DNA from: an uncultured Acidobacteriota bacterium
GTDB taxonomy: Bacteria; Acidobacteriota; Thermoanaerobaculia; Multivoradales; JAHEKO01
Length of the DNA stretch: 64,000 bases
Reading direction: 5' to 3'
Assembly (NCBI GenBank): GCA_963713825.1
Contig: CAVQNG010000025.1
Coordinates: forward strand, 224,001 to 288,000
Shown here piece by piece: positions 1-64,000 of the stretch (position 1 is its first letter; the number at the start of each line of letters is the position of its first letter). Made by a program: the position numbers and the translations under genes. The notes under the pieces were generated by a model, which searched no databases, was not told the origin of the DNA, and worked only from the letters and a program-made list of their open reading frames with translations.

Positions 1-2
1 AG

Positions 3-2828
3 AATCGATTCACCGAGGCGCTGAGAAGTGGTCGGCGGGCCCTGGAGCTCGAGCCCGACAACCCCATGGCCCACTACTTCTTGGGCGTATCACTATGGCT
101 TCGGGCCATTCTCGATCACCAGACAGAGGGTTATGAGGAGGCAACAAGACACCTCCGACGAACCACTGAAGTGCTTCCCAAGTACCAGTCGGCTTATCAG
201 GTACTGGCGGATATCTGCAGTCGTCGCGGTGAGTACGAAGAGGCTGAACGGTACTTGAAGACCGCGATGCAGATCGAAGAGTCAGGGGAATTCGATATGG
301 CGAGGTTCGTCGGCTCGCTTGCCCACATGGGACAGCTGGCGCTGCGGCGTGGGGACCTGGACACAGCCGAGGAGCTATACCTCAGACAGCTGAAGCTCAT
401 TGAGGCGACCGATCACGTCTATAGCCCATCCTACGGTGCCATGACTCTCTGTTTTCTGGGCGAGATTGCCGAAAGACGTCACCAACACGACTCGGCGCTC
501 GACCACTTTCGCCGGGCCGCCTCTCAGATTTCGACGACTCCGACGTCCCTGGGAATCGGCTGGGTAGAGATCCGGGCTCGCCTCGGGCGAGCCCGGATCT
601 TCCGGAGTTTGGGCATGCGCCGAGAGGAGGATCAAAGCCTGCAGCAAGCGCTCGCGCTGTTCCGGGGTCGTGAGGGCTACGATTTCAGCGGCCTCTTCCT
701 ACACGGTGACGGGGAATTCTGGGCCGATCTGGCGGCCTATCAGGTGTCGGCCAGCCGTTCCAAGGACGCCCTTGCCTCATTGGAAAAGGCAGTCGAATGT
801 GGCTGGCTGGAGACCGCCCGATTGAAGTGGGATCCGGACCTTCGGCAGCTGCAGAGCGATTCTGAAGCACACACAAGGATCGAGAAGATTCTGGCCCGAC
901 GCCAGGAGATAGGTCGACCAAACCACCCACCTCCCGTGTACGAGCTGTTTGGTGAGTCTCGGAAAGGCGGTGAGACCTCCCCAGCTCGCGACGCAACCAG
1001 GCCACTGAAGGGTATCGAGGCCCCACCCCGACCTGAATCTCGATGGAGACACTGGTTGATGGTGATCGCTGCAGTAGCTGTGCTCGTCGTCTGCGGTATC
1101 GCGGCTCGCCGATGGATTCGAGATCGACACGAGGCAACGGACACCAGTGAGACCGCCGTGGTTCGTTCTGGGGAGACATCGGAGCCGGCGGCGAAGCTCG
1201 TTGCCAGGCGGGTTCTGGTGGCGCCCTTCGAGAATCGTACAGGCGATCCTTCGCTGAGTAGCCTGGGCCTCATGGCCTCCGACTGGATTACACGCGGACT
1301 CGCTCAGACCGGGTTGGTGGAAGCGGTGTCGCCGATCACGGCTGTTAGCTCCGCCCGCTTTGTCGCGCAGGAAACCGGAGCGACAGACGAACGAGAGAGG
1401 ATAGCGGCTCTGGCAGCGGAGACCGGTGCCGGTACCGTGGTCACTGGAGCCATCTACCGTCAAGGCGAGGAGATCCTGATTGCAGCCCAGGTCACCGATA
1501 CGATCACAATGCGCCTCCTCGGCGCTCTGGAGCCGAGTCGCGCACCGATCGGAGAGCCCTTGGTCGCCGTCGAGAATCTGCAATCGCGGATCATGGCCTC
1601 GGTGGCAACTCGTCTGGATTCGCGACTCGCCTCGCTCGCCAGACCCTCTGACTTGCCCAATTACGAGGCTTACAACGAGTACTCCCAGGGGCTAGAGCGA
1701 TTCATTCTTCTGGACTTCAGGGGTGCAGCGAACCGCTGGACCAGGGCCAACGCACTGGACTCCTCTTTCATTCGTCCGTTGCTACTTGCTGCCATGGCCT
1801 ACCTCAATCTCTCGGAGTGGGAGACGGCTGACGGACTCGTTCAGAAGGTGGCACCCCATCGCAGCTCCCTGTCGGTGTTGGATCAACTGCTCTTGGATCG
1901 ACTCGTGTCCACCTTCGAGCCCGACTTTGAAGGAGCTCTTGCAGCCATGCGTCGCTCGGCAGAGCTGAATCCCCAGGGCCCCGGAGCCTTCGATGCAGGA
2001 GCTTTGGCCCTGATCACGAATCGCCCTCGCGAGGCAGTAGAGCGGCTCGAAGCCATCGACTTCGAGCGCGGGTTCTATCGAGGATTTGCTCCCTATTGGC
2101 ACTTTCTGACGGAGGCGTATCACCTCCTCGGAGATCATGCAGAAGAGGTCCAGAAAGCGCGCCTGGCTCGGGAGCTATATCCGAGTCGTCTGTCTGCTGT
2201 CTGGTGGGAGGCACGAGCGCGTGTCGCTATGGGTGATCTCGCGACAGTCAGGGAACTGATAGGAGTTGACGCTGGCAACGGCGTGTTCGAAAAGACAGCC
2301 GGCTCTGTGATGATTGCGTCTGCCGGTGAGCTGGGGGCCCATGGTTATCCGGAAGAGGCAGTGGAGATCGCGGCAGCAGCGGTGGAGTGGTACAACCTCC
2401 GCCTCGAGTCCGAAGGAGCAGATCGTGTAGCACGCGCCGGCAGAGCCGAGGCCCTGTTCGCAGCGGCAAGGTGGAAGGAGGCCGAAGAGGAGTTTGTAAA
2501 GCTCGCCGAGGACGACCCCGATGACCTGACCACCAGGGGCTACCTAGGTCTCCTGGCGGCAGGCCGGGGTGACAGCGTCACGGCTCAGGAAGTCTCGAGC
2601 TGGTTCGAACAGCTGGACCGACCCTACCTGTGGGGAGCGCCCTACTACTGGCGAGCAGCCATCGCCGCCTGGAGTGGAGACATGGACCGTGCGCTGCAGC
2701 TATTCCGCGATTCAGCGGCTCACGGCCGGGCTCTGGCAGGGTCGTTCCCTCCTCCCCATTCCGACCCTGTTCTGCAGCCGCTCTGGAACTATCCGCCCTT
2801 CCAGAAGTTCATCGAGCCGAAAGGGTAG
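3..2828 (+). CDS. TPR / TolB-like-N / TPR membrane protein (5'-truncated; probable C-terminal part of a receptor-type signalling protein)
   Basis: Frame is open from base 3 (NRFTEALRSGRRALELEPDNPMAH...). TPR-like helices, one TM segment (WLMVIAAVAVLVVCGIAA), a VLVAPFENRTGD TolB-like/FlgO-type segment, then more TPRs ending DPVLQPLWNYPPF. Confidence 0.75.
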   Translation, partial: NRFTEALRSGRRALELEPDNPMAHYFLGVSLWLRAILDHQTEGYEEATRHLRRTTEVLPKYQSAYQVLADICSRRGEYEEAERYLKTAMQIEESGEFDMARFVGSLAHMGQLALRRGDLDTAEELYLRQLKLIEATDHVYSPSYGAMTLCFLGEIAERRHQHDSALDHFRRAASQISTTPTSLGIGWVEIRARLGRARIFRSLGMRREEDQSLQQALALFRGREGYDFSGLFLHGDGEFWADLAAYQVSASRSKDALASLEKAVECGWLETARLKWDPDLRQLQSDSEAHTRIEKILARRQEIGRPNHPPPVYELFGESRKGGETSPARDATRPLKGIEAPPRPESRWRHWLMVIAAVAVLVVCGIAARRWIRDRHEATDTSETAVVRSGETSEPAAKLVARRVLVAPFENRTGDPSLSSLGLMASDWITRGLAQTGLVEAVSPITAVSSARFVAQETGATDERERIAALAAETGAGTVVTGAIYRQGEEILIAAQVTDTITMRLLGALEPSRAPIGEPLVAVENLQSRIMASVATRLDSRLASLARPSDLPNYEAYNEYSQGLERFILLDFRGAANRWTRANALDSSFIRPLLLAAMAYLNLSEWETADGLVQKVAPHRSSLSVLDQLLLDRLVSTFEPDFEGALAAMRRSAELNPQGPGAFDAGALALITNRPREAVERLEAIDFERGFYRGFAPYWHFLTEAYHLLGDHAEEVQKARLARELYPSRLSAVWWEARARVAMGDLATVRELIGVDAGNGVFEKTAGSVMIASAGELGAHGYPEEAVEIAAAAVEWYNLRLESEGADRVARAGRAEALFAAARWKEAEEEFVKLAEDDPDDLTTRGYLGLLAAGRGDSVTAQEVSSWFEQLDRPYLWGAPYYWRAAIAAWSGDMDRALQLFRDSAAHGRALAGSFPPPHSDPVLQPLWNYPPFQKFIEPKG

Positions 2829-2861
2829 TGAGGCAGTAGAGCGTCGAGGGTTCGCTGAGAG

Positions 2862-3866
2862 TCAACTGTTCTTGTCTTCGGTGGCTGTTGCCAAAGCGGC
2901 CGCGGTGTCCTGCTGTGGCTTCTTCAGAAAGCGCTGGCGGTGGAACTCGATCCCGGTGAGCCACTGCATGGAGTTACCCGCTCCGCTGGCGTATCCAGCC
3001 ATCTCGCCCAAGCCGTCGAAACCCAGCAGGACAGTCAGGATCGGCAAGACACGAAGAAGGAGATTCGATCGCCCCGAGCTGACCAGGGTCCGGGCGGAGC
3101 GCCATGTCCGGATCAGTGGAATCAACGGAGAGGCCGCAGTGAACAGAAGGCGCTTGCCGAAACCCCATTCGCGAGCGCGATTGGCTGCGAAGAGACGTCC
3201 ACCGTGGTAGCGCAACTTGATCGAGGGCCCGAATCGGGCGAAGTTGAGGTGAACCATTCGGGCTTGCGGTTCGAGATAGAAACGTCCACCTCGGGTCGCC
3301 AAATCCCACTGCATGGCGCTCTCAGCCTGGAGGATCTCGGGCAGTCGATCACCATAGGCGAGTAGGAGCTCCTTCTTGTAGCTGCTGTTGTGACCTCCGA
3401 TGTGGTGGATCTCGCCGCCCTTCTGAGGATCGATCCAGTCACCGTACTCGATCACGAAGTTGGCCCAGGAAACGGCGCTTCCCGGGTTGGCATTCCTGAA
3501 CAGTGCGCCCACGCCAGCCCACGGCTCGGCGTGCCGGGCGATGAGAGCCGCCGCCCAGCCGCGCGCCGGAAAGCAGTGATCCTCGGTCAGAGCGATGACC
3601 GGTGCCGAGGCAGCCCTGATTCCAACCACCCTCATCTCGGCAGAGGAGTGAGTCGCAGCGCACTCGATGTAGTGCCACGCAGCGAATTCGCCGAAGTCTG
3701 TAGCTTCGAGATCGGCTCCAACCGCGGGCGGACCGACGACCAGGACTTCCATCAGGGTGCTGGCGGTCTGGCGCCGTAGCGCAGTGAGAGTCGTTCTCAG
3801 GGTCTCGAAAGAGTCGGGGGATACCATCACCACCGACAGCGCAGCTTCTTGTGGGTTCGCGGTCAT
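2862..3866 (-). CDS. Glycosyltransferase family 2 protein
   Basis: LSVVMVS N-terminal strand, IALTEDHC (DxD-like) motif, hydrophobic C-terminus. Start placed at MTANPQ. Confidence 0.75.
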   Translation of the reverse strand: MTANPQEAALSVVMVSPDSFETLRTTLTALRRQTASTLMEVLVVGPPAVGADLEATDFGEFAAWHYIECAATHSSAEMRVVGIRAASAPVIALTEDHCFPARGWAAALIARHAEPWAGVGALFRNANPGSAVSWANFVIEYGDWIDPQKGGEIHHIGGHNSSYKKELLLAYGDRLPEILQAESAMQWDLATRGGRFYLEPQARMVHLNFARFGPSIKLRYHGGRLFAANRAREWGFGKRLLFTAASPLIPLIRTWRSARTLVSSGRSNLLLRVLPILTVLLGFDGLGEMAGYASGAGNSMQWLTGIEFHRQRFLKKPQQDTAAALATATEDKNS

Positions 3867-4068
3867 GTCCTTCCGATCGGTTCGAGAGTCAGCGAGAGGA
3901 ACTCCCCGGGGAGGAGCCCCAGATTCGTGTGCGATGCTCTGCACCTTATAGAATCGCCGCACTCTCGGGCAGGACGGCGAGGCCGAGGGAATTATGGGCC
4001 AGGTGGAAGCGGGCGGCAAGGGAAGCGCAACACTGAGACCAGGGAATCCAAGGGTGTTCAGGAATTCG

Positions 4069-5292
4069 ATGAGGCTCATCTCGCACGTTCGGGTACGACC
4101 GTGGATCGCTCCCTGCCTGCTCGGTCTGGCGTGCCTCTCCTGCTCGGCAACCGACTCGGAGCCACCTGTGGCGGTGTCGAATCCGCTTTTCGTGGAGCCG
4201 GCTTCGCGGGACTTTTCCAAGAACCCGGATCTGCTCGAGAGGATCGTCGAGAGCCCCCACGGCTATCTTCGATTCATCAACATCCAGTTCACGCAGGACG
4301 TGTGTCGACAGTTCGCGGGCAGCCTGTCCCAGTACCCTCCCTTCAACCTGCATGGCGATGCCCACCTGGAGCAGTATGCGGTGACCGACCTGGGCCGTGG
4401 GCTGACGGACTTCGACGACTCGTCCAGTGGGCCGGCGGTTGTGGATCTGGTGAGATTCGGCGTGTCTTTGCGCTTGGCGTTGGCGGCACACGGTTGGACA
4501 GATCGGGCCGAAGAGGTACTGGATGCGTTCTTGTTGGGATATCGGACGGCACTAGCGGATCCGTCGGTGGAGGCCCCAGAACCGGTCGTTGTCGGACGGC
4601 TCCAGGCCGGCTTCGAGTACGATCGTGAAAAGTACTTCGAGTGGGTCGAGGAGATCTCGGATCCAGTTCCCGCGGTGGAACAAGTCGAGCTTCTAGAGGC
4701 CATGCGGCACTACTTCGACAACCTGCGGGCCCAGTATCCGAGCCTGGATGCAGGCTTTCTGAAGGTGGAGCGTGTCGGTTATCTCAAGCTGGGGATCGGC
4801 AGCGCATTGGACACCAAGTACCTCGTCCAGATTCGTGGTGAGAGCGATGCGATCACGGATGACCTGGTTCTCGAGCTCAAGCAGGTTCGCGACTTGGCCG
4901 GTATCGAGTGTGTTGCGGCGGGTCAGGGGTCGGACCCTTACCGGATCCTGGTTGGCCAGTCCATCGCCTATCAGCCCTATTCCATGCTGGGCTACGTCCA
5001 TTTTCGCGACGTATCCTTCTGGGCCCATGCCTGGGTCGACAACTACCGTGAGCTGGACATCGATCAGACGATCGAGACCGTGGAGGAGCTCCTGGAAGTG
5101 GCCTACGACGTGGGGGTCCAGCTGGGACTGGGGCATCCGAACCAGTACGAGGAGCCGCTGGCTCTCCAGTTGCGCCGTGAGCAGGTGCGCCTCTTGGACA
5201 GGGACGAAGCTCAGATCAAGGAAGCGTCCCGGCAGCTTACGACGCAGATCGAGCAAGCCTGGCGCGACTTCTCCTCACGGGCCCAGCAGTAG
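4069..5292 (+). CDS. DUF2252-family kinase-like protein with predicted lipoprotein signal
   Basis: SPHGYLRF, HGDAHLEQY, DFDDS, GIGSALD and LVLELKQ motifs of DUF2252. N-terminal LLGLACLSC lipobox-like sequence. Confidence 0.7.
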   Translation: MRLISHVRVRPWIAPCLLGLACLSCSATDSEPPVAVSNPLFVEPASRDFSKNPDLLERIVESPHGYLRFINIQFTQDVCRQFAGSLSQYPPFNLHGDAHLEQYAVTDLGRGLTDFDDSSSGPAVVDLVRFGVSLRLALAAHGWTDRAEEVLDAFLLGYRTALADPSVEAPEPVVVGRLQAGFEYDREKYFEWVEEISDPVPAVEQVELLEAMRHYFDNLRAQYPSLDAGFLKVERVGYLKLGIGSALDTKYLVQIRGESDAITDDLVLELKQVRDLAGIECVAAGQGSDPYRILVGQSIAYQPYSMLGYVHFRDVSFWAHAWVDNYRELDIDQTIETVEELLEVAYDVGVQLGLGHPNQYEEPLALQLRREQVRLLDRDEAQIKEASRQLTTQIEQAWRDFSSRAQQ

Positions 5293-5300
5293 CGTTTTGG

Positions 5301-6647
5301 TCATTCGACCAGGCGAATGCCCTTCGCCTCCGGTGACAGGGTGATGGACTGTGGAAGGTGAAGACCGTCCAGCCAGACAATGCGCTGCCGGTCCAACTGT
5401 TTCGACAGGGCCTTGTAGGCCCCGATGAGTCTCTGGCGGTTCGAGATGTCCACTGTGGTTCCCCAAGGTCCCACCTTCGCGGACTTCGCCACAGGCGTCC
5501 AGACCGCGATTGGCACCCGCAAGTGGCGCAGAAATCCAAGGGCGTCGGAGGGCGACAGCTGGCTGTGATCCACCGGGTCGGGACCGACAATCAGGAGCAC
5601 CAACCTGCGCCGATCCGGCTTCGCGGCCTCCATCCCTGCCACCGCCACGGCGTCGGCCAACCGCTGGTGCTGCGGGTTGGCGGTGCGCGGAAGGACGGAG
5701 GCGAAGAGCCACAGAAGTTTGCCGTCTTGGCGAGAGATTCGCGGCGAAGGCGGAAAGAGCTGATACCGGTAGCGTTCGCGCTCGACCTGTCGGGCCACGG
5801 GAGTGACAAAGCGCAGGTCGTGGTCTTCCTTCAGGAGGGCATCCCGGGGTGTTTCGGTACCCCCCGCGCTTATGATCACCGAGTTGTCACGGAGCCGATC
5901 TACCTTTCCCGCGACAGTGATCGGCCCGATTGCAGCCCGCTGGCGGAGAGTCTCGATCGTCGCCAGGTCGCGGACCACGATGATGTCGGTCCTGCCCTTC
6001 TCGACGGCCCTGACTTCGAGGGGCTCTCCCGAGATCGAGAACCAGTCCCGCATCTCGCTGATCGGCGGCAGCCCTCTTCGTCCCGCCACGAGGACCGGTA
6101 TGGCGGTGAGCTCGGTGGCCACCCTGTCGGTGTAGGGACCGCCGAAGACAGCCTCGGCGCCAACTTCGAGGTTGCCGGAGAACCGCAGCTCGACGCGCAG
6201 GAGGTGGGTTTGCTCGAGATCGACTCGCGGCAGATCGAATCGCCTGGTATCAACCACTTCGAGAGGCTGTCCGTCCAGCTCGATGTCGACCGATTCGGGC
6301 TCGGGATGCTCCGTCATGCTTTCCCATGCGACTCGGGCTTGCATCCCCTGGCCCTCGGTGCTTCGATCGATGAGGATCGAAACCCGGGCCTGCTGGGTCG
6401 AGGTATTGATCCATTGATCGACCCGACCGATTTCGGTGCCTGAGCTACCAAACGCCACGGCTTCCAAGACGTGGGGTGCAAGCTCCTCTCCAAGGTCCAC
6501 GGTGAGCTGCCAAGGTGGCTGATTAAGGCGGCCTACCACTTGGTGGTCCAGAACGACTTCGATCGCCGCGACATTGTCGTGGACGAGCAACTCGACCTGT
6601 TGGGGTCCGAGGATCAGTCCGAGAAAGAGAGTGGCGAACTCGATCAT
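5301..6647 (-). CDS. Hypothetical Ig-like plus degenerate VWA-like protein
   Basis: N-terminal segment (LDHQVVGRLNQPPWQLTVDLG...EAVAFGSSGTEIGR) aligns by eye with the Ig-like segment of the VWA protein at 26557-29751. C-terminus LADAVAVAG...RRLVLLIVG resembles a VWA C-terminal half. Confidence 0.55.
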   Translation of the reverse strand: MIEFATLFLGLILGPQQVELLVHDNVAAIEVVLDHQVVGRLNQPPWQLTVDLGEELAPHVLEAVAFGSSGTEIGRVDQWINTSTQQARVSILIDRSTEGQGMQARVAWESMTEHPEPESVDIELDGQPLEVVDTRRFDLPRVDLEQTHLLRVELRFSGNLEVGAEAVFGGPYTDRVATELTAIPVLVAGRRGLPPISEMRDWFSISGEPLEVRAVEKGRTDIIVVRDLATIETLRQRAAIGPITVAGKVDRLRDNSVIISAGGTETPRDALLKEDHDLRFVTPVARQVERERYRYQLFPPSPRISRQDGKLLWLFASVLPRTANPQHQRLADAVAVAGMEAAKPDRRRLVLLIVGPDPVDHSQLSPSDALGFLRHLRVPIAVWTPVAKSAKVGPWGTTVDISNRQRLIGAYKALSKQLDRQRIVWLDGLHLPQSITLSPEAKGIRLVE

Positions 6648-6853
6648 GAGCTGGACATGCCTTCTCCAAGCCTCGCGGGCGCAAGAGCGCGGCTCGTCGA
6701 TTCCGTGGTTCTCGATGGCTGCACCCAGTCTATCCGCACTCTTAGAAACTTCAGTGCCGCCGAAGTGCGCGTTTACGGCATTGGGGCCGAAGGGCGTAGG
6801 ATAGGGGGCACACGGAAGACCACTACGAGCCGGGAGCTGAGTGAGAGGAGTCG

Positions 6854-7927
6854 ATGATGCGACGACGAAGGCTTCGAGCCGATTGGGTGGGTGTGATGGC
6901 CTGTGTCACGGCTGCTGCTATCGGCTGTTCGCCCGCTGTCGATGAGCCCAGTGTCGAGGCGGAAGCGGGGGAATTTTACGATCTGACAGGTGACTACCTG
7001 GGACAGGAGCTACCGGGCCAGACTCCCAAGCTCTTCGCACCGGGCATCGTCTCGACCGGACTGTCGGAGCGGGATGTGGCCATCACTCCCGACGGCAACG
7101 AGATCTACTACTCTGGCGTGGTTGGGGCCAATCACAATTTCAGTGCCATCCTCGTCGTGAAACGCGTCGAAGGTCGGTGGTCGAAGCCAGAAGTGGCCCC
7201 CTTTTCAGGCCACTTCATGGACCTCGAGCCGGCGATCTCACCGGACGGGCAGCGGTTCTTCTTCCTCTCGAATCGGCCTCTCCCGGGGTCGTCAGAGCCG
7301 CATGGCAGCGAAGACATTTGGGTCATGGAGCGCACCGACGGGGGCTGGAGTGAGCCATCGAATCTCGGCCCGCCAGTCAATTCGGCAGCCCCTGAGTTCT
7401 TTCCTTCAGTGACCCGGGATGGAACTCTCTATTTCACCCGTCGTGGCGAGGGCCGCAGCGAGACCATCTTCCGATCGCGCTTCGTGGACGGTGCCTATGC
7501 CGAGCCCGAGGAGCTGGGTCCGGAAGTGAACTCGGGACAAACCCAGTTCAACGCCTTCATCGCACCGGATGAGAGCTACTTGCTGGTCTGCGTCTGGGGT
7601 CGTGACGACAGCCTCGGCGGGGTCGATTACTACGTCGTCTTTCGGTCAGCTGACGATGTGTGGTCGGAGCCCATCAATCTGGGCGAAGGGATCAATATGG
7701 CCGAGGGCTCGGAGTGGTCTCCATCGGTGTCACCCGATGGCAGGTACCTCTTCTTCATGTCGTCACGCGCCACGATCCAGAAGGGGCACTCGCCCGATAG
7801 GCTCGACTACGCGGACATGCAGCGTTTGCACGATTTGCCGATGAACGGAAACTCCGATATCTGGTGGGTGGATGCCGAGGTGATCAGCAGACTGAGGCCG
7901 GAAGAGACTGGTGAAGCTGCTCCTTGA
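6854..7927 (+). CDS. WD40-like (PD40) beta-propeller lipoprotein, TolB-like
   Basis: Lipobox AAAIGC. Repeated ITPDGNEIYY, PAISPDGQRFFF, PSVSPDGRYLFF and WSEPxNLG motifs. GAGGAG RBS. Confidence 0.8.
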   Translation: MMRRRRLRADWVGVMACVTAAAIGCSPAVDEPSVEAEAGEFYDLTGDYLGQELPGQTPKLFAPGIVSTGLSERDVAITPDGNEIYYSGVVGANHNFSAILVVKRVEGRWSKPEVAPFSGHFMDLEPAISPDGQRFFFLSNRPLPGSSEPHGSEDIWVMERTDGGWSEPSNLGPPVNSAAPEFFPSVTRDGTLYFTRRGEGRSETIFRSRFVDGAYAEPEELGPEVNSGQTQFNAFIAPDESYLLVCVWGRDDSLGGVDYYVVFRSADDVWSEPINLGEGINMAEGSEWSPSVSPDGRYLFFMSSRATIQKGHSPDRLDYADMQRLHDLPMNGNSDIWWVDAEVISRLRPEETGEAAP

Positions 7928-7939
7928 GGTGAGACGGAC

Positions 7940-10408
7940 ATGATCGGCAACACGATCGCTCATTACCGGATTCTCGAGTTGATCGGGAAGGGAGGAATGG
8001 GAGAGGTCTATCTGGCCGAGGATCTGGAGCTGGGGCGACAGATCGCGTTGAAGATGCTGCCGCCCCAGCTGGTGAACGAGCCTGACCGATTGGAGCGCTT
8101 CCGACGCGAGGCCAAGACTCTGGCCGCCCTCAACCACCCCAACATCGTCACCATCCACTCCGTGGAAACCGTCGATCTCGAAGCTCCAGGACCCAAGCCC
8201 CAGGACCCAGGGCAAGAAGGCCAGGCGCCGCCGGGCTCTTCGCCCCTTCATTTCCTCACCATGGAGCTCGTGGACGGCAGGACACTTGCGGACTCGATTC
8301 CTCCTGGCGGGCTTGCTGCGGAGAGAATCCTCGAACTGAGTGTCCCACTCGCCGATGCCTTGGCCAGGGCGCATGCGACTGGAATCGTCCACCGGGATCT
8401 GAAACCGGGCAACGTCATGGTGACCTCCGATGGTCGAGTCAAGGTCCTCGATTTTGGCTTGGCGAAGCTGCGAGGCGTTTCGTTGGCCGACGGGGAGACC
8501 CAGTTGGCTACAGAGGGGATCACAGGGGAGGGGCGAGTCCTCGGGACTGTTCCTTATATGTCTCCGGAGCAGGTCGTCGGCAGGGGGGTGGATCCGCGAT
8601 CCGACGTCTTCTCTCTGGGTGTGATGCTGTTCGAGATGGCGACTGGCAAGAGACCGTTTCGGGGCGAATCCTCGCCAGATCTGATCTCCTCGATCTTGCG
8701 GGATACGCCCAAGCGCGTCGATCTCCTGAACGAAGACCTGCCGCATCATCTGGCGCGGGTGATCGGACGCTGTCTCGAGAAGGATCCCGAGAGGCGCTAC
8801 CAGTCGGCGATCGACGTGCGCAACGAGCTGTCAGATCTCGCCCGGGAGCTCGATACGAAAGCGGTGCTCGAGGAGCACGCTGTTCCTGTGACGGTCACGG
8901 AACGGCCCTCGATACAGGGCTGGTTGCTGGGAATCGCGGCGATCGTCGCCATGATCCTGGTGGCTTCGGTCGCGGCCTATAAATTGGTCAAAACCCGTCG
9001 TCCCGGTTCGATCGCGAGTCAGACCACCGCGATTCGGTCGCTAGCTGTGCTGCCTTTCGACAATCTGATGAACGATCCGGAGCAGGACTACTTAGTCGAC
9101 GGGATGCACGAGGCTTTGATTACTGATCTGGCGAAGATCTCGGACCTGAAAGTAATCTCCCGAACGTCAGCAATGCGTTACAAGGGGTCGGACAAGACCC
9201 TGCCGGAGATCGCTCGCGAGCTGGGAGTCGAGGCACTGGTCGAAGGCTCGGTCCTGCGGGCCGAGGGCCAGGTGCGCATCACGGCTCAGCTCATCGATGG
9301 CGCCAGCGACGAGCACCTGTGGGCCGAGAGCTACGACCGTGATTTGGCGAACCTCCTCGCTCTTCTGAGCGACGTGGCCCGTGCCATCGCCACGGAGATC
9401 GAGGTCGAGCTGACCCAGGAGCAGGAAAGGCTGCTGACCTCGAAGACGGCGGTGAATCCAGAGGTGCAAGAGCTCTACCTGAAAGGCCGCTCGCTGCTGA
9501 GTCGGTTCGAGATGAAGCACATCCCCGAGGCGAGGCGGTTCTTCGAGCAGGTGCTGGCGATTGACCCCGATTTTGCTCCTGCGATCTCAGGTCTGGCGAG
9601 CTGCGATTTCTTGCTTGGATTCTTCGGGAGACTGCCTTTCGAGGCAGCGATGCCGGCAGCCGAAAAGGGGTTCCGGAGGGCTCTGGAGCTCGATCCCGAC
9701 CTGAGCCAAGCCCGGTCACTTCTCGGCTGGGTGAAGATGTTCTACCACTGGGACATCGCAGGAGGCGTCGAAGAGTTCGATCGGGCCCTGAGAATCGACC
9801 CCAATGATCCGATCGCCAGACACGGGATGGCCGACTACTACATGATTCTCGGAGATCGCGAGCGGTCCGTGGAGGAGGTGATGGCGGCTCGCAGGGTCGA
9901 CCCACTTTCTCGCGTTACGGTGATTCCAGTGATCGGTCACTTGATGATGGCTCGTCGCTACGAAGAGGCGCTCGACGAGACCCGCCAATGGATGGAGCTC
10001 TTCCCCGACGACAAAGGGGTGATTCTCACTTGGCTACCGATGATTCTCAAGCTGCAAGGTCGTTATGAAGAAGCCCTCGAGGAGGAGCGCAGCCTCTACC
10101 CTCCCGACTCCGGTTACCTCAAGGCTGTGGAACAGGGGTTCGAGGATGGGGGACCACGAGGCGCTGATCGGGCTGCGGGAGACTATCTGGCCAGCCGGTC
10201 ATCGCCATCGCCGATTCTGGTCGCGAGGACCTACGCTGCTGCTGGGGAGGTCGATCTGGCGTTCGAATGGCTAGATCGGGCATACGCGGTACGGGAACCT
10301 CAGCTTCTGCACGTAGTCGCCTATCCGCAATTCGACGCGATTCGCTCCGACCCGCGGTACGAGGAGCTGTTACGACGGATCGGCATCTTCCAAGAGCCAG
10401 AGGCATGA
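7940..10408 (+). CDS. Hanks-type Ser/Thr protein kinase with TM helix, TolB-like-N domain and TPRs
   Basis: GKGGMGEVY, ALKML, HRDLKPGN, DFGLAK and GTVPYMSPEQ motifs. TM segment WLLGIAAIVAMILVASVAAY, then SLAVLPFDNL and TPRs. Confidence 0.95.
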   Translation: MIGNTIAHYRILELIGKGGMGEVYLAEDLELGRQIALKMLPPQLVNEPDRLERFRREAKTLAALNHPNIVTIHSVETVDLEAPGPKPQDPGQEGQAPPGSSPLHFLTMELVDGRTLADSIPPGGLAAERILELSVPLADALARAHATGIVHRDLKPGNVMVTSDGRVKVLDFGLAKLRGVSLADGETQLATEGITGEGRVLGTVPYMSPEQVVGRGVDPRSDVFSLGVMLFEMATGKRPFRGESSPDLISSILRDTPKRVDLLNEDLPHHLARVIGRCLEKDPERRYQSAIDVRNELSDLARELDTKAVLEEHAVPVTVTERPSIQGWLLGIAAIVAMILVASVAAYKLVKTRRPGSIASQTTAIRSLAVLPFDNLMNDPEQDYLVDGMHEALITDLAKISDLKVISRTSAMRYKGSDKTLPEIARELGVEALVEGSVLRAEGQVRITAQLIDGASDEHLWAESYDRDLANLLALLSDVARAIATEIEVELTQEQERLLTSKTAVNPEVQELYLKGRSLLSRFEMKHIPEARRFFEQVLAIDPDFAPAISGLASCDFLLGFFGRLPFEAAMPAAEKGFRRALELDPDLSQARSLLGWVKMFYHWDIAGGVEEFDRALRIDPNDPIARHGMADYYMILGDRERSVEEVMAARRVDPLSRVTVIPVIGHLMMARRYEEALDETRQWMELFPDDKGVILTWLPMILKLQGRYEEALEEERSLYPPDSGYLKAVEQGFEDGGPRGADRAAGDYLASRSSPSPILVARTYAAAGEVDLAFEWLDRAYAVREPQLLHVVAYPQFDAIRSDPRYEELLRRIGIFQEPEA

Positions 10409-11328
10409 GTCACGAGATGAAGATCGGAGTCGTACTACTCGCCGTTCTGGTGGGATCGGTCGGCCTTCAGGGAGCCGGCGCGCAAACCGAATTGCAGGAG
10501 CTTCAGCTCGCACCAAGGGATCTCTCACAGCTTTCCGACCAGGAGATCGAGACCATCCTTCTCGAAGGGCGGGTTGTCGAGAGGGAGAATCTCGACGTCG
10601 GGGTGACCTTGCCGGAGCGTCTTTGGCTCGAGTACGAAGGCTACCGGATCAGCGCTGCTTTCAAGCATCTCGATTTCGAGCGCAAAGGGCTGACCCACTT
10701 CGAGAAGGCACCGCCCCAGCTCAACTTCAAGGACAGCTTTCGATACGAGCGGGCGGCGTACCTGTTGGACCGCCTTCTTGGTCTGCAGATGGTCCCGGTA
10801 ACGGTACTGCGGAACGTAAAGGCTCATAAAGGAGCCGTCGTGGCCTGGGTCGAGGACGCCATTACCGAGCAGGAGCGATTGCGTCTCAAGCTGGCGCCCG
10901 AGGACACCCGGCTTCTCATTCGGCAACGAGCGGCGATGCGGTTGTTCGACGCCCTGGTCTACAACATCGACAACAACCTCGGCAATCAGCTGTGGACGCG
11001 GCCGGATTGGCGCCTCCATCTAATCGACCATTCGCGCTCCTTTCGCCAACAGAGCAAGCTTCCCGAGAGCTTCGCGAACCGCCCGGTGAGCCTTGGCCCA
11101 GAGCTCTACGATGTCCTCAGGTCTCTCGAGGGGCCTCAGATCGAGGCGGCTCTCGGTGAGGTTCTGAGTCCGGGAGAGATCAAGACGCTGGTGGCGCGCC
11201 TCGAGCTGATTCTGGAGAAGATCGCGCACGATCGCCGAGACTATGGCGATCCGTTCGTGTTTCTGGGCAAAGGAGGAGCCTGGTGGGTGGCTTCCCGACC
11301 TATTCCGACCCGACTTGGTCTATATTGA
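10405..11328 (+). CDS. Exported atypical kinase-fold protein (FAM20/PI3-PI4K-like), paralogue A
   Basis: ATGA overlap with the upstream kinase stop. Signal peptide KIGVVLLAVLVGSVGLQGAGA. Motifs AAFK, YERAAYLLDRLLGLQMVP, FDALVYNIDNNLGN and LIDHSRSF. Confidence 0.7.
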   Translation: MSHEMKIGVVLLAVLVGSVGLQGAGAQTELQELQLAPRDLSQLSDQEIETILLEGRVVERENLDVGVTLPERLWLEYEGYRISAAFKHLDFERKGLTHFEKAPPQLNFKDSFRYERAAYLLDRLLGLQMVPVTVLRNVKAHKGAVVAWVEDAITEQERLRLKLAPEDTRLLIRQRAAMRLFDALVYNIDNNLGNQLWTRPDWRLHLIDHSRSFRQQSKLPESFANRPVSLGPELYDVLRSLEGPQIEAALGEVLSPGEIKTLVARLELILEKIAHDRRDYGDPFVFLGKGGAWWVASRPIPTRLGLY

Positions 11329-11349
11329 GCAGACCATAGGAGGGTTTCG

Positions 11350-14226
11350 GTGACCGGGGAGGTACCCGCGGGGCGGGGCGGAGGGGCTGCAGAAGCCGGA
11401 TGGAGGCGATTTCTCAGGCGCCTGGGTGTGGATTTGCGCCCGGGTGAAGGCTCTCCCGCCGCTCTCCTCTTCGCATCACTATTCCTCCTGCTGACCTTCC
11501 AGATTGCCACCAAGACGATCCGGCAATCGACGTTTATCGATGCTCTGGGCGCCGCCCGGCTGCCGCTGGTCTACCTACTGGTAGCGCTCGTCTCCTATCC
11601 GGTCCTACGTCTCTACAATCGATTCGTCGATCGCTATCGCATCGACCAGCTGTTCGTCGCCTCCTGCCTTGGAATTGCCGGTGGCCTGGTCGTCTTCTGG
11701 GTCCTGATGCGCTACTCCTGGACCTGGGTGCCGGTCGTCTTCTACGTCGGATCCTCGATCGTCTACGGCATGCTGGCAAGTCAGTTCTGGCTGCTCGCCA
11801 CCCACCTCTTCGATCCGCGCCAGGCCAAGCGGCTTTTCGGTTTCATTGGTGCCGGTGCCTTGCTGGGTGGCGTTCTCGGTGGGCAGGTGGCACGCCTGGC
11901 TGGAAAGCTGGTGGGGACGAGCTCGGTTCTGCTGGTGGCTGCAGTCCTGCTGGTGGCCGTGGCGCTGCTCATGATGCGGGCGCGCTCTTCGGAGTCCATC
12001 GAGCTCAAGGCAGAGGAGTCCAAGTCATCCCGAGGCAAGTTCGAAAAGGCCAAGGGGGGATTCGAGGTCCTGAGACAGTCCCGCCCACTGCAGACAATTG
12101 CCGCGGTGGTGATCCTGACGATCATGGTGGCGCAAGTCGTAGACCTCCAGTTCAATTGGGCTGTGGAGCAAAGCACCACCACCTTGGACCAGAGGACCGC
12201 CTTCTACGGCAACTTCTTCAGCGTCATGGGCATCGCCGCCTTCGTGTTCCAGTTAGCTTTCACCTCCCGGATCCACCGTCGGTTGGGCATCTCCTTCGCG
12301 CTACGGGTCCTGCCGGTAACGATGGCCATCGGCACCGTGGCTCTCTTTGTGGCGGCTGGCTTCGTCCCGGAGATGTTGGTGGCGGCGGCACTCATCCTGA
12401 AAGTGGGTGAGAGCGGCCTGCGGTACTCCCTGGACCAGTCGACACGAGAGCTCCTCTTTCTGCCCGTGCCATCAAGGCTGCGGGTCAAGGCCAAGGCCTT
12501 TATCGACGTCTTCATTCAACGGGGAGCGAAGGGGCTCTCGGCGCTCCTCTTGCTGCCGGTGACATTCGGGCTGTTCACCCCAGTCCAGGCCGGTTGGATA
12601 TCTCTCGTTCTCATCGCCATCTGGTTCGGTGTGACGGCGATTGCCTCGCGTGAGTACGTGCGGGCGTTCCGAGTCGGCCTCAAGAAGCGGACGGTAGACG
12701 CTTCCGTCGCGGTGGACCTGTCGGATGTGACTACCCTGGAGCTCTTATTGGAATCCCTTGGCAGCTCCGACAGGAGGCAGGTCCTTCACTGTCTGGACAT
12801 TCTGGTGGCCAATGGGCGCGGTGACCTGGTACCGCCACTGTTGCTGTACCACGACGAGCCCGAGGTGCGATTGCGGACGCTGGGCATCCTGGCCGAGCTC
12901 GGGCGCGTCGATGTCGCTCCTTTGATCGAGAGGCGATTGGGAGACACCGACCCCGAGGTGCGCGCCGAAGCCATCAGGGTGCTGGCGAGCCTCCAGGGCA
13001 AGGACGTCTGCGAGTTGATGCTCCCGAAACTGGAGGAGGGAGACCCGGGAGTGCGCGCCGCAGCCGTCGCCTGCCTGGCGAACTATGGCGACGAGTCGAT
13101 GACCGCAGATGCCACACGTGTGCTGCGAGGTCTCCTGGCGGAAGCCGACCCCAGACTGCGCATCGAGGCGGTCAAAGCCATCGGCGCTGTGCACGAGCCG
13201 CTCTTCCAGGAGCGCTTGATCCACTCGCTCTACGATCCCGACGTGGGGGTCGTAAAGGAGGCTGTCGCAGCGACACGCAGGCGAGTCGCCAGGGACGGCT
13301 TCAACCCACTCTACGTTTCAACTCTGATCGCGCTGCTGCAGAATCGTCGGGTCAGACACGAGACTCGGGAAGCGCTGGTGGCCTTTGGTGAGGCGACAAT
13401 TCCGATCCTGGTCCACTTCATGAATGATCCCGATGAGCCTTTGTGGGTGAAGCGGGCCTTGCCCAAGGCCCTCGCACAGATCGGCACTCTGGCCGCGGCC
13501 CAGGCGCTGCTGGACGGGTTGAAGCATGGTAGCGACAGCTTTCTGAGGCGAAAGCAGGTCGAAGCCCTCAACTGGATGCTCGATCACGGCCATCGCCATG
13601 CGCTGGATCGGTCCGCGGTACGACAGCAGATCACCGAAGAGGCAAGGCGATTCTTGCGCCGCCTGGCAGCGCTGCGAGGCTTGGGGTTGCAATCGAAGGG
13701 GGATCTGTCCGGTGCGGTCATCGTATGGAGTGAGGAGCGGGTCCCGACGCTTCTGGATCGATTGCTGGCCGAACGAGCGGCCAGCAATGTCAAGAACCTG
13801 TTCGGTCTCCTGGCGCTGTTGTATCCGCCGGAGCACATCTGGGCTGCCCATCGGAGTCTCACGAGTGGCGACCGACTTCACAGGTCTCGCGCACTGGAGT
13901 TCTTGGACAATACCCTGGATGGTGAGCTTAGCCGCGCGGTCTTTGCCGTCATCGACGATTGTCCCCTGAGTGAGAAGCTGACACGGGCCGCCAAGCTGTA
14001 CGACATACGGGTCCGATCCAGGGTCGAGACGCTGCGGAGCCTACTCGAGGCCTATCTGGGAGGCGAGCCCGACTCGGGTGGAATCGCGGCCGCCGCGCTC
14101 TATGAGATTCGAGTCGAGAGCATCTCCGGCCTGGAGGCCGAGATCGAGCGACTCGTAGCCGGTGCCGAGGACCCGTTTGTCGGAGAGACGGCCACATGGG
14201 TGGCCGAGCGGGTCGCTCGAGTCTAG
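11350..14226 (+). CDS. NTT/TLC (Npt1/Npt2-like) nucleotide transporter fused to HEAT repeats, paralogue 1
   Basis: Multi-TM N-terminal half with KTIRQS, SQFW...QAKRLFGFIGAG and RYSLDQSTRELLFLPVP...KAKAFIDV motifs. C-terminal HEAT repeats (DPEVRAEAIRVL). AGGAGG RBS before GTG. Confidence 0.85.
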   Translation: MTGEVPAGRGGGAAEAGWRRFLRRLGVDLRPGEGSPAALLFASLFLLLTFQIATKTIRQSTFIDALGAARLPLVYLLVALVSYPVLRLYNRFVDRYRIDQLFVASCLGIAGGLVVFWVLMRYSWTWVPVVFYVGSSIVYGMLASQFWLLATHLFDPRQAKRLFGFIGAGALLGGVLGGQVARLAGKLVGTSSVLLVAAVLLVAVALLMMRARSSESIELKAEESKSSRGKFEKAKGGFEVLRQSRPLQTIAAVVILTIMVAQVVDLQFNWAVEQSTTTLDQRTAFYGNFFSVMGIAAFVFQLAFTSRIHRRLGISFALRVLPVTMAIGTVALFVAAGFVPEMLVAAALILKVGESGLRYSLDQSTRELLFLPVPSRLRVKAKAFIDVFIQRGAKGLSALLLLPVTFGLFTPVQAGWISLVLIAIWFGVTAIASREYVRAFRVGLKKRTVDASVAVDLSDVTTLELLLESLGSSDRRQVLHCLDILVANGRGDLVPPLLLYHDEPEVRLRTLGILAELGRVDVAPLIERRLGDTDPEVRAEAIRVLASLQGKDVCELMLPKLEEGDPGVRAAAVACLANYGDESMTADATRVLRGLLAEADPRLRIEAVKAIGAVHEPLFQERLIHSLYDPDVGVVKEAVAATRRRVARDGFNPLYVSTLIALLQNRRVRHETREALVAFGEATIPILVHFMNDPDEPLWVKRALPKALAQIGTLAAAQALLDGLKHGSDSFLRRKQVEALNWMLDHGHRHALDRSAVRQQITEEARRFLRRLAALRGLGLQSKGDLSGAVIVWSEERVPTLLDRLLAERAASNVKNLFGLLALLYPPEHIWAAHRSLTSGDRLHRSRALEFLDNTLDGELSRAVFAVIDDCPLSEKLTRAAKLYDIRVRSRVETLRSLLEAYLGGEPDSGGIAAAALYEIRVESISGLEAEIERLVAGAEDPFVGETATWVAERVARV

Positions 14227-14245
14227 ATTCGAGCCAGGGATGACC

Positions 14246-14251
14246 TATAAT
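14246..14251 (+). promoter_or_regulatory. Possible internal sigma70 -10 element upstream of the second NTT gene
   Basis: Perfect TATAAT in the 54-bp gap between the two transporter genes. No clear -35. Confidence 0.35.
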
Positions 14252-14280
14252 CCTAGGGCCATTCTGCGCAGGAGGAACGG

Positions 14281-17160
14281 ATGAGTCCAGACGTGCCTGG
14301 AACAGCTGAGGCTACACAAGAGACGTCTCTCTGGCGACGTCTGACCAGCCGTCTGGGGATCGACATGCGGCAGGGCGAAGGTTGGCCCGCTGTCCTGCTT
14401 TTCATCACCTTCTTTCTCTTCATCACCTTTCAATACGCCACCAAGAGCGTTCGGCAGTCGTCCTATATCAAGGGGTTGGGGGCGGCCAACTTGCCCTGGG
14501 TCTATCTGGCGGTGGCGATCTGCTCGTATCCGTTGCTTCGACTGTACGGGCGGTTTGCTGATCGGATCAAGCGCCACCATTTGATGGCGGCCACTTGCAC
14601 CATCATTGCCCTCAGCATGGTGGTCTTTTGGTGGCTGTTCCAGTTCAACTGGGCATGGATTCCATTTGCTCTCTACGTCTGGATCTCGATCGCCTATGTC
14701 ATGAACGTCAGCCAGTTCTGGTCGTTCTCGAACCATGTCTTCGATCCCCGTCAGGCCAAGCGCCTGTTCGGCTTCATCGGAGCTGGGGGACTGCTGGGCG
14801 GCATTGCGGGCGGTCAGGTGGCCCGCCTGGTCAGCTATCTGGTCGACACCCGGACCACGTTTCTGGTGGCGGCCGTCATTCTCATGCTGGCTGTTGCGAT
14901 CATCTTCCTGATTCAGAAGCGAAGCCCTGCAGAATCGGATGCGGTGGCTGGCGCTGCGGGCCTGGCCAAGCTCGACAAGGCCAAAGGCGGCTTCGAGATC
15001 ATCAAGGGCTCGCGTCAACTGCAGGTCATCGCGGCAATCATGGTGCTGAGTGTCGTGGTAGCTCAGATCGTGGATTTGCAGTTCAACTGGGCAGTCGAGA
15101 GTGCAACGACCGACCTGGAGAACGCCACGCGGTTCTTCGGCAACTTCTACAGCATCATGGGGATCGCAGCCTTTCTGTTCCAGCTGGCCTTTACGGCTCG
15201 CATTCACCGGGTCCTGGGTGTCGGGGTAGCGATGAGGATTCTGCCAGTCACCTTGGCTTTCGGCACGGCGGCGCTTTTCGTTTCGGCAGGGTTCTTCCCG
15301 GCGCTCCTTCTGGTGACGGCTCTGTTCCTGAAGGTCGGTGAGAACGGAGTGCGCTATTCGCTCGAGCAGGCGACCCGCGAGCTTCTGTTCCTGCCTGTGC
15401 CCTCGCAAGCCCGCGTCAAGGCGAAGGCCTTTATCGACGTCTTCGTGCAACGCGGCGCCAAAGGCATGGCGGCCCTCCTCCTTCTTCCTGTGACATTCGG
15501 CTTGATCACCGCAGTTCAGGCTGGCTGGATCTCATTGGTTCTCATCGCGCTCTGGTTGGGCGTAACCTTCATTGCCTACAAGGAGTACGTGCACTCGTTT
15601 CGGCGCGTTCTCAAGACGCGAAGTGTCGATGCGGAGATTCCTATCGACATCACCGACGTCACGACCCTGGAGATGCTCGTGCAGGCTCTGGGGAGCTCGG
15701 ATGCTCGCCAGGTGATGCAGAGCCTCGACATCCTGGCCTCCAACGGTCGAGAGAACCTCGTCTCTCCGCTGCTGCTCTACCATGATGATGCCGAGGTGAG
15801 GCAGCACACCCTCGAAATCCTGGCCAAGTCGGGGCGAGTCGATGCCTTGCCCCTGATCGAGGGGCGCTTGGCGGATCAGAACCCGGAAGTCAGGGCCGCG
15901 GCGATCGAGACGATGGCCAAGCTGCATGGCGAAGATGCGTGCGAGCTGATGCTGCCACGGCTCAGAGAGAGTGACGCTGGGGTGCGGGCTGCGGCAGTGG
16001 CCTGCCTGGCCAACTATGGAACAGAGTCGATGCTGGGCGAGGCCACACGCTCGCTGGGTGATCTCTTGTCCGATGCCGATCCCGAGATCCGAGCCGAGGC
16101 AGCGAAGGCCCTCGGAGCCATTCACGAGCCCCGATTTCAGGAGCTTCTCATTCGCTTGCTCTACGATCGAGAGCCGCTGATCGCTCGCGAAGCGATCTCG
16201 GCCATCCGTCGCAGGGTGGCGCGAGACGGCTACAACCCGATCTACGTGCCGACCCTGGTGTCGCTGTTGAACAGCCGTCGGGTCAAGCACGACGCGAGGG
16301 AGGCTCTCGTTGCTTTCGGCGAGCCGGCGATTCCGGCTCTGGCCCACTTCATGGGGGATGGCGATGAGCAGTTGTGGGTGCGACGGGCTCTGCCGATGAC
16401 CATCGCCAAGATCGGCACGCTGGCCGCCGCCGAGAAGCTCCTGGATCAGCTGACCCAATCGGCAGATTCCTTTCAGCGCCGCAAATTGATCGAGTCGGTC
16501 GGAGCCCTACCTGATGACATTCGGCATACGGCCGACTCGAAGACCATCGATCAGCAGATTCACTTCGAGGCCGGGCGCTATCTTCAGGCTCTCGCCGATC
16601 TGCGAGCCCTAGGGGCAATCGAGAAGAGCAGGCTCGAGGGTGGCTGTGTCACCTGGCGTGAGGATGCTCAGGAGCCCAACCTGGTAGAGCGGCTTCTCGG
16701 GGAGCGCGCCGAAGAGCACCTGCGCAACATCTTCGGCCTGATGGCGGCTCTCCTTCCACCCCGCGACGTCTGGGCTGCCCATCGCAGCTTGACGGGTGGC
16801 GCCTCCGGTTTGCGAAGCCACGCACTGGAGTACCTGGACAACACGCTGTCGGGCGACTTGCGGCGAAGCGTGTTCGCGGTCATCGATGATCAACCTCTCG
16901 ACGAGAAGCTCAGCGCCGCTGCGAAGCACTTTGGCGTGACGAGCACGACAAAGGTCGCGGTATTGGACAGGATGCTGGTCGAACCAGAGGATGGAGACTC
17001 CGAGGAGTACCATCTCACGCTGGCGGCTCTCTATGCCGTGCACGAAGGAAGAATCGCCGAGCTATACGATCGAGTTCGGTCGCTGGTGCAGAACGCCACG
17101 GACCCGTTCGTCGGTGAAACGGCCCGTTGGGTCGCGGTGCGAGAGGGAATCTCCACGTAG
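14281..17160 (+). CDS. NTT/TLC (Npt1/Npt2-like) nucleotide transporter fused to HEAT repeats, paralogue 2
   Basis: Colinear with paralogue 1 (KSVRQS, SQFW...QAKRLFGFIGAG, RYSLEQATRELLFLPVP...KAKAFIDVFVQRG), with HEAT repeats. AGGAGG RBS. Confidence 0.85.
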   Translation: MSPDVPGTAEATQETSLWRRLTSRLGIDMRQGEGWPAVLLFITFFLFITFQYATKSVRQSSYIKGLGAANLPWVYLAVAICSYPLLRLYGRFADRIKRHHLMAATCTIIALSMVVFWWLFQFNWAWIPFALYVWISIAYVMNVSQFWSFSNHVFDPRQAKRLFGFIGAGGLLGGIAGGQVARLVSYLVDTRTTFLVAAVILMLAVAIIFLIQKRSPAESDAVAGAAGLAKLDKAKGGFEIIKGSRQLQVIAAIMVLSVVVAQIVDLQFNWAVESATTDLENATRFFGNFYSIMGIAAFLFQLAFTARIHRVLGVGVAMRILPVTLAFGTAALFVSAGFFPALLLVTALFLKVGENGVRYSLEQATRELLFLPVPSQARVKAKAFIDVFVQRGAKGMAALLLLPVTFGLITAVQAGWISLVLIALWLGVTFIAYKEYVHSFRRVLKTRSVDAEIPIDITDVTTLEMLVQALGSSDARQVMQSLDILASNGRENLVSPLLLYHDDAEVRQHTLEILAKSGRVDALPLIEGRLADQNPEVRAAAIETMAKLHGEDACELMLPRLRESDAGVRAAAVACLANYGTESMLGEATRSLGDLLSDADPEIRAEAAKALGAIHEPRFQELLIRLLYDREPLIAREAISAIRRRVARDGYNPIYVPTLVSLLNSRRVKHDAREALVAFGEPAIPALAHFMGDGDEQLWVRRALPMTIAKIGTLAAAEKLLDQLTQSADSFQRRKLIESVGALPDDIRHTADSKTIDQQIHFEAGRYLQALADLRALGAIEKSRLEGGCVTWREDAQEPNLVERLLGERAEEHLRNIFGLMAALLPPRDVWAAHRSLTGGASGLRSHALEYLDNTLSGDLRRSVFAVIDDQPLDEKLSAAAKHFGVTSTTKVAVLDRMLVEPEDGDSEEYHLTLAALYAVHEGRIAELYDRVRSLVQNATDPFVGETARWVAVREGIST

Positions 17161-17181
17161 AAAGTTGGAGGAGGGAAACCT

Positions 17182-17595
17182 GTGTCTGAGTTAGCCAGGA
17201 TCGAAACGGTCGTCTTCCTGCAGAGCGTCGACGTCTTTTCCTATTGCAAGGCGGAGGAAGTGCTCAGGATTGCCGCTATTGCTCAAGAGAGGGCGGTGGC
17301 CGCAGGCGAGAAGATCTACAGCGCGAACGAGCCAGCCGAGGCAATGTTCTGCGTGGTTCGGGGCATGGTCAAGGTCGAGCCCGGCAACGGCGAGACCAAG
17401 ACAGTCGGCCCTCTGGCGACGTTCGGGGGGGTCGACATTCTTCGCAGTCGACTGCGGACGGCGAGCGCGACAGCCGAAACCGATGTCCTGCTGTTGGCCA
17501 TCGAGAGCGACGATCTGTTCGACCTGCTGTCGAACAACATCGAGATCGTCAAGGCTCTCTTCCGTCATCTCATCGAGCGGTTTCAGTACGAGTAG
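17182..17595 (+). CDS. Stand-alone cyclic nucleotide-binding domain protein
   Basis: LQSVDVFS...GEKIYSANEPAEAMFCVVRGMVKV...FGGVDIL...RTASATA matches the CNB fold pattern. Strong RBS. Confidence 0.85.
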   Translation: MSELARIETVVFLQSVDVFSYCKAEEVLRIAAIAQERAVAAGEKIYSANEPAEAMFCVVRGMVKVEPGNGETKTVGPLATFGGVDILRSRLRTASATAETDVLLLAIESDDLFDLLSNNIEIVKALFRHLIERFQYE

Positions 17596-17617
17596 TTCGA
17601 AGTGCAAGGAGGCCTGA

Positions 17618-18556
17618 ATGTTCGTATCGAGTAGAAGAACGGGGCGAGGGTTGTGGATGTCTGGTTGCAAAGCCCTGTTGGTATTTGCTTGTCTGGCCTC
17701 TTGGAGTGGCCATGCATTGGAGGCTGCAGACGCGAAGACGCCTGACCGCGTTTTTCATGGTCCTGATGGCACGCCTCTGCCTTTCCAGACGGTCTCCGAG
17801 GTCGAAGAGTTCCTGCGCACGGCGAGGGTTATCAACGTCGAAGCGATTCCCGAGGGAGTCACCAAGCCGAAGAAGATTCTCCTGGAAGCGAGCGGTGTCC
17901 AGGCGCATGCGAAGTTCGGTTACAACGATTTCAAGGGCCAGGGGGAGAAGCTCGCCGACGGCACCACGGAGATGTACTTCCAAGACAGCTACAAGGCGGA
18001 CATAGCAGCCTTCGTCCTCAGTCGGCTGTTGGGCATGGAGATGGTACCGCCAGCGGTTACCCGACAGGTGGAGGGCCAGGACGGCATCGTTCAGATTTGG
18101 ATCGAGGGGCTGACCAGCTACGAGAGCTGGCTAGAGGACGGCAATTCCGGCCAGCCAGCCTCACTGTACTTCCAGAGACAGGTCAAGGACATGAAGACGT
18201 TCGACCTGCTGATTCGGAATATCGACCGCCATAGTCGCAACATCAACTGGGACAGCGACTGGAATCTCTGGCTCATCGACCACACGCGCAGCCTGGCGAA
18301 GGACGCCACCCTGCGCAAGCCTGATTCCTTCAAGGGCTGCTCCAGGGAGCTCTTTCGGGCGATTCGAGACCTGAACAAGAGCACAGTGGAGACGGCTCTC
18401 AAGCCCTATCTGGGTAACTTCGAGATCAAGGCCCTCCTCAAGCGACGGGACAAGCTCGTCAAGTTGGTCGAAGGCCAGATCAAGAAGCAGGGTGAAGACA
18501 CAATCCTGTTCAACTACGGCGATGCTCCTCCAGGCCTAGTTATCAGCTACGACTAG
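17618..18556 (+). CDS. Exported atypical kinase-fold protein (FAM20/PI3-PI4K-like), paralogue B
   Basis: Signal peptide-like ALLVFACLASWSGHALEA. Motifs GVTKP, DSYKADIAAFVLSRLLGMEMVPP, FDLLIRNIDRHSRN and WLIDHTRSL. Confidence 0.72.
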   Translation: MFVSSRRTGRGLWMSGCKALLVFACLASWSGHALEAADAKTPDRVFHGPDGTPLPFQTVSEVEEFLRTARVINVEAIPEGVTKPKKILLEASGVQAHAKFGYNDFKGQGEKLADGTTEMYFQDSYKADIAAFVLSRLLGMEMVPPAVTRQVEGQDGIVQIWIEGLTSYESWLEDGNSGQPASLYFQRQVKDMKTFDLLIRNIDRHSRNINWDSDWNLWLIDHTRSLAKDATLRKPDSFKGCSRELFRAIRDLNKSTVETALKPYLGNFEIKALLKRRDKLVKLVEGQIKKQGEDTILFNYGDAPPGLVISYD

Positions 18557-18666
18557 AGTGCCCGGCTGCAATCGGTCGGCAGCGAAGCCGGCGGCGTTGG
18601 ATCTTGCGCTCCGCCGGCTCGGACCACTCATGGGCTGGGTGGGCCTGAAAAACCCAGGAGAGAAGT

Positions 18667-19686
18667 TTGCGTAGTATGGGAATGGACACCTGCCAGACAG
18701 GGCTTCCCTTGGGGAAGCCGAAGGCTTCCGAGCCTCAGAGTGGTGGAGCTGGTGCCGCCAGCGCTCCCAAGTTGCTGCAGAGAAGCGTCGGCCTTGGATG
18801 TCTGATCGTTTCCCTGTTGTTGTTCGAGCCTCCGGAGGCATCCGCACAGCCGGGTCCTTCTGGAACGTTCGACACCCGAACCTGGCTGGGCCCTGATGGG
18901 AAGACTCTCCCGATTACCGCCGAGAACGAGCTCCTGCGGTTTCTCGACAGCGCTTCGGAGACCTCCGTCAAGATCCTCTCGCGAGGCATCACTGGGGCCA
19001 AGAGACTGACGCTGGAGCAGGGAGGGGTCGAGGCTCGAGTCGTCTTCCATGACATCAACCGGTCCGAGCAGAGGCCGAAACGGCTGCCGAACAAACGGAC
19101 CGTGATGTATCTGCGCGACAGCTACAAGAGTCAGATCGCCGCCTATCGACTCAGCAGGCTGCTGGGTATGAAGAACGTGCCGCCGACCGTGGTGCGGGTC
19201 TCGGGAGCGGCGACGGGCTCGGCTCAGCTTTGGATCGAAGATGCGATGACCGAGGACATCCGACTGGAAAAGGGCGTCGAGCTGCGGGACCATAACCTGC
19301 GGAATCAGAACCTGGTCGACATGCGGGTCTTCGACAACCTCATCAACAACATCGACCGTAACCAGGGCAACATGTTGGTGGATTCCTTCGGTACCCTTTG
19401 GTTGATCGACCACACCCGATCGTTCGGGCAGGACAACGGACTGCCGCTGCCCGAGATGATCACGCGGTGCTCGAATCGGATGCTGCAGGCCATTCGTTCG
19501 CTGGACGAGCGGACCTTGCGAGAGGACCTCGGGCCCTACCTCACCGGAGTCGAGATCGGGGCGCTGTGGCAGCGCCGAGAGAGGGTGTTGGAGCGCATCG
19601 AGGAGCTCATCGGCGGCAAGGGCAGGGACCAGGTTCTTTTCGACTACGGCGATCCCGATCCTGGTGTCATCATTCTGGAACAGTGA
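18667..19686 (+). CDS. Exported atypical kinase-fold protein (FAM20/PI3-PI4K-like), paralogue C (start uncertain)
   Basis: Hydrophobic leader VGLGCLIVSLLLF...ASA. Motifs GITGA, DSYKSQIAAYRLSRLLGMKNVPP, FDNLINNIDRNQGN and WLIDHTRSF. Confidence 0.72.
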   Translation: MRSMGMDTCQTGLPLGKPKASEPQSGGAGAASAPKLLQRSVGLGCLIVSLLLFEPPEASAQPGPSGTFDTRTWLGPDGKTLPITAENELLRFLDSASETSVKILSRGITGAKRLTLEQGGVEARVVFHDINRSEQRPKRLPNKRTVMYLRDSYKSQIAAYRLSRLLGMKNVPPTVVRVSGAATGSAQLWIEDAMTEDIRLEKGVELRDHNLRNQNLVDMRVFDNLINNIDRNQGNMLVDSFGTLWLIDHTRSFGQDNGLPLPEMITRCSNRMLQAIRSLDERTLREDLGPYLTGVEIGALWQRRERVLERIEELIGGKGRDQVLFDYGDPDPGVIILEQ

Positions 19687-19780
19687 ACGGGCTGCGGCTT
19701 GGTGGTGACGAAGCTGGTGTCGTAGGAGGCGACGACCGGGCTCGCCAAATCCCGGGGCCGGCGAGGGTAGACTAGCCCGA

Positions 19781-21589
19781 ATGACGCAGACCGCCTTCCC
19801 CGATCTGAGAGCCTTCCTCGAGCACCTGAAGCGAGATGGAGATCTCGCCGTAGTAGAGGCTCCCGTCGATCCTCTTCTCGAAGTGGCAGAGATCCACCGC
19901 AGGGTGATTGCCGCTGATGGTCCAGCCCTACTGTTCACCAACCCCGTAGACTCGGCCTATCCGCTGGCGACGAATCTCTTCGGATCCACCCGCCGAGTGG
20001 AAGCCGCTTTCGGGCGCCAGCCGTTTCGCCTCATCGAGCGTCTCGTTGCGCTCTCCCAGGAGCTGTTGCCGCCGACGCTGTCAGGCCTCTGGGGTGCGAA
20101 GGACGTGGCTTGGGAAGCGCTGCGAATCGGTACCAAGAGAACCGGCCAGGGACCCGTCATGCAAAGGGTGATCCGAGACCCGGATCTGACCCGATTGCCG
20201 GTGATCACGTCCTGGCCCGATGATGGAGGGCCCTTTGTGACCCTGCCATTGGTGTTTACCGAGCACCCAGACGGTGCCGGTCACAATCTGGGGATGTACC
20301 GGATGCAGGTCCACGACCGGCGCTCGACCGGGATGCACTGGCAGATTGGCAAAGGGGGCGGCTTCCACTATTCAGTAGCCGAGGCTCTCCAGCAGCCTCT
20401 CCCGGCAACGGTCTACCTCGGAGGACCACCGGCCTTGATTCTCGCCGCGGTGGCACCGCTGCCAGAGAACGTTCCCGAGCTCATGCTGGCCTCGCTGATC
20501 GCCGGAGAGAAATTGCGCGTTTGTGCGGCACCCGAGGGGGGCAGCCTGCTGGCTGATTGTGAGTTCGCCCTGAGGGGTAGGGTGCCTGCCGACCTGCGCC
20601 GCACAGAGGGCCCGTTCGGTGACCACTATGGTTACTATTCTCTCGCCCACGACTACCCGGTATTCGAAGTCGATTGGATCGCTTGTCGTAAGGATGCGAT
20701 CTATCCCGCGACGGTGGTGGGCAAGCCCCGGCAGGAGGATTTCTTCATCGGGGATCTACTGCAGGAGTTGCTGGCGCCCCTGTTTCCCTTGGTGATGCCG
20801 GGAGTGATCGATCTCTGGTCCTATGGAGAGACCGGCTACCACTCGTTGGCAGCAGCCGTCGTCAAAGAGCGCTACAAGCGTGAGGCCATGGCCAGCGCAT
20901 TTCGGATCCTGGGGGAGAGCCAGCTCTCACTCACGAAGTTTCTGCTGATCACCGACCAGAGAGTGGATCTGAAGGATTTCAAGGCTACTCTCGAGCACGT
21001 CCTGGAGCGCACACGACCCGAGACCGATCTCTTTGTTCTCAGCAATCTCTCGATGGACACGCTGGATTACTCCGGGCCCCGGGTCAACGAAGGCTCGAAG
21101 GGAGTCTTGCTGGGGCTGGGAGAGCCGGTGCGACAACTGCCAGGGGAGTTTCAGGCCGACGTCTTGCCGTCCGGAGTGACCGATGTCCAGGTCTTCTGTC
21201 TGGGCTGTCTGGTCGTCGGCGGTCCTCCGCATGCCGACGAGCCCAAGGCGGGTCAGCGTCTGGCGGCCGAGTCGGTGTTTCGCGATTGGCCCTTGCTCGT
21301 CTTGACGGACGAGCCGTCCCGAGCGGCTGCCAGTGCGATGAACTTCCTGTGGACGACGTTTACCCGTTTCGAGCCGGCCGCCGATATCCATGCCGCCGCC
21401 AGCCGGGTGGAGCGAAACCACGTAACCTACGACCCGCCCATCCTGATCGATGCCCGGCGCAAGGCGGGTTTTCCTGAGGAGCTCTTCTGTTCGCCCGAGA
21501 TCGCCGACAGGGTGACTCGGAGATGGCAGGAGTACTTTCCGCAGGGCAGTATCGAGATGGGTGACTCCGACCGCGGCCACCTGGACTAG
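19781..21589 (+). CDS. ubiD: UbiD-family (prFMN-dependent) decarboxylase, long form
   Basis: NLFGS, NLGMYRMQ, EGPFGDHYGYY and TVVGKPRQED motifs. Confidence 0.88.
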   Translation: MTQTAFPDLRAFLEHLKRDGDLAVVEAPVDPLLEVAEIHRRVIAADGPALLFTNPVDSAYPLATNLFGSTRRVEAAFGRQPFRLIERLVALSQELLPPTLSGLWGAKDVAWEALRIGTKRTGQGPVMQRVIRDPDLTRLPVITSWPDDGGPFVTLPLVFTEHPDGAGHNLGMYRMQVHDRRSTGMHWQIGKGGGFHYSVAEALQQPLPATVYLGGPPALILAAVAPLPENVPELMLASLIAGEKLRVCAAPEGGSLLADCEFALRGRVPADLRRTEGPFGDHYGYYSLAHDYPVFEVDWIACRKDAIYPATVVGKPRQEDFFIGDLLQELLAPLFPLVMPGVIDLWSYGETGYHSLAAAVVKERYKREAMASAFRILGESQLSLTKFLLITDQRVDLKDFKATLEHVLERTRPETDLFVLSNLSMDTLDYSGPRVNEGSKGVLLGLGEPVRQLPGEFQADVLPSGVTDVQVFCLGCLVVGGPPHADEPKAGQRLAAESVFRDWPLLVLTDEPSRAAASAMNFLWTTFTRFEPAADIHAAASRVERNHVTYDPPILIDARRKAGFPEELFCSPEIADRVTRRWQEYFPQGSIEMGDSDRGHLD

Positions 21590-21605
21590 AGGAATCGGAG
21601 GCGAA

Positions 21606-22382
21606 ATGAACTTGGAGCTCGAGGGGAAGGTAGCACTGGTTACGGGTAGCAGTCGGGGCCTGGGTAGAGCCATGGCGCTGAGATTGGCGGCGGAGGGCTG
21701 CGCTCTCGCTCTCTGTGCGCGAGGTGAGAAGGCTCTAGTCGAGGTGGCAGGGGAAGTGCGGGAGATGGGTCGTCCGGTCTACTACCAGCCCTTCGATGTG
21801 ACGGCTGCCGAGAACGTCGATGCTTTCGTCGATCAGGCCGCCAAGGAGCTCGGCGGCCTCGACATCCTGGTCAACAACGTCGGCGGAAATAGGCGGGTGG
21901 CTTTCGCCGATTCCAAGGATCGAGATTGGCAGGAGATTCTCGATGTCAACTTCCATTCCCACGTGAGATTCAGCCGGGCGGCCATACCGCTGATGAGGCA
22001 GCGGTCGTCTGGAGTCATCCTGTTCATCTCCTCGATCTTCGGTCGAGAGGCCGGTGGACCCGGGCTGTCGATTTACAACACCAGCAAATCGGCCCTCATC
22101 AGCTTGGCCAAGATCATGGCGCTAGAGCTCGCCCCGGAGGGCATCAGGGTCAATAGCATCGCCCCGGGCTCGATCCGCTTTCCGGGGGGTAGCTGGGACC
22201 GCCGATGCCAGGAGGATCCGGAGGGCATGGCGAGCTTCATTCGCGACAATCTCCCTTTGGGTCGGTTCGGCACGGCCGAGGAGCTGGCCGATGTGGTGGC
22301 GTTTCTCGCCTCCCCGCGGGCGAGCCTCATCACCGGCGCCTGCCTCAACGCCGATGGTGGTCAGTCGCACTCGCTGATCTAG
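21606..22382 (+). CDS. Short-chain dehydrogenase/reductase (FabG-like)
   Basis: TGSSRGLG, NNVG, YNTSK (YxxxK) and IRVNSIAPG motifs. GGAGG RBS. Confidence 0.9.
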   Translation: MNLELEGKVALVTGSSRGLGRAMALRLAAEGCALALCARGEKALVEVAGEVREMGRPVYYQPFDVTAAENVDAFVDQAAKELGGLDILVNNVGGNRRVAFADSKDRDWQEILDVNFHSHVRFSRAAIPLMRQRSSGVILFISSIFGREAGGPGLSIYNTSKSALISLAKIMALELAPEGIRVNSIAPGSIRFPGGSWDRRCQEDPEGMASFIRDNLPLGRFGTAEELADVVAFLASPRASLITGACLNADGGQSHSLI

Positions 22383-23443
22383 CTGAAGTTGATCAGGTCG
22401 ATGTTGAGCGTGCGAGACAGGCTCGCCGCCGGTCCCCATTGCACCAGAACTGGGCTCTGGTAGGTACCCTGGACGATCGACGGTCCGTCGCCGGTATCGC
22501 TCACCAGGAGACTTACCGAGCGCTTCATACGAAGAAACTTCTGGGCCGGGCCCGCCATGAATCGGGCGATCAGGTGCTCGAAGCGCGACTCGCTGATGCC
22601 GGTGGCATCCAAGACTTCGTTGAGGACTCTGACCAGGTCGTAGGTCGCGTAGTCTCGGGTCTTGCTGAGGACCTTGCGGGGGTCTTTGACGAGGCTGCGC
22701 CCCTGTCGCGCCATGAAGCGCATGGGGTCTCTGAGCACCTCGGCAAGATCGTGCCGCATGAGGAGCGTCTCGTACTCATTGACGGTCAGACCGCTGAGGG
22801 CCTCGTTGGCACCGAGGGAGATGTCGATGCGACCCTTTTCGATGCCATGATTCCGAACCATCTGGCCGATGCACTCGAAGAATCCGATGCTCGGGTCACG
22901 GAGATTCACCGAGTCGATGGGATGTCTGGAAACTGGCACCGCAAACTGGAGGCTGTCGATCGTCTCCTCGCAGTTGTAGGCCAAAGCGGTGGTGCGGCGC
23001 TGGCGCACACCGTGCTCGTGAACCCCGTCCAGGTCGATGAAATGAGCCGCGGTATGGGGGCTGTTGGTGTATGTGACACAGCTTTTGAGTCCCGAGCTGA
23101 TGAAAGCCAGATGAGAATCGGCGTTCTTTGGCTCGGTTTGGCGCTGCTCGTCGCTCAGCTCATTTCTTAGATGCAGCTTGTCGTGCTCGTAGTTGGCGTT
23201 CGGAGGGAAGATCTGTTGGAAGAGATGGAGAATCGACCCCAGCCGGTCTCGGCTGTAGCCGAGTCGGGAACAGAGGCTCTGATCGAGATAGCCCGCAGTG
23301 GTGTGGTGGGAGCAGTAGAGAGTCCTGCGATACTTGGCGAAGACATCTCCGAGCTCTTCGCGAATCCGCTGACTGACATCGATGACATCGAGCCGATCAG
23401 TAGGCTCCAGCACCAAGGTGATCTCGGACGGCGAAATACCCAT
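22379..23443 (-). CDS. YjbQ/UPF0047-family protein with two tandem YjbQ-like halves
   Basis: HTTAG, YEHD and NADSHL in the N-terminal half; GLTVNE and GTYQ in the C-terminal half. Confidence 0.7.
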   Translation of the reverse strand: MGISPSEITLVLEPTDRLDVIDVSQRIREELGDVFAKYRRTLYCSHHTTAGYLDQSLCSRLGYSRDRLGSILHLFQQIFPPNANYEHDKLHLRNELSDEQRQTEPKNADSHLAFISSGLKSCVTYTNSPHTAAHFIDLDGVHEHGVRQRRTTALAYNCEETIDSLQFAVPVSRHPIDSVNLRDPSIGFFECIGQMVRNHGIEKGRIDISLGANEALSGLTVNEYETLLMRHDLAEVLRDPMRFMARQGRSLVKDPRKVLSKTRDYATYDLVRVLNEVLDATGISESRFEHLIARFMAGPAQKFLRMKRSVSLLVSDTGDGPSIVQGTYQSPVLVQWGPAASLSRTLNIDLINFS

Positions 23444-23619
23444 AAGATTCTCCTCGTGGGATCTGAAGCGCGAATTCTATACGTTCGAAAGGGAATCACA
23501 AGGATGGAGCTCGCCACTACCGTCGCATCGAGTCGATCCGGTGTTGGTCGCAAGGGCTGTCGTAGCGGCGTGAATCCTTTTGCCGACAGGTTTCGCGAAC
23601 CATTCTTCGAGAGGACCGA

Positions 23620-24222
23620 ATGAGAGGCGTCGAGCAGATTCCTTGGGCTTACGACGCGTACATGGCGTTGATGGAGGCGGCTGGGTTCCGACACTGGCGC
23701 CACTGGGTGGTCAGGGGGGCCTCGGGTCGGACACTCGATTTGGGATGTGGCACTGGAAGGAATCTGGAGTTGTTCGCGGAGCAGGCGGAGGTGGCGGGAC
23801 TCGAGTTGGATTTGCGAATGGCTCAGAGGGCGAGGCGGAGGGCTCCTGGTCGTCCCTTGGTGGTCGCCAGCGCTGAGAACCTTCCCTTCAGGCCTGGTGC
23901 CTTTGAGACGGTGGTCAGTAGTCTCGTGTTCTGCTCGGTTAGGGAGCCTGACCTGGGCCTGTTGGAAGTGCGTCGAGTCTTGGATGCCGACGGCAAGCTC
24001 CGCATGTTGGAGCATGTTCGCTCGGCGTGGGCCCCGATGGCGAGGCTGCAGGATCTGTTGCAGCCTCTATGGACCCGCGTCTCGGGTGGTTGCCACCCCA
24101 ATCGTGACACCGAGCTCGCGGTCGAGCGGGCCGGCTTCACCATCGATCGCTCGAGTCGGCGAGCCCGCGGCACGATGCGCTGCTTCATCGCCCGACCTGC
24201 GGTGGCTGCTCAGACTCGATAG
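23620..24222 (+). CDS. Class I SAM-dependent methyltransferase
   Basis: LDLGCGTGRN, AENLPF, VFCSV, LEHVRS and GGCHPNRD motifs. Confidence 0.88.
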   Translation: MRGVEQIPWAYDAYMALMEAAGFRHWRHWVVRGASGRTLDLGCGTGRNLELFAEQAEVAGLELDLRMAQRARRRAPGRPLVVASAENLPFRPGAFETVVSSLVFCSVREPDLGLLEVRRVLDADGKLRMLEHVRSAWAPMARLQDLLQPLWTRVSGGCHPNRDTELAVERAGFTIDRSSRRARGTMRCFIARPAVAAQTR

Positions 24223-24496
24223 CGATTCCCGCCACGAAGATCGGCGTCACTTCACCGTCTCGCCGACTCCGTGTCCGGGCCAACCGACTCCAACGGACCG
24301 ATCCGGTGACTCGGAAGCTCATCCAGGGTCGACCCAATCGGAAGGTATAGCGCGCCCCGACACGAAGACTGCTAGTGGTCTCGATCGCCATTCCACCGGG
24401 GCTGAAATTCAGCAGCTCGCCACTGACGGCTCGGTTGTGGATGTGGACTCCCTGAATGACGCGGCGGGGATGACCTCTGCGCTCTTGGATCGACAT
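24185..24496 (-). CDS. PilZ-domain protein
   Basis: ERRGHPR (RxxxR) and NFSPGG (D/NxSxxG) c-di-GMP motifs, plus GSVRW...AGIAI. AAGGAG RBS. Confidence 0.7.
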   Translation of the reverse strand: MSIQERRGHPRRVIQGVHIHNRAVSGELLNFSPGGMAIETTSSLRVGARYTFRLGRPWMSFRVTGSVRWSRLARTRSRRDGEVTPIFVAGIAIESEQPPQVGR

Positions 24497-24666
24497 CGTG
24501 GACTCCTTTGCAGTGATGGTGTGGCGGAAGGGGTGGGGCAGGCCCTTGCGTACCAAGCGATTCTGCCGCTCTATGTGACCTTGACGTGAAAGGCCCCTCC
24601 GACCTTGCGCGCCGCGAGGCCCCGTCGGTCAGGAACTTGTTGGGCGGGGAGATGCAACCGACCCGA

Positions 24667-24675
24667 TGCTAGAAT
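24667..24675 (+). promoter_or_regulatory. Possible extended -10 promoter for ispG
   Basis: TGCTAGAAT (TGn-TAGAAT) about 40 bp upstream of the ispG start. Confidence 0.4.
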
Positions 24676-24712
24676 CGCGCGGCTCATAGCGACGCACGAG
24701 GAGAGAGCCTTG

Positions 24713-25951
24713 GTGAATCGACATCGAACAATAGGTGTCAGCGTTGGATCGATTCAGGTGGGGGCAGGTGCCCCGATCGTTGTCCAGTCGATGACCAACA
24801 CAGACACGGCCGATAGCGACTCGACTTTCCAGCAGTGTCTGGAGTTGGCCGAGGCCGGCTCCGAGTTGGTCCGGATCACGGTCAACACAGCGCAGGCCGC
24901 CGCCGCGGTGCCCGAAATCAGGCGCCGTCTGGACGATGCAGGTTGCGCCGTGCCGTTGATCGGAGACTTCCACTACAACGGCCATGTGCTGTTGACTGAA
25001 TTCCCCGAGTGCGCGGCTGCCCTCGACAAGTTTCGGATCAACCCTGGCAACGTCGGGCACGGCGAGCGCCGGGACGACAACTTCGCCACGATCTGCCACC
25101 TTGCCGCAGAGCTCGACACACCCGTTCGGATCGGAGTGAACGGTGGTTCTCTGAACCAGGAGTTGGTGATGGAGAGCATGCAGAAGAACACCGATCTGGG
25201 ATTGGGGAAGAGCTCGGAGGAGATCCTCAACGACTGCATGATTCTCTCGGCGGTTCAGTCGACTGAGATGGCCCTGGATTGCGGCCTGCGCCGGGATCAG
25301 ATCATCCTCTCCTGCAAGGTTTCGAGGCCCCGGGATCTCATCGCCGTCTATCGCCGCTTGGCCTCAGAAACCGAGCAGCCCCTTCATCTTGGATTGACGG
25401 AGGCCGGCATGGGCATGAAGGGTGTCGTCTGGTCGGCGTCGGCTATGGCGGTGCTGCTCGAGGAGGGCATCGGCGACACGATCCGCATATCCCTGACTCC
25501 AAGACCGGGGGCGGATCGGCGAGAAGAGGTGTACGCCTGCTTGGAGCTCCTTCAGGCTCTCGATCTGCGTCGCTTTGCTCCCAGCATCACCGCCTGCCCG
25601 GGTTGTGGGCGCACGACTTCCACGACCTTCCAGGAGCTGGCCCAGAGAGTGCAGGAGTACGTTCGCGAGAGCATGCCCCAGTGGAAGGAACGCTTCGAAG
25701 GTGTCGAAACCATGACCGTTGCTGTCATGGGCTGCGTGGTCAACGGGCCGGGTGAGTCGAAAGCAGCTAACATTGGCATCAGCTTGCCAGGCACCGGAGA
25801 AGCTCCGCACTGTCCCGTCTACGTCGATGGTCGCCAGTTGACCAGTCTCCAGGGCAACTACTCCGAGCTTTCGGAGGCCTTCCGCCAGATCATCGAAGAC
25901 TATGTTGCAACCAGCTATTCACCCATCGAGCCAGCACGGACCGGGAGCTGA
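24713..25951 (+). CDS. ispG: (E)-4-hydroxy-3-methylbut-2-enyl-diphosphate synthase
   Basis: VQSMTNTDT, RINPGN, RIGVNGGSL, LHLGLTEAG, GIGDTIRISLT, CPGCGRT and MGCVVNGPGE motifs. Confidence 0.97.
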   Translation: MNRHRTIGVSVGSIQVGAGAPIVVQSMTNTDTADSDSTFQQCLELAEAGSELVRITVNTAQAAAAVPEIRRRLDDAGCAVPLIGDFHYNGHVLLTEFPECAAALDKFRINPGNVGHGERRDDNFATICHLAAELDTPVRIGVNGGSLNQELVMESMQKNTDLGLGKSSEEILNDCMILSAVQSTEMALDCGLRRDQIILSCKVSRPRDLIAVYRRLASETEQPLHLGLTEAGMGMKGVVWSASAMAVLLEEGIGDTIRISLTPRPGADRREEVYACLELLQALDLRRFAPSITACPGCGRTTSTTFQELAQRVQEYVRESMPQWKERFEGVETMTVAVMGCVVNGPGESKAANIGISLPGTGEAPHCPVYVDGRQLTSLQGNYSELSEAFRQIIEDYVATSYSPIEPARTGS

Positions 25952-25998
25952 AGGCTTACCCTCGCCTGGATCAGCTCTGCGACCGTTTGGAGGTAGAA

Positions 25999-26496
25999 AT
26001 GCCTGTTTCCTCAGAGGACTATCGAGACGCACTGCGGCACTTCCCGTCTGGAGTCACCATCGTCACCATCAAAGCTGGTGAGGAAGTCCACGGACTGACG
26101 GTCTCGGCCTTTGCGTCCGTCTCTCCCGACCCGCCCCTGATCGGGGTGATGATCGACCATCGCCACCATGCCTACGCGTTGTTGGAGGAAGAGGGCGCGG
26201 TGTTCGCGGTCAATATGCTGCGGGAGGATCAAATCGAGATGTCCAATCGCTTTGCCTGGGTCAAGGACGAGGACCGATTTGCCGCGGGCGCCTGGCAGAA
26301 GGCGGCGACGGGAGCGCCGATCCTGGCGGACGCGCTGGCCTGGCTCGATTGCACAATCCACGGCAGGCGCCCTGCCGGAACGCATACCATCTATCTCGGT
26401 GAGGTGCAGGCGAGTAGTGTGCCGGAGCCCGACGCCAAGCCACTCGTCTACTGGAATCGTGGCTATCGGACGATTCACCAACACGAGGGAGAGTAG
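25999..26496 (+). CDS. Flavin reductase-like (DIM6/NTAB) protein
   Basis: FPSGVTIVT, GLTVSAFASVSPDPP and GTHTIYLGEV motifs. Confidence 0.9.
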   Translation: MPVSSEDYRDALRHFPSGVTIVTIKAGEEVHGLTVSAFASVSPDPPLIGVMIDHRHHAYALLEEEGAVFAVNMLREDQIEMSNRFAWVKDEDRFAAGAWQKAATGAPILADALAWLDCTIHGRRPAGTHTIYLGEVQASSVPEPDAKPLVYWNRGYRTIHQHEGE

Positions 26497-26556
26497 GTCG
26501 GAATCCCGATCGAGGGTTCGGATCCTGTTTCAGGCACCGATCTTGAATGGAAGAGT

Positions 26557-29500
26557 GTGGGTAGCTGGCCTGGGAACCGTAACCCTGCCGCCGACAATGA
26601 GGTCTCAAGTTTGAGCTCTTGCAACAAACCGGGTGAAATATGCCCTGCCGCCGAGAGGCGAAGCTGGGTTCGATACGCACTGCCACTTGCCGTTATGGCA
26701 TGGCTGGTCCTTCCATGGGTGCCTTCAGGTGGAGCTCAGGCGACGGCTGCCATGACCTCGGAGCCATTCGAGATCGAGCTGGAGGCCCTGGACCCGGCAG
26801 GCGAGGTCGTCACAGACCAGGTTGTCGGCCGTGTCGATGCTCTCGTCGATGGCCAGGTCGTGCCCATCTCTCGAGTTGGAGAGACCGGCGATGAATGGCG
26901 AGTGGTGCTGTTGTTCGATCAAGTCCTGACCCGACCCCTGGACTTTGGCAACGCGGCGCTGCAGCTGGCCGAACGCTCCCGGGAGCTGACTCGGTTGGGG
27001 CCCGTCGAAATCATCTTGGCTGGCCGCGAAATGAGGACAGCCCTGCCAGCCACTCGCGATCCAGATGTCCTCGAGCAGGCTCTCCATTGGATCCGGCTGC
27101 GCGAAGAGTCCGACGATCTCCAAGAGGAGCTGCGATGGAGCCTTCTGGAAGACCTGGGCATCGTCAGCGAGGACGGGGATGAAGAGGCCGCAGCTGCAGG
27201 AGTCCGCAGCGAACCGGAGGCAGCAGAGGCCCGGGTTCAGATGGCGCTCCGGGATGAGAGGCAGCTGTTGCGGGAGCATCACGAGCAGTTGCTGCTGTGG
27301 GTCAGTGAAGAGACCGCGCCGGGGCCGAAGGCGATCATCATGGTGGCCAGCGGATATGACCCCAACCCTGACGACTTCTATCGATCGCTCCTGGTGCGTG
27401 AATACGGTGAGCCGACCGCCGCTCGACTGAACCCGGTAGCGGAACGCCCTTCGGCGTCCGAAGTGGCTCAGACATTTGCTGTCTATGGCTGGCTGGCGCT
27501 GCCCTACGTTCCCGATCAACGGTCCAACGAGCTCCTAGAGCCCGAAGAGGGGACTCCTCCGGAGGAGGAAGGAGCGACCAAGGTCGACGTGGTCATGCAG
27601 GATGGCCGCATCGTGGACAAGACGACCATCGGGGTCGATCCACTCAAGTGGCTCAAGGAGCGCCGGGAAAGGGCTCAAAAAGAGGCGGCTGGACCGCCCC
27701 TGATCTTGGACCCGGCCGCACCGCTACAGGCCCTGGTCGAGGCCACCGGCGGAGAGCTGATTCGAGGTAAGTTTCAGCTTTCGGATCTGATTGAGCGCCT
27801 GCCGAAACGCCAACGGTTGGCCCTCGACACAAGCGCCGTCGAAGCCTCCGATCAACAACTTCTGGAGGTTCGACTGGTCACCAGCGGTAGCGACTCGGAG
27901 CCGGCCCTCCGCTATCGGAGATGGCTCTCTGAAGTGACGCCAGAGATAGTGTCACGGACCCGCGCCGAGCGCATTCTCCAAAACGAACTGGAAGAGGGAG
28001 AGCTTCCTGTGGTGGCTGCAGTGCAGCCGAGCGAGGACGGCCAGAGTGCTCGATTGGTGATCCAGAAGGATGTCTATGGCACGGACGATGAAGTCGAATT
28101 CTCTCCTTTGCGGGTTACAGTGGCCGTTTCGAGAGTGGACGAGCGTCCCGAGATCTTCCACGAGGAGCACCAGGGCTGGGAGAGCTTCGGTGACGGCGAG
28201 GAGATGGAGGAATCCGGCCTCGAGGTCGGTCTCGACCGCCAACCGGACGGGCCGGTTGTCGTGCTGGTCGAGGAGTTGGAAACCGGTGCCTGGGGGGCCA
28301 CTTTCGCGTCCTATGTGGAACCTGGAGCCACGATTTCTGTCGCCGAAAGCCTCGATTCGTTGGTCTTGCCCGCTCCCCAGGTGATTCACCTCATGGCGCC
28401 ACGGCAGGGGTTCGCCATGGGCCGTACGGTGATGGAGACCGTCGTTTCGCACAGAGAGGTAGCGTCGGTGGAGTTTCTTCTCGACGGGGAGAGCAAGGTG
28501 GTTCGAGACGCTCCGCCTTTCAGCGCCAGCCTCGACCTCGGACCGCTTCCCCAACCGCGGCGTGTCACGGTCGTAGCACGGGACAGCTCTGGGGCAGAGT
28601 TGGGACGTGACTATCTGGTGGTCAATGAGGGCTCAGGCGTCTTTGGGGTGCGTATCGTCAAGCCCCGACCCGGTGTAGAAGGCGAGCCCGAGCGGCGTTA
28701 TGCCGGGCCGATCGACGTCCATGCCGAGGTGGAGCCACGCCGGGGCCAGGGAATCGACCGAGTCGAGTTCTACTGGGAAGACACGCTGGCGGCGACCCGC
28801 TACGCCCCACCCTTCCGGCAGAGAATCGTCGTGCCTCCGGAGGCGCCCCGAGGTTTCATTCGAGTGGTGGCCTATCTGGAAGATGGCAACAGCTCCGAAG
28901 ACGTGGTCTTCCTCAACAGTCCCGGCTCGAGCGAAAAGCTCCAGGTCAACTTGATGGAGCTCTATGTAGTCGTGACGGATCGCAAGGGCAGGCCGGTGCG
29001 GGAGCTACCCCAGGAGAGATTCCGAGTTTTGGAGGATGGTGTGGCCCAGGAGATCGGAACCTTCAATGACGCCGGTGATTTGCCTTTGACAGTGGGTCTC
29101 GCCATTGACAGCTCGGCTTCGATGTTCGTCAAGCTGCCGGAAGTCCGGTTCGCTGCAGCGGAGTTCCTGCGCGGTCTGGCGACGCGGCGGGATCGAGCCT
29201 TCGTCGTGGGCTTCGGAACGGAGCCGCGCTTGACCCGCAATACGACATCGGATCTGCCGGAAGTCATCAGCTCACTCGACGTCCTGCAACCGGACGGGCA
29301 GACTGGGATCTGGAAGGCCGTCGTCTATTCCCTCGTGCAGCTGCAAGGAGTGCCGGGGAAGAAAGCCCTCATCGTATACACCGATGGTGCCGACGAGGAC
29401 CCCGACTTCGCCTACCGTACAGCATTGCGATTCGCCCGCAAGGTTGGCGTGCCGATTTACGTGATTCTCTCCAACAACGAGATCAATCGCACCAAGGGCA

Positions 29501-29751
29501 AGGGCCTGAGCGTGAGGGGTTTCCTGGAGCGTCTCGAGACTTTGACTACCTCGGTCGGTGGAAAGGTCTTCTTTGCTCGAGTGGGTGAGGACCTGCAGAA
29601 CGTCTATGCCGAGATCGACGAGGAGCTGCGCAGCCAGTATCTCGTGGGCTACTACTCGGAGTACACGGGAGGGGAGGAATGGCGGCAGATCGAGGTTGGA
29701 GTCGAAGGTGGGGGTTTGAACGCACGAACGATTGCAGGGTACTACCGGTGA
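26557..29751 (+). CDS. Exported multidomain VWA protein with Ig-like domains (true start probably between 26611 and 26695)
   Basis: Signal peptide, N-terminal degenerate VWA-like region, two Ig-like segments (...APPF...) and C-terminal VWA with IDSSASM, TDGAD and ELRSQYLVGY. Confidence 0.8.
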   Translation: MGSWPGNRNPAADNEVSSLSSCNKPGEICPAAERRSWVRYALPLAVMAWLVLPWVPSGGAQATAAMTSEPFEIELEALDPAGEVVTDQVVGRVDALVDGQVVPISRVGETGDEWRVVLLFDQVLTRPLDFGNAALQLAERSRELTRLGPVEIILAGREMRTALPATRDPDVLEQALHWIRLREESDDLQEELRWSLLEDLGIVSEDGDEEAAAAGVRSEPEAAEARVQMALRDERQLLREHHEQLLLWVSEETAPGPKAIIMVASGYDPNPDDFYRSLLVREYGEPTAARLNPVAERPSASEVAQTFAVYGWLALPYVPDQRSNELLEPEEGTPPEEEGATKVDVVMQDGRIVDKTTIGVDPLKWLKERRERAQKEAAGPPLILDPAAPLQALVEATGGELIRGKFQLSDLIERLPKRQRLALDTSAVEASDQQLLEVRLVTSGSDSEPALRYRRWLSEVTPEIVSRTRAERILQNELEEGELPVVAAVQPSEDGQSARLVIQKDVYGTDDEVEFSPLRVTVAVSRVDERPEIFHEEHQGWESFGDGEEMEESGLEVGLDRQPDGPVVVLVEELETGAWGATFASYVEPGATISVAESLDSLVLPAPQVIHLMAPRQGFAMGRTVMETVVSHREVASVEFLLDGESKVVRDAPPFSASLDLGPLPQPRRVTVVARDSSGAELGRDYLVVNEGSGVFGVRIVKPRPGVEGEPERRYAGPIDVHAEVEPRRGQGIDRVEFYWEDTLAATRYAPPFRQRIVVPPEAPRGFIRVVAYLEDGNSSEDVVFLNSPGSSEKLQVNLMELYVVVTDRKGRPVRELPQERFRVLEDGVAQEIGTFNDAGDLPLTVGLAIDSSASMFVKLPEVRFAAAEFLRGLATRRDRAFVVGFGTEPRLTRNTTSDLPEVISSLDVLQPDGQTGIWKAVVYSLVQLQGVPGKKALIVYTDGADEDPDFAYRTALRFARKVGVPIYVILSNNEINRTKGKGLSVRGFLERLETLTTSVGGKVFFARVGEDLQNVYAEIDEELRSQYLVGYYSEYTGGEEWRQIEVGVEGGGLNARTIAGYYR

Positions 29752-29761
29752 GGCCAGCCCT

Positions 29762-30298
29762 ATGTCCTTCCTGAAGATACTTGGTTTGGGCGCCGACGAA
29801 GAGTCCCGCGAGAGCGGCAACACCGCCACTGTCCGCAAGATCGTTGCCGAGTTGGAAACGATGGACTCCGACAAAGCGCGCTACGTGGCCGCTTTTGCCT
29901 ACATCCTCGGCCGGGTGGCGCACGCCGACCTGGACATCAGTGAGGCGGAGACCCACAAGATGGAAGAGGTCATTTGCCAGCTGGGGCACCTGCCTGAAGA
30001 GCAGGCTGTTCTGGTAGTGCAGATCGCCAAGAGTCAGAATCGCCTCTTCGGGCACACGGAGAATTTCCTCGTCACCCGCGAGTTCGTCCAGGTATCGACA
30101 CAGGAGCAACGGCAGAAGCTTCTCGACTGTCTCTTCGCGGTATCTGCCGCCGACGAGTCGATCACCTCGGCAGAGGAGGCGCAAATCCGCCAGATTGCCA
30201 GCGAGCTGGGCTTCAGTCACCGGCAATTCGTCGAGGCCCGCAAGGTGTACTCCCAGCACAGAGAAGTGCTGAAGCCGTTGCAGGACCCCCCTTCCTGA
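29762..30298 (+). CDS. TerB-family (tellurite resistance / DjlA-N-like) protein
   Basis: RVAHADLDISEAE and AVSAADESITSAEEAQIRQIASELG motifs. Confidence 0.8.
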   Translation: MSFLKILGLGADEESRESGNTATVRKIVAELETMDSDKARYVAAFAYILGRVAHADLDISEAETHKMEEVICQLGHLPEEQAVLVVQIAKSQNRLFGHTENFLVTREFVQVSTQEQRQKLLDCLFAVSAADESITSAEEAQIRQIASELGFSHRQFVEARKVYSQHREVLKPLQDPPS

Positions 30299-30328
30299 TC
30301 TGGTCTTGGCCCGCGGGGTGAGGATCGA

Positions 30329-31312
30329 TCAGTGAGCCTTGATCGAGGCGCGCTCGCTGGTGGATTCGACCTGCTGCGATTCGGAGTCTGGGCTGACCAG
30401 CTCTGTCCTCCCTCTTCTCCATCGACGGTGCGCCCAGAGCCACAGCTCTGGCCACTCTCGAATCGCTTCTTCGATCGACCGCAGGTAGTTCCTCGTCAGT
30501 TGGTCCACCGCTTCTTCACCGTTGGATTCTGGGAAGATCGGTGGGCGGTAGACGATTCGGCAGCGCTTCCAACCCTCCAGCGGGATTCCGAAGACAGGAA
30601 CCACCGGCGCGCCCGTGCGCAGAGATAGTCGAGCCATCAGAGGTGTCGTATAGGCTGGGTGGCCGAAGAAATCGTACGCCTTGCCTTCGTTCGGATGAAC
30701 TCGCTGATCGATGAGGAGGCCCGTCACGCCGCCCGATCGGAGGGTGCGAATCAGCTGGCGCGCCGCGCCGCGCTTGGCGATCGTCCGATTCCCAAAACGC
30801 TCTCGAATGCGGCGGATCTCCCTCTCTAGGTATGGGTTGTCAAGAGGCCGAGCGACAAAGGAAACGGGCTTTCCCCGCAGCACGGGAGCCTGTGCGAGAG
30901 CCTCCCAGTTGCCGAAATGGGCGGTCATCAGCAAGACACCTTTGCCGGCTTGCTCGGCTTTCTCGAAGTTCTCCCAACCTTCGAAATCGAGACGTGCCAG
31001 GTAGCTTTCGCGGTCGAGGTCCGCCGAAGTGGCGAGGTCGACTGCCGCTGCTCCAATGTTCTCGAAAGACTCCTTGGCAATGCGCTTGCGGTCGGCAGTG
31101 GGTCGTTCCGGAAGGGCGAGCTCGAGGTTCTGCTGCGCCACCCGTCGATGTCGGACGTCTAGAAGGTAGCCGAACCGACCGCCCCATCGTCCGAGGTTCA
31201 ACCGCACCGACTCGGGCAGCACGTTCATCAGGGTCTTGGCTCCCCTGTAGACACCCAACTCCAGCTTGTAGCGGAGAGGGTGCTCCTTCGGTCGCTTGCG
31301 TCGGTTCGTCAT
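30329..31312 (-). CDS. Lipid A lauroyl-type (LpxL/HtrB-family) acyltransferase
   Basis: TAHFGNWE, LIDQ, FFGHPA and PELWLWAHRRWR motifs. Confidence 0.88.
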   Translation of the reverse strand: MTNRRKRPKEHPLRYKLELGVYRGAKTLMNVLPESVRLNLGRWGGRFGYLLDVRHRRVAQQNLELALPERPTADRKRIAKESFENIGAAAVDLATSADLDRESYLARLDFEGWENFEKAEQAGKGVLLMTAHFGNWEALAQAPVLRGKPVSFVARPLDNPYLEREIRRIRERFGNRTIAKRGAARQLIRTLRSGGVTGLLIDQRVHPNEGKAYDFFGHPAYTTPLMARLSLRTGAPVVPVFGIPLEGWKRCRIVYRPPIFPESNGEEAVDQLTRNYLRSIEEAIREWPELWLWAHRRWRRGRTELVSPDSESQQVESTSERASIKAH

Positions 31313-31404
31313 GGCGTCGATGTGACAGTTGTGTCGTTGTCGAGCCCCTAGCCCGGGGACCGGAGAAACTCGACTTGTCCCCAGCCTGTTGTCCTCAGGA
31401 TAGG

Positions 31405-31440
31405 AAAAAGCCGCCGCCTGCCGTCAGGCAGGTGCGGCTT
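31405..31440 (-). terminator. Rho-independent terminator after the molybdoenzyme operon
   Basis: Minus strand reads AAGCCGCACCTGCC-TGAC-GGCAGGCGGCGGC-TTTTT, a GC hairpin followed by a U-run, 38 bp after the FAD-subunit stop. Confidence 0.7.
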
Positions 31441-31477
31441 GAGGATTATAACCGTGGACTCTGGTTGGATCGAACCC

Positions 31478-32443
31478 CTAGAGTGCGACCAAGCTCTCCA
31501 TGAGCGCGCCCTTTGCCAAGAGAACTTTGTAGGCGTTCTGTTCCAGGGGCTGGGCTCCGGCGACCGCGGCTGCAGCGACAGCCGCCGCCACAGAGGGAGT
31601 TGGTTCCTTGCCAATCAGAGCCGCCTCGGCAGCTGCCGATCGCCAGGGAGCGGGAGCCACGCCTCCGAGGACCACCCTGGCCTCGGCTACGGTCGAACCG
31701 CTCAATCGAACGGCGAGGGCAACACTGACGAGGGCGAAGTCCCAAGCTCCGCGCTCTCGAATCTTGCGATAGGAGCTCTTGACCCCGCTTGCCGCTGGGA
31801 GGACTACTTCGGTAACGATCTCGCCTTGCTGCAGTACGTTCTCCCGTTCCAGGTCCTGATCTGGCAGGACGAAAAAATCCTCCAGGGCCATCGAGCGCTC
31901 TCCACGAGCTCCCGATATGCGGACTTCTCCTCCCAGGGCAACCAGCATCGGTGCCATATCAGACGGGTGGACGATGTAACAGGGATCGCCACCGAAAATC
32001 GCGTGGTAGCGGTTCTCGCCCTCCACCGCGTAGCACATGTCACCGCCCTTCTTGGCGCAGTGGAAATCACCGCGGAAGTACCAACAGCGGGGTCGCTGAC
32101 AGAGATTGCCTCCGAGTGTGCCCTGGTTCCTCAGCTGCGGGCTGGCGACATCGCTTGCGGCCTGCGCCAGGCCGGGATAGCTCTCTCGAATCACGGCGCT
32201 TGCCGCGATCTCCGAGATCGTGGTCAGCGCACCGATCCGAATCCCACCCTCATCCGAGGTAGTGATGCCCTTGAGCTCCTCCAGGCGGCTGATGCTGACA
32301 AGCTTCTCGACCTCGAAGACCTCGTCTCGGGCACAGCCCAGGAGGTCGGTCCCACCGGCGTGAAGGTAGGCTCCCTGGCTGGCGAGATTGTCGAGCGCCT
32401 CTTGCTTGGAGCGAGCGCGAATGTAAGCGAAGTTTGGCAGCAT
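31478..32443 (-). CDS. Xanthine dehydrogenase-family FAD-binding subunit (PaoB/YagS-like)
   Basis: AGGTDL, ASPQLRNQGTLGGNLCQRPRCWYFR and a Cys-rich [4Fe-4S]-type insertion. Confidence 0.92.
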   Translation of the reverse strand: MLPNFAYIRARSKQEALDNLASQGAYLHAGGTDLLGCARDEVFEVEKLVSISRLEELKGITTSDEGGIRIGALTTISEIAASAVIRESYPGLAQAASDVASPQLRNQGTLGGNLCQRPRCWYFRGDFHCAKKGGDMCYAVEGENRYHAIFGGDPCYIVHPSDMAPMLVALGGEVRISGARGERSMALEDFFVLPDQDLERENVLQQGEIVTEVVLPAASGVKSSYRKIRERGAWDFALVSVALAVRLSGSTVAEARVVLGGVAPAPWRSAAAEAALIGKEPTPSVAAAVAAAAVAGAQPLEQNAYKVLLAKGALMESLVAL

Positions 32444-32446
32444 GAA

Positions 32447-34759
32447 TCAGGCCCTCCTCTGGTCATGAGCCGCCAGCAGCTCCAGGAGTCTGGTAGGGTT
32501 GATGGGAGCCTCTGTCACTCTGACCCCGGTAGCGTGGTAGACCGCGTTGGCTATGGCCGCGGCCGTCGGGATGGTGACGGGCTCTCCCAGGCCCTTGGCA
32601 CCGGTGGTGTTGCACTCCAGATCTTGGATCTCGATCGGCAGGGACTCGATGTCGGCCGGCACATCCAACGCGGTGGGGATCTTGTAGTCGTGCCAGTTTC
32701 TGTTGACCATCTTGCCAGTCTGTTTCTCGTCCAGGACGCGCCGCTCCGTCAACCCGAAGCCGATTCCCATGACGATGCCGCCGTAGACCTGATTGTCGTA
32801 GGTCAGGCGGCTCATCACCCTGCCGCTGTCATGGGCCCCCAAGAAGCGGAGGACCCTGACTTCTCCCGTCAATTTGTTGACCTCGACCTCACAGAACTGA
32901 GCGGCGAACGGACACGTCGCCTTGCCTTCGGGGTTGGGACCCCGGTAGCCGATGCCAATCACCGTGCGCCTTCTCCTGAACAGGCCTATCTCCTTGACGG
33001 CAATGCGCTTGGAGGAATCTCGCGACGAAAAGACCTCGCCGTTTTCGAGCTTCAGCTCGCCTACCGCGACCTCCAGCTCGTCGGCCGCCATGGCCAGAAG
33101 CTGCTCCTTGCAGTCCAGCGCCGCGGCGCGGACCGCGGGTGACTCGGTAGGCACGGTCTTGCTGCCACCGCTGGCCGTGGCGAACTCGGTCGTTCCGGTG
33201 TCGGCATGTTCGATCTGAATTCGCTCTACCGGTACTCCCAGTTCTTCGGCGACGACCATGGCCATGACCGTCTTGGTCCCTGTGCCGATATCACTGGCAC
33301 CCATGTTCAAGTTGACGCTGCCATCGGCGAAGTACTTGACGACCGCCGTGGAGGGAGGTCCGCCTGCGCCAGCTACCCAGGTACAGCCCGCCATTCCCAC
33401 GCCTCGAACGACAGTGCCATCGGCGGCGGGGCGGCCTCTTGCTGCGGCCCAGCCAAAGGCTTTGGCCCCCTCCTCCAGGCACTCCTTGAAGCCGGTCGAT
33501 GTGTAGGGGATGTCTCCCCGAGCCTGACTCACAGTGGTCAGATTCTTCAGCCTCAGCTGCAATGGGTCCATGCCGAGCTTCTCCGCCAGGGCGTCGAGAA
33601 TCTGTTCGAGGGCCCAGGAGCCCTGCGGGTGCCCGGGGGCGCGCATGGGTCTCTCTTCACCGGCGTTCATGTAAGCGCTCTGGCCCTTGGACCGCACGTT
33701 CGGGCAACGATAGAGATCGCGAATCTGCCAATCGAAGAGGCCGGTGCCATAGGGGGAGTAGGCGCCTCCGGAGCCCAGGGCCTCGAAATCGAGAGCTGTC
33801 AGGGTGCCATCGCTGCGCGCCCCGGCCCTGAGCCGCATGGTGCCGCCGGGCCGGTTGCCAACACACAGGAGCGTCTCTTCGCGGCTCAAGAAGACTTTCA
33901 CGGGACTGGCGGTCTTCTTGGCCAGTAGGGCGGCGATGAGGGTGTACTTGCCGATGGCCAATTTGGAACCGAATCCGCCCCCAACGTAGTGCCCAATGAC
34001 TCTGACGTGGCTGAGTGGCAGATCGAGGGCGGCGGCCGTCTGGCTTTGGACGTTGTAGACACCCTGTGTCGACTCCCAGAGGGTCAACTTGTCTCCCTCC
34101 CAGCGGGCCACACAGCCGTGCGTCTCCAGCGGGGTGTGTAGCAGGAAAGGAACCTTATAGGTCTCTTCGACGATTGCCTCCGCCGCTGCGAACCCTGCGT
34201 CGAGATCGCCGCGCTCGTAAGTGGACGGCTCGCCGACGCTATTGCCCTCAGGATGCAAATTGGGAGCTCCGGGCTCGAGAGCCGCCTCCGGAGTCGAAAC
34301 TGCCTTTAGCACTTCATAGTCGACTGCAATAGCACGCAGGGCGTCCTGCGCCTGGTAGGGAGTCTGTGCCGCCACGGCTGCAACGGCTTCGCCCTCGAAC
34401 CGACATGTCGTGTCGAACAGCACCGACTCCGGCCCATCGCTCTCGGGTTGCCAGGGAATGTCCGCGCCGGGACTATCCGAAGTCAGCACTGCGCGGACGC
34501 CGGGCATCTGCTCAGCGGCGGATGGATCGAGACTCTTGATCTTGGCGTGTGCGTGAGGGCATCGCAGGACAGCGCCGTACAGCATGTCTGGCAGATTGAC
34601 ATCGGAAGGGTAGACGGCGGCACCGCTCAAGCGCTGGTAGGCATCGACGCGAGGCAAAGGCTCGCCTACGACCCGGGTTTCGGTCCAGTGGTCCTGGCGC
34701 TGCTTCGGCTCCGGGGTCTCAGGAATCGGTCCGCGCACATAGTAGTTTGCCCTGGTCAT
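32447..34759 (-). CDS. Xanthine dehydrogenase-family molybdopterin-binding subunit (PaoC/YagR-like)
   Basis: GGGFGSK, MRAPGHPQG, DIGTG and GAKGLGEP motifs. Confidence 0.93.
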   Translation of the reverse strand: MTRANYYVRGPIPETPEPKQRQDHWTETRVVGEPLPRVDAYQRLSGAAVYPSDVNLPDMLYGAVLRCPHAHAKIKSLDPSAAEQMPGVRAVLTSDSPGADIPWQPESDGPESVLFDTTCRFEGEAVAAVAAQTPYQAQDALRAIAVDYEVLKAVSTPEAALEPGAPNLHPEGNSVGEPSTYERGDLDAGFAAAEAIVEETYKVPFLLHTPLETHGCVARWEGDKLTLWESTQGVYNVQSQTAAALDLPLSHVRVIGHYVGGGFGSKLAIGKYTLIAALLAKKTASPVKVFLSREETLLCVGNRPGGTMRLRAGARSDGTLTALDFEALGSGGAYSPYGTGLFDWQIRDLYRCPNVRSKGQSAYMNAGEERPMRAPGHPQGSWALEQILDALAEKLGMDPLQLRLKNLTTVSQARGDIPYTSTGFKECLEEGAKAFGWAAARGRPAADGTVVRGVGMAGCTWVAGAGGPPSTAVVKYFADGSVNLNMGASDIGTGTKTVMAMVVAEELGVPVERIQIEHADTGTTEFATASGGSKTVPTESPAVRAAALDCKEQLLAMAADELEVAVGELKLENGEVFSSRDSSKRIAVKEIGLFRRRRTVIGIGYRGPNPEGKATCPFAAQFCEVEVNKLTGEVRVLRFLGAHDSGRVMSRLTYDNQVYGGIVMGIGFGLTERRVLDEKQTGKMVNRNWHDYKIPTALDVPADIESLPIEIQDLECNTTGAKGLGEPVTIPTAAAIANAVYHATGVRVTEAPINPTRLLELLAAHDQRRA

Positions 34760-35406
34760 GACTGACCTCCCTTGCCGCGCTTCAGATCAGCGGCCAGGCG
34801 AGCTGCCTTGAAGATGTTGGGATAGGTACCGCAGCGGCAGAGGTTGCCGCTGACTCCGGTGCGGATCTCCTCGAGAGAGGGATCCGGGTTGGAGCGCAGC
34901 AGGCCTTCGACGGCCATGACCTGCCCCGGCGTGCAGTAGCCGCACTGGAAGGCGTCTTTTTCCTTGAAAGCCTGTTGGACGGCGCCGAGCTCTTCACCTT
35001 CGAGCAGCCCCTCCAGCGTGGTGATCTGGCTGTCCTCCGCCTCCAGGGCAAGGGTCATGCAGGAGTAGCGGGGCACATTGTCCACGAGAACTGTACAGGC
35101 ACCGCACTCGCCGCGATCGCACCCGAGCTTGGTCCCGGTCAAGACCAACTGCTCTCTCAGCACATAGGCGAGTGACCAACGGGGTTCGACCAGTAGTCGC
35201 CGTTGAATGCCATTGATTTGCAGCGCGACCGGTACAGCTTCGCCAGCTTCGACGACGGGTGCGGAGCCGGTGTCCGTAGCCCCCTCCACGGCCGGAACGC
35301 CGGTTGCGATCCCCACTGCGCCGATACCGGCACCGGTCAGGAAGTGCCGACGAGTGACTCCTGGTTCGGTACCTCTCTCCTTCTTCTTCCGGTGGTTGTC
35401 TGCCAT
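34756..35406 (-). CDS. [2Fe-2S] subunit with Tat signal (PaoA/YagT-like)
   Basis: TRRHFLTG twin-arginine leader. GCDRGECGACT, QCGYCTPG and NLCRCGTY motifs. Confidence 0.93.
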   Translation of the reverse strand: MADNHRKKKERGTEPGVTRRHFLTGAGIGAVGIATGVPAVEGATDTGSAPVVEAGEAVPVALQINGIQRRLLVEPRWSLAYVLREQLVLTGTKLGCDRGECGACTVLVDNVPRYSCMTLALEAEDSQITTLEGLLEGEELGAVQQAFKEKDAFQCGYCTPGQVMAVEGLLRSNPDPSLEEIRTGVSGNLCRCGTYPNIFKAARLAADLKRGKGGQS

Positions 35407-35535
35407 TCGATTCCTCCGGGTGTCTGGCTGATTACGCTCAACTATACCGCGGGACCCCCCGCCTGCGTCCGCGTTTTCGCTGCGGCGGAGCGAAGCACTT
35501 GCGAGGCGGTTCGGAGAGGCAGGTAGAAGGCCCCA

Positions 35536-36882
35536 TCACCAGTGCCGGATTCGCTCCAGTCGGACCATGAAGTCGAAGGCTTCGTCCCGGTGGCACTGCC
35601 TGCAAGTGAGCTCATCGGGGATCCGGCCTCCGTTGGTCAGGAAGGTCTGCCGATCCTGCATGATCCCCTTGTCCATGTAGGCCGAGCCTGGCCCGTGGCA
35701 GGCTTCGCAACCCACGCCCTGGCGTTGGTCGTAGTCCTTTTGGAACACGGCGCCGGGATTCTGAGCCGCTGTCAGATGGCACATCCGGCAACGCTGCTCT
35801 TCGGCAGGGTTGGTGATCTCCTGGTAGTCCTCATGGCTGGCTGCCAGTGCTCTTGCCTGATCCGTTGTCAGGGTGTGGTAAGCGCGCGAGTGGCGGCTCG
35901 CGATCCAATGCCCAGCGGGTCCTCTCGCCGGACCTTTGCTGTGGCAGGGAAAGCAGGCTCCGGATCCCACATAAGTGTAGTCGGCCGCTCCGTCGACGAC
36001 TTTTCGAGCCGACACCGTTCGCCGTAGGAAGCTCACCTCCATTCGCGAGACATTGTCATCGTCATCGCGATAAAAATCGACTTTCCATGGCTCCTGCTCG
36101 CAGATGAAGCTGTCGGCGGCCACCGGACGCATGCTGTCAGGGGCGAACTCCATGAGGCGCATGCTGTCACCGACGCGCCAAACATCGAAGCTGAAGCCGC
36201 CACCCAGGTCGTAGTGGCCAACGTACTGATCGAGAACACGCCGGGAAATGGTGGCCGGTGCTGGGCGCTCCAGCATCACCTCACCGGGCCGTCGACCATC
36301 GGCATCGGTCAGCTCCGGATCGGCGCCCGCATCGAGAAGAAGTTCCACCAGCTGAGGATGACCGCCTCGGTAGGCGACATTCAGGGTAGACCAACCTTCG
36401 TTGGTGGTGGCGTCGGGATCGGCACCTGCTTCCAGGAGAAGTCGAGCGACCTTCAGACAACCCCTCCGGGCGGCGACATGTAAGGGTGTCCTCCCCCAGC
36501 GGTTATGAACGGTGATGTCACCTCCCGCCCTCATGAGGGACGCCATCGTCTCCGCGTCGTCATGATGGGCCGCACCATGAAGAGGTGTTCCGCCGTCGGC
36601 GCCGACGTTGTTGGGGTCGGAACCGGCCTCGGCGAGGAATCGAGCTGCTGCCCCATGCCCTCGAATCGCCGCCCACTGCAAAGCGCTGTAGCCGACCTCG
36701 TCCACGGCTTGAAGGAGCTCTGGATTGGCAGTGGTCAGCTCTTCAATCCGATCGAGTCTGCCGGCCTTGGCAGCTTCGATGAGCTCCTCGCTATGCACCA
36801 TCGCGGGGAGAGAAACGGCAGTGAAGAGAAGGAGAAGTGAGGCGGCCGAAACGGCCGAAGTGGGCGCAGGAAGGAGCAACAT
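35536..36882 (-). CDS. Exported ankyrin-repeat / tetraheme cytochrome c (c554-like) fusion protein
   Basis: Signal peptide, ankyrin repeats (GGTPLHGAA, GRTPLHVAA) and four CxxCH motifs: CFPCH, CRMCH, CEACH, CRQCH. Confidence 0.85.
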   Translation of the reverse strand: MLLLPAPTSAVSAASLLLLFTAVSLPAMVHSEELIEAAKAGRLDRIEELTTANPELLQAVDEVGYSALQWAAIRGHGAAARFLAEAGSDPNNVGADGGTPLHGAAHHDDAETMASLMRAGGDITVHNRWGRTPLHVAARRGCLKVARLLLEAGADPDATTNEGWSTLNVAYRGGHPQLVELLLDAGADPELTDADGRRPGEVMLERPAPATISRRVLDQYVGHYDLGGGFSFDVWRVGDSMRLMEFAPDSMRPVAADSFICEQEPWKVDFYRDDDDNVSRMEVSFLRRTVSARKVVDGAADYTYVGSGACFPCHSKGPARGPAGHWIASRHSRAYHTLTTDQARALAASHEDYQEITNPAEEQRCRMCHLTAAQNPGAVFQKDYDQRQGVGCEACHGPGSAYMDKGIMQDRQTFLTNGGRIPDELTCRQCHRDEAFDFMVRLERIRHW

Positions 36883-37059
36883 GACGCCTTCTTTCCGGGT
36901 TTGTGTCGCTGGTTTAGCCTCCCAGGGCTGGAACCCGTCGGCCCTGGACTGTTCTCTATCTCTTCTTACGAAGATCGGATCGGGAGGTTTCTAGTCTGAG
37001 GAGGGTTGCCTAGCGGGCCCTCTTGCTACATCCTTGGCGCTAGTGTCGATGGAGTAGCC

Positions 37060-38478
37060 ATGAAGTCTGAACATCGATCGAAGACGTTTCTACTGTTGAT
37101 GGCCCTGGGGCTGGCAGCGGCGGGGTTGTCGTGCCAGAAGTCCGTCGAACAGCGACGACCCAACCTGATCCTGGTCTCAATCGATACGCTGCGGGCAGAT
37201 CATCTGTCAGCCTACGGATACGACCGCCCAACCAGCCCGGAAATCAGCCGCTTGGCGAAAGAAGGGATCCTCTTCGAGCAGGCGTTCAGCCAGTCTCCCA
37301 AGACTGCAACGTCTCACATGTCGTTGTTTACCGGTGTCTACCCGCCGGCTCATCGGGTCGCCAACTGGGGTGAACGCCGAGTGCGGCGGTTGTCTGATGA
37401 CGTGCCGACTCTGGCGACGCTGTTGGCGCGGTCCGGTTACAGGACGGAGGCGCACACGGGTGGCGGCAACGTCAGCGCTCGACTCGGCTTCGACCAGGGT
37501 TTCCAGGTTTACGAGGAGCACCGGGGCACAGACCCCGTCTTCGCGGGTGCCAGCAAGGCCCTCGACCGATTCGCCCAGGCAGGAGGAGGCGCGAAAGCCC
37601 CCTTCTTTCTGTTTGTCCACACCTTCGAGGTCCACGATCCGTATGTGCCGCCACCGGAGTTCGCCGCGGAGTTCTCGGATCCGTCGTACTCGGGAGACAT
37701 CGTCAGCTCCCAGGAGGAATTGGAGCGCTTGGCGGGCGGCGGCAACTATTGGGCGCGGAATCGGGAGTTCTGGCGACGGGTGGACCGAGAGGACCCCGCC
37801 GACATCCAGCATCTGAGGGATCTCTATGATGCGGAGATCCTATTCACGGACTCACAGATCGCGGCTTTCCGACAACGCCTGCGAAAGCTCGAACTCGAGG
37901 ATGAGACGATTCTCGTCGTCCTCTCGGATCACGGCGAGGAGTTTCTCGACCACGGCGGCTTTCTCCACAATGCCCTGTTTCAGGAGATCCTGCACGTACC
38001 ACTGGTCTTCCGATTTCCAGCCAGCTTGGGACTCGCTACCGGTCTTCGAATTCAGGACGTGGTCCAGCTGGTCGATGTGGTGCCGACCCTCTTGGAGGTG
38101 CTGGACTTGCCGGCCCCGGAGCACCTCCAAGGAAGATCGCTGCTGCCCCTAATCGAGGGTGGGGAGCCCCTGGACAGGCCAGTCTTCAGTCAATGGCTGG
38201 CGGGCGGCAGAATCGTTGCACTGCGCGATGGTGATTGGAAGTACATCCAATTCAAGAGGCAGGAGCAGCTCTTCGATCTCGCCGCGGACCCGGGTGAATC
38301 GTTGGATCGAGTCCTGACGCAGCCCGAGGTCCTGGAGAGACTTCGGGCGAGGGTCGGCGAGATCATCGGCGAGAGCTATGCATTTGCCGAGACCCAGACA
38401 CCGGCTCGACCGCCGCAGCTCGACCAGGAGACTCGGCAACAGCTGGAGGCTCTTGGCTACCTTGAAGGGGATTCTTGA
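37060..38478 (+). CDS. Sulfatase-like (alkaline phosphatase superfamily) lipoprotein
   Basis: Lipobox GLSC. PNLILVSIDTLRADH, HDPY, YDAEI, SDHGEEF and LFDLAADPGE motifs. Confidence 0.85.
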   Translation: MKSEHRSKTFLLLMALGLAAAGLSCQKSVEQRRPNLILVSIDTLRADHLSAYGYDRPTSPEISRLAKEGILFEQAFSQSPKTATSHMSLFTGVYPPAHRVANWGERRVRRLSDDVPTLATLLARSGYRTEAHTGGGNVSARLGFDQGFQVYEEHRGTDPVFAGASKALDRFAQAGGGAKAPFFLFVHTFEVHDPYVPPPEFAAEFSDPSYSGDIVSSQEELERLAGGGNYWARNREFWRRVDREDPADIQHLRDLYDAEILFTDSQIAAFRQRLRKLELEDETILVVLSDHGEEFLDHGGFLHNALFQEILHVPLVFRFPASLGLATGLRIQDVVQLVDVVPTLLEVLDLPAPEHLQGRSLLPLIEGGEPLDRPVFSQWLAGGRIVALRDGDWKYIQFKRQEQLFDLAADPGESLDRVLTQPEVLERLRARVGEIIGESYAFAETQTPARPPQLDQETRQQLEALGYLEGDS

Positions 38479-38509
38479 CGGATCGCTGGATCGATCTGCC
38501 GCCGGGACT

Positions 38510-39958
38510 TCAGTGAGCCCCTTTGCCACTCAAGACGACGGGGATGGTCTTGAGGAGGATCTTCATGTCCAGCAGGGGTGACCAGCTGTCGATGTACTCC
38601 AGATCCAGCTCGACCCATCGATCGAAATCGAGCTCGTTGCGGCCCTGGACCTGCCAAAGGCAGGTGAGGCCTGGGCGCATGGAGAGGCGTCGCCTCTGCC
38701 AGCGCTGATACTGGGAGACTTCCTGTGGTACGGGTGGTCGCGGGCCTACCAGACTCATGTCACCCTTGAGGACATTCCACAGCTGAGGTAGCTCGTCGAG
38801 ACTGAACTGACGCAGCCAGCGACCGACGGGCGTCACACGTGGGTCCCGCTTGACCTTGAAGACCGGCCCACTCATCTCGTTCAGGTGGGCGATCGACTGC
38901 CGTTGGCTTTCGGCATCTTCCACCATGGTGCGAAATTTGTAGAGCGTGAAACGGCGACCATTGAGACCACAGCGGGTCTGGGTGAACAGCACCCGACCAC
39001 CTCCAGCGAGCTTGAGCAATCCGGCGATGACCAGCATGACGGGCAACGCCACCATCAGCAGCATGGCGGAGATCGACACATCGATCGCCCGCTTGCCGAG
39101 CAGCTGCAATTCGCTGGCGGGTGTGTGGTCGTAGGTCAGAACGGGGAGGTTGTCGAGGGCCCCGACTTCGACCTTGGCAGCGGTGTGGGGAAGGAAGCTG
39201 AGGGCCAGCCTCGAGCGAACCCCCTGCTCCTCGAGGGCGAGCAACAGAGCCTCGAGCTGCGCGGGGTGTGGACGATCGAGGGCGAAGATGACTTCGTCTA
39301 CCACGTTCTCTTCGACGACCTCCGGGAGCTCATCCAGGACGCCGATTACCGGGTACGGGGCTTCGCCCGTAATGCCCTCTCGTCTGCTCTCGGCGATCAG
39401 GCCCAGGATCCTGAGACCCCAGTAGCCATGTTGCTCGACCAGATCGGCAACTCTGGCGGCGGTGGCTCCGGTACCGACGATGACGACGGTTCGATAGTTG
39501 TACCCTTTCTCACGAGCGTAGCGAGCCAAGGCGCGCACCGCGACGGTCCTCGCCAAGAGGAGCACGGTGGTGAGGAAGTAGAGGAGGAAGATCCAGGCCC
39601 GACTGATCTTGTCACCTCCCAACAGTCGGTCGTCGAGTCGCAGGGCGTAGATGACCAGCACCAGCAGCAACGCACTGGCGATCGAGAGCCGGAGAATTTC
39701 TCGGGCTTCCTGCTGCAAGGGCACCGTGCGCTGCGATCGATAGAGCGTCGAACGGTAGAGCAGGAACCACCAGATCACCAGGGTGATCGGCAGCAGTGGG
39801 AGGTACTGCTTTAGGGGATAGAGGTTGGTGGCTGACCAGCCCCACGAAGGAAAGGCCTGGCTTCGCAACCAGAACGCCAAGAAGAAGGACAGCGTGACGA
39901 GCAACAGGTCCACCGCAAGGAGGCTGCCGGCGACGATTCTTGCCCGTTCCTTCAGCAT
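38510..39958 (-). CDS. Polyprenyl-phosphate sugar phosphotransferase (WcaJ/WbaP-like)
   Basis: N-terminal TM helices. KFRTM, DPRVT, LDELPQLWNVLKGDMSLVGPRP and PGLT motifs. Confidence 0.93.
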   Translation of the reverse strand: MLKERARIVAGSLLAVDLLLVTLSFFLAFWLRSQAFPSWGWSATNLYPLKQYLPLLPITLVIWWFLLYRSTLYRSQRTVPLQQEAREILRLSIASALLLVLVIYALRLDDRLLGGDKISRAWIFLLYFLTTVLLLARTVAVRALARYAREKGYNYRTVVIVGTGATAARVADLVEQHGYWGLRILGLIAESRREGITGEAPYPVIGVLDELPEVVEENVVDEVIFALDRPHPAQLEALLLALEEQGVRSRLALSFLPHTAAKVEVGALDNLPVLTYDHTPASELQLLGKRAIDVSISAMLLMVALPVMLVIAGLLKLAGGGRVLFTQTRCGLNGRRFTLYKFRTMVEDAESQRQSIAHLNEMSGPVFKVKRDPRVTPVGRWLRQFSLDELPQLWNVLKGDMSLVGPRPPVPQEVSQYQRWQRRRLSMRPGLTCLWQVQGRNELDFDRWVELDLEYIDSWSPLLDMKILLKTIPVVLSGKGAH

Positions 39959-40165
39959 TGTGTTCTCGACTTCAGGCTGCTTTCAAGGGATTCGTGTGCA
40001 TGAATATTCTATGAGATGTCGCGGGTCTGAGGGTGGAATTTGTAACAGTCATCTTCCAGGCAGGAGTGGGCTCTATAATCAAGGCCAGTTTCTCGAGTGA
40101 GCGACCACACTCTTCGCGTAACTCCCGGAGTGAGGCGGAGAAGGGCAGGGATGGAGGATTCAAGC

Positions 40166-40588
40166 ATGGATACTGCCGATACCGGTAGCCGAGCTGCGGT
40201 CAAGCAAGTGGAATCGGCTGCCCGTCAGCCCGTGTCCGCTGGCACCCAGACCGAGATGCAGATGCTGCTGGGTCCGGAGGACGGTGCTCCGAACTTCAAT
40301 CTGCGGCGGTTCATCATGGGAGAGGGTGGCGGCATGCCCATGCACAGGAACCGGGTAGAGCACGAGCAGTATGTGCTGCGCGGCAAGGCCAGGGTGGGCA
40401 TCGGCGATGACGTCCACGAGGTGGAGGCCGATCAGGTCCTGTTCATTCCTGCCGGGGTGCCGCACTACTACGAAGTCGTCGAAGCGCCCTTCGAGTTCCT
40501 GTGTATCGTGCCTCAGGCGGACGACCAGATCGAGATACTCCCAGGCGGAGACGAGAGCCCGAGCCAGGCACCAGGAGGGTCCGAGTGA
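40166..40588 (+). CDS. Cupin-domain protein
   Basis: PMHRNRVEHEQYVLRG and IPAGVPHYY motifs. GGAGG RBS and upstream TATAAT at 40074-40079. Confidence 0.85.
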   Translation: MDTADTGSRAAVKQVESAARQPVSAGTQTEMQMLLGPEDGAPNFNLRRFIMGEGGGMPMHRNRVEHEQYVLRGKARVGIGDDVHEVEADQVLFIPAGVPHYYEVVEAPFEFLCIVPQADDQIEILPGGDESPSQAPGGSE

Positions 40589-41874
40589 GCTCGAGCGGCA
40601 ACACGAACAAGCGGGTGGTCGGGTCGTGGGCACTCTACGACTTCGCCAACTCTCCCTTTACGACACTGGTGGTGACCTTCATCTACGCCGCTTACTTCAC
40701 CCAGGCCATCGCTCCGGACCCGATTCATGGCACAGCGCTGTGGTCTCGGGGAGTGACGGCTACGGCGATCATGGTCGCTCTCCTGTCGCCGATTCTGGGC
40801 GCACTGGCCGATCGAGGCGGATACAGGAAGGCGTTCCTGATCCTGGCGACTGGAGTCTGTATCTTTGGAACTGTGGCTCTCTATTGGGCCCTGCCTGGAC
40901 AGACGCTGAGGGCTCTGACGTGGTTCGTGGTCGCCAATGTCAGTTTCGAGATGGGCATGGTGTTCTACAACGCCTTCCTGCCGGACATCGCTCCACCCGA
41001 GCGCATCGGGAGAATCTCTGGTTTCGGCTGGGGAATGGGGTACGTCGGCGGGTTGATTGCGCTGGCCGTCGCCCTGTTCACGCTGGTCGGGCCAGAGGTC
41101 CCCTGGTTCGGCTTCTCCAAGGAGGCGGGAGAGAACATCCGAGCCACCAATCTCCTGGTGGCCATCTGGTTCGCGGCCTTCAGCCTGCCGATGTTCTTCT
41201 GGGTCAAAGAGGACCGCTCACAGGTCAGTGCTCCGGGGCAGATTCTGGCTCAAACGTGGCGTCAACTCGCCACGACGTTCAAGGAGATTCGTGACTACAA
41301 GCAGATTGTCCGATTCCTCCTGGCGCGTTTGCTCTACAACGATGGCCTGGTGACGGTGTTCGCGTTCGGCGGGATCTATGCCGCCGGGACCTTCGGATTC
41401 GACATGGAGGACATGCTCATCTTCGGCATCGTTCTCAACGTGACAGCCGGCTTGGGTGCCTTCTGCCTGGGCTTCTTGGACGACTTGCTCGGCGGCAAGA
41501 AGACTCTGCAGATCTCCGTTATCGGACTCATAGTCGCCACGATCGTGGCGGTGTGGGCTCCGACGCGCGCCTGGTTCTGGGTGGCGGGAATCCTGCTCGG
41601 AATCTTCGCTGGGCCCAATCAATCGGCGAGCCGCTCCCTGATGGGCCGCTTCGTCCCGCCGGACAAGGAGAACGAGTTCTTCGGCTTCTTCGCTTTTTCA
41701 GGCAAGTTCACCGCTTTTATAGGGCCATTTCTGTTGGGTGTCTTGACACAGGCCTTCAACAGTCAACGGGCTGGAATCGCCGTGGTTCTGGTGCTGTTCG
41801 TGTTGGGCCTGGCGCTGCTGGCCAGTGTCGATGAAGAGGAGGGCGTGGCGGCGGCGGGCCGCGGCGAGGTGTAG
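40585..41874 (+). CDS. MFS transporter, UMF1/ATG22-like family
   Basis: WALYDFANSPF, FYNAFLP, LYNDG and QSASRSL motifs. GTGA overlap with the cupin stop. Confidence 0.88.
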   Translation: MSSSGNTNKRVVGSWALYDFANSPFTTLVVTFIYAAYFTQAIAPDPIHGTALWSRGVTATAIMVALLSPILGALADRGGYRKAFLILATGVCIFGTVALYWALPGQTLRALTWFVVANVSFEMGMVFYNAFLPDIAPPERIGRISGFGWGMGYVGGLIALAVALFTLVGPEVPWFGFSKEAGENIRATNLLVAIWFAAFSLPMFFWVKEDRSQVSAPGQILAQTWRQLATTFKEIRDYKQIVRFLLARLLYNDGLVTVFAFGGIYAAGTFGFDMEDMLIFGIVLNVTAGLGAFCLGFLDDLLGGKKTLQISVIGLIVATIVAVWAPTRAWFWVAGILLGIFAGPNQSASRSLMGRFVPPDKENEFFGFFAFSGKFTAFIGPFLLGVLTQAFNSQRAGIAVVLVLFVLGLALLASVDEEEGVAAAGRGEV

Positions 41875-41876
41875 AG

Positions 41877-43199
41877 ATGTGGCTGCTACCCGTGTTTTCG
41901 GGTATCTGCGACACCGCAGTGCGTTTGTTCTACCGCTTCGAAGTCAAGGGTCCAGCCCCACCTCGCACCGGGCCGCTTCTGCTGTTGGCCAACCATCCCA
42001 ACTCCCTGGTGGACCCGGCCTTGGTGACGGCGGCGGCAGGCCGGCCGGTCCGCTTTCTGGCCAAGGCGCCGCTCTTCACCCATCCTCTGGTGGGTTGGTT
42101 GGTGCGGGGGTCCGGGGCGATTCCCGTCTACCGCCGCAGCGACGATCCTGCGCTGGCGCCGCGCAACGAAGAGATGTTTGCTGCGGTTCTCGCGGCACTC
42201 TCCCAGGCTGCTGCGATCGGCATTTTTCCCGAAGGGATCAGTCACAGCCAGCCGTCGTTGGCGGATCTGAAGACCGGTAGCGCCCGCATCGCCCTGAGCC
42301 ATCCGGCACCTCAAAGTGATCCACTCACCCTGATTCCGATGGGACTACTGCTCCGAGACAAAGGCCGTTTCCGCTCGGCAGCGATCGTGGTGCGCGGAGA
42401 GTCGATTGCCTGGAAAGACCTCGCAAGCCGCGGCGCGGAAGATGTCGAAGTGGTCCGGGAGCTGACGGGAAGAATCGACGAAGGCCTGAGGCAAGTGACC
42501 CTCAACCTGGAATCCTGGGAGGATCAGCCCCTGGTCGAGGGAGCTCAGGCCATCTGGGCCGCGGAGAGCCGAGCCCATTCCGACGAGGCGGAGACTCTGA
42601 AGAGGATTCAGGTGAGTGCCTCCATTCTGAGCCAGATGAGGAGCGAAGAGGACCCGAAGGCGATGGCTCTGGCAAGCGAGGTGGCGGCTCACTGTCGACG
42701 CCTGGATCGGCTGGGGATGGAGCCGGGCGACCTTGCGGCCAAGGTCGACCTGACAAGTGCCCTGCGATGGGCCGCCAGCCGCTTGGTATGGCTGGGACCG
42801 CCAGCGGCACTGCTGGCTGTGACGGGTCTTGTCCTCTACTGGATTCCCTTCCAGGTCACGGGCCTCGTTACCCGGCTGGCCGAGCCGCCGGCGACGCAGC
42901 GTTCGACGTATCAGATCCTCATCGGAGCTGTTGTCTACGCGCTGTGGATTCTGTTGGTCTCCGTGGCGACCGGGCACTGGTTCGGCATCCGGTGGGGACT
43001 TCTGGCCCTGGTTTTGCAGCCTGGAATCGGCATCGCGGGCCTGTGGATTCGAGAGCGTTGGCGGGGCTACTGGAGCGATATGAGGCGGTTCTTTCTGATG
43101 CGCTCACGCCTGCATCTGATTCAGCAGCTTCAAGGGAGACAAGAGGCCCTGGCTGCCAGGCTGGACAGTCTTGTCGAGCGCTGGCGACGGCATCTGTAA
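41877..43199 (+). CDS. PlsC-family glycerolipid acyltransferase with C-terminal TM helices
   Basis: NHPNSLVD (HxxxxD), FLAK, IPVYR and IFPEGISH motifs. Confidence 0.87.
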   Translation: MWLLPVFSGICDTAVRLFYRFEVKGPAPPRTGPLLLLANHPNSLVDPALVTAAAGRPVRFLAKAPLFTHPLVGWLVRGSGAIPVYRRSDDPALAPRNEEMFAAVLAALSQAAAIGIFPEGISHSQPSLADLKTGSARIALSHPAPQSDPLTLIPMGLLLRDKGRFRSAAIVVRGESIAWKDLASRGAEDVEVVRELTGRIDEGLRQVTLNLESWEDQPLVEGAQAIWAAESRAHSDEAETLKRIQVSASILSQMRSEEDPKAMALASEVAAHCRRLDRLGMEPGDLAAKVDLTSALRWAASRLVWLGPPAALLAVTGLVLYWIPFQVTGLVTRLAEPPATQRSTYQILIGAVVYALWILLVSVATGHWFGIRWGLLALVLQPGIGIAGLWIRERWRGYWSDMRRFFLMRSRLHLIQQLQGRQEALAARLDSLVERWRRHL

Positions 43200-43218
43200 C
43201 AGAACCGTGAAGCGAAGT

Positions 43219-44187
43219 TCAGGTCTGCCAGGGTAGGCGGTCGAGGTCCACGTTGCCGCCGGACAGGATCACGCCGACTCTCTGACCTCGAACTTCGAGG
43301 TTGCCATTGAGTAGCGCCGCCACTGGTACCGCCGAGGAAGGCTCGATAAGGATCTTCATCCTCTCCCAGACGGCTCGCATGGCCTCGACGATGGCGGCCT
43401 CATCGACGGTGACAATTCGCTCGACGTGGTCTCGAATGATCGCAAACGTGAGCTCGCCCAATGAGGTCAACAGTCCGTCAGCGATCGTGGCGGGAGGGAC
43501 TGCGGGGAGAATTCGGCCCGCCGCCAGAGATCTGGCCGCGTCATCGGCCGCCGCCGGCTCGGTACCCACGACCCGTGTAGCGGGTGAATAGTGGTGCGCC
43601 GCCAGCGCGCAGCCACTCAAGAGGCCGCCACCTCCGACGGGCGCCAGGATGACCTCCAGGTCCGTCACGTCCTCGAGGAGCTCCTGGGCTGCCGTGCTCT
43701 GTCCGGCAACAATGCGCGAGTCGTTGAAAGGGTGGATCAGGCAAGCTCCGGTCGTCTCGACGATTCGAGCTGTCTCACCCTCGCGGGACTCCTGGGTCGG
43801 TTGGCACAGGACGACCTCGGCCCCGTAGTCTCTGACTGCCGCCACCTTGATTGCCGTGGCGTTCTCCGGCATGACGATGGTGGCACGGGTGCCGCGAAGG
43901 CGGGCAGCCAGCGCCAGCGCCTGGGCGTGATTGCCCGATGAGTGGGCGACCACGCCGCGCTCGAGCTCTTGCGGCGAGAGGGAAAACACAGCATTGCAGG
44001 CTCCACGGAACTTGAAGGCCCCGACCTTCTGGAAGTTCTCGCACTTGAAGAAGAGCTCTGCACCGGTGAGATGGTCGAAGTGGGCCGAGGTCAGGACCGG
44101 TGTTCTGTGCGCGTACCGCTCGATGCGAGCCCGGGCTGCGGTCAGCTCTGGTAGGCCAGGGCGAGTGAGAATCGAGGACGTTTCCAT
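43219..44187 (-). CDS. PLP-dependent threonine/serine dehydratase (serine racemase-like)
   Basis: KCENFQKVGAFKFRGA, SSGNHAQ, PVGGGGL and LSGGNVD motifs. Confidence 0.92.
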   Translation of the reverse strand: METSSILTRPGLPELTAARARIERYAHRTPVLTSAHFDHLTGAELFFKCENFQKVGAFKFRGACNAVFSLSPQELERGVVAHSSGNHAQALALAARLRGTRATIVMPENATAIKVAAVRDYGAEVVLCQPTQESREGETARIVETTGACLIHPFNDSRIVAGQSTAAQELLEDVTDLEVILAPVGGGGLLSGCALAAHHYSPATRVVGTEPAAADDAARSLAAGRILPAVPPATIADGLLTSLGELTFAIIRDHVERIVTVDEAAIVEAMRAVWERMKILIEPSSAVPVAALLNGNLEVRGQRVGVILSGGNVDLDRLPWQT

Positions 44188-44292
44188 GGCTTCTTCGAGC
44201 GCTGTTGGTCAGCGATGAAGCGGAGCGTAGCATAGGCACCTGACCCTTGATTCTTGGCAGTCGCACCAGATCGGACTACACTCGTTGGCGCA

Positions 44293-45285
44293 ATGAGCCA
44301 GCTGCACAGAGTAGGCCGTGAAGACCGCGAGAAGCGCGAGCGGGAGTTGTTGTCGCCGGCAGCCACTCGATCGGCGGACAGTCGTGGTCGTGAACAGCCA
44401 GAAGAGCCCGATGCCTACCGCACCTGTTTCGAGAGAGATCGCGATCGGATCCTCTACTCGAAGGCGTTTCGGCGCTTGAAGCACAAGACCCAGGTGTTTA
44501 TCAACCCGGAAGGTGATCACGTCGTGACACGGCTGAGCCATACCCTACAGGTGGCTCAGATCGGTCGCGCTCTAGCCCAGGCATTGGGGTTGAACGAACC
44601 GCTGGTGGAAGCGGTTTGTCTGGGGCATGAGGTGGGCCATCCGCCTTTCGGCCACAATGGCGAGGTGGCCTTGAGCCCCTATGTCGAGGGCGAGTGGCTC
44701 CATTCCGAGCAGAGCGTCAGGGTCTTCGAAGTGCTGGAGCCTCTCAACTTGACGTGGGAGGTCATCGACGGGATACGTGCCCACACCTGGAAGGTGAATC
44801 CGCCGCCAGCCACTCAAGAAGGCATGATCCTGCGGTTCGCAGACCGCATCGCCTATCTCGTGCACGATATGCAAGACGCGATTCGGGCCGAAATCCTGAC
44901 ACTGGCAGACCTGCCTGGGGACAGCCTGGAGGTCTTCGGGGAGCCAGGCAGCGAGTGGGTCAAACGCATGATCCGGGCCGTGATCGAGGAGTCTCTGGAG
45001 CGCGGCGAGGTCGCGATGAGGCCCGACATGCTCGCGGCGATGCACCGTTTTCGCGAGTTCATGTATGAGAATGTCTACCTGCGTCCAGAATCGCAGAAGC
45101 AGGCGGAAAAGGCTGTGCGGATCTTGAGGGATCTGGTGGACCACTACCTCGAGAACGCGGACGAGATGCCCGAGACCTATCGCCAGCGCCAGGAGCCTTT
45201 GGTGAATCAGGTGATCGACGTTGTAGCGGGCATGACCGACCGATATGCTCTCAGGGTTCACGACCAAATCTATCGACCCTTTTGA
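44293..45285 (+). CDS. dgt: dGTP triphosphohydrolase-like HD-family protein
   Basis: RDRDRILYSKAFRRLKHKTQV, TRLSHT, GHPPFGH, ADRIAY and AGMTDRYA motifs. Confidence 0.88.
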   Translation: MSQLHRVGREDREKRERELLSPAATRSADSRGREQPEEPDAYRTCFERDRDRILYSKAFRRLKHKTQVFINPEGDHVVTRLSHTLQVAQIGRALAQALGLNEPLVEAVCLGHEVGHPPFGHNGEVALSPYVEGEWLHSEQSVRVFEVLEPLNLTWEVIDGIRAHTWKVNPPPATQEGMILRFADRIAYLVHDMQDAIRAEILTLADLPGDSLEVFGEPGSEWVKRMIRAVIEESLERGEVAMRPDMLAAMHRFREFMYENVYLRPESQKQAEKAVRILRDLVDHYLENADEMPETYRQRQEPLVNQVIDVVAGMTDRYALRVHDQIYRPF

Positions 45286-45318
45286 CCTCGACAGAGTGAC
45301 GACGAGATTCTCCGGCCG

Positions 45319-46704
45319 ATGACCGAGACCAGCAAGAGGGTCGTATGGGGTGCCCGGATCGGTTGGCTGATGCTCGTCCTGGTGTTTGTGGTCTTTGTCT
45401 GGGGCATGAATCGACGCTCGAGGCTCGAAGCCACGGGGGCAAACGTCATCCGCATGCTGTTCGTTCCCTCGGTCGAGCAAGGGACCCTGGTCGAGAGAGG
45501 CGACGAGTTGGCGCGCTTCATTCGTCGCGACAGCGGCTTGATTCTGCGCTCCGAAGTTCCAACCAGCTACGCGGCCGTCATTCAGGCTTTGGGTTCTGGG
45601 CAAGCCGACGTGGCCTGGATGCCGGCCTTTGCGTATGTGATCGCCCACGCTCGCTACGGTGCCGAGGCCAAGTTGCAGGTCGTTCGGTCGTTGGAGAGAT
45701 TCGCGGTCGTGGTGACTCGCAACAGTGGCGGCGAACCGACATCGCTTTCAGAGCTGACTGGGAAGCGGGTGGCGTTTCCGCGCTCGATGCACCCCGATCT
45801 GGCGTCTGGCTTGCGCTCGAGATTGACTGCAGAGGCTCCAGATTGGGTGGAGGTCCCGGTCGAGGAGGACGCCGATGCGGTGGAGCGGGTGGTCTCTTCG
45901 CCTGCCACGGCCGATGCGGCGGCGAGCTCGTTCGTTCACTCTGGGCCCTTCGACTTCGTTGGCGACGGTCGTAAGGAGCTCGAGTATCGGCGACCTGGGA
46001 CCCTCGAGCAGACACGGATCATCTTCACGACCGAGGAGCCGGTAGCGGAGAACGTCAGGGTCTACCATGGTTGCGTCTATGCCCGCACCGACTCGGGGGT
46101 CCGTCAGTTGCGGGATCTGACCGGTCAGACTTTCGCTTTCTCCGACGAGACCTCGACCTCGGGCCACATCTTCCCCCGCCTGCTCCTCGAGCGCGACGGC
46201 GTGTCTCTGGGTAGGGTCTACTACGCTGGCGGCCATCCGAATGTCGTGCAGGCCGTCTGGGATGGCAAAGCGCTGGGCGGCTCTGCCTTCTATTCACCTC
46301 CCAGTCCGCAGCAACGTGCCGAAGGGCTCTTCGTCGGTGATGCCCGCTATCTGCTGATGAAGCGCATGCCAGAACCCGAGCGCCGCGACGCATTTCTCGA
46401 AGAGGTGAGGGTACTGCGGAAGACGGATCCGATTCCCAACGACCTGTGCGCTGTTCGCAGAGGTTTCCCGGAGCAGGTCTGGGAGCGCTTCGCTGAGTCG
46501 CTCGCCCGATACCTCGATACGGACGAAGGAAAGGAGACACTCTTCGACCTGCTGGCTGGAGTCGCCGCCGAGCCGACCGACGATGCGGCGTTCGACGGCT
46601 TTCGAGAGGCCCTGGCCCTGTCTGGGATGAGTGCAGACAGCCTGCTGGCCGCCGAGGAAGAGAAACTGGAGCAGCGGCAGCAAGAGCCCGGAGGTGACTC
46701 ATGA
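45319..46704 (+). CDS. phnD: Phosphate/phosphite/phosphonate ABC transporter substrate-binding protein (extended PhnD-like)
   Basis: MLFVPS, SYAAVIQAL, STSGHIFP, GGHPNVV and IPND motifs. N-terminal TM anchor. Confidence 0.8.
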   Translation: MTETSKRVVWGARIGWLMLVLVFVVFVWGMNRRSRLEATGANVIRMLFVPSVEQGTLVERGDELARFIRRDSGLILRSEVPTSYAAVIQALGSGQADVAWMPAFAYVIAHARYGAEAKLQVVRSLERFAVVVTRNSGGEPTSLSELTGKRVAFPRSMHPDLASGLRSRLTAEAPDWVEVPVEEDADAVERVVSSPATADAAASSFVHSGPFDFVGDGRKELEYRRPGTLEQTRIIFTTEEPVAENVRVYHGCVYARTDSGVRQLRDLTGQTFAFSDETSTSGHIFPRLLLERDGVSLGRVYYAGGHPNVVQAVWDGKALGGSAFYSPPSPQQRAEGLFVGDARYLLMKRMPEPERRDAFLEEVRVLRKTDPIPNDLCAVRRGFPEQVWERFAESLARYLDTDEGKETLFDLLAGVAAEPTDDAAFDGFREALALSGMSADSLLAAEEEKLEQRQQEPGGDS

Positions 46705-47474
46705 CCGAAGCCGTGCGCGTCGAGGGCCTCAGCAAGGTCTTCCCGAATGGGGTGAGGGCTCTTTCCGGCGTCGACCTATCGGTTCGTCAGGGGGAGTTCC
46801 TGGTCATCATCGGGCTGTCGGGGTCTGGAAAGTCGACGCTGCTGCGCTGTCTCAATCGCCTGATCGACCCGTCCGAGGGGCGGGTGTGGATCTTCGGTGA
46901 TGAGATCACTGCGACCGAAGGATCCGACCTGCGTGCGATGCGGTCGGAAATGGCGATGATCTTCCAGCAGTTCAACCTCGTCAAGCGACATACGGTGATC
47001 ACCAATGTGCTGTCGGGCTCCCTGGGACGTAGCCCACTCTTGAACAGTCTCCTTCTGCGGTTCTCAGATGAGGAGAGAGCTCAAGCCCAGGCCTATCTCG
47101 AGCGGGTCGGTCTGGGAGATCGCGGCGGCAGCCGGGCGGATGCCCTGTCGGGTGGACAACAGCAGCGCGTCGCGATCGCTCGAGCGTTGATGCAGAAGCC
47201 ACGACTCGTTCTTGCAGACGAGCCGGTGGCCTCGTTGGATCCGGCGCTGCGCCACTCCGTCATGCGGCACATCGAAGCGTTGAATCGTGAAGAGGGGATG
47301 ACCGTCGTCTGTACCCTCCACGACATCGACCTCATCGAGCGCTACGCGACGCGGGTTGTAGCGCTGCGAGATGGTCAACTGGTCTACGAAGGAGAGCCCA
47401 CCAGTTTCGACGCGGTCACTTTCCGTCAGATCTACGGCGAAGATGCAGTCATGGCAGGCTCAACAGTCGACTGA
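46701..47474 (+). CDS. phnC: Phosphonate ABC transporter ATP-binding protein
   Basis: GLSGSGKST, FQQFNLV, LSGGQQQRVAIARAL and ADEPVASLDP motifs. Confidence 0.92.
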   Translation: MTEAVRVEGLSKVFPNGVRALSGVDLSVRQGEFLVIIGLSGSGKSTLLRCLNRLIDPSEGRVWIFGDEITATEGSDLRAMRSEMAMIFQQFNLVKRHTVITNVLSGSLGRSPLLNSLLLRFSDEERAQAQAYLERVGLGDRGGSRADALSGGQQQRVAIARALMQKPRLVLADEPVASLDPALRHSVMRHIEALNREEGMTVVCTLHDIDLIERYATRVVALRDGQLVYEGEPTSFDAVTFRQIYGEDAVMAGSTVD

Positions 47475-47484
47475 GGCGACGATC

Positions 47485-48582
47485 GTGGAAATCTCAGCCG
47501 AGTTACAGCGCCAGCAGCGCTCACTATGGCGTCATCGCCTGAGGCAGGTGCAGGCCTACTGCATCGACCTTCTGCTCCTGACGCTGATGCTGCTGATGGT
47601 GGAATTTCTCTTCGTAGCTTTTTCAGGTCGTCGTGGACCGACGGGTCTCCTCGTGACCCCTGAAGAGATCCTCGATCTACTGCACTACGGCTGGGCAGTC
47701 TCGGGCGGTGCCTTCCTGGCCCTCCTATGGGGTCTGGGCTCGAATGCGCTTGGCACCTCTCCCGGCCGCGCGCTGGTCCTCGGAGTCCCGGAGCGCGAAG
47801 GTCATCCTCCGTGGACCCACACGCTGCGCGGCTGGTTCATCGCCTTGATGGTCCAGCTGACGGTGTTTACCGGCTGGCTCATTACCGAGGTGCAGCTGGT
47901 AACCTTTCTGACCCAGTTCTCGAAGGCCTCCGACATCGTCCGCGGCTTGCTCCATCCGTCGAGCAGCGTTCTGCACCAGGGACTCGTGCTCCTGGTGCAG
48001 ACGATCTTCCTGGCCTTCATGGCCACGGCATTCGCAATTCCGGTGGCTTTCTGCCTGTCGTTTCTGGCGGCTCGCAATCTCACTCGCGACACGTTTCTCT
48101 TGCGCACCGCCTATACCGTGGTTCGGGCTGGTATGAACTTCACCCGCGCCGTCGAGCCACTGGTCTGGGCGCTCATCTTCATCTCGTGGGTCGGAATCGG
48201 GCCTTTCGCCGGTGTTCTGGCCCTCTGGGTTCATTCGATAGCAGCGCTGGTGAAGCTGTATTCCGAGCAGATCGAGAACATCGATCATGGGCCTGTCGAT
48301 GCGATCACGGCCACCGGCGCCTCCCACCTCCAGGTCCTGCGATACGGTGTTGTGCCACAGGTGATCCCGCCGTTTCTTTCCTTCACGATCTATCGATGGG
48401 ACATCAACGTGCGGATGTCGACGATCATCGGCTTCGTGGGTGGCGGTGGAATCGGTTACATCCTCAAGCCGAGAGTCGATCTGGGGCAATGGGGCGAGGT
48501 GGGAACCCTGGTCTTGCTGATTGCCGCCACCGTTTGGTGCATGGACATTCTCTCCGCCAAGATTCGCGAGCGCATCGTCTGA
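47485..48582 (+). CDS. phnE: Phosphonate ABC transporter permease with N-terminal RDD-like extension
   Basis: GIGPFAGVLAL, KLYSEQIE and YRWDINVRMSTIIGFVGGGGIG motifs. Start placed at the GTG just after phnC. Confidence 0.88.
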   Translation: MEISAELQRQQRSLWRHRLRQVQAYCIDLLLLTLMLLMVEFLFVAFSGRRGPTGLLVTPEEILDLLHYGWAVSGGAFLALLWGLGSNALGTSPGRALVLGVPEREGHPPWTHTLRGWFIALMVQLTVFTGWLITEVQLVTFLTQFSKASDIVRGLLHPSSSVLHQGLVLLVQTIFLAFMATAFAIPVAFCLSFLAARNLTRDTFLLRTAYTVVRAGMNFTRAVEPLVWALIFISWVGIGPFAGVLALWVHSIAALVKLYSEQIENIDHGPVDAITATGASHLQVLRYGVVPQVIPPFLSFTIYRWDINVRMSTIIGFVGGGGIGYILKPRVDLGQWGEVGTLVLLIAATVWCMDILSAKIRERIV

Positions 48583-48682
48583 GCGGGCTCGGCGCGGTGC
48601 TTCCTGCGGTATCCTGCGCCAACAGTCGTCGGTTCTCGGGAGCGCCGAGGGCCGGCCGAAGACTTTTCTCCGAGGAGTTGTG

Positions 48683-50068
48683 ATGAGTTCCGAAGACCGC
48701 CGTGGACGTGGCAAACGATGGCTCTGGCTGACGATTCTGATCGCCGGAGGGGCCGCAGCACTAGTGACTTTCCGGGTTGGATCCCAACCCTCGATCCAGA
48801 TCGAGCCGCAGATGCCTGGCATCGGTCGAAGGACTCCGATTGCCGTCGAGATGACAGAGCCGAGCCGTGGTCTGGCCAGGGTCCAGGTCGAGTTCGTGCA
48901 AGGCGATCGTGCCGAGGTACTGGTAGAGCACGTCTACGAGACCAGGCCAGCTTGGAAGTTCTGGGGTCCGGCAAAGAAGCACGAGTCGATCTTGATTGAA
49001 GTGGGAAGCGAGACGATCGAGGGTCTCGCGACCGGTGAAGCAACGATTCGAGCCAGCGCCTGGCCGGCCAGTACCTGGTTGCGCCATCCTGACGCCCAGA
49101 TTCAGGAACTGGTCTTGCCAGTGCGTCTCACGCCGCCCGCCATCGGGCTCCGCTCTCGGCAGCACTATGTCGCTCAGGGCGGAGCTGGAGTCGTCGTCTA
49201 CTCGGTCGGTCCGTCGTCTATCGAAGATGGCGTCCGGGTCGGAGACTGGTGGTTCCCAGGATCCGCGCTTCCTGACAGCGCGGATGGTGGTCGATTCGCT
49301 CTTTTCGCGGTGCCGTTCGACCTCGAGGACCCGAACCAGCTGGTGGTGGAAGCGACCGACGATGTGGGCAACACCGGGACGGTGAGCTTCGTTGACCAGT
49401 ACTTCCCAAAACCCTTCAGACAGGACACCATCGAGGTCAGCGATAGCTTCATGGAGCGGGTGGTGCCCCCGATCATGGGGAACACCCCCGGGGTCGAGGA
49501 TCAGGGCAACCTTCTCGACAACTACCTTTGGGTCAATCGCGAACTCCGAAAACGCAACGCGGCTCAGCTCAAGGAGTTGGCCGATGCCTCCCGCCAGGAG
49601 TTCCTGTGGGAGACGCCGTTTGTCCCGATGTCGAACGCCCAGGTGATGTCCTCGTTCGCTGATCGAAGGACCTATCTTTACCAGGGCCGTGAAGTGGATC
49701 AGCAGGATCATCTCGGCTTCGACCTGGCATCCGTTCGACATGCCGACATCCAGGCCTCGAACAGCGGCCAGGTCGTTCTGGCGAGGTACTTCGGGATTTA
49801 CGGCAATGCCGTGGCGATCGATCATGGATACGGCCTGATGAGCCTGTACGGTCACTTGTCGTCGATCGCCGTCGAAGAGGGCCAGTCGGTCGAGCGCGGC
49901 CAGGTGTTGGGTCGCTCGGGCGAGACCGGATTGGCCGGTGGCGACCACCTTCACTTCACGCTTCTGGTCGGCGGGCAGCCTGTCAATCCGGTCGAATGGT
50001 GGGATAGCGCTTGGATTCGTGATCGCTTCGCGGCCAAGCTCGAGATGTCGTTCGAGTTCAAGCCCTGA
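48683..50068 (+). CDS. M23-family metallopeptidase
   Basis: HLGFD (HxxxD), YGNAVAIDHG, YGHLS and HLHF motifs. N-terminal TM helix. Confidence 0.92.
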   Translation: MSSEDRRGRGKRWLWLTILIAGGAAALVTFRVGSQPSIQIEPQMPGIGRRTPIAVEMTEPSRGLARVQVEFVQGDRAEVLVEHVYETRPAWKFWGPAKKHESILIEVGSETIEGLATGEATIRASAWPASTWLRHPDAQIQELVLPVRLTPPAIGLRSRQHYVAQGGAGVVVYSVGPSSIEDGVRVGDWWFPGSALPDSADGGRFALFAVPFDLEDPNQLVVEATDDVGNTGTVSFVDQYFPKPFRQDTIEVSDSFMERVVPPIMGNTPGVEDQGNLLDNYLWVNRELRKRNAAQLKELADASRQEFLWETPFVPMSNAQVMSSFADRRTYLYQGREVDQQDHLGFDLASVRHADIQASNSGQVVLARYFGIYGNAVAIDHGYGLMSLYGHLSSIAVEEGQSVERGQVLGRSGETGLAGGDHLHFTLLVGGQPVNPVEWWDSAWIRDRFAAKLEMSFEFKP

Positions 50069-50158
50069 GTCAGAGTCGCGTGCCCGTCTCGAGTAGGAGA
50101 TGTCCCCCTGCATGGTGGTGCAGATCGCGCTTCAGGTGGTGCGATAGGGTATGGCCAC

Positions 50159-52051
50159 ATGGCTGAAGAGAAGGAACAGAAGTCCAAGCTCTCCTGGACC
50201 GTTGTTTGGGAGGAGTCCAAAGAGCTCCTATGGGCGCGTCGAAGACGCCTGGCTCTGGGTTTCGGACTGCTGTTGATCAGCCGGCTGGCTGGAATGGTCC
50301 TGCCGGCGAGTACCAAGATTCTCATCGACGAGGTGATCGGAAACCAGCGCGCCGACCTATTGGTGTGGATCGCTCTGGCTGCCGGTGTGGCGACGCTGAT
50401 CCAGGCCGGCACCAGCTTTGCCCTGACCGTAATCCTGGGGGTTGCTGGTCAGCGGGCCATTACCGATCTCCGACGCCAGGTGCAGGCCCACATGGGCCGT
50501 CTTCCCGTGACGTATTTCGAGGACAACAAGACCGGCGAGCTGATCTCCCGCATCATCAACGATGCCCAGGGTATCCGCAACCTGGTGGGCACGGGCTTCG
50601 TTCAGCTGCTGGGGGGAATGATCACTGCGATCATCGCCTTGGGGGTGTTGTTCTGGCTGAACTGGCGGCTGACGCTCTTGACCATGATCCTGATCGGCAT
50701 CTTCGGAGCGGTGCTGGTGGTCGGCTTCAGTCGGTTGCGGCCCATCTTCCGCGAGCGAGGCAAGCTCATGGCAGATCTCTCCGGACGACTGACGGAGTCC
50801 ATCAACGGAGTTCGCGTCGTCAAGGCGTATACGGCGGAGAAGAGGGAGGAGCGCACGTTCGCTCGCGCCGCCCACAAGCTCCTGCGGAACATCGCCAGAT
50901 CGATGGTCGGTGTTTCGGCTATAGGCAGCCTGTCGAGCTTGCTCTTCGGGTTGGTCGGCATCACGATGAGTATCGCGGGCGCCCATGAGGTTCTGGCCGG
51001 CCGAATGACGGTCGGCGACATCTTCATGTTTGTCGTCTTCACCGGACTACTGGTTGCACCCTTGGTGCAGATGAGCAACATCGGCACCCAGATAACGGAG
51101 GCCTTCGCTGGGCTCGACCGGATTCGGGAGGTACTTGTCCAAGAAAGGGAGGACGATACCCTCGGAGGCGTTCAGAAGCTGGGTCGAGTCGAGGGCAACA
51201 TCGCATTCGAAGACGTGAGCTTCGAGTACAAGCCGGGTGTACCGGTCTTGAGGGACGTCAACTTCGAAGCTCGGGCAGGGACCACGACGGCCCTGGTCGG
51301 ATCGAGCGGTGCTGGCAAGAGTACGATCATCAGCTTGGTGATGGCCTTTCGGGCCCCGCAGCAGGGCCGCATCACGGTTGACGGAGTCGATCTGCGGCAG
51401 GTCTCGCTGCGCGACTACCGAGCCCAGCTGGCAGTGGTCCTCCAGGACGAGTTCCTGTTCGATGGCACCATCGGTGACAACATTGCCTATGGTCAACCCG
51501 GAGCTGCGCTCGAGGACATCCAGGAGGCAGGACGCCTGGCCCGCTGCGACGAGTTCATCGAAGGTTTCGAAGACGGCTACGACACGGTGATCGGCGAGCG
51601 TGGTGTCAAGCTCTCCGGTGGTCAGCGGCAGCGGGTGGCTATCGCCCGGGCGATTCTCGCCAACCCTCGGATCCTCATTCTGGATGAGGCCACCTCGAGT
51701 CTGGATAGCGAGAATGAGGCTCTCATTCAGGAAGGCCTCGAGACGCTCAAGCAGGGTCGGACGACCTTCGTGATCGCCCATCGACTCTCGACCATCCGTA
51801 GCGCCGACCAGATCCTGGTCATGGAAGCTGGGCGGATTGCTGAGCGAGGTACGCACAGCGAGCTGCTGGCCTCGGAGGGTCCCTACCGCAAGCTCTACGA
51901 GACCCAGTATCGATTCGAGAGAGACCAGTTCATCAATCCTGGTGAGGACTTCAGCCAAATCGTGCCAAAGCCCTCCGGCGTTGTTTCGAGCGCAAGTCGG
52001 AGCGATCTGCCGGGTGCAGGGTCCGGCCGGGCCGGTTTCCCCCGGGACTGA
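50159..52051 (+). CDS. ABC exporter, fused permease/ATPase (MsbA/MdlB-like)
   Basis: N-terminal TM domain. GSSGAGKST, LSGGQRQR, LDEATSSLD and IAHRLST motifs. Confidence 0.93.
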   Translation: MAEEKEQKSKLSWTVVWEESKELLWARRRRLALGFGLLLISRLAGMVLPASTKILIDEVIGNQRADLLVWIALAAGVATLIQAGTSFALTVILGVAGQRAITDLRRQVQAHMGRLPVTYFEDNKTGELISRIINDAQGIRNLVGTGFVQLLGGMITAIIALGVLFWLNWRLTLLTMILIGIFGAVLVVGFSRLRPIFRERGKLMADLSGRLTESINGVRVVKAYTAEKREERTFARAAHKLLRNIARSMVGVSAIGSLSSLLFGLVGITMSIAGAHEVLAGRMTVGDIFMFVVFTGLLVAPLVQMSNIGTQITEAFAGLDRIREVLVQEREDDTLGGVQKLGRVEGNIAFEDVSFEYKPGVPVLRDVNFEARAGTTTALVGSSGAGKSTIISLVMAFRAPQQGRITVDGVDLRQVSLRDYRAQLAVVLQDEFLFDGTIGDNIAYGQPGAALEDIQEAGRLARCDEFIEGFEDGYDTVIGERGVKLSGGQRQRVAIARAILANPRILILDEATSSLDSENEALIQEGLETLKQGRTTFVIAHRLSTIRSADQILVMEAGRIAERGTHSELLASEGPYRKLYETQYRFERDQFINPGEDFSQIVPKPSGVVSSASRSDLPGAGSGRAGFPRD

Positions 52052-52405
52052 TCAACCTTCGAGTCGTCTTCTCAGCCACTCGACGCGGCGTCGGTTGGCT
52101 CCAAGATCCCAGCTGCCGACACGGGATGCCGAGCGCACGTGGACCAGTCCCGACTCGGAGTCGAGGAGCAGTTCCAGGTCGTCGATGAATCGAAACAGGG
52201 GAGTCCTGACTCGCGCCTGAAGGTAGGTGTCGGTAGCGACTTCGAGTCGGGCTCCTGGCAGCGATCGGACCGCCTCCGTCACTCGCCTCATGACCTCCTC
52301 TGGAGGTCCTGAGATCCTCAGAGGTGGAACCCTGTGGCGAGGATTGCGGGCTTGACTGCTAACGCAGTTTGCAGTGGGAGGACAGTCGGCTAGACGACGA
52401 GGCAT
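52052..52405 (-). CDS. DUF1499-domain protein
   Basis: CPPTANCVSSQ, FIDDLE and RSASRVGSWDLGANRRR motifs. Confidence 0.85.
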   Translation of the reverse strand: MPRRLADCPPTANCVSSQARNPRHRVPPLRISGPPEEVMRRVTEAVRSLPGARLEVATDTYLQARVRTPLFRFIDDLELLLDSESGLVHVRSASRVGSWDLGANRRRVEWLRRRLEG

Positions 52406-52409
52406 CTCG

Positions 52410-52853
52410 CTAGTCTCCTGGTGGCTCTTGAATCGACTCTAAATAGAGAACCAGGTCGCGAATCCGACGCTCGACCTCGGGCTCCTGGTTGGTGTCCAGG
52501 TCGAGCGTCTGGAAGGTGATTCCCCATACCGGCATTTCCCGTGCGCCATGAGCCGGCAGGTGGCGTCGACCGTCGATGACTTCGATCACCAGGTGGCTCG
52601 GGAAGGTGCCATCGTTGCGGCTCGAGATCGTCGTCAGATCGGTGGGTGGAACCGTGAGCACCTCCCGCATGGCCCCGTCACCGAGGCCCTCCGGTCCATG
52701 GCAGCTCTGACAATGGACTCTGAACAGGAATCTCCCTGGATCTCCCTCGTCGCTCAGGGGAGGATCCTCGACGGCAAAACCGGGAAAGACCGCAAAGAAA
52801 CCGAGAAGAACCAGGGCGACTGGCACCCGCGGGACCCTAGTCAGGCAACTCAT
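52410..52853 (-). CDS. Monoheme c-type cytochrome
   Basis: Signal peptide, CQSCHG, PTDLT and HGAREMPVWG. AAGGAG RBS. Confidence 0.85.
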   Translation of the reverse strand: MSCLTRVPRVPVALVLLGFFAVFPGFAVEDPPLSDEGDPGRFLFRVHCQSCHGPEGLGDGAMREVLTVPPTDLTTISSRNDGTFPSHLVIEVIDGRRHLPAHGAREMPVWGITFQTLDLDTNQEPEVERRIRDLVLYLESIQEPPGD

Positions 52854-52894
52854 GTCTGCCAAGCTCCTTGTTGGCAAGCAGGGCGAGCTTCGAA

Positions 52895-53104
52895 TCAGGG
52901 GACTTCGACTCGGAAGCCGATCTGCAACTTGATCTGATACTCGGCCACCTTGCCGTCGACGATGCGCCCACGTTGCTCCTGAACCTCGAACCAGGAAAGG
53001 TTGCGAACGGTGGCGGTGGCATCCGACAAGGCGCTGGCGATGGCGGCATCATAGGACTCCGTCGATGTGCCGACGACCGTGACCATCTTGTAGGTATTGC
53101 TCAT
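52895..53104 (-). CDS. Dodecin (flavin-binding)
   Basis: YKMVTVVGTS...AI...WFEVQEQRG...YQIKLQIGF. Confidence 0.92.
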   Translation of the reverse strand: MSNTYKMVTVVGTSTESYDAAIASALSDATATVRNLSWFEVQEQRGRIVDGKVAEYQIKLQIGFRVEVP

Positions 53105-53271
53105 GAGTCGTTCCTTTCTGGGATTTCCCGAACAACCCTATGGTAACGGAGTTGGGACCGGTAGTGGCCTTCTGGAACCTGCCGATGGGATGTTAGCCTA
53201 CAGTCACCGATGAGGGTTTCCCTGTTCTTGGTTCGGGTTGGGCCTGATCGGCCCGAGACCTCCTAGTTCGG

Positions 53272-53589
53272 ATGGCCATGCTTCTTCAGTTCTTCACGAT
53301 CCTCTTGACCGCGGTCTTGTCGAGCCTTCTGACGCTGGCGTTGGCTTACTGGTACTTCGACAGGCGCCTCAAGCGACGTCTGGACCAGCGGTTGACCGAG
53401 CTGCAGGAAGAGTTCGGGGCGATGATTCAAGAGCGCGTTCGGCGAGGAGTGGTTGAAGGTGTGGCATCGATTCCCTCTGCAGAGGTGCTGAAAGGCACCG
53501 GTCAGACCCTCTCAGCCACCGCTGCAGACCTGGTCAGGAACAGCCTGGATACACTGCTTCGCAGCGGCTCGAGCGACTCCGAGGATTGA
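53272..53589 (+). CDS. Hypothetical membrane-anchored protein
   Basis: N-terminal hydrophobic helix followed by a helical region. Fills an intergenic gap. Confidence 0.55.
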   Translation: MAMLLQFFTILLTAVLSSLLTLALAYWYFDRRLKRRLDQRLTELQEEFGAMIQERVRRGVVEGVASIPSAEVLKGTGQTLSATAADLVRNSLDTLLRSGSSDSED

Positions 53590-53664
53590 AGTCCAGCGAA
53601 TCGATTACGAGGTAGGTCTCGGTCCTCGATTGGGGTCGTCGGCAAGGTTCTGGGAGCCTCTTGC

Positions 53665-53711
53665 CGCGGTGCAGAAAGAATCTTGACTTTCTTGCCGCAC
53701 CGCGTCATAAT
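53665..53711 (+). promoter_or_regulatory. Sigma70 promoter of the phasin gene, overlapped by an inverted repeat
   Basis: TTGACT (53683-53688), 17-bp spacer, CATAAT (53706-53711). CGCGGTGC-AGAAAG...CTTTCT-(TGCC)-GCACCGCG inverted repeat around the -35. Confidence 0.65.
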
Positions 53712-53811
53712 GGCTCTCGTGCCAAGCGCTGCCGATCGTCAAGAACGGCGACATTCACTGACAGAAACAGGGCTCCAGCGATGAGGGCCCATTGCAGGAG
53801 GAGTTGGAATC

Positions 53812-54261
53812 ATGAACACACAACAAGTCACCACCGAGTACAAGAAGCTGCAAAACGGACTCTTCGAATCCACCCGCCGGCTCTGGCTGGCAGGCCTTGG
53901 AACGCTCTCAGTGGTTGAAGAGGAGAGCACGGGGATCTTCGACCAATTGATCGAGAAGGGTCGGCTGATCGAGGAGACGAGCCGCCAGCAAATGAAGAAG
54001 ACCAAGGCCGAGATCGAATCGAGCGGCGAAGGGCTGGCGGAGGAACTGTCCGACAAGCTGGATCGGCAGGTTTCGGGCGTGCTGCAGAAGATGGGCATTC
54101 CCTCTCGCGCCCAGGTCCAGGATCTGACTCTGCGCGTCGAGCAGTTGTCGGAGCAGGTGGATCGACTGGCTACGCCACAGCCCGCCAAGAAGACAGCGGC
54201 CAAGAAGTCAGCGGCACCTGCCAAGGCCGCCAAGACCACGAAGGCTGCGGCGAAAGCCTGA
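53812..54261 (+). CDS. Phasin / PHA granule-associated protein (PhaF/PhaI-like)
   Basis: RRLWLAGLG, FDQLIEKG and MGIPSR motifs with an Ala/Lys-rich tail. AGGAGG RBS. Confidence 0.88.
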   Translation: MNTQQVTTEYKKLQNGLFESTRRLWLAGLGTLSVVEEESTGIFDQLIEKGRLIEETSRQQMKKTKAEIESSGEGLAEELSDKLDRQVSGVLQKMGIPSRAQVQDLTLRVEQLSEQVDRLATPQPAKKTAAKKSAAPAKAAKTTKAAAKA

Positions 54262-54312
54262 GCCAGCGGTCACTGACACGGGGGGAAGCTGCCTCGTGTG
54301 ATTTGACGGATC

Positions 54313-54361
54313 AGCCCGAGTGGGAGTCGGCTCTGCCGGCCTCGCTCGGGCTTTCTTTCTT
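54313..54361 (+). terminator. Rho-independent terminator after the phasin gene
   Basis: AGCCCGAGTG...CGCTCGGGCT stem followed by TTCTTTCTT, between convergent genes. Confidence 0.65.
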
Positions 54362-54365
54362 GGCG

Positions 54366-54902
54366 CTAGAGCTTCAGAACCAGCTTGACCATGTCGTACT
54401 GGTTGCCGTCCGGATCGGTGCCATACCCTGGAACCGAGAATTGCTCGAAGCCGAGGTCTGTCAGAGTCCGGATGGCGTCCTGCTCGAGCTTGGCGATGGG
54501 CATGCAGGAAAGGTGTCGCAGCCCATGCTCGCGAGCGATCGAGATCAGGTTGTTGACCATGGTGGTTCCCAGGCCCTGGCCTCGATAGGCCGGGTCGATG
54601 AGCCACTTGATCCGACCCACCAGACGAAGCGGTCCCCGCTCGTGGCGGTGGAGGGTCGCATCGGCGACGACACTGTGACCGTTGGCTGCGATCAGGGGGA
54701 AGACCTTGGAGTAGTCGATATTCTGCCCCCAACGCTCGATCAGGCTCCGGTCCTCGATGTTGTCCCAAGCTGTCCGCCGCACTTCGATGGGTAGCTGCTG
54801 GAAGAACTCGAAGAGCTGGTCGGCGTCGTTCTCGTTGAAGGTGCGGATCAGGACTCGTCGTCCGTCGCGAAGAACGACTTCTTGGGGGAATCGATCAGGC
54901 AT
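54366..54902 (-). CDS. GNAT-family acetyltransferase
   Basis: LRDGRRVLIR, IDPAYRGQGLGT and LGF motifs. Confidence 0.87.
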   Translation of the reverse strand: MPDRFPQEVVLRDGRRVLIRTFNENDADQLFEFFQQLPIEVRRTAWDNIEDRSLIERWGQNIDYSKVFPLIAANGHSVVADATLHRHERGPLRLVGRIKWLIDPAYRGQGLGTTMVNNLISIAREHGLRHLSCMPIAKLEQDAIRTLTDLGFEQFSVPGYGTDPDGNQYDMVKLVLKL

Positions 54903-55120
54903 GGAAGTACTCCTTGCTTCGAGGAATGATGAAGTTACTTTCGTGGTGAAACCGAAGCGAGATCGGGCAGTGCCTCGGCAAAATGCGGGTTTCTAGCACT
55001 AGCAAGCTACCCCTGCAGTCACCGGTAAGGATATCGTTAGCCAGCCTCGAGTGCCAGTCTTGGCCAAGACTCCCGAGGTGCTCGGCTCACCGCCGCCTGA
55101 TTTACCGCCCAAAGCCTGGT

Positions 55121-56968
55121 TCAGGGCTTCTCGATCGTCATCTGGGTGTCGACTACGATCTCGGATACCGGCTGGACGGTCCCATCGGGCCAGACAATGG
55201 TCAGCTTTTCCACCTCTCCGATCGGCCCGAGGCCGAAGGTCAGCGGCAACTCGGACTGCGAAAGGTAGCTGCGGGTGGGCATGACTTGCCGAATCTGGGT
55301 GACGCCGCCGGCCTGCAGCTCGACCCGGGCCCCGATAGCCTGCCAGTTGCTTCCCGAGGCGGTCAGCTTCAACCTCAGCCAGTGATTGCCTAGCTGTTGG
55401 TCGTTTCTCAACAGCACCGACGGGCGGCCGACCTGGGTCAGCAGGAGGTCGAGGTCTCCATCGCCATCCACATCTGCGGTAGCGCTACCACGCCCGGCCA
55501 GAGGTGTGTCGAGATCGCCAACCAACTCTCCGGGCACTGGCGTGAAGGTCTGCCGCTGATCGAAGCCGGCATTCCAGAATAGCTGCGGTGCCTGCTCATA
55601 GGTCTGACTGGGATCCACCGTGTTGATCTCGTCCTCCAGGTGGCCGTTGGTCTGCAATAGATCGAGGCGCCCGTCCAGGTCGTAGTCCAGAAACAGGATG
55701 CCGAAGCTGAGCATGAGGCGGCTCGGCGCTCCGACACCTTCGCCGATGGCTTCGTCGGCATAGAGCGAAGGGTCGTCTTGTGAGATGTACAGTGACGTCA
55801 TCTCGTTGGCGAAATTGCCGATTGCGAACCCCAGTTCGCCGTTATTCCTGTAGTAGCCAGCATCGACTCCCATGGCGCCGGTGGCCTCACCGTCGCGCCC
55901 GTAACCCAGCCCCCAGAAGGCTGCGCTCTCCTCGAAGGTGCCGTCGCCGAGATTGCGCAGGAAGAAGTTCTGCACGGTGTCATTGGCAATAAAGATGTCC
56001 ATCCAGCCGTCGGTATCTGCATCGATGGGAAGAAGTCCGAGGCCCTTGCCTGCCGGGACTGCCGTGACTTCGTTACGAACCTGCACCCCGCTCTCGGCCG
56101 AGACATCGGTAAAGGTGCCGTCACCGTCGTTGCGGTAGAGATAGGGATAAGTCCCCTCATAGTTGGTGGGAGGGCCGTAGGCGCGGCCAACGCCGGTCAG
56201 CTGGTAGTCGACGTCGAAGTCGGTCTGACGCGTCCAGCGGACGTAGTTGGTGACGAAGAGATCGAGATCGCCATCGTTGTCGTAGTCGAAGAAGGCTGCG
56301 CTGGTGCTCCATTCCCCCGGGCCACCGGCTACGCCAGCCTCCTGGGTAACGTCCACGAAGCGATCACCCAGATTCCTCAGCAGACGATTCTCTCCAACGG
56401 CTGTCAGGAAGAGGTCCACCCGCCCATCGGCGTCGAAATCAGCAGCGGCAACGCCGGTTCCATAGATCGAAAGATCGAGTCCGACGGATTGGCTTATATC
56501 GAGGAAACCGCCGTTGCCATCGTTGCGATAGAGCGCCGGGGTTGGTGGGGGTCGAACCGCGGTCGAATGGGGCCACCAAGTGGAATTGACCAGTAGAAGA
56601 TCGGCATCGTCGTCATTGTCGAAATCGAAGAACGCGGCTCCGCTGCCCATGGTCTCCGGCAGAAGCTTCTCGCCGGTGGCGCCATTGAAATGCACGAAAT
56701 CGATGCCGGCCTGGGCTGTGATATCCGTGAACAGGACGGTCGGGACCCGAACCGGCTGCTCGACGGCTTCCGGTGCCTGCTGCACGATGGTCGATTCCGG
56801 AGGTGCTTCCTGCTCATGGCGAGCCACCAGGATAGCCAGGCCAACCGCCACGCCGATCGCCAGGAGCGCAACAAGGGACCATCGCAGGGCCCTACCGATC
56901 ACCCGGTCATCGGCCGGCACCATCGGCTCGTCTTCGGGCAGATCCTGTTTTGTCGGGTCCGTTGGCAT
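55121..56968 (-). CDS. CRTAC1-family (FG-GAP/VCBS plus ASPIC/UnbV) protein
   Basis: ETMGSGAAFFDFDNDDDADL, repeated DxDxDGxxDL and SYLSQSELPLTFGLG. N-terminal TM helix. Confidence 0.92.
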   Translation of the reverse strand: MPTDPTKQDLPEDEPMVPADDRVIGRALRWSLVALLAIGVAVGLAILVARHEQEAPPESTIVQQAPEAVEQPVRVPTVLFTDITAQAGIDFVHFNGATGEKLLPETMGSGAAFFDFDNDDDADLLLVNSTWWPHSTAVRPPPTPALYRNDGNGGFLDISQSVGLDLSIYGTGVAAADFDADGRVDLFLTAVGENRLLRNLGDRFVDVTQEAGVAGGPGEWSTSAAFFDYDNDGDLDLFVTNYVRWTRQTDFDVDYQLTGVGRAYGPPTNYEGTYPYLYRNDGDGTFTDVSAESGVQVRNEVTAVPAGKGLGLLPIDADTDGWMDIFIANDTVQNFFLRNLGDGTFEESAAFWGLGYGRDGEATGAMGVDAGYYRNNGELGFAIGNFANEMTSLYISQDDPSLYADEAIGEGVGAPSRLMLSFGILFLDYDLDGRLDLLQTNGHLEDEINTVDPSQTYEQAPQLFWNAGFDQRQTFTPVPGELVGDLDTPLAGRGSATADVDGDGDLDLLLTQVGRPSVLLRNDQQLGNHWLRLKLTASGSNWQAIGARVELQAGGVTQIRQVMPTRSYLSQSELPLTFGLGPIGEVEKLTIVWPDGTVQPVSEIVVDTQMTIEKP

Positions 56969-57007
56969 GAGAGTCGGGCTGCTCGAGCGAGGTTGTCCTA
57001 CAAGGGC

Positions 57008-59866
57008 TCAGGGTGACTCGCCTGGCTCCTGGTCGGCCAACGTTTCGACATCTATGGTAACTGGATCCAGCGAATAGGCCCCATTGCGCTGCAGGTCGTA
57101 GATTGCGATGGCTTCCGCCGCATGATCAGCAGCAGGGTTCATGGCCCTGTGTGCCGCAATGGCTCGGTCGTGGGAATTGTCGTCGGGCTTGTAGGTCTGG
57201 TAGAGCCGGAAGTGCTCGGCGGCTTTGTCCGGCTCATCGAGTTGTTTGTAGATCAGGTCCAGGTTGAAGTGTGCGGTGACATTCTCAGGGTCCAGCTGCA
57301 GAGTGTCGAGGAGGACGTCTCGAGCCTGAGCCAATCGAGTCTGTCTGGCGTCTTTACGCGCCGGCCCACGCTCTTGCTTGGCGCGTTCGAACAGAGTCTG
57401 ACCCAACTCGTTCAAGAGTCGATAGTCGCGACTGAAGTCGAAGCCGCGTCGGCGGGTCTCTGCGTCGTCGAGGCTCAGAATGCTCTCGAAATTAGCAATG
57501 GCTTCGTCCAGAAAGCCGTTTTGCTTGTTCACCAGACCCGTGAACCAGGCAACCGACCAAACGGGGGCTGGTGGGTCGAACTGTGCCGCCCTCTCGAGGG
57601 CTTCGATCGCCCGATCCTGAACCGTGCCCTGAGTCAAGTAGACCCTGGCGAGGTTGAGCGGACCGTCGGGGCGTCCCAGGGCCTCGACCCTCTTGAACGC
57701 CGCCTCGGCCTGTCGCAACTCACCCTTGCTCTTGCCGCCTTTTCTCAGTAAGCCGATGCCGTAGTCGTTCCATCGCTGCCACTCAGGCACCGCGGCCCCG
57801 GATTCCTGCTCTGGTGGGTTGATGTTGGAGCCCGCGACCGGGAAGGTGACGCTGTCGCGGGCCAACGTCATGATCGGGAGGTCATTGACGCGGGCCTGAC
57901 CGTAGATGTGCTGCATGAAAGTGGTGTCGAACTTGCGATAGTGCAAGGCGACCTCCACGGTTACGAAGTCTCGCGCCTCCGGCGGTACCTGCAGCTCGTA
58001 ATGCACCACGTCTGCGGCCCCCGGTGGGATCTGATGATCGTACAGCGTCACGAAGATGTCCTGCGCGTTGCGACGGTCGATCCGCTCGCCATTCCGATCC
58101 AGAACATAGGAGTTGACGAAGTAGGACCAGGGATCGACCGCACCGTCCTCCGCCAGACCTCCACTGCGGCCGATCGATGACTGTTCGCTGGTGACCCTGA
58201 CGTCGACCCAAACCTCATTCGAGTCCGCCGTGCCTTGGGTGAAATGGTGCCCCATCTCGACTGTGCGGATGACCGTCTCGAGCAGGTAGGTCTCGCCCGG
58301 CTGAAGAGTGGGTATCTGCGGGCGGATAGGGGCCATCAGCTCGCCGCTGATCGTGCCGCCCTGTCGGAGACCAAAGATATCGACTCGCATTACCCCTTCG
58401 TTGAACTCGGCATGTCGCAGGATGGCGCTTTCGGGCTGATCGAGCATCTGGAGTACTGCGGTGTTGGCACTGGGGAACTGGTGATCGTGAATCGTCAGAA
58501 CGCCCGAGTCATCGAAGTCCTGGGCGCTGAATTGATCCGAAGGCAGCAACTCCATGTGGCACTTGTTGCAGTTGGGTTCCGCTTGCTCCGGATAGTAGAA
58601 GCTGGACACCCCATGGCCCGACACACCGCTCAACAGAAAGGAATCGTAGTGATTCTGGCCGCGAAGCCATTTGTAGTGGTTGAGCTCGACCGGCAGATGG
58701 ACCTTGTGGCAGGTACCGCAAAACTCCTCAGTCTGGTGTAGAGGCTTGAGGAAGGTCCTCTTGTGGAACTCAGGCTTGGCCTTCACCAGCTGGCGGTTCA
58801 CCCACCCGAGCGCTGGGTTGTCGCTGAAGGCGAAGGGGTAGTGAATCGGCTCGTCGATCGTGTAGTCGGCATTTCCACGCCGGCTGTTGAGATGGGCAAT
58901 CGCGTGACACGCGGTACAGGTGATGCCGGCCTGGGCGGTCGGATCGTTGATGTCGTCGAAGTCCGGGTCATCGAACTTGCCACCGAAGAAGACCACCGGA
59001 TCGTGGCAACCGGCACAGAATCTCGCCGCCTGCACGGAGCCGTCCCGCTCCAGGGAGACCTGTCGGGTCTCTTGGACCGCAAAGAAATAGGCTGGATTGT
59101 TGAAGGAGGCGAAGCGATGGGCGCTGACCGACCAGGTGTCGTGACTGTCTTCGTGACACTCCTTGCAGTACCGGTCATTCATCAGGACTTCGGGTGAGAT
59201 GAACTCTCCACTGGCGGTGCGGGCGAGGGATGGGAAGAAGTACTGCTCCCCAGAGGCGGGTCCCTCCTGGTTCCAGTGTCTGGGGTCCTGGGCCTGAACG
59301 ACGATCATGAGCCCGGCGAAGCCCACCGCAACAATGGCCCACCGAAGGCCGATTCGCCATTTGATTCGCTTGCCGGCGAGTCGATGCAGGACGAAGAGCC
59401 AGGCGGCGGCGATTGGGCTCAAGACATGAGTCCAGTAGGCGACCGAGCGGACGGTCGGGTTCTTGACAACGATGAGGCCTTCGATGCGGGTCAGGATCAC
59501 TCCGCTCACGATCAGGGCCAAGGCGACGGCGAACAGACCAAAGCCGACATAGACCGCCCGCCGATTGGGTCGGCGAAAGGTATTACGAATATGAATCAGA
59601 CCAAAAACCAGCAACGGCAGGATCAGGCTCAGTCCGAGCACCAGGTGGACCAGAAACATCACCAGATAGAACCAGTTCTGATAGGTCTCGCCCGTTGCCC
59701 ACTCGAGCAGCGTCACGCCCAGCAGATAGGTGGCGTTTACGGTCAACAGTGAAAACAGTGCGAATACGACGTCCAGGAGCCGTCGGAGTCCAGGGCCAAC
59801 AGCGGGAACATGCCGACGGAGAGCCGGTTTGGCGGCAGCTGGTCGGTCGGTTCGGGGAGGATTCAT
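57008..59866 (-). CDS. Membrane-anchored pentaheme cytochrome c with C-terminal TPRs
   Basis: About five N-terminal TM helices, five CxxCH motifs (CKECH, CAGCH, CTACH, CGTCH, CNKCH), then RWNDYGIGLL and TPRs. Confidence 0.88.
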   Translation of the reverse strand: MNPPRTDRPAAAKPALRRHVPAVGPGLRRLLDVVFALFSLLTVNATYLLGVTLLEWATGETYQNWFYLVMFLVHLVLGLSLILPLLVFGLIHIRNTFRRPNRRAVYVGFGLFAVALALIVSGVILTRIEGLIVVKNPTVRSVAYWTHVLSPIAAAWLFVLHRLAGKRIKWRIGLRWAIVAVGFAGLMIVVQAQDPRHWNQEGPASGEQYFFPSLARTASGEFISPEVLMNDRYCKECHEDSHDTWSVSAHRFASFNNPAYFFAVQETRQVSLERDGSVQAARFCAGCHDPVVFFGGKFDDPDFDDINDPTAQAGITCTACHAIAHLNSRRGNADYTIDEPIHYPFAFSDNPALGWVNRQLVKAKPEFHKRTFLKPLHQTEEFCGTCHKVHLPVELNHYKWLRGQNHYDSFLLSGVSGHGVSSFYYPEQAEPNCNKCHMELLPSDQFSAQDFDDSGVLTIHDHQFPSANTAVLQMLDQPESAILRHAEFNEGVMRVDIFGLRQGGTISGELMAPIRPQIPTLQPGETYLLETVIRTVEMGHHFTQGTADSNEVWVDVRVTSEQSSIGRSGGLAEDGAVDPWSYFVNSYVLDRNGERIDRRNAQDIFVTLYDHQIPPGAADVVHYELQVPPEARDFVTVEVALHYRKFDTTFMQHIYGQARVNDLPIMTLARDSVTFPVAGSNINPPEQESGAAVPEWQRWNDYGIGLLRKGGKSKGELRQAEAAFKRVEALGRPDGPLNLARVYLTQGTVQDRAIEALERAAQFDPPAPVWSVAWFTGLVNKQNGFLDEAIANFESILSLDDAETRRRGFDFSRDYRLLNELGQTLFERAKQERGPARKDARQTRLAQARDVLLDTLQLDPENVTAHFNLDLIYKQLDEPDKAAEHFRLYQTYKPDDNSHDRAIAAHRAMNPAADHAAEAIAIYDLQRNGAYSLDPVTIDVETLADQEPGESP

Positions 59867-59949
59867 GAACGGGAGAGATCGCTGTCTGCGGATGGCCTCG
59901 AGGCGAAAAAGTCTATCGCGAAATCCTCACTCAGCCGCCCCGCCGACAA

Positions 59950-60921
59950 TCATTGTGTGCCGAAGCACTGGACCCAGAGGATCTTCAGCTCTCCCTCCGA
60001 CTCGAGGACCGAAACCCCGAATCCGACGTCCTGAAAGCTAGGCTCAAGGATATTGTCGCGATGCCCCTTACTGGCCATCCAATTGTCCATTGCCTGTTCC
60101 GCGGTTGGCTGTCCGGAAGCTAGATTCTCACCCGTCCACTCGGGATCGTAGCCGCTGGCCTGGACGCGGTCGAGTACGGTGTCTCCTCGAGGCGAGACGT
60201 GACCATAGAAGCCCTCTCGCATCATCCTGTCGGCGTAGGTCTGGGCGGCCGAGCTCAGAGCTCGATTGGGACGAAGTGGTCCCAAGCGGCGACGCTTACG
60301 TTCCTCGTTGACCCGATCCAGGAGCTGTTGGCGCACGGTCTCGAGGTCCGAAAGCTGTTCGATAAAGGGCTGGTTGATCTCGGTTTGGGATGTCGCCGCC
60401 ACCAGCGCATAGATCGATTGGTTGGGCCAGGCCTCTGCCGCCAGGCCGAATTCGCGGAGACCCGAATCCAGAAAAGTCTCGAGGCTCTTCGGATCGGACT
60501 GCCGCCAGAACGCAACCAGGTCAGCGGGATCGTCGCTGGAGCTCGCCAGCCCATCGGCGAATTGGTTGGGCTCGTAACCCGAGCTTCGAAGATCTTCTCG
60601 GGTCAATCTCGCTTGGGCGTCGAAGTAGGTGTTGGCCGAACCGAGCAGGGCCCTGTCCAGCAGAATTCGGGCAGCTTGTGACAGAGGTTCGGAGAGCCTT
60701 AGAGGTGAGCTCTGCTCCTCTAGGCGGAGCTGGTTGATGGCCTCGAGAAAGGCTTGGGGCGCTTGCTCGGTCGTCGTCCGGGTGTCGGTGGACTCGTTGG
60801 GTGCCGCAGTACTCAACCGAAGACCAAGGGTCGCGGTGGGTTCCATCGCGACCAGAAGAAAAGCTCCTACCCCTGCTAGAAGAGCTGGTGAGTAGGGCCG
60901 CCGGCGCATGCGGCCCATCAT
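59950..60921 (-). CDS. CAP (SCP/Tpx-1/Ag5) domain exported protein with two CAP-like domains
   Basis: VNEER, GHVSP, GENLASG, WMASKGHRDNIL and WVQCFG motifs, preceded by a degenerate CAP copy. Confidence 0.85.
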   Translation of the reverse strand: MMGRMRRRPYSPALLAGVGAFLLVAMEPTATLGLRLSTAAPNESTDTRTTTEQAPQAFLEAINQLRLEEQSSPLRLSEPLSQAARILLDRALLGSANTYFDAQARLTREDLRSSGYEPNQFADGLASSSDDPADLVAFWRQSDPKSLETFLDSGLREFGLAAEAWPNQSIYALVAATSQTEINQPFIEQLSDLETVRQQLLDRVNEERKRRRLGPLRPNRALSSAAQTYADRMMREGFYGHVSPRGDTVLDRVQASGYDPEWTGENLASGQPTAEQAMDNWMASKGHRDNILEPSFQDVGFGVSVLESEGELKILWVQCFGTQ

Positions 60922-60970
60922 GTCAGACGCTGACCTGCCGGGCCGGCGGAGCGGTGCGTACAGCCTCGAG

Positions 60971-61675
60971 CTACCGGCTTGTGTAGTCGGCGGGAAGAGG
61001 TGTTTCCTCGCGACAAGCGTCCTGTCCTCGAGCGACGAACTGATCGATCTTGCGGGCGTGGGCTCGAATCAGTTTCACGACTTCTTCGTCGTTGGATGTC
61101 TCTGTAACGCGGACACCATCGTCGATCTCCTCGATGTCGATCTGAATTGCTTCGCCGTGCTCGAAGATCTCCGCAAAGAGGGGATCCCACTTGCGGACGT
61201 GACCGCCCTCTTCCAGAACTGCGGACATCTCCTGGACATGCTTGCGGAGAGGCTCCAACAACTCTGGATCGCCGGTGGTGGTCACAGTCTGAACACCGTT
61301 GGGGATATCCTCCACAACCCTCTCCAGCTGCTCATGGTGGGTGACGAGAAAATGAGCGTTCTGCATCTCGGCGCGACCGCGGCCCTTGTGCCCCGAGCTC
61401 TTGGCTTCCTTGTGAGCTCCCCCGCAGCCGTGCCCCTTGCTGCCTTGGCCTTTGGAGCCGGCGCCATGGTTGCATCGGCCTCCACAGCGCATGCCTTTCT
61501 TCTGAGCTCCGGCGTCCGTGTCTGATGGCGAGGTGTCGAGCTCCGCTTCCGAGGCTACAGTCGACTCCGGGTCGGTCTGGGTCGAAGAATACGCCGGCGG
61601 TGCGAACAGCAAGATCAGAGCGAAGAACAGGGGCAACAGTTCGCGTAGTGAGATTTGACGTTTGTTGGCGCACAT
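60971..61675 (-). CDS. Exported hypothetical protein with Gly/His/Cys-rich linker and internal repeat
   Basis: Signal peptide (LLPLFFALILLFAPPAYS). Repeat units IPNGVQTVTTTGDPELLEPLRKHV and IDDGVRVTETSNDEEVVKLIRAHA. Confidence 0.65.
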   Translation of the reverse strand: MCANKRQISLRELLPLFFALILLFAPPAYSSTQTDPESTVASEAELDTSPSDTDAGAQKKGMRCGGRCNHGAGSKGQGSKGHGCGGAHKEAKSSGHKGRGRAEMQNAHFLVTHHEQLERVVEDIPNGVQTVTTTGDPELLEPLRKHVQEMSAVLEEGGHVRKWDPLFAEIFEHGEAIQIDIEEIDDGVRVTETSNDEEVVKLIRAHARKIDQFVARGQDACREETPLPADYTSR

Positions 61676-61850
61676 TTCGAACTCCTGGTGGTGGGAGGGC
61701 TGTCGAGTTTGGCTTGTGGCTTCAACAGTTTGGAGTATATACGCCCGTTCTGTTCTCCAGCGGCGATTGTCCGACTCTGCCAACGGCTCGCTCGACCTGT
61801 TCGATGTGCGAGGAACGTCTGGACTCTGAGGTCGGTCTAAACTGTTCGAG

Positions 61851-64000
61851 ATGAGAAAAATGCATCCGAGCTCTCGAAGGCTCTTCGTCGCTGTCATCCT
61901 CGTTCCTTTGCTCTTGATTTTGGTGTCCGTGGCAGCGGCTGTGAGGGCGCCTGCTGAAGAGTCTGAGGCAGAGGTGCCGGATCGTGAGGAGGCGCTTCCT
62001 ACCGATCGTCAGGAGCGATCCATGGATTATGAAGTCGCATGGAAAGAAGTGGAGGAGCTGGTGGCGGACCAGAGGCTCGAGGCTGCCTCCTCGAAGGTCG
62101 AGGAGATACTCCGAGCAGCTCGTCAGGCTGGCGCCGAAGAAGAGTGGACCAGGGCCTTGATCGAAGGAGCGAACCTGCGCATTGCTTTGCACGGCTTTGA
62201 AAGTGCAGTTCGCTTTCTAAAGGACGAATCCTGGCCAGCTGCGGACTTGCACCGCTCGCTACTGAATCTCTACTACGCCCACGCGCTGACCACCTATGTT
62301 CGTGCCTACTCCTGGGAGATCGAAGGTCGGGAGCGGGTCGACCTCGAGGGCGAGATTGATCTGAAGAAGTGGACGAAGGACCAGATCCTGGCGGAGGCCG
62401 ATCGTGCGCTCTTCACTGTCTGGAGTCGGAGGGCCACGTGGGGCACTGAGCCGATCGGAGCCTGGGGAGCCTACCTTCAGAAGAATAACTATCCACCCGG
62501 GATCCGCAGCACCTTGAGGGACCTGGTGACCTATCTGTGGGTCCAGATGTTGAGTGACTCGGCCAACTGGACTGCCTCCGAGCTCAACGGAGTCTTCCGC
62601 CTAGTCTCCGAGGAGCTCTTGGACGGCGAGCCAGAGGCACTCCTGGTGGGTTTGGAGAGTCCGGATCGGCATCCGCTCTACAAGATGGCAGGCTTGTTGG
62701 CCGATCTGGAATCCTGGCATGAGGGTGCGGATAGACCGGAGGCCGCGTTCGAGGCACGACTCGAAAGATTGCGACGCCTGCAGTCGGCGTTCTCCGAATC
62801 CCAGTTCGTAGAAGAGCGACGGAGGATTCGAGACAATCTGCGACAACATCTCGAGGCTCTGGGCCGCAGCTATCCATGGTGGTCGATGGGTCAGTCCCAG
62901 CTCGCCGAGTTCATCAGGGCAGAAAAAGACCCCAACGCCCTTGTGGAGGCGAGAGACGTGGCACTCGAAGGGGCCCGATTCCATCGCGGCTCGATCGGAT
63001 CCAAGCGCTGCCAGCGGCTGGTGGCGGAGATCGAGGCGCCCGACTACTCGCTCGTTGCCATGCGGAGCGACGGACCTCGCCGACGGTCGATTCAGGTCAG
63101 TCACCGCAATCTCGAGACCCTCTATCTTCGTGCCTACAGACTCGACGTTCTGGAGACCCTGGAGGCCAGCCGGGACTACAACCTGCTTCCAGCGCACCGT
63201 GAGGTGGTCGAGCTCGTGGACAACGGCGTGCCGGTGGCGCAGTGGAAGGTCGAGCTTCCAGCGACGCCCGATTTTCGATCTCATGCCACCTATGCAACGC
63301 CGCCGCTGACGGAGCCGGGTCTGTACGTGATTGTCGCGTCGGTGAGACAGGACTTCTCCGAGGCCCGCAATCGACGCTTGGCGGTCAATCTGCTGATTAC
63401 GGACCTTGTGCTGGTGTCCAGACAGCATGGCGGCGCATTAGAAGTGACGGTTTTGGCGGGCGACGACGGTGCTCGACAACCCGATGTAGAGGTGGCGCTG
63501 TACCGATTCGACTACAAGCGCGGCCACCGTCGGGTCGCCGCACGAGTCACCGATGACGACGGGTCGACGAGTTTTCGCCTCGAGCGGCAGCGGTCCGATA
63601 GTCACTTTCTGGTTGCACGGCGGGGCGAAGACTTCTTGCTGGACGCGCGGAGGTTCTGGTTTGGTGGGCGCGAGACGCCCGGACAAGCCTCGAGATCGGC
63701 CCTGATCTACACCGACCGCAGCATCTATCGACCCTTGCAGGAAGTCCTCTGGAAGGTCGTTGGTTACGAGCGCAACCGAGAGGGGGACCGATTCGAAACG
63801 CTGCCGCATGAGACGGTGACGGTAGACCTTCTAGATCCCAACGGAGAGTTGGTTGAGACTGCAGAGGTCGCGACCAACGAGTTCGGTACTGCGTCTGGTG
63901 CCTTTCAGGTTCCAGGCGGCCGCCTGCTTGGGAGGTGGAGCCTCAGAACTTCGTTGGGGGGATGGAGCCGAGTAGCGGTGGAGGAGTACAAGCGGCCCAC
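61851..64000 (+). CDS. Alpha-2-macroglobulin-family protein (3'-truncated by the window end)
   Basis: Absent from the ORF track because it has no stop in the window. Manual translation gives a MRKMHPSSRRLFVAVILVPLLLILV leader and, near the end, ALIYTDRSIYRP, TNEFGTASG and VEEYKRP (MG2-domain signatures). Confidence 0.88.
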   Translation, partial: MRKMHPSSRRLFVAVILVPLLLILVSVAAAVRAPAEESEAEVPDREEALPTDRQERSMDYEVAWKEVEELVADQRLEAASSKVEEILRAARQAGAEEEWTRALIEGANLRIALHGFESAVRFLKDESWPAADLHRSLLNLYYAHALTTYVRAYSWEIEGRERVDLEGEIDLKKWTKDQILAEADRALFTVWSRRATWGTEPIGAWGAYLQKNNYPPGIRSTLRDLVTYLWVQMLSDSANWTASELNGVFRLVSEELLDGEPEALLVGLESPDRHPLYKMAGLLADLESWHEGADRPEAAFEARLERLRRLQSAFSESQFVEERRRIRDNLRQHLEALGRSYPWWSMGQSQLAEFIRAEKDPNALVEARDVALEGARFHRGSIGSKRCQRLVAEIEAPDYSLVAMRSDGPRRRSIQVSHRNLETLYLRAYRLDVLETLEASRDYNLLPAHREVVELVDNGVPVAQWKVELPATPDFRSHATYATPPLTEPGLYVIVASVRQDFSEARNRRLAVNLLITDLVLVSRQHGGALEVTVLAGDDGARQPDVEVALYRFDYKRGHRRVAARVTDDDGSTSFRLERQRSDSHFLVARRGEDFLLDARRFWFGGRETPGQASRSALIYTDRSIYRPLQEVLWKVVGYERNREGDRFETLPHETVTVDLLDPNGELVETAEVATNEFGTASGAFQVPGGRLLGRWSLRTSLGGWSRVAVEEYKRP

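Follow-up and report, generated by a model that had tools for sequence, protein, structure and literature searches.

NTT-HEAT carriers clustered with exported Fam20-like kinases in an uncultured Acidobacteriota bacterium: a candidate ATP supply for periplasmic phosphorylation

The gene cluster

The stretch of DNA analysed here (the window, 64,000 nucleotides) carries on its + strand a cluster of six genes in the order kinase A, NTT-HEAT 1, NTT-HEAT 2, cNMP protein, kinase B and kinase C. The intergenic gaps are, in order, 21, 54, 21, 22 and 110 bp, and the open reading frame coordinates bear out the initial annotation, which had described six co-directional genes with gaps of 21-110 bp. Immediately upstream, a Ser/Thr kinase gene (7940-10408) shares an ATGA with kinase A, its stop codon overlapping the kinase A start, so that the co-directional run comprises seven genes:

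7940..10408, + strand: Hanks-type Ser/Thr kinase with a TolB_N-like and TPR extracytoplasmic part (Pfam: Pkinase E 3.1e-42, TPR, TolB_N)
10405..11328, + strand: kinase A, exported Fam20-like kinase, 307 aa (leader, alignment with kinases B and C)
11350..14226, + strand: NTT-HEAT carrier 1, 958 aa (TLC 58 bits, HEAT_2 E 1.9e-28)
14281..17160, + strand: NTT-HEAT carrier 2 (NTT2), 959 aa (TLC 47.7 bits, HEAT_2 E 7.8e-30)
17182..17595, + strand: stand-alone cNMP-binding-domain protein without a leader, 137 aa (PF00027, 55.7 bits)
17618..18556, + strand: kinase B, exported Fam20-like kinase, 312 aa (leader, motif alignment)
18667..19686, + strand: kinase C, exported Fam20-like kinase, 339 aa from the TTG at 18667 (Fam20C 27.4 bits)

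The start of kinase C is uncertain: the TTG at 18667 has AGGAG 6 nt upstream, and most relatives are about 35 aa shorter. A crude consensus scan for promoters and terminators around the cluster gave nothing informative. The upstream Hanks-type kinase probably does not belong to the system. Kinases of this type abound in the genome (91 Pkinase matches), and they occur at 16 of the 80 kinase loci surveyed, no more than the chance expectation. An RNA-library contig of 273 nt maps without differences to 10849-11121, inside kinase A, and another of 941 nt, with 22 differences, covers the end of NTT2, the cNMP gene and the start of kinase B. The longer contig is a hint that the NTT2-cNMP-kinase B stretch is expressed, to be read knowing that RNA-library contigs may include DNA and that one contig over several genes does not prove a single transcript.

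Exported Fam20-like kinases

Kinases A, B and C each begin with a hydrophobic stretch followed by a small-x-small site. The signal-like leaders claimed in the initial annotation are thus present in all three proteins, and they recur in the relatives, as judged by a crude heuristic for an h-region plus a small-x-small site: 101 of the 120 short relatives pass it, as do 69 of the 77 long ones, and most of those that fail are truncated gene calls. The cytoplasmic controls (the cNMP protein, UbiD and the Ser/Thr kinase) fall below the hydrophobicity threshold of the test. Two long relatives (P0192 and P0196) have a Hanks kinase at the N terminus and a hydrophobic stretch later in the chain, a layout that might be compatible with a Hanks kinase in the cytoplasm and a Fam20-like domain on the outside, linked by a membrane span.

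Single-sequence Pfam matches of these kinases are weak. Kinase C is the sole window kinase to reach a Pfam cut-off, and only marginally (Fam20C, PF06702; 27.4 bits against 26.8). Kinase B matches Fam20C, PI3_PI4 and HipA_2 at E ~0.01 (Fam20C at 16 bits), and kinase A matches HipA_2 at 0.025 only, with no Fam20C match. All three lie below the curated cut-offs of PF00454 (PI3/PI4-kinase), PF20613 (HipA_2) and TIGR03843 (SCO1664 family), kinase A scoring 45 bits with the last of these, while a paralogue just outside the window exceeds that of PF00454 (33.7 bits against 27.1). Their identity is settled by a family profile and by fold. The family comprises 3,313 representatives at 50% identity (E up to 1e-10), and its profile, when compared with PDB sequences, matched FAM20A (4.2e-14), FAM20C (1.6e-9) and xylosylkinase (9.7e-8). 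The top Foldseek matches of the AF2 model of kinase C (pLDDT 84.6) are all Fam20C, Fam20A or Fam20B, at probability 1.00 and E ~1e-10. The query-normalised TM is 0.52-0.55, counting about 67 disordered residues, and the target-normalised TM is 0.41-0.51. Type II PI4K forms the next tier after Fam20 (E ~1e-7). Both the model and the profile thus return a Fam20-like fold, in line with what the initial annotation had expected, and the three motifs that it had read as common to the kinases are all found in the alignment of the three proteins. Taken together, sequence, profile and predicted structure show that kinases A, B and C are exported, are related to the Fam20 kinases of the secretory pathway and retain the full catalytic Asp/Asn/Asp set.

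That set (D230, N235 and D248) is invariant in family alignment A1 and common to kinases A, B and C; its residues are kept in 335, 330 and 336, respectively, of the 336 family domains. They align with the Fam20 DRH and DN(G/A) motifs as catalytic Asp, Asn and metal-binding Asp, the last being the DFG-equivalent Asp478 in the relevant passage on Fam20C (PMC5413348). Position 128 aligns with the ATP-phosphate-binding Lys of the Fam20C/Fam20B 'FKP' strand. This position is His in 158 and Arg in 148 of the 336 domains and Lys in only 13. Since this Lys is mostly replaced across the family, the proteins are best filed as a Fam20-like sister family and not as Fam20 proper. Kinase A has Lys at this position, kinase B has Gly, with a Lys two residues before it, and kinase C has His; the alignment with Fam20C and Fam20B gave no canonical ATP-binding lysine in kinases B and C. 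Positions 128 and 156 covary among the 336 domains (R-E 146, H-Q 136, H-N 19, K-E 7, K-D 6), as expected of a strand/helix contact pair under constraint. Kinase A is the sole one of the three with the Lys/Glu pair, and kinase C has His/Gln.

The rarity of Lys at position 128, together with the Gly of kinase B, raises the question of whether these proteins use ATP in the usual way. They might employ another donor, catalyze another reaction or bind in a pseudokinase-like manner, in which case an envelope process or a form of regulation common to both, and not ATP supply, would explain why they are linked to the carriers. FAM20A, which gave the best match among PDB sequences, is described as a pseudokinase in the part of the literature that bears on it (PMC5413348). 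However, the near-complete retention of the three catalytic residues, the covariation of the strand/helix pair in place of decay and the Lys/Glu pair of kinase A all argue against such a loss. In addition, the dominant fusion partner of the family is a PPP-type phosphatase domain, carried by 69 of the 77 longer relatives, which fits real phosphotransfer. We consider it unlikely that the family has abandoned ordinary ATP use.

The phosphatase fusion is also found in four paralogues elsewhere in the same genome, and a kinase B orthologue of 723 aa (L005:7707-9878) has an N-terminal match to the Metallophos domain. The N-terminal domain of the fused relatives matches two Shewanella phosphatase chains in the PDB (1v73/2z72) at E ~1e-33. 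These chains were deposited as protein-tyrosine-phosphatase and psychrophilic phosphatase I, and the first of these names hints at protein substrates.

Carriers, regulatory subunit and linkage to the kinases

On the evidence of sequence, profile and model, the two long proteins are shown to be NTT-type carriers, with a transmembrane domain closest to the solved ATP/ADP translocators. Both exceed the 21-bit cut-off of TLC (PF03219), and they are 58% identical to each other. In NTT-HEAT 1 the TLC/NTT-type transporter domain (about residues 40-430) is followed by a cytoplasmic HEAT-repeat tail, and residues 42-427 match the Chlamydia pneumoniae NTT1 ATP/ADP translocator (9j3n_A, E 1.8e-8). The AF2 model of NTT2 (pLDDT 79.2) has as its top Foldseek matches 9j3n, 9j3l and 9j3m (target-normalised TM 0.66-0.73), and other MFS proteins rank after them. 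The first matches of the model are the solved Chlamydia and Arabidopsis translocators, which supports the earlier call of NTT-type transporters. The window carriers are distant from characterised NTTs: they are 16-17% identical to the solved ones and score 51.5 and 41.1 bits with TIGR00769 (NTP/NDP exchange transporter, an NCBIfam superfamily model), below its cut-off of 387.2. A crude hydropathy count on the carriers gave only 8-10 peaks.

Major, Embley and Williams (2017, PMC5381601) had previously described an NTT-HEAT gene next to a cNBD gene. The passages of that paper on these genes state the role as unknown and suggest cAMP-tuned ATP uptake or transfer across thylakoids. Searching its text for the word 'export' gave 0 occurrences, and exported kinases are absent from its relevant passages. 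HEAT repeats with a cNBD gene directly downstream were also found at L001, L002, L005-L007, L011, L015-L017, L048 and L069.

The 137-aa protein of the window lies well above the cNMP_binding cut-off of 27.5 bits, and neither this protein nor the carrier HEAT tails have an export signal. It is probably a cytoplasmic regulatory subunit of the carrier tail, at whose end it is predicted to dock. The predicted complex of the protein with NTT2 residues 440-959 gave an ipSAE of 0.62 against 0.01 for the best control. In calibration, 58 of 80 solved complexes reached the mark, as did 2 of 110 mismatched pairs; contact agreement between runs was at least 88% and partner pLDDT at least 84. The contact residues are invariant among orthologues. 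The initial annotation had the cNMP subunit act together with the HEAT module, and the predicted docking is in keeping with that proposal. The phosphate-binding cassette is degenerate with respect to what we take to be its consensus (Glu, Arg-Thr-Ala): Glu is replaced by Gly here, and Arg-Thr-Ala is not conserved among orthologues.

A cytoplasmic tail of about 500 aa, predicted to hold a dedicated cNMP-domain subunit, might suggest that NTT-HEAT proteins serve mainly in signalling, the transporter domain sensing how kinases and phosphatases have set the state of the periplasm and the tail relaying this to the cytoplasm, with little net nucleotide flux. However, HEAT-less NTT genes of 440-448 aa also directly adjoin kinase genes (L044, G401, G439), which makes the transporter domain, not the tail, the common partner. 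We consider a mainly signalling role quite unlikely.

Association with the kinases extends well beyond the window. A match to the NTT transmembrane domain was found at 32 of the 80 kinase loci, in every case at most 5 kb away and in four orientation classes, and at 21 of the 42 loci flanked on either side by 8 kb or more. If 0.5-2 NTT genes per Mb are assumed, about 1-2% would be expected by chance. Adjacency is scattered over many kinase clades, and was found for 11 of 15 phosphatase-fused kinase genes versus 16 of 59 solo genes. At the genome level, an NTT-like gene is present in 101 of the 102 Acidobacteriota genomes with a kinase versus 82 of the 299 without (401 genomes in all), counts in which related genomes are not independent and which include the unpublished, NTT-positive and kinase-negative G049. 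G369 (92% complete) is the sole kinase-bearing genome of this set without an NTT-like match. In a second phylum (that of G401; 301 genomes), an NTT gene is present in 3 of 4 kinase genomes versus 36 of 297 others. The two genes share a contig in all three: in two of them they are separated by 73-74 bp, and in the third they converge at a distance of a few kb; the fourth, G441, has a weak, partial kinase match and gave no NTT-like match. The linkage that the initial annotation had expected to be conserved is thus found again in further genomes, including some of a second phylum. Adjacency is not universal: 3 of 5 near-complete genomes have all their kinase matches more than 10 kb away from any NTT match, and of the 29 kinase matches listed for near-complete genomes only 4 are NTT-adjacent.

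The full window-type order was seen only in the close relatives L001 and L002 and, in altered form, in L005-L007, as would be seen if the neighbourhood were merely an inherited gene order without functional meaning. This explanation, already disfavoured, is very hard to reconcile with carriers only 27-35% identical across the four orientation classes, with adjacency in many kinase clades and in a second phylum, and with the genome-level co-occurrence.

The 82 kinase-free genomes with NTT-like genes mean that the carriers must have further roles. They also lend some weight to the view that the carriers work inward, scavenging nucleotides or other solutes, while the exported kinase and phosphatase proteins process external material upstream of that uptake and no phosphate donor comes from the carriers. 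All characterised parasite and plastid NTTs import, according to the relevant part of Major et al. (2017, PMC5381601), and the habitats of the present organism, sediments and salt marsh, contain external nucleotides. However, an exported kinase would still need a phosphate donor, and this view names none. The 80 kinase loci show no recurrent nuclease or nucleotidase family, the chain that best matches the fused phosphatase domain was deposited as a protein-tyrosine-phosphatase, and the near-constant presence of an NTT-like gene in kinase genomes is consistent with kinases that depend on the carriers. Purely inward transport is, in our judgement, rather unlikely.

A possible phosphorylation module and its relation to known systems

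The clustering of three exported Fam20-like kinases with two transporters resembling ATP/ADP carriers suggests, but does not prove, that ATP is fed into the periplasm for phosphorylation. We give a probability of roughly 0.55 to the reading that the cluster is an extracytoplasmic phosphorylation module, in which a periplasmic kinase/phosphatase system draws on ATP exported by the carriers, which take ADP (plus Pi) back. The carriers would act as exchangers, moving cytoplasmic ATP out and ADP back in, and the periplasmic kinases would use this ATP. The PPP-type phosphatase domains would undo the modification and free Pi, which the carriers may also import, as Pi is the counter-substrate in the ADP/Pi-bound entry of plant NTT1. 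The HEAT/cNMP tail would throttle ATP release according to the cytoplasmic state. On the other hand, ATP let into a diderm periplasm could leak via porins. The interpretation offered in the initial annotation is supported in part. All the computational checks that it suggested turned out favourably: the leaders, the kinase fold, the likeness of the carriers to ATP/ADP translocators, the linkage and the predicted docking speak for it. The gaps in adjacency, the NTT genes in kinase-free genomes and the missing lysine of kinases B and C weaken it. A literature search found no paper on a partnership of NTT carriers with exported Fam20-like kinases.

A broader and more tentative proposal, which we hold to be possible but somewhat doubtful, is that reversible, ATP-driven periplasmic phosphorylation operates in many diderms, with NTT export, a kinase/PPP-phosphatase cycle and HEAT/cNMP metering, and that the family may be the bacterial stock of the eukaryotic secretory-pathway kinases. 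To our knowledge, the periplasm is generally regarded as free of ATP, and the phosphotransfer known there runs on other donors. If the export of ATP is correct, a dedicated supply for exported kinases and phosphatases would be a new layer of bacterial envelope regulation, the widespread uncharacterised NTT-HEAT carriers of free-living bacteria would gain a role, and the animal secretory-pathway kinases would have a bacterial counterpart. With only a few named parts involved, the idea is directly open to transport and kinase assays.

Several known systems resemble parts of the cluster. LpxT phosphorylates lipid A at the periplasmic face from undecaprenyl pyrophosphate, without ATP. This is likewise phosphotransfer outside the diderm cytoplasm, but the donor is membrane-borne and not a soluble nucleotide, and the enzyme is unrelated. 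Type II phosphatidylinositol 4-kinases share the second-tier fold match and the weak PF00454 similarity, but they are cytoplasmic lipid kinases. The Shewanella phosphatases 1v73/2z72 match at the level of the domain, which here is joined to an exported Fam20-like kinase but is missing from kinases A, B and C. Chlamydia pneumoniae NTT1 and Arabidopsis AtNTT1 (9j3n, 9j3l, 9j3m) are the best structural matches of NTT2, with a sequence match over about 386 residues, but they have no HEAT tail and import host or cytosolic ATP.

The Fam20 kinases (Fam20C, Fam20B and the pseudokinase Fam20A) share with the window kinases export by a signal sequence, the fold, profile-level homology and the aligned catalytic residues, and both groups would need ATP across a membrane from its site of synthesis. 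In the secretory pathway an ATP/ADP exchanger of the ER and Golgi feeds the Fam20 kinases, whereas the candidate supplier in the window is an NTT/MFS-type carrier. The window kinases further differ in being bacterial, in their size of about 300 aa without the Fam20 insertions and in the lysine position, which is mostly His or Arg in their family. By word search only, bacteria and prokaryotes are not named in the main text of a Fam20 review and a Fam20 evolution paper. On the carrier side, the NTT-HEAT(-cNBD) proteins in the corresponding passages of Major et al. (2017, PMC5381601) have the same architecture as those of the window, with the cNBD gene a few nucleotides downstream.

The gene cluster and the export leaders of its kinases

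We identified six co-directional open reading frames in the order given by the initial annotation, and its range of 21-110 bp for the gaps also agreed with the ORFs (21, 54, 21, 22 and 110 bp in order from kinase A to kinase C).

10405-11328, + strand: kinase A
11350-14226, + strand: NTT-HEAT 1, carrier with TLC domain and HEAT repeats
14281-17160, + strand: NTT-HEAT 2, carrier with TLC domain and HEAT repeats
17182-17595, + strand: cNMP-domain protein, 137 aa
17618-18556, + strand: kinase B
18667-19686, + strand: kinase C

Kinase A starts in overlap with the stop codon of the gene before it, which encodes a Ser/Thr kinase, and a UbiD-family gene lies downstream of kinase C. G+C content is uniform across the window (about 0.60-0.65). 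The genome itself, of 5.4 Mb, is 96% complete, and sediment and salt-marsh metagenomes from 14 studies contain the stretch. The counts in a promoter and terminator scan of the window were at the level of shuffled sequence. An antisense open frame of 437 aa without a Pfam match covers kinase C (18628-19941, - strand), and similar frames lie over kinase genes in 16 loci; the frame has its most likely origin in the G+C richness of the coding sequence. A further gene for an atypical kinase fold within these 25 kb is 3994-5292 (+ strand), whose product is a DUF2252 protein with a weak kinase signature of the APH type.

Contigs from two RNA libraries cover only small parts of the stretch, and uncovered parts are uninformative. 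The longest, 941 nt with 22 differences, spans the cNMP gene together with the end of NTT-HEAT 2 and the beginning of kinase B; another, 472 nt with 30 differences, bridges the two carrier genes at their junction, and a contig of 273 nt with 0 differences lies inside kinase A. These contigs are only a hint of cluster expression; RNA libraries can contain DNA, and a contig that crosses genes is no proof of one transcript.

The signal-like leaders attributed to the three kinases were found in all of them by a sequence heuristic, each N-terminus having a basic stretch, a hydrophobic core and a small-x-small site. A crude test (an 11-residue window of mean hydropathy at least 2.0 within the first 70 residues, plus a small-x-small site) was passed by 101 of 120 short relatives and 69 of 77 long relatives, the failures being mostly proteins that begin inside the mature domain. 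The controls (cNMP protein, UbiD and Ser/Thr kinase) fell below the hydrophobicity threshold. In one relative the leader is of the lipoprotein type. Two proteins of about 1170 aa from other organisms, P0192 and P0196, combine a Hanks Ser/Thr kinase domain (Pfam) with a Fam20-like part. Their Hanks kinase is N-terminal and a later hydrophobic stretch fits a membrane span before the Fam20-like domain; this putative order suggests kinases on both sides of the membrane.

Our leading reading of the cluster, to which we give a probability of about 0.55, is that it serves a periplasmic kinase/phosphatase system, for which the carriers would let ATP out of the cytoplasm in exchange for ADP, and possibly Pi, from the periplasm. 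The grounds are how the cluster is built, the export signals and Fam20-like fold of kinases whose catalytic set is intact, carriers of the NTT type, the docking predicted for the cNMP protein and the repeated association of these genes.

The carriers and the cNMP-domain protein

Both carriers (958 and 959 aa) scored above the Pfam cut-off for TLC and contain HEAT repeats; their scores with the NCBIfam NTP/NDP exchanger model were far below its cut-off. Residues 42-427 of NTT-HEAT 1 align to PDB chain 9j3n_A, the Chlamydia pneumoniae NTT1 translocator (E 1.8e-8). For the AF2 model of NTT-HEAT 2 (pLDDT 79.2, pTM 0.48, alignment of nine rows), the top three PDB matches were ATP-bound C. pneumoniae NTT1, ATP-bound Arabidopsis AtNTT1 and ADP/Pi-bound AtNTT1, with target-normalised TM of 0.66-0.73, and other MFS transporters ranked lower. 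Because the N-terminus is basic, the big central loop is rich in Lys and Arg and the tail is modelled as all-helical from about residue 460 of NTT-HEAT 2, we infer from MFS topology that both termini and the tail are cytoplasmic. A hydropathy-based count of transmembrane segments gave 10 and 8 peaks, not 12, and was rejected as too crude.

The cNMP protein has no leader. Co-folding it with residues 440-959 of NTT-HEAT 2 gave an ipSAE of 0.62 (0.56, 0.62 and 0.71 in the runs), while the best control reached 0.01; the runs had at least 88% of contacts in common, with a partner pLDDT of at least 84. The ipSAE mark was reached by 58 of 80 solved complexes and 2 of 110 mismatched pairs, a calibration that is only rough here since our own alignments were used. 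The predicted contacts join residues 5-32 and 113-118 of the cNMP protein to residues 664-950 of the tail, and many of these residues are invariant across orthologues. The model supports a putative binding of the cNMP protein to the NTT-HEAT 2 tail. The phosphate-binding cassette of the cNMP domain is degenerate against the consensus, and variable across orthologues.

NTT-like carriers are widespread also without kinases, and inward scavenging by the carriers is one rival to outward exchange of ATP. A signalling role of the carriers is another. If the carriers export ATP, the HEAT/cNMP tail would restrict its loss. NTT-HEAT proteins, a cNBD gene a few nt downstream of theirs and three-domain fusions were already reported by Major et al. 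2017 (PMC5381601), who called the function unknown.

Phosphatase fusions and linkage of kinases and carriers

The family profile of the kinases matched 7,266 representatives (50% identity clusters) at E <=1e-3 and 3,313 at E <=1e-10, and none of the 120 short relatives listed has a functional name. A Metallophos domain is present in 69 of the 77 longer relatives; at E about 1e-33 it hits Shewanella phosphatase chains (1v73/2z72) whose deposited name is protein-tyrosine-phosphatase. The genome that contains the window has nine family matches: besides kinases A to C, there is a match some 3 kb upstream of the window, another on contig C1, and four long frames of about 600-670 aa. Two of the long forms are on its contig C3.

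L082:2089-4083, contig C3: N-terminal Metallophos before the Fam20-like domain
L083:3693-5618, contig C3: N-terminal Metallophos before the Fam20-like domain

A leader is present in the one contig-C3 form that was translated. Further long forms on contigs C26 and C27 score identically and could be two assemblies of a single repeat. At L005, a locus outside the window, the gene at the place of kinase B is itself a Metallophos/Fam20-like fusion. In the proposed system, the fused phosphatases would remove the mark and free Pi. The upstream match (L081:6636-7520) is a fourth exported Fam20/PI4K-like kinase, which passes the PF00454 cut-off with 33.7 bits. Behind it, in a region that runs into window positions 3-2828, come a methyltransferase gene and the gene of a further Ser/Thr kinase that bears TolB_N and TPR domains.

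The expected linkage of NTT and kinase genes was borne out in 80 kinase loci, surveyed on contigs of one genome per species. An NTT transmembrane-domain match (E <1e-10) was present in 32, always within 5 kb of the kinase, against 1-2% by chance if 0.5-2 NTT genes per Mb are assumed. Where the contig extended at least 8 kb on each side, the match was present in 21 of 42 loci. The NTT gene was upstream on the same strand in 12 loci, convergent in 11, downstream on the same strand in 7 and divergent in 2. Inherited gene order alone is a rival explanation of this linkage. Identity to the window carriers goes down to 27-35% in most NTT-bearing loci, and adjacency is scattered across many clades of the kinase tree. 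It was commoner in phosphatase fusions (11/15) than in solo kinases (16/59), by crude gene calls that include some short contigs. Pfam confirmed the fusion-NTT pairs of L011, L053 and L044, the last with a carrier that lacks the HEAT tail. In L006, from a record titled Polyangiaceae, the order NTT1-NTT2-cNMP-kinase-kinase-UbiD is of the Acidobacteriota type (56-73% identity); this cluster reflects either gene transfer or a mis-binned contig.

Among 401 Acidobacteriota genomes, 102 have the kinase and 183 an NTT-like gene. The latter was found in 101 of the 102 genomes with a kinase versus 82 of the 299 without (Fisher's p about 2e-42, an overstated value since related genomes are not independent). 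The sole exception, G369, is 92% complete. These counts include G049, an unpublished NTT-positive, kinase-negative genome, without which they become 182/400 overall and 81/298 for genomes lacking the kinase. The linkage recurs in the phylum of G401, the genome of L044, titled Desulfobacterales: of 301 genomes, 4 have the kinase, 39 an NTT-like gene and 3 both. In these three the genes share a contig: two genomes have a spacing of 73-74 bp, and in the other one the genes converge at a distance of a few kb. The fourth kinase genome, G441, has a weak, partial kinase match.

Five near-complete genomes gave 29 kinase and 16 NTT matches, with most kinase paralogues dispersed and adjacency only in G112 and G002. 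No kinase-NTT pair within 10 kb was found in the other three (G393, G190 and G082); therefore, the two genes need not adjoin. The G002 kinase beside NTT-HEAT/cNMP genes (G002:C1:1795756-1796557) matches in two adjoining pieces (profile 23-215 and 214-290) and may be frameshifted.

Clustered crude gene calls from the 80 loci gave as recurrent neighbours only kinases, NTT genes, Ser/Thr kinases, an antisense artefact, histidine kinases, sigma-54 activators and a few housekeeping genes, and no candidate kinase substrate was found among them. Hanks Ser/Thr kinases were dropped as a part of the system: they occur in 16 of the 80 loci, which is no more than chance because the genome of the window has 91 Pkinase matches, about 17 per Mb. 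For 5.4 Mb, this is an unusually large set.

Fold and catalytic residues of the kinases

Kinases A, B and C share 29-37% pairwise identity, and the common motifs described initially are present in the alignment of all three. Single sequences gave marginal Pfam matches. A 62-row family profile matched PDB sequences of FAM20A (4.2e-14), FAM20C (1.6e-9), a Fam20B-type xylosylkinase (9.7e-8) and C. elegans Fam20 (4.2e-7). The AF2 model of kinase C (pLDDT 84.6, low solely in residues 1-67) placed Fam20C, Fam20A and Fam20B on top of a structure search (E about 1e-10), followed by type II PI4-kinases, so that the predicted fold is of the FAM20/PI4K-like kind that had been anticipated.

In HMMER alignments, the catalytic loop and Asp-His motif of the family align with the DRH and DN(G/A) motifs of Fam20, and family position 128 aligns with the Lys of the 'FKP' strand in Fam20C and Fam20B. 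According to PMC5413348, two lysines of Fam20C are critical for phosphate binding, among them Lys271, and its DFG-type Asp is Asp478. Across 336 family domains, D151, D230 and D248 are conserved in 335-336 and N235 in 330; position 128 is His in 158, Arg in 148 and Lys in 13. It covaries almost perfectly with position 156 in a helix (Arg-Glu 146, His-Gln 136, His-Asn 19, Lys-Glu 7, Lys-Asp 6), a pair that we read as a probable conserved strand/helix contact whose chemistry differs by clade. The pair is Lys/Glu in kinase A, His/Gln in kinase C and Gly/Asp in kinase B, which has a Lys two residues before.

The intact catalytic set argues for catalytic activity, and the three kinases would use the exported ATP on envelope substrates. 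The missing position-128 lysine of kinases B and C is a real caveat to activity, and non-ATP chemistry of Fam20-like proteins is a rival explanation at this point. Searches on exported or periplasmic bacterial Fam20-like kinases, their link to NTT carriers and NTT-HEAT proteins in Acidobacteria found no paper on such kinases or on the partnership; the supplements of Major et al. might list neighbouring genes. By word search, "bacteria" and "prokaryote" are absent from the main text of a Fam20 review and of a Fam20 evolution paper. One difference from the known enzymes lies in the 'FKP' strand: Fam20C and Fam20B carry Lys there, whereas among the window kinases Lys is found only in A, with His in C and Gly in B.
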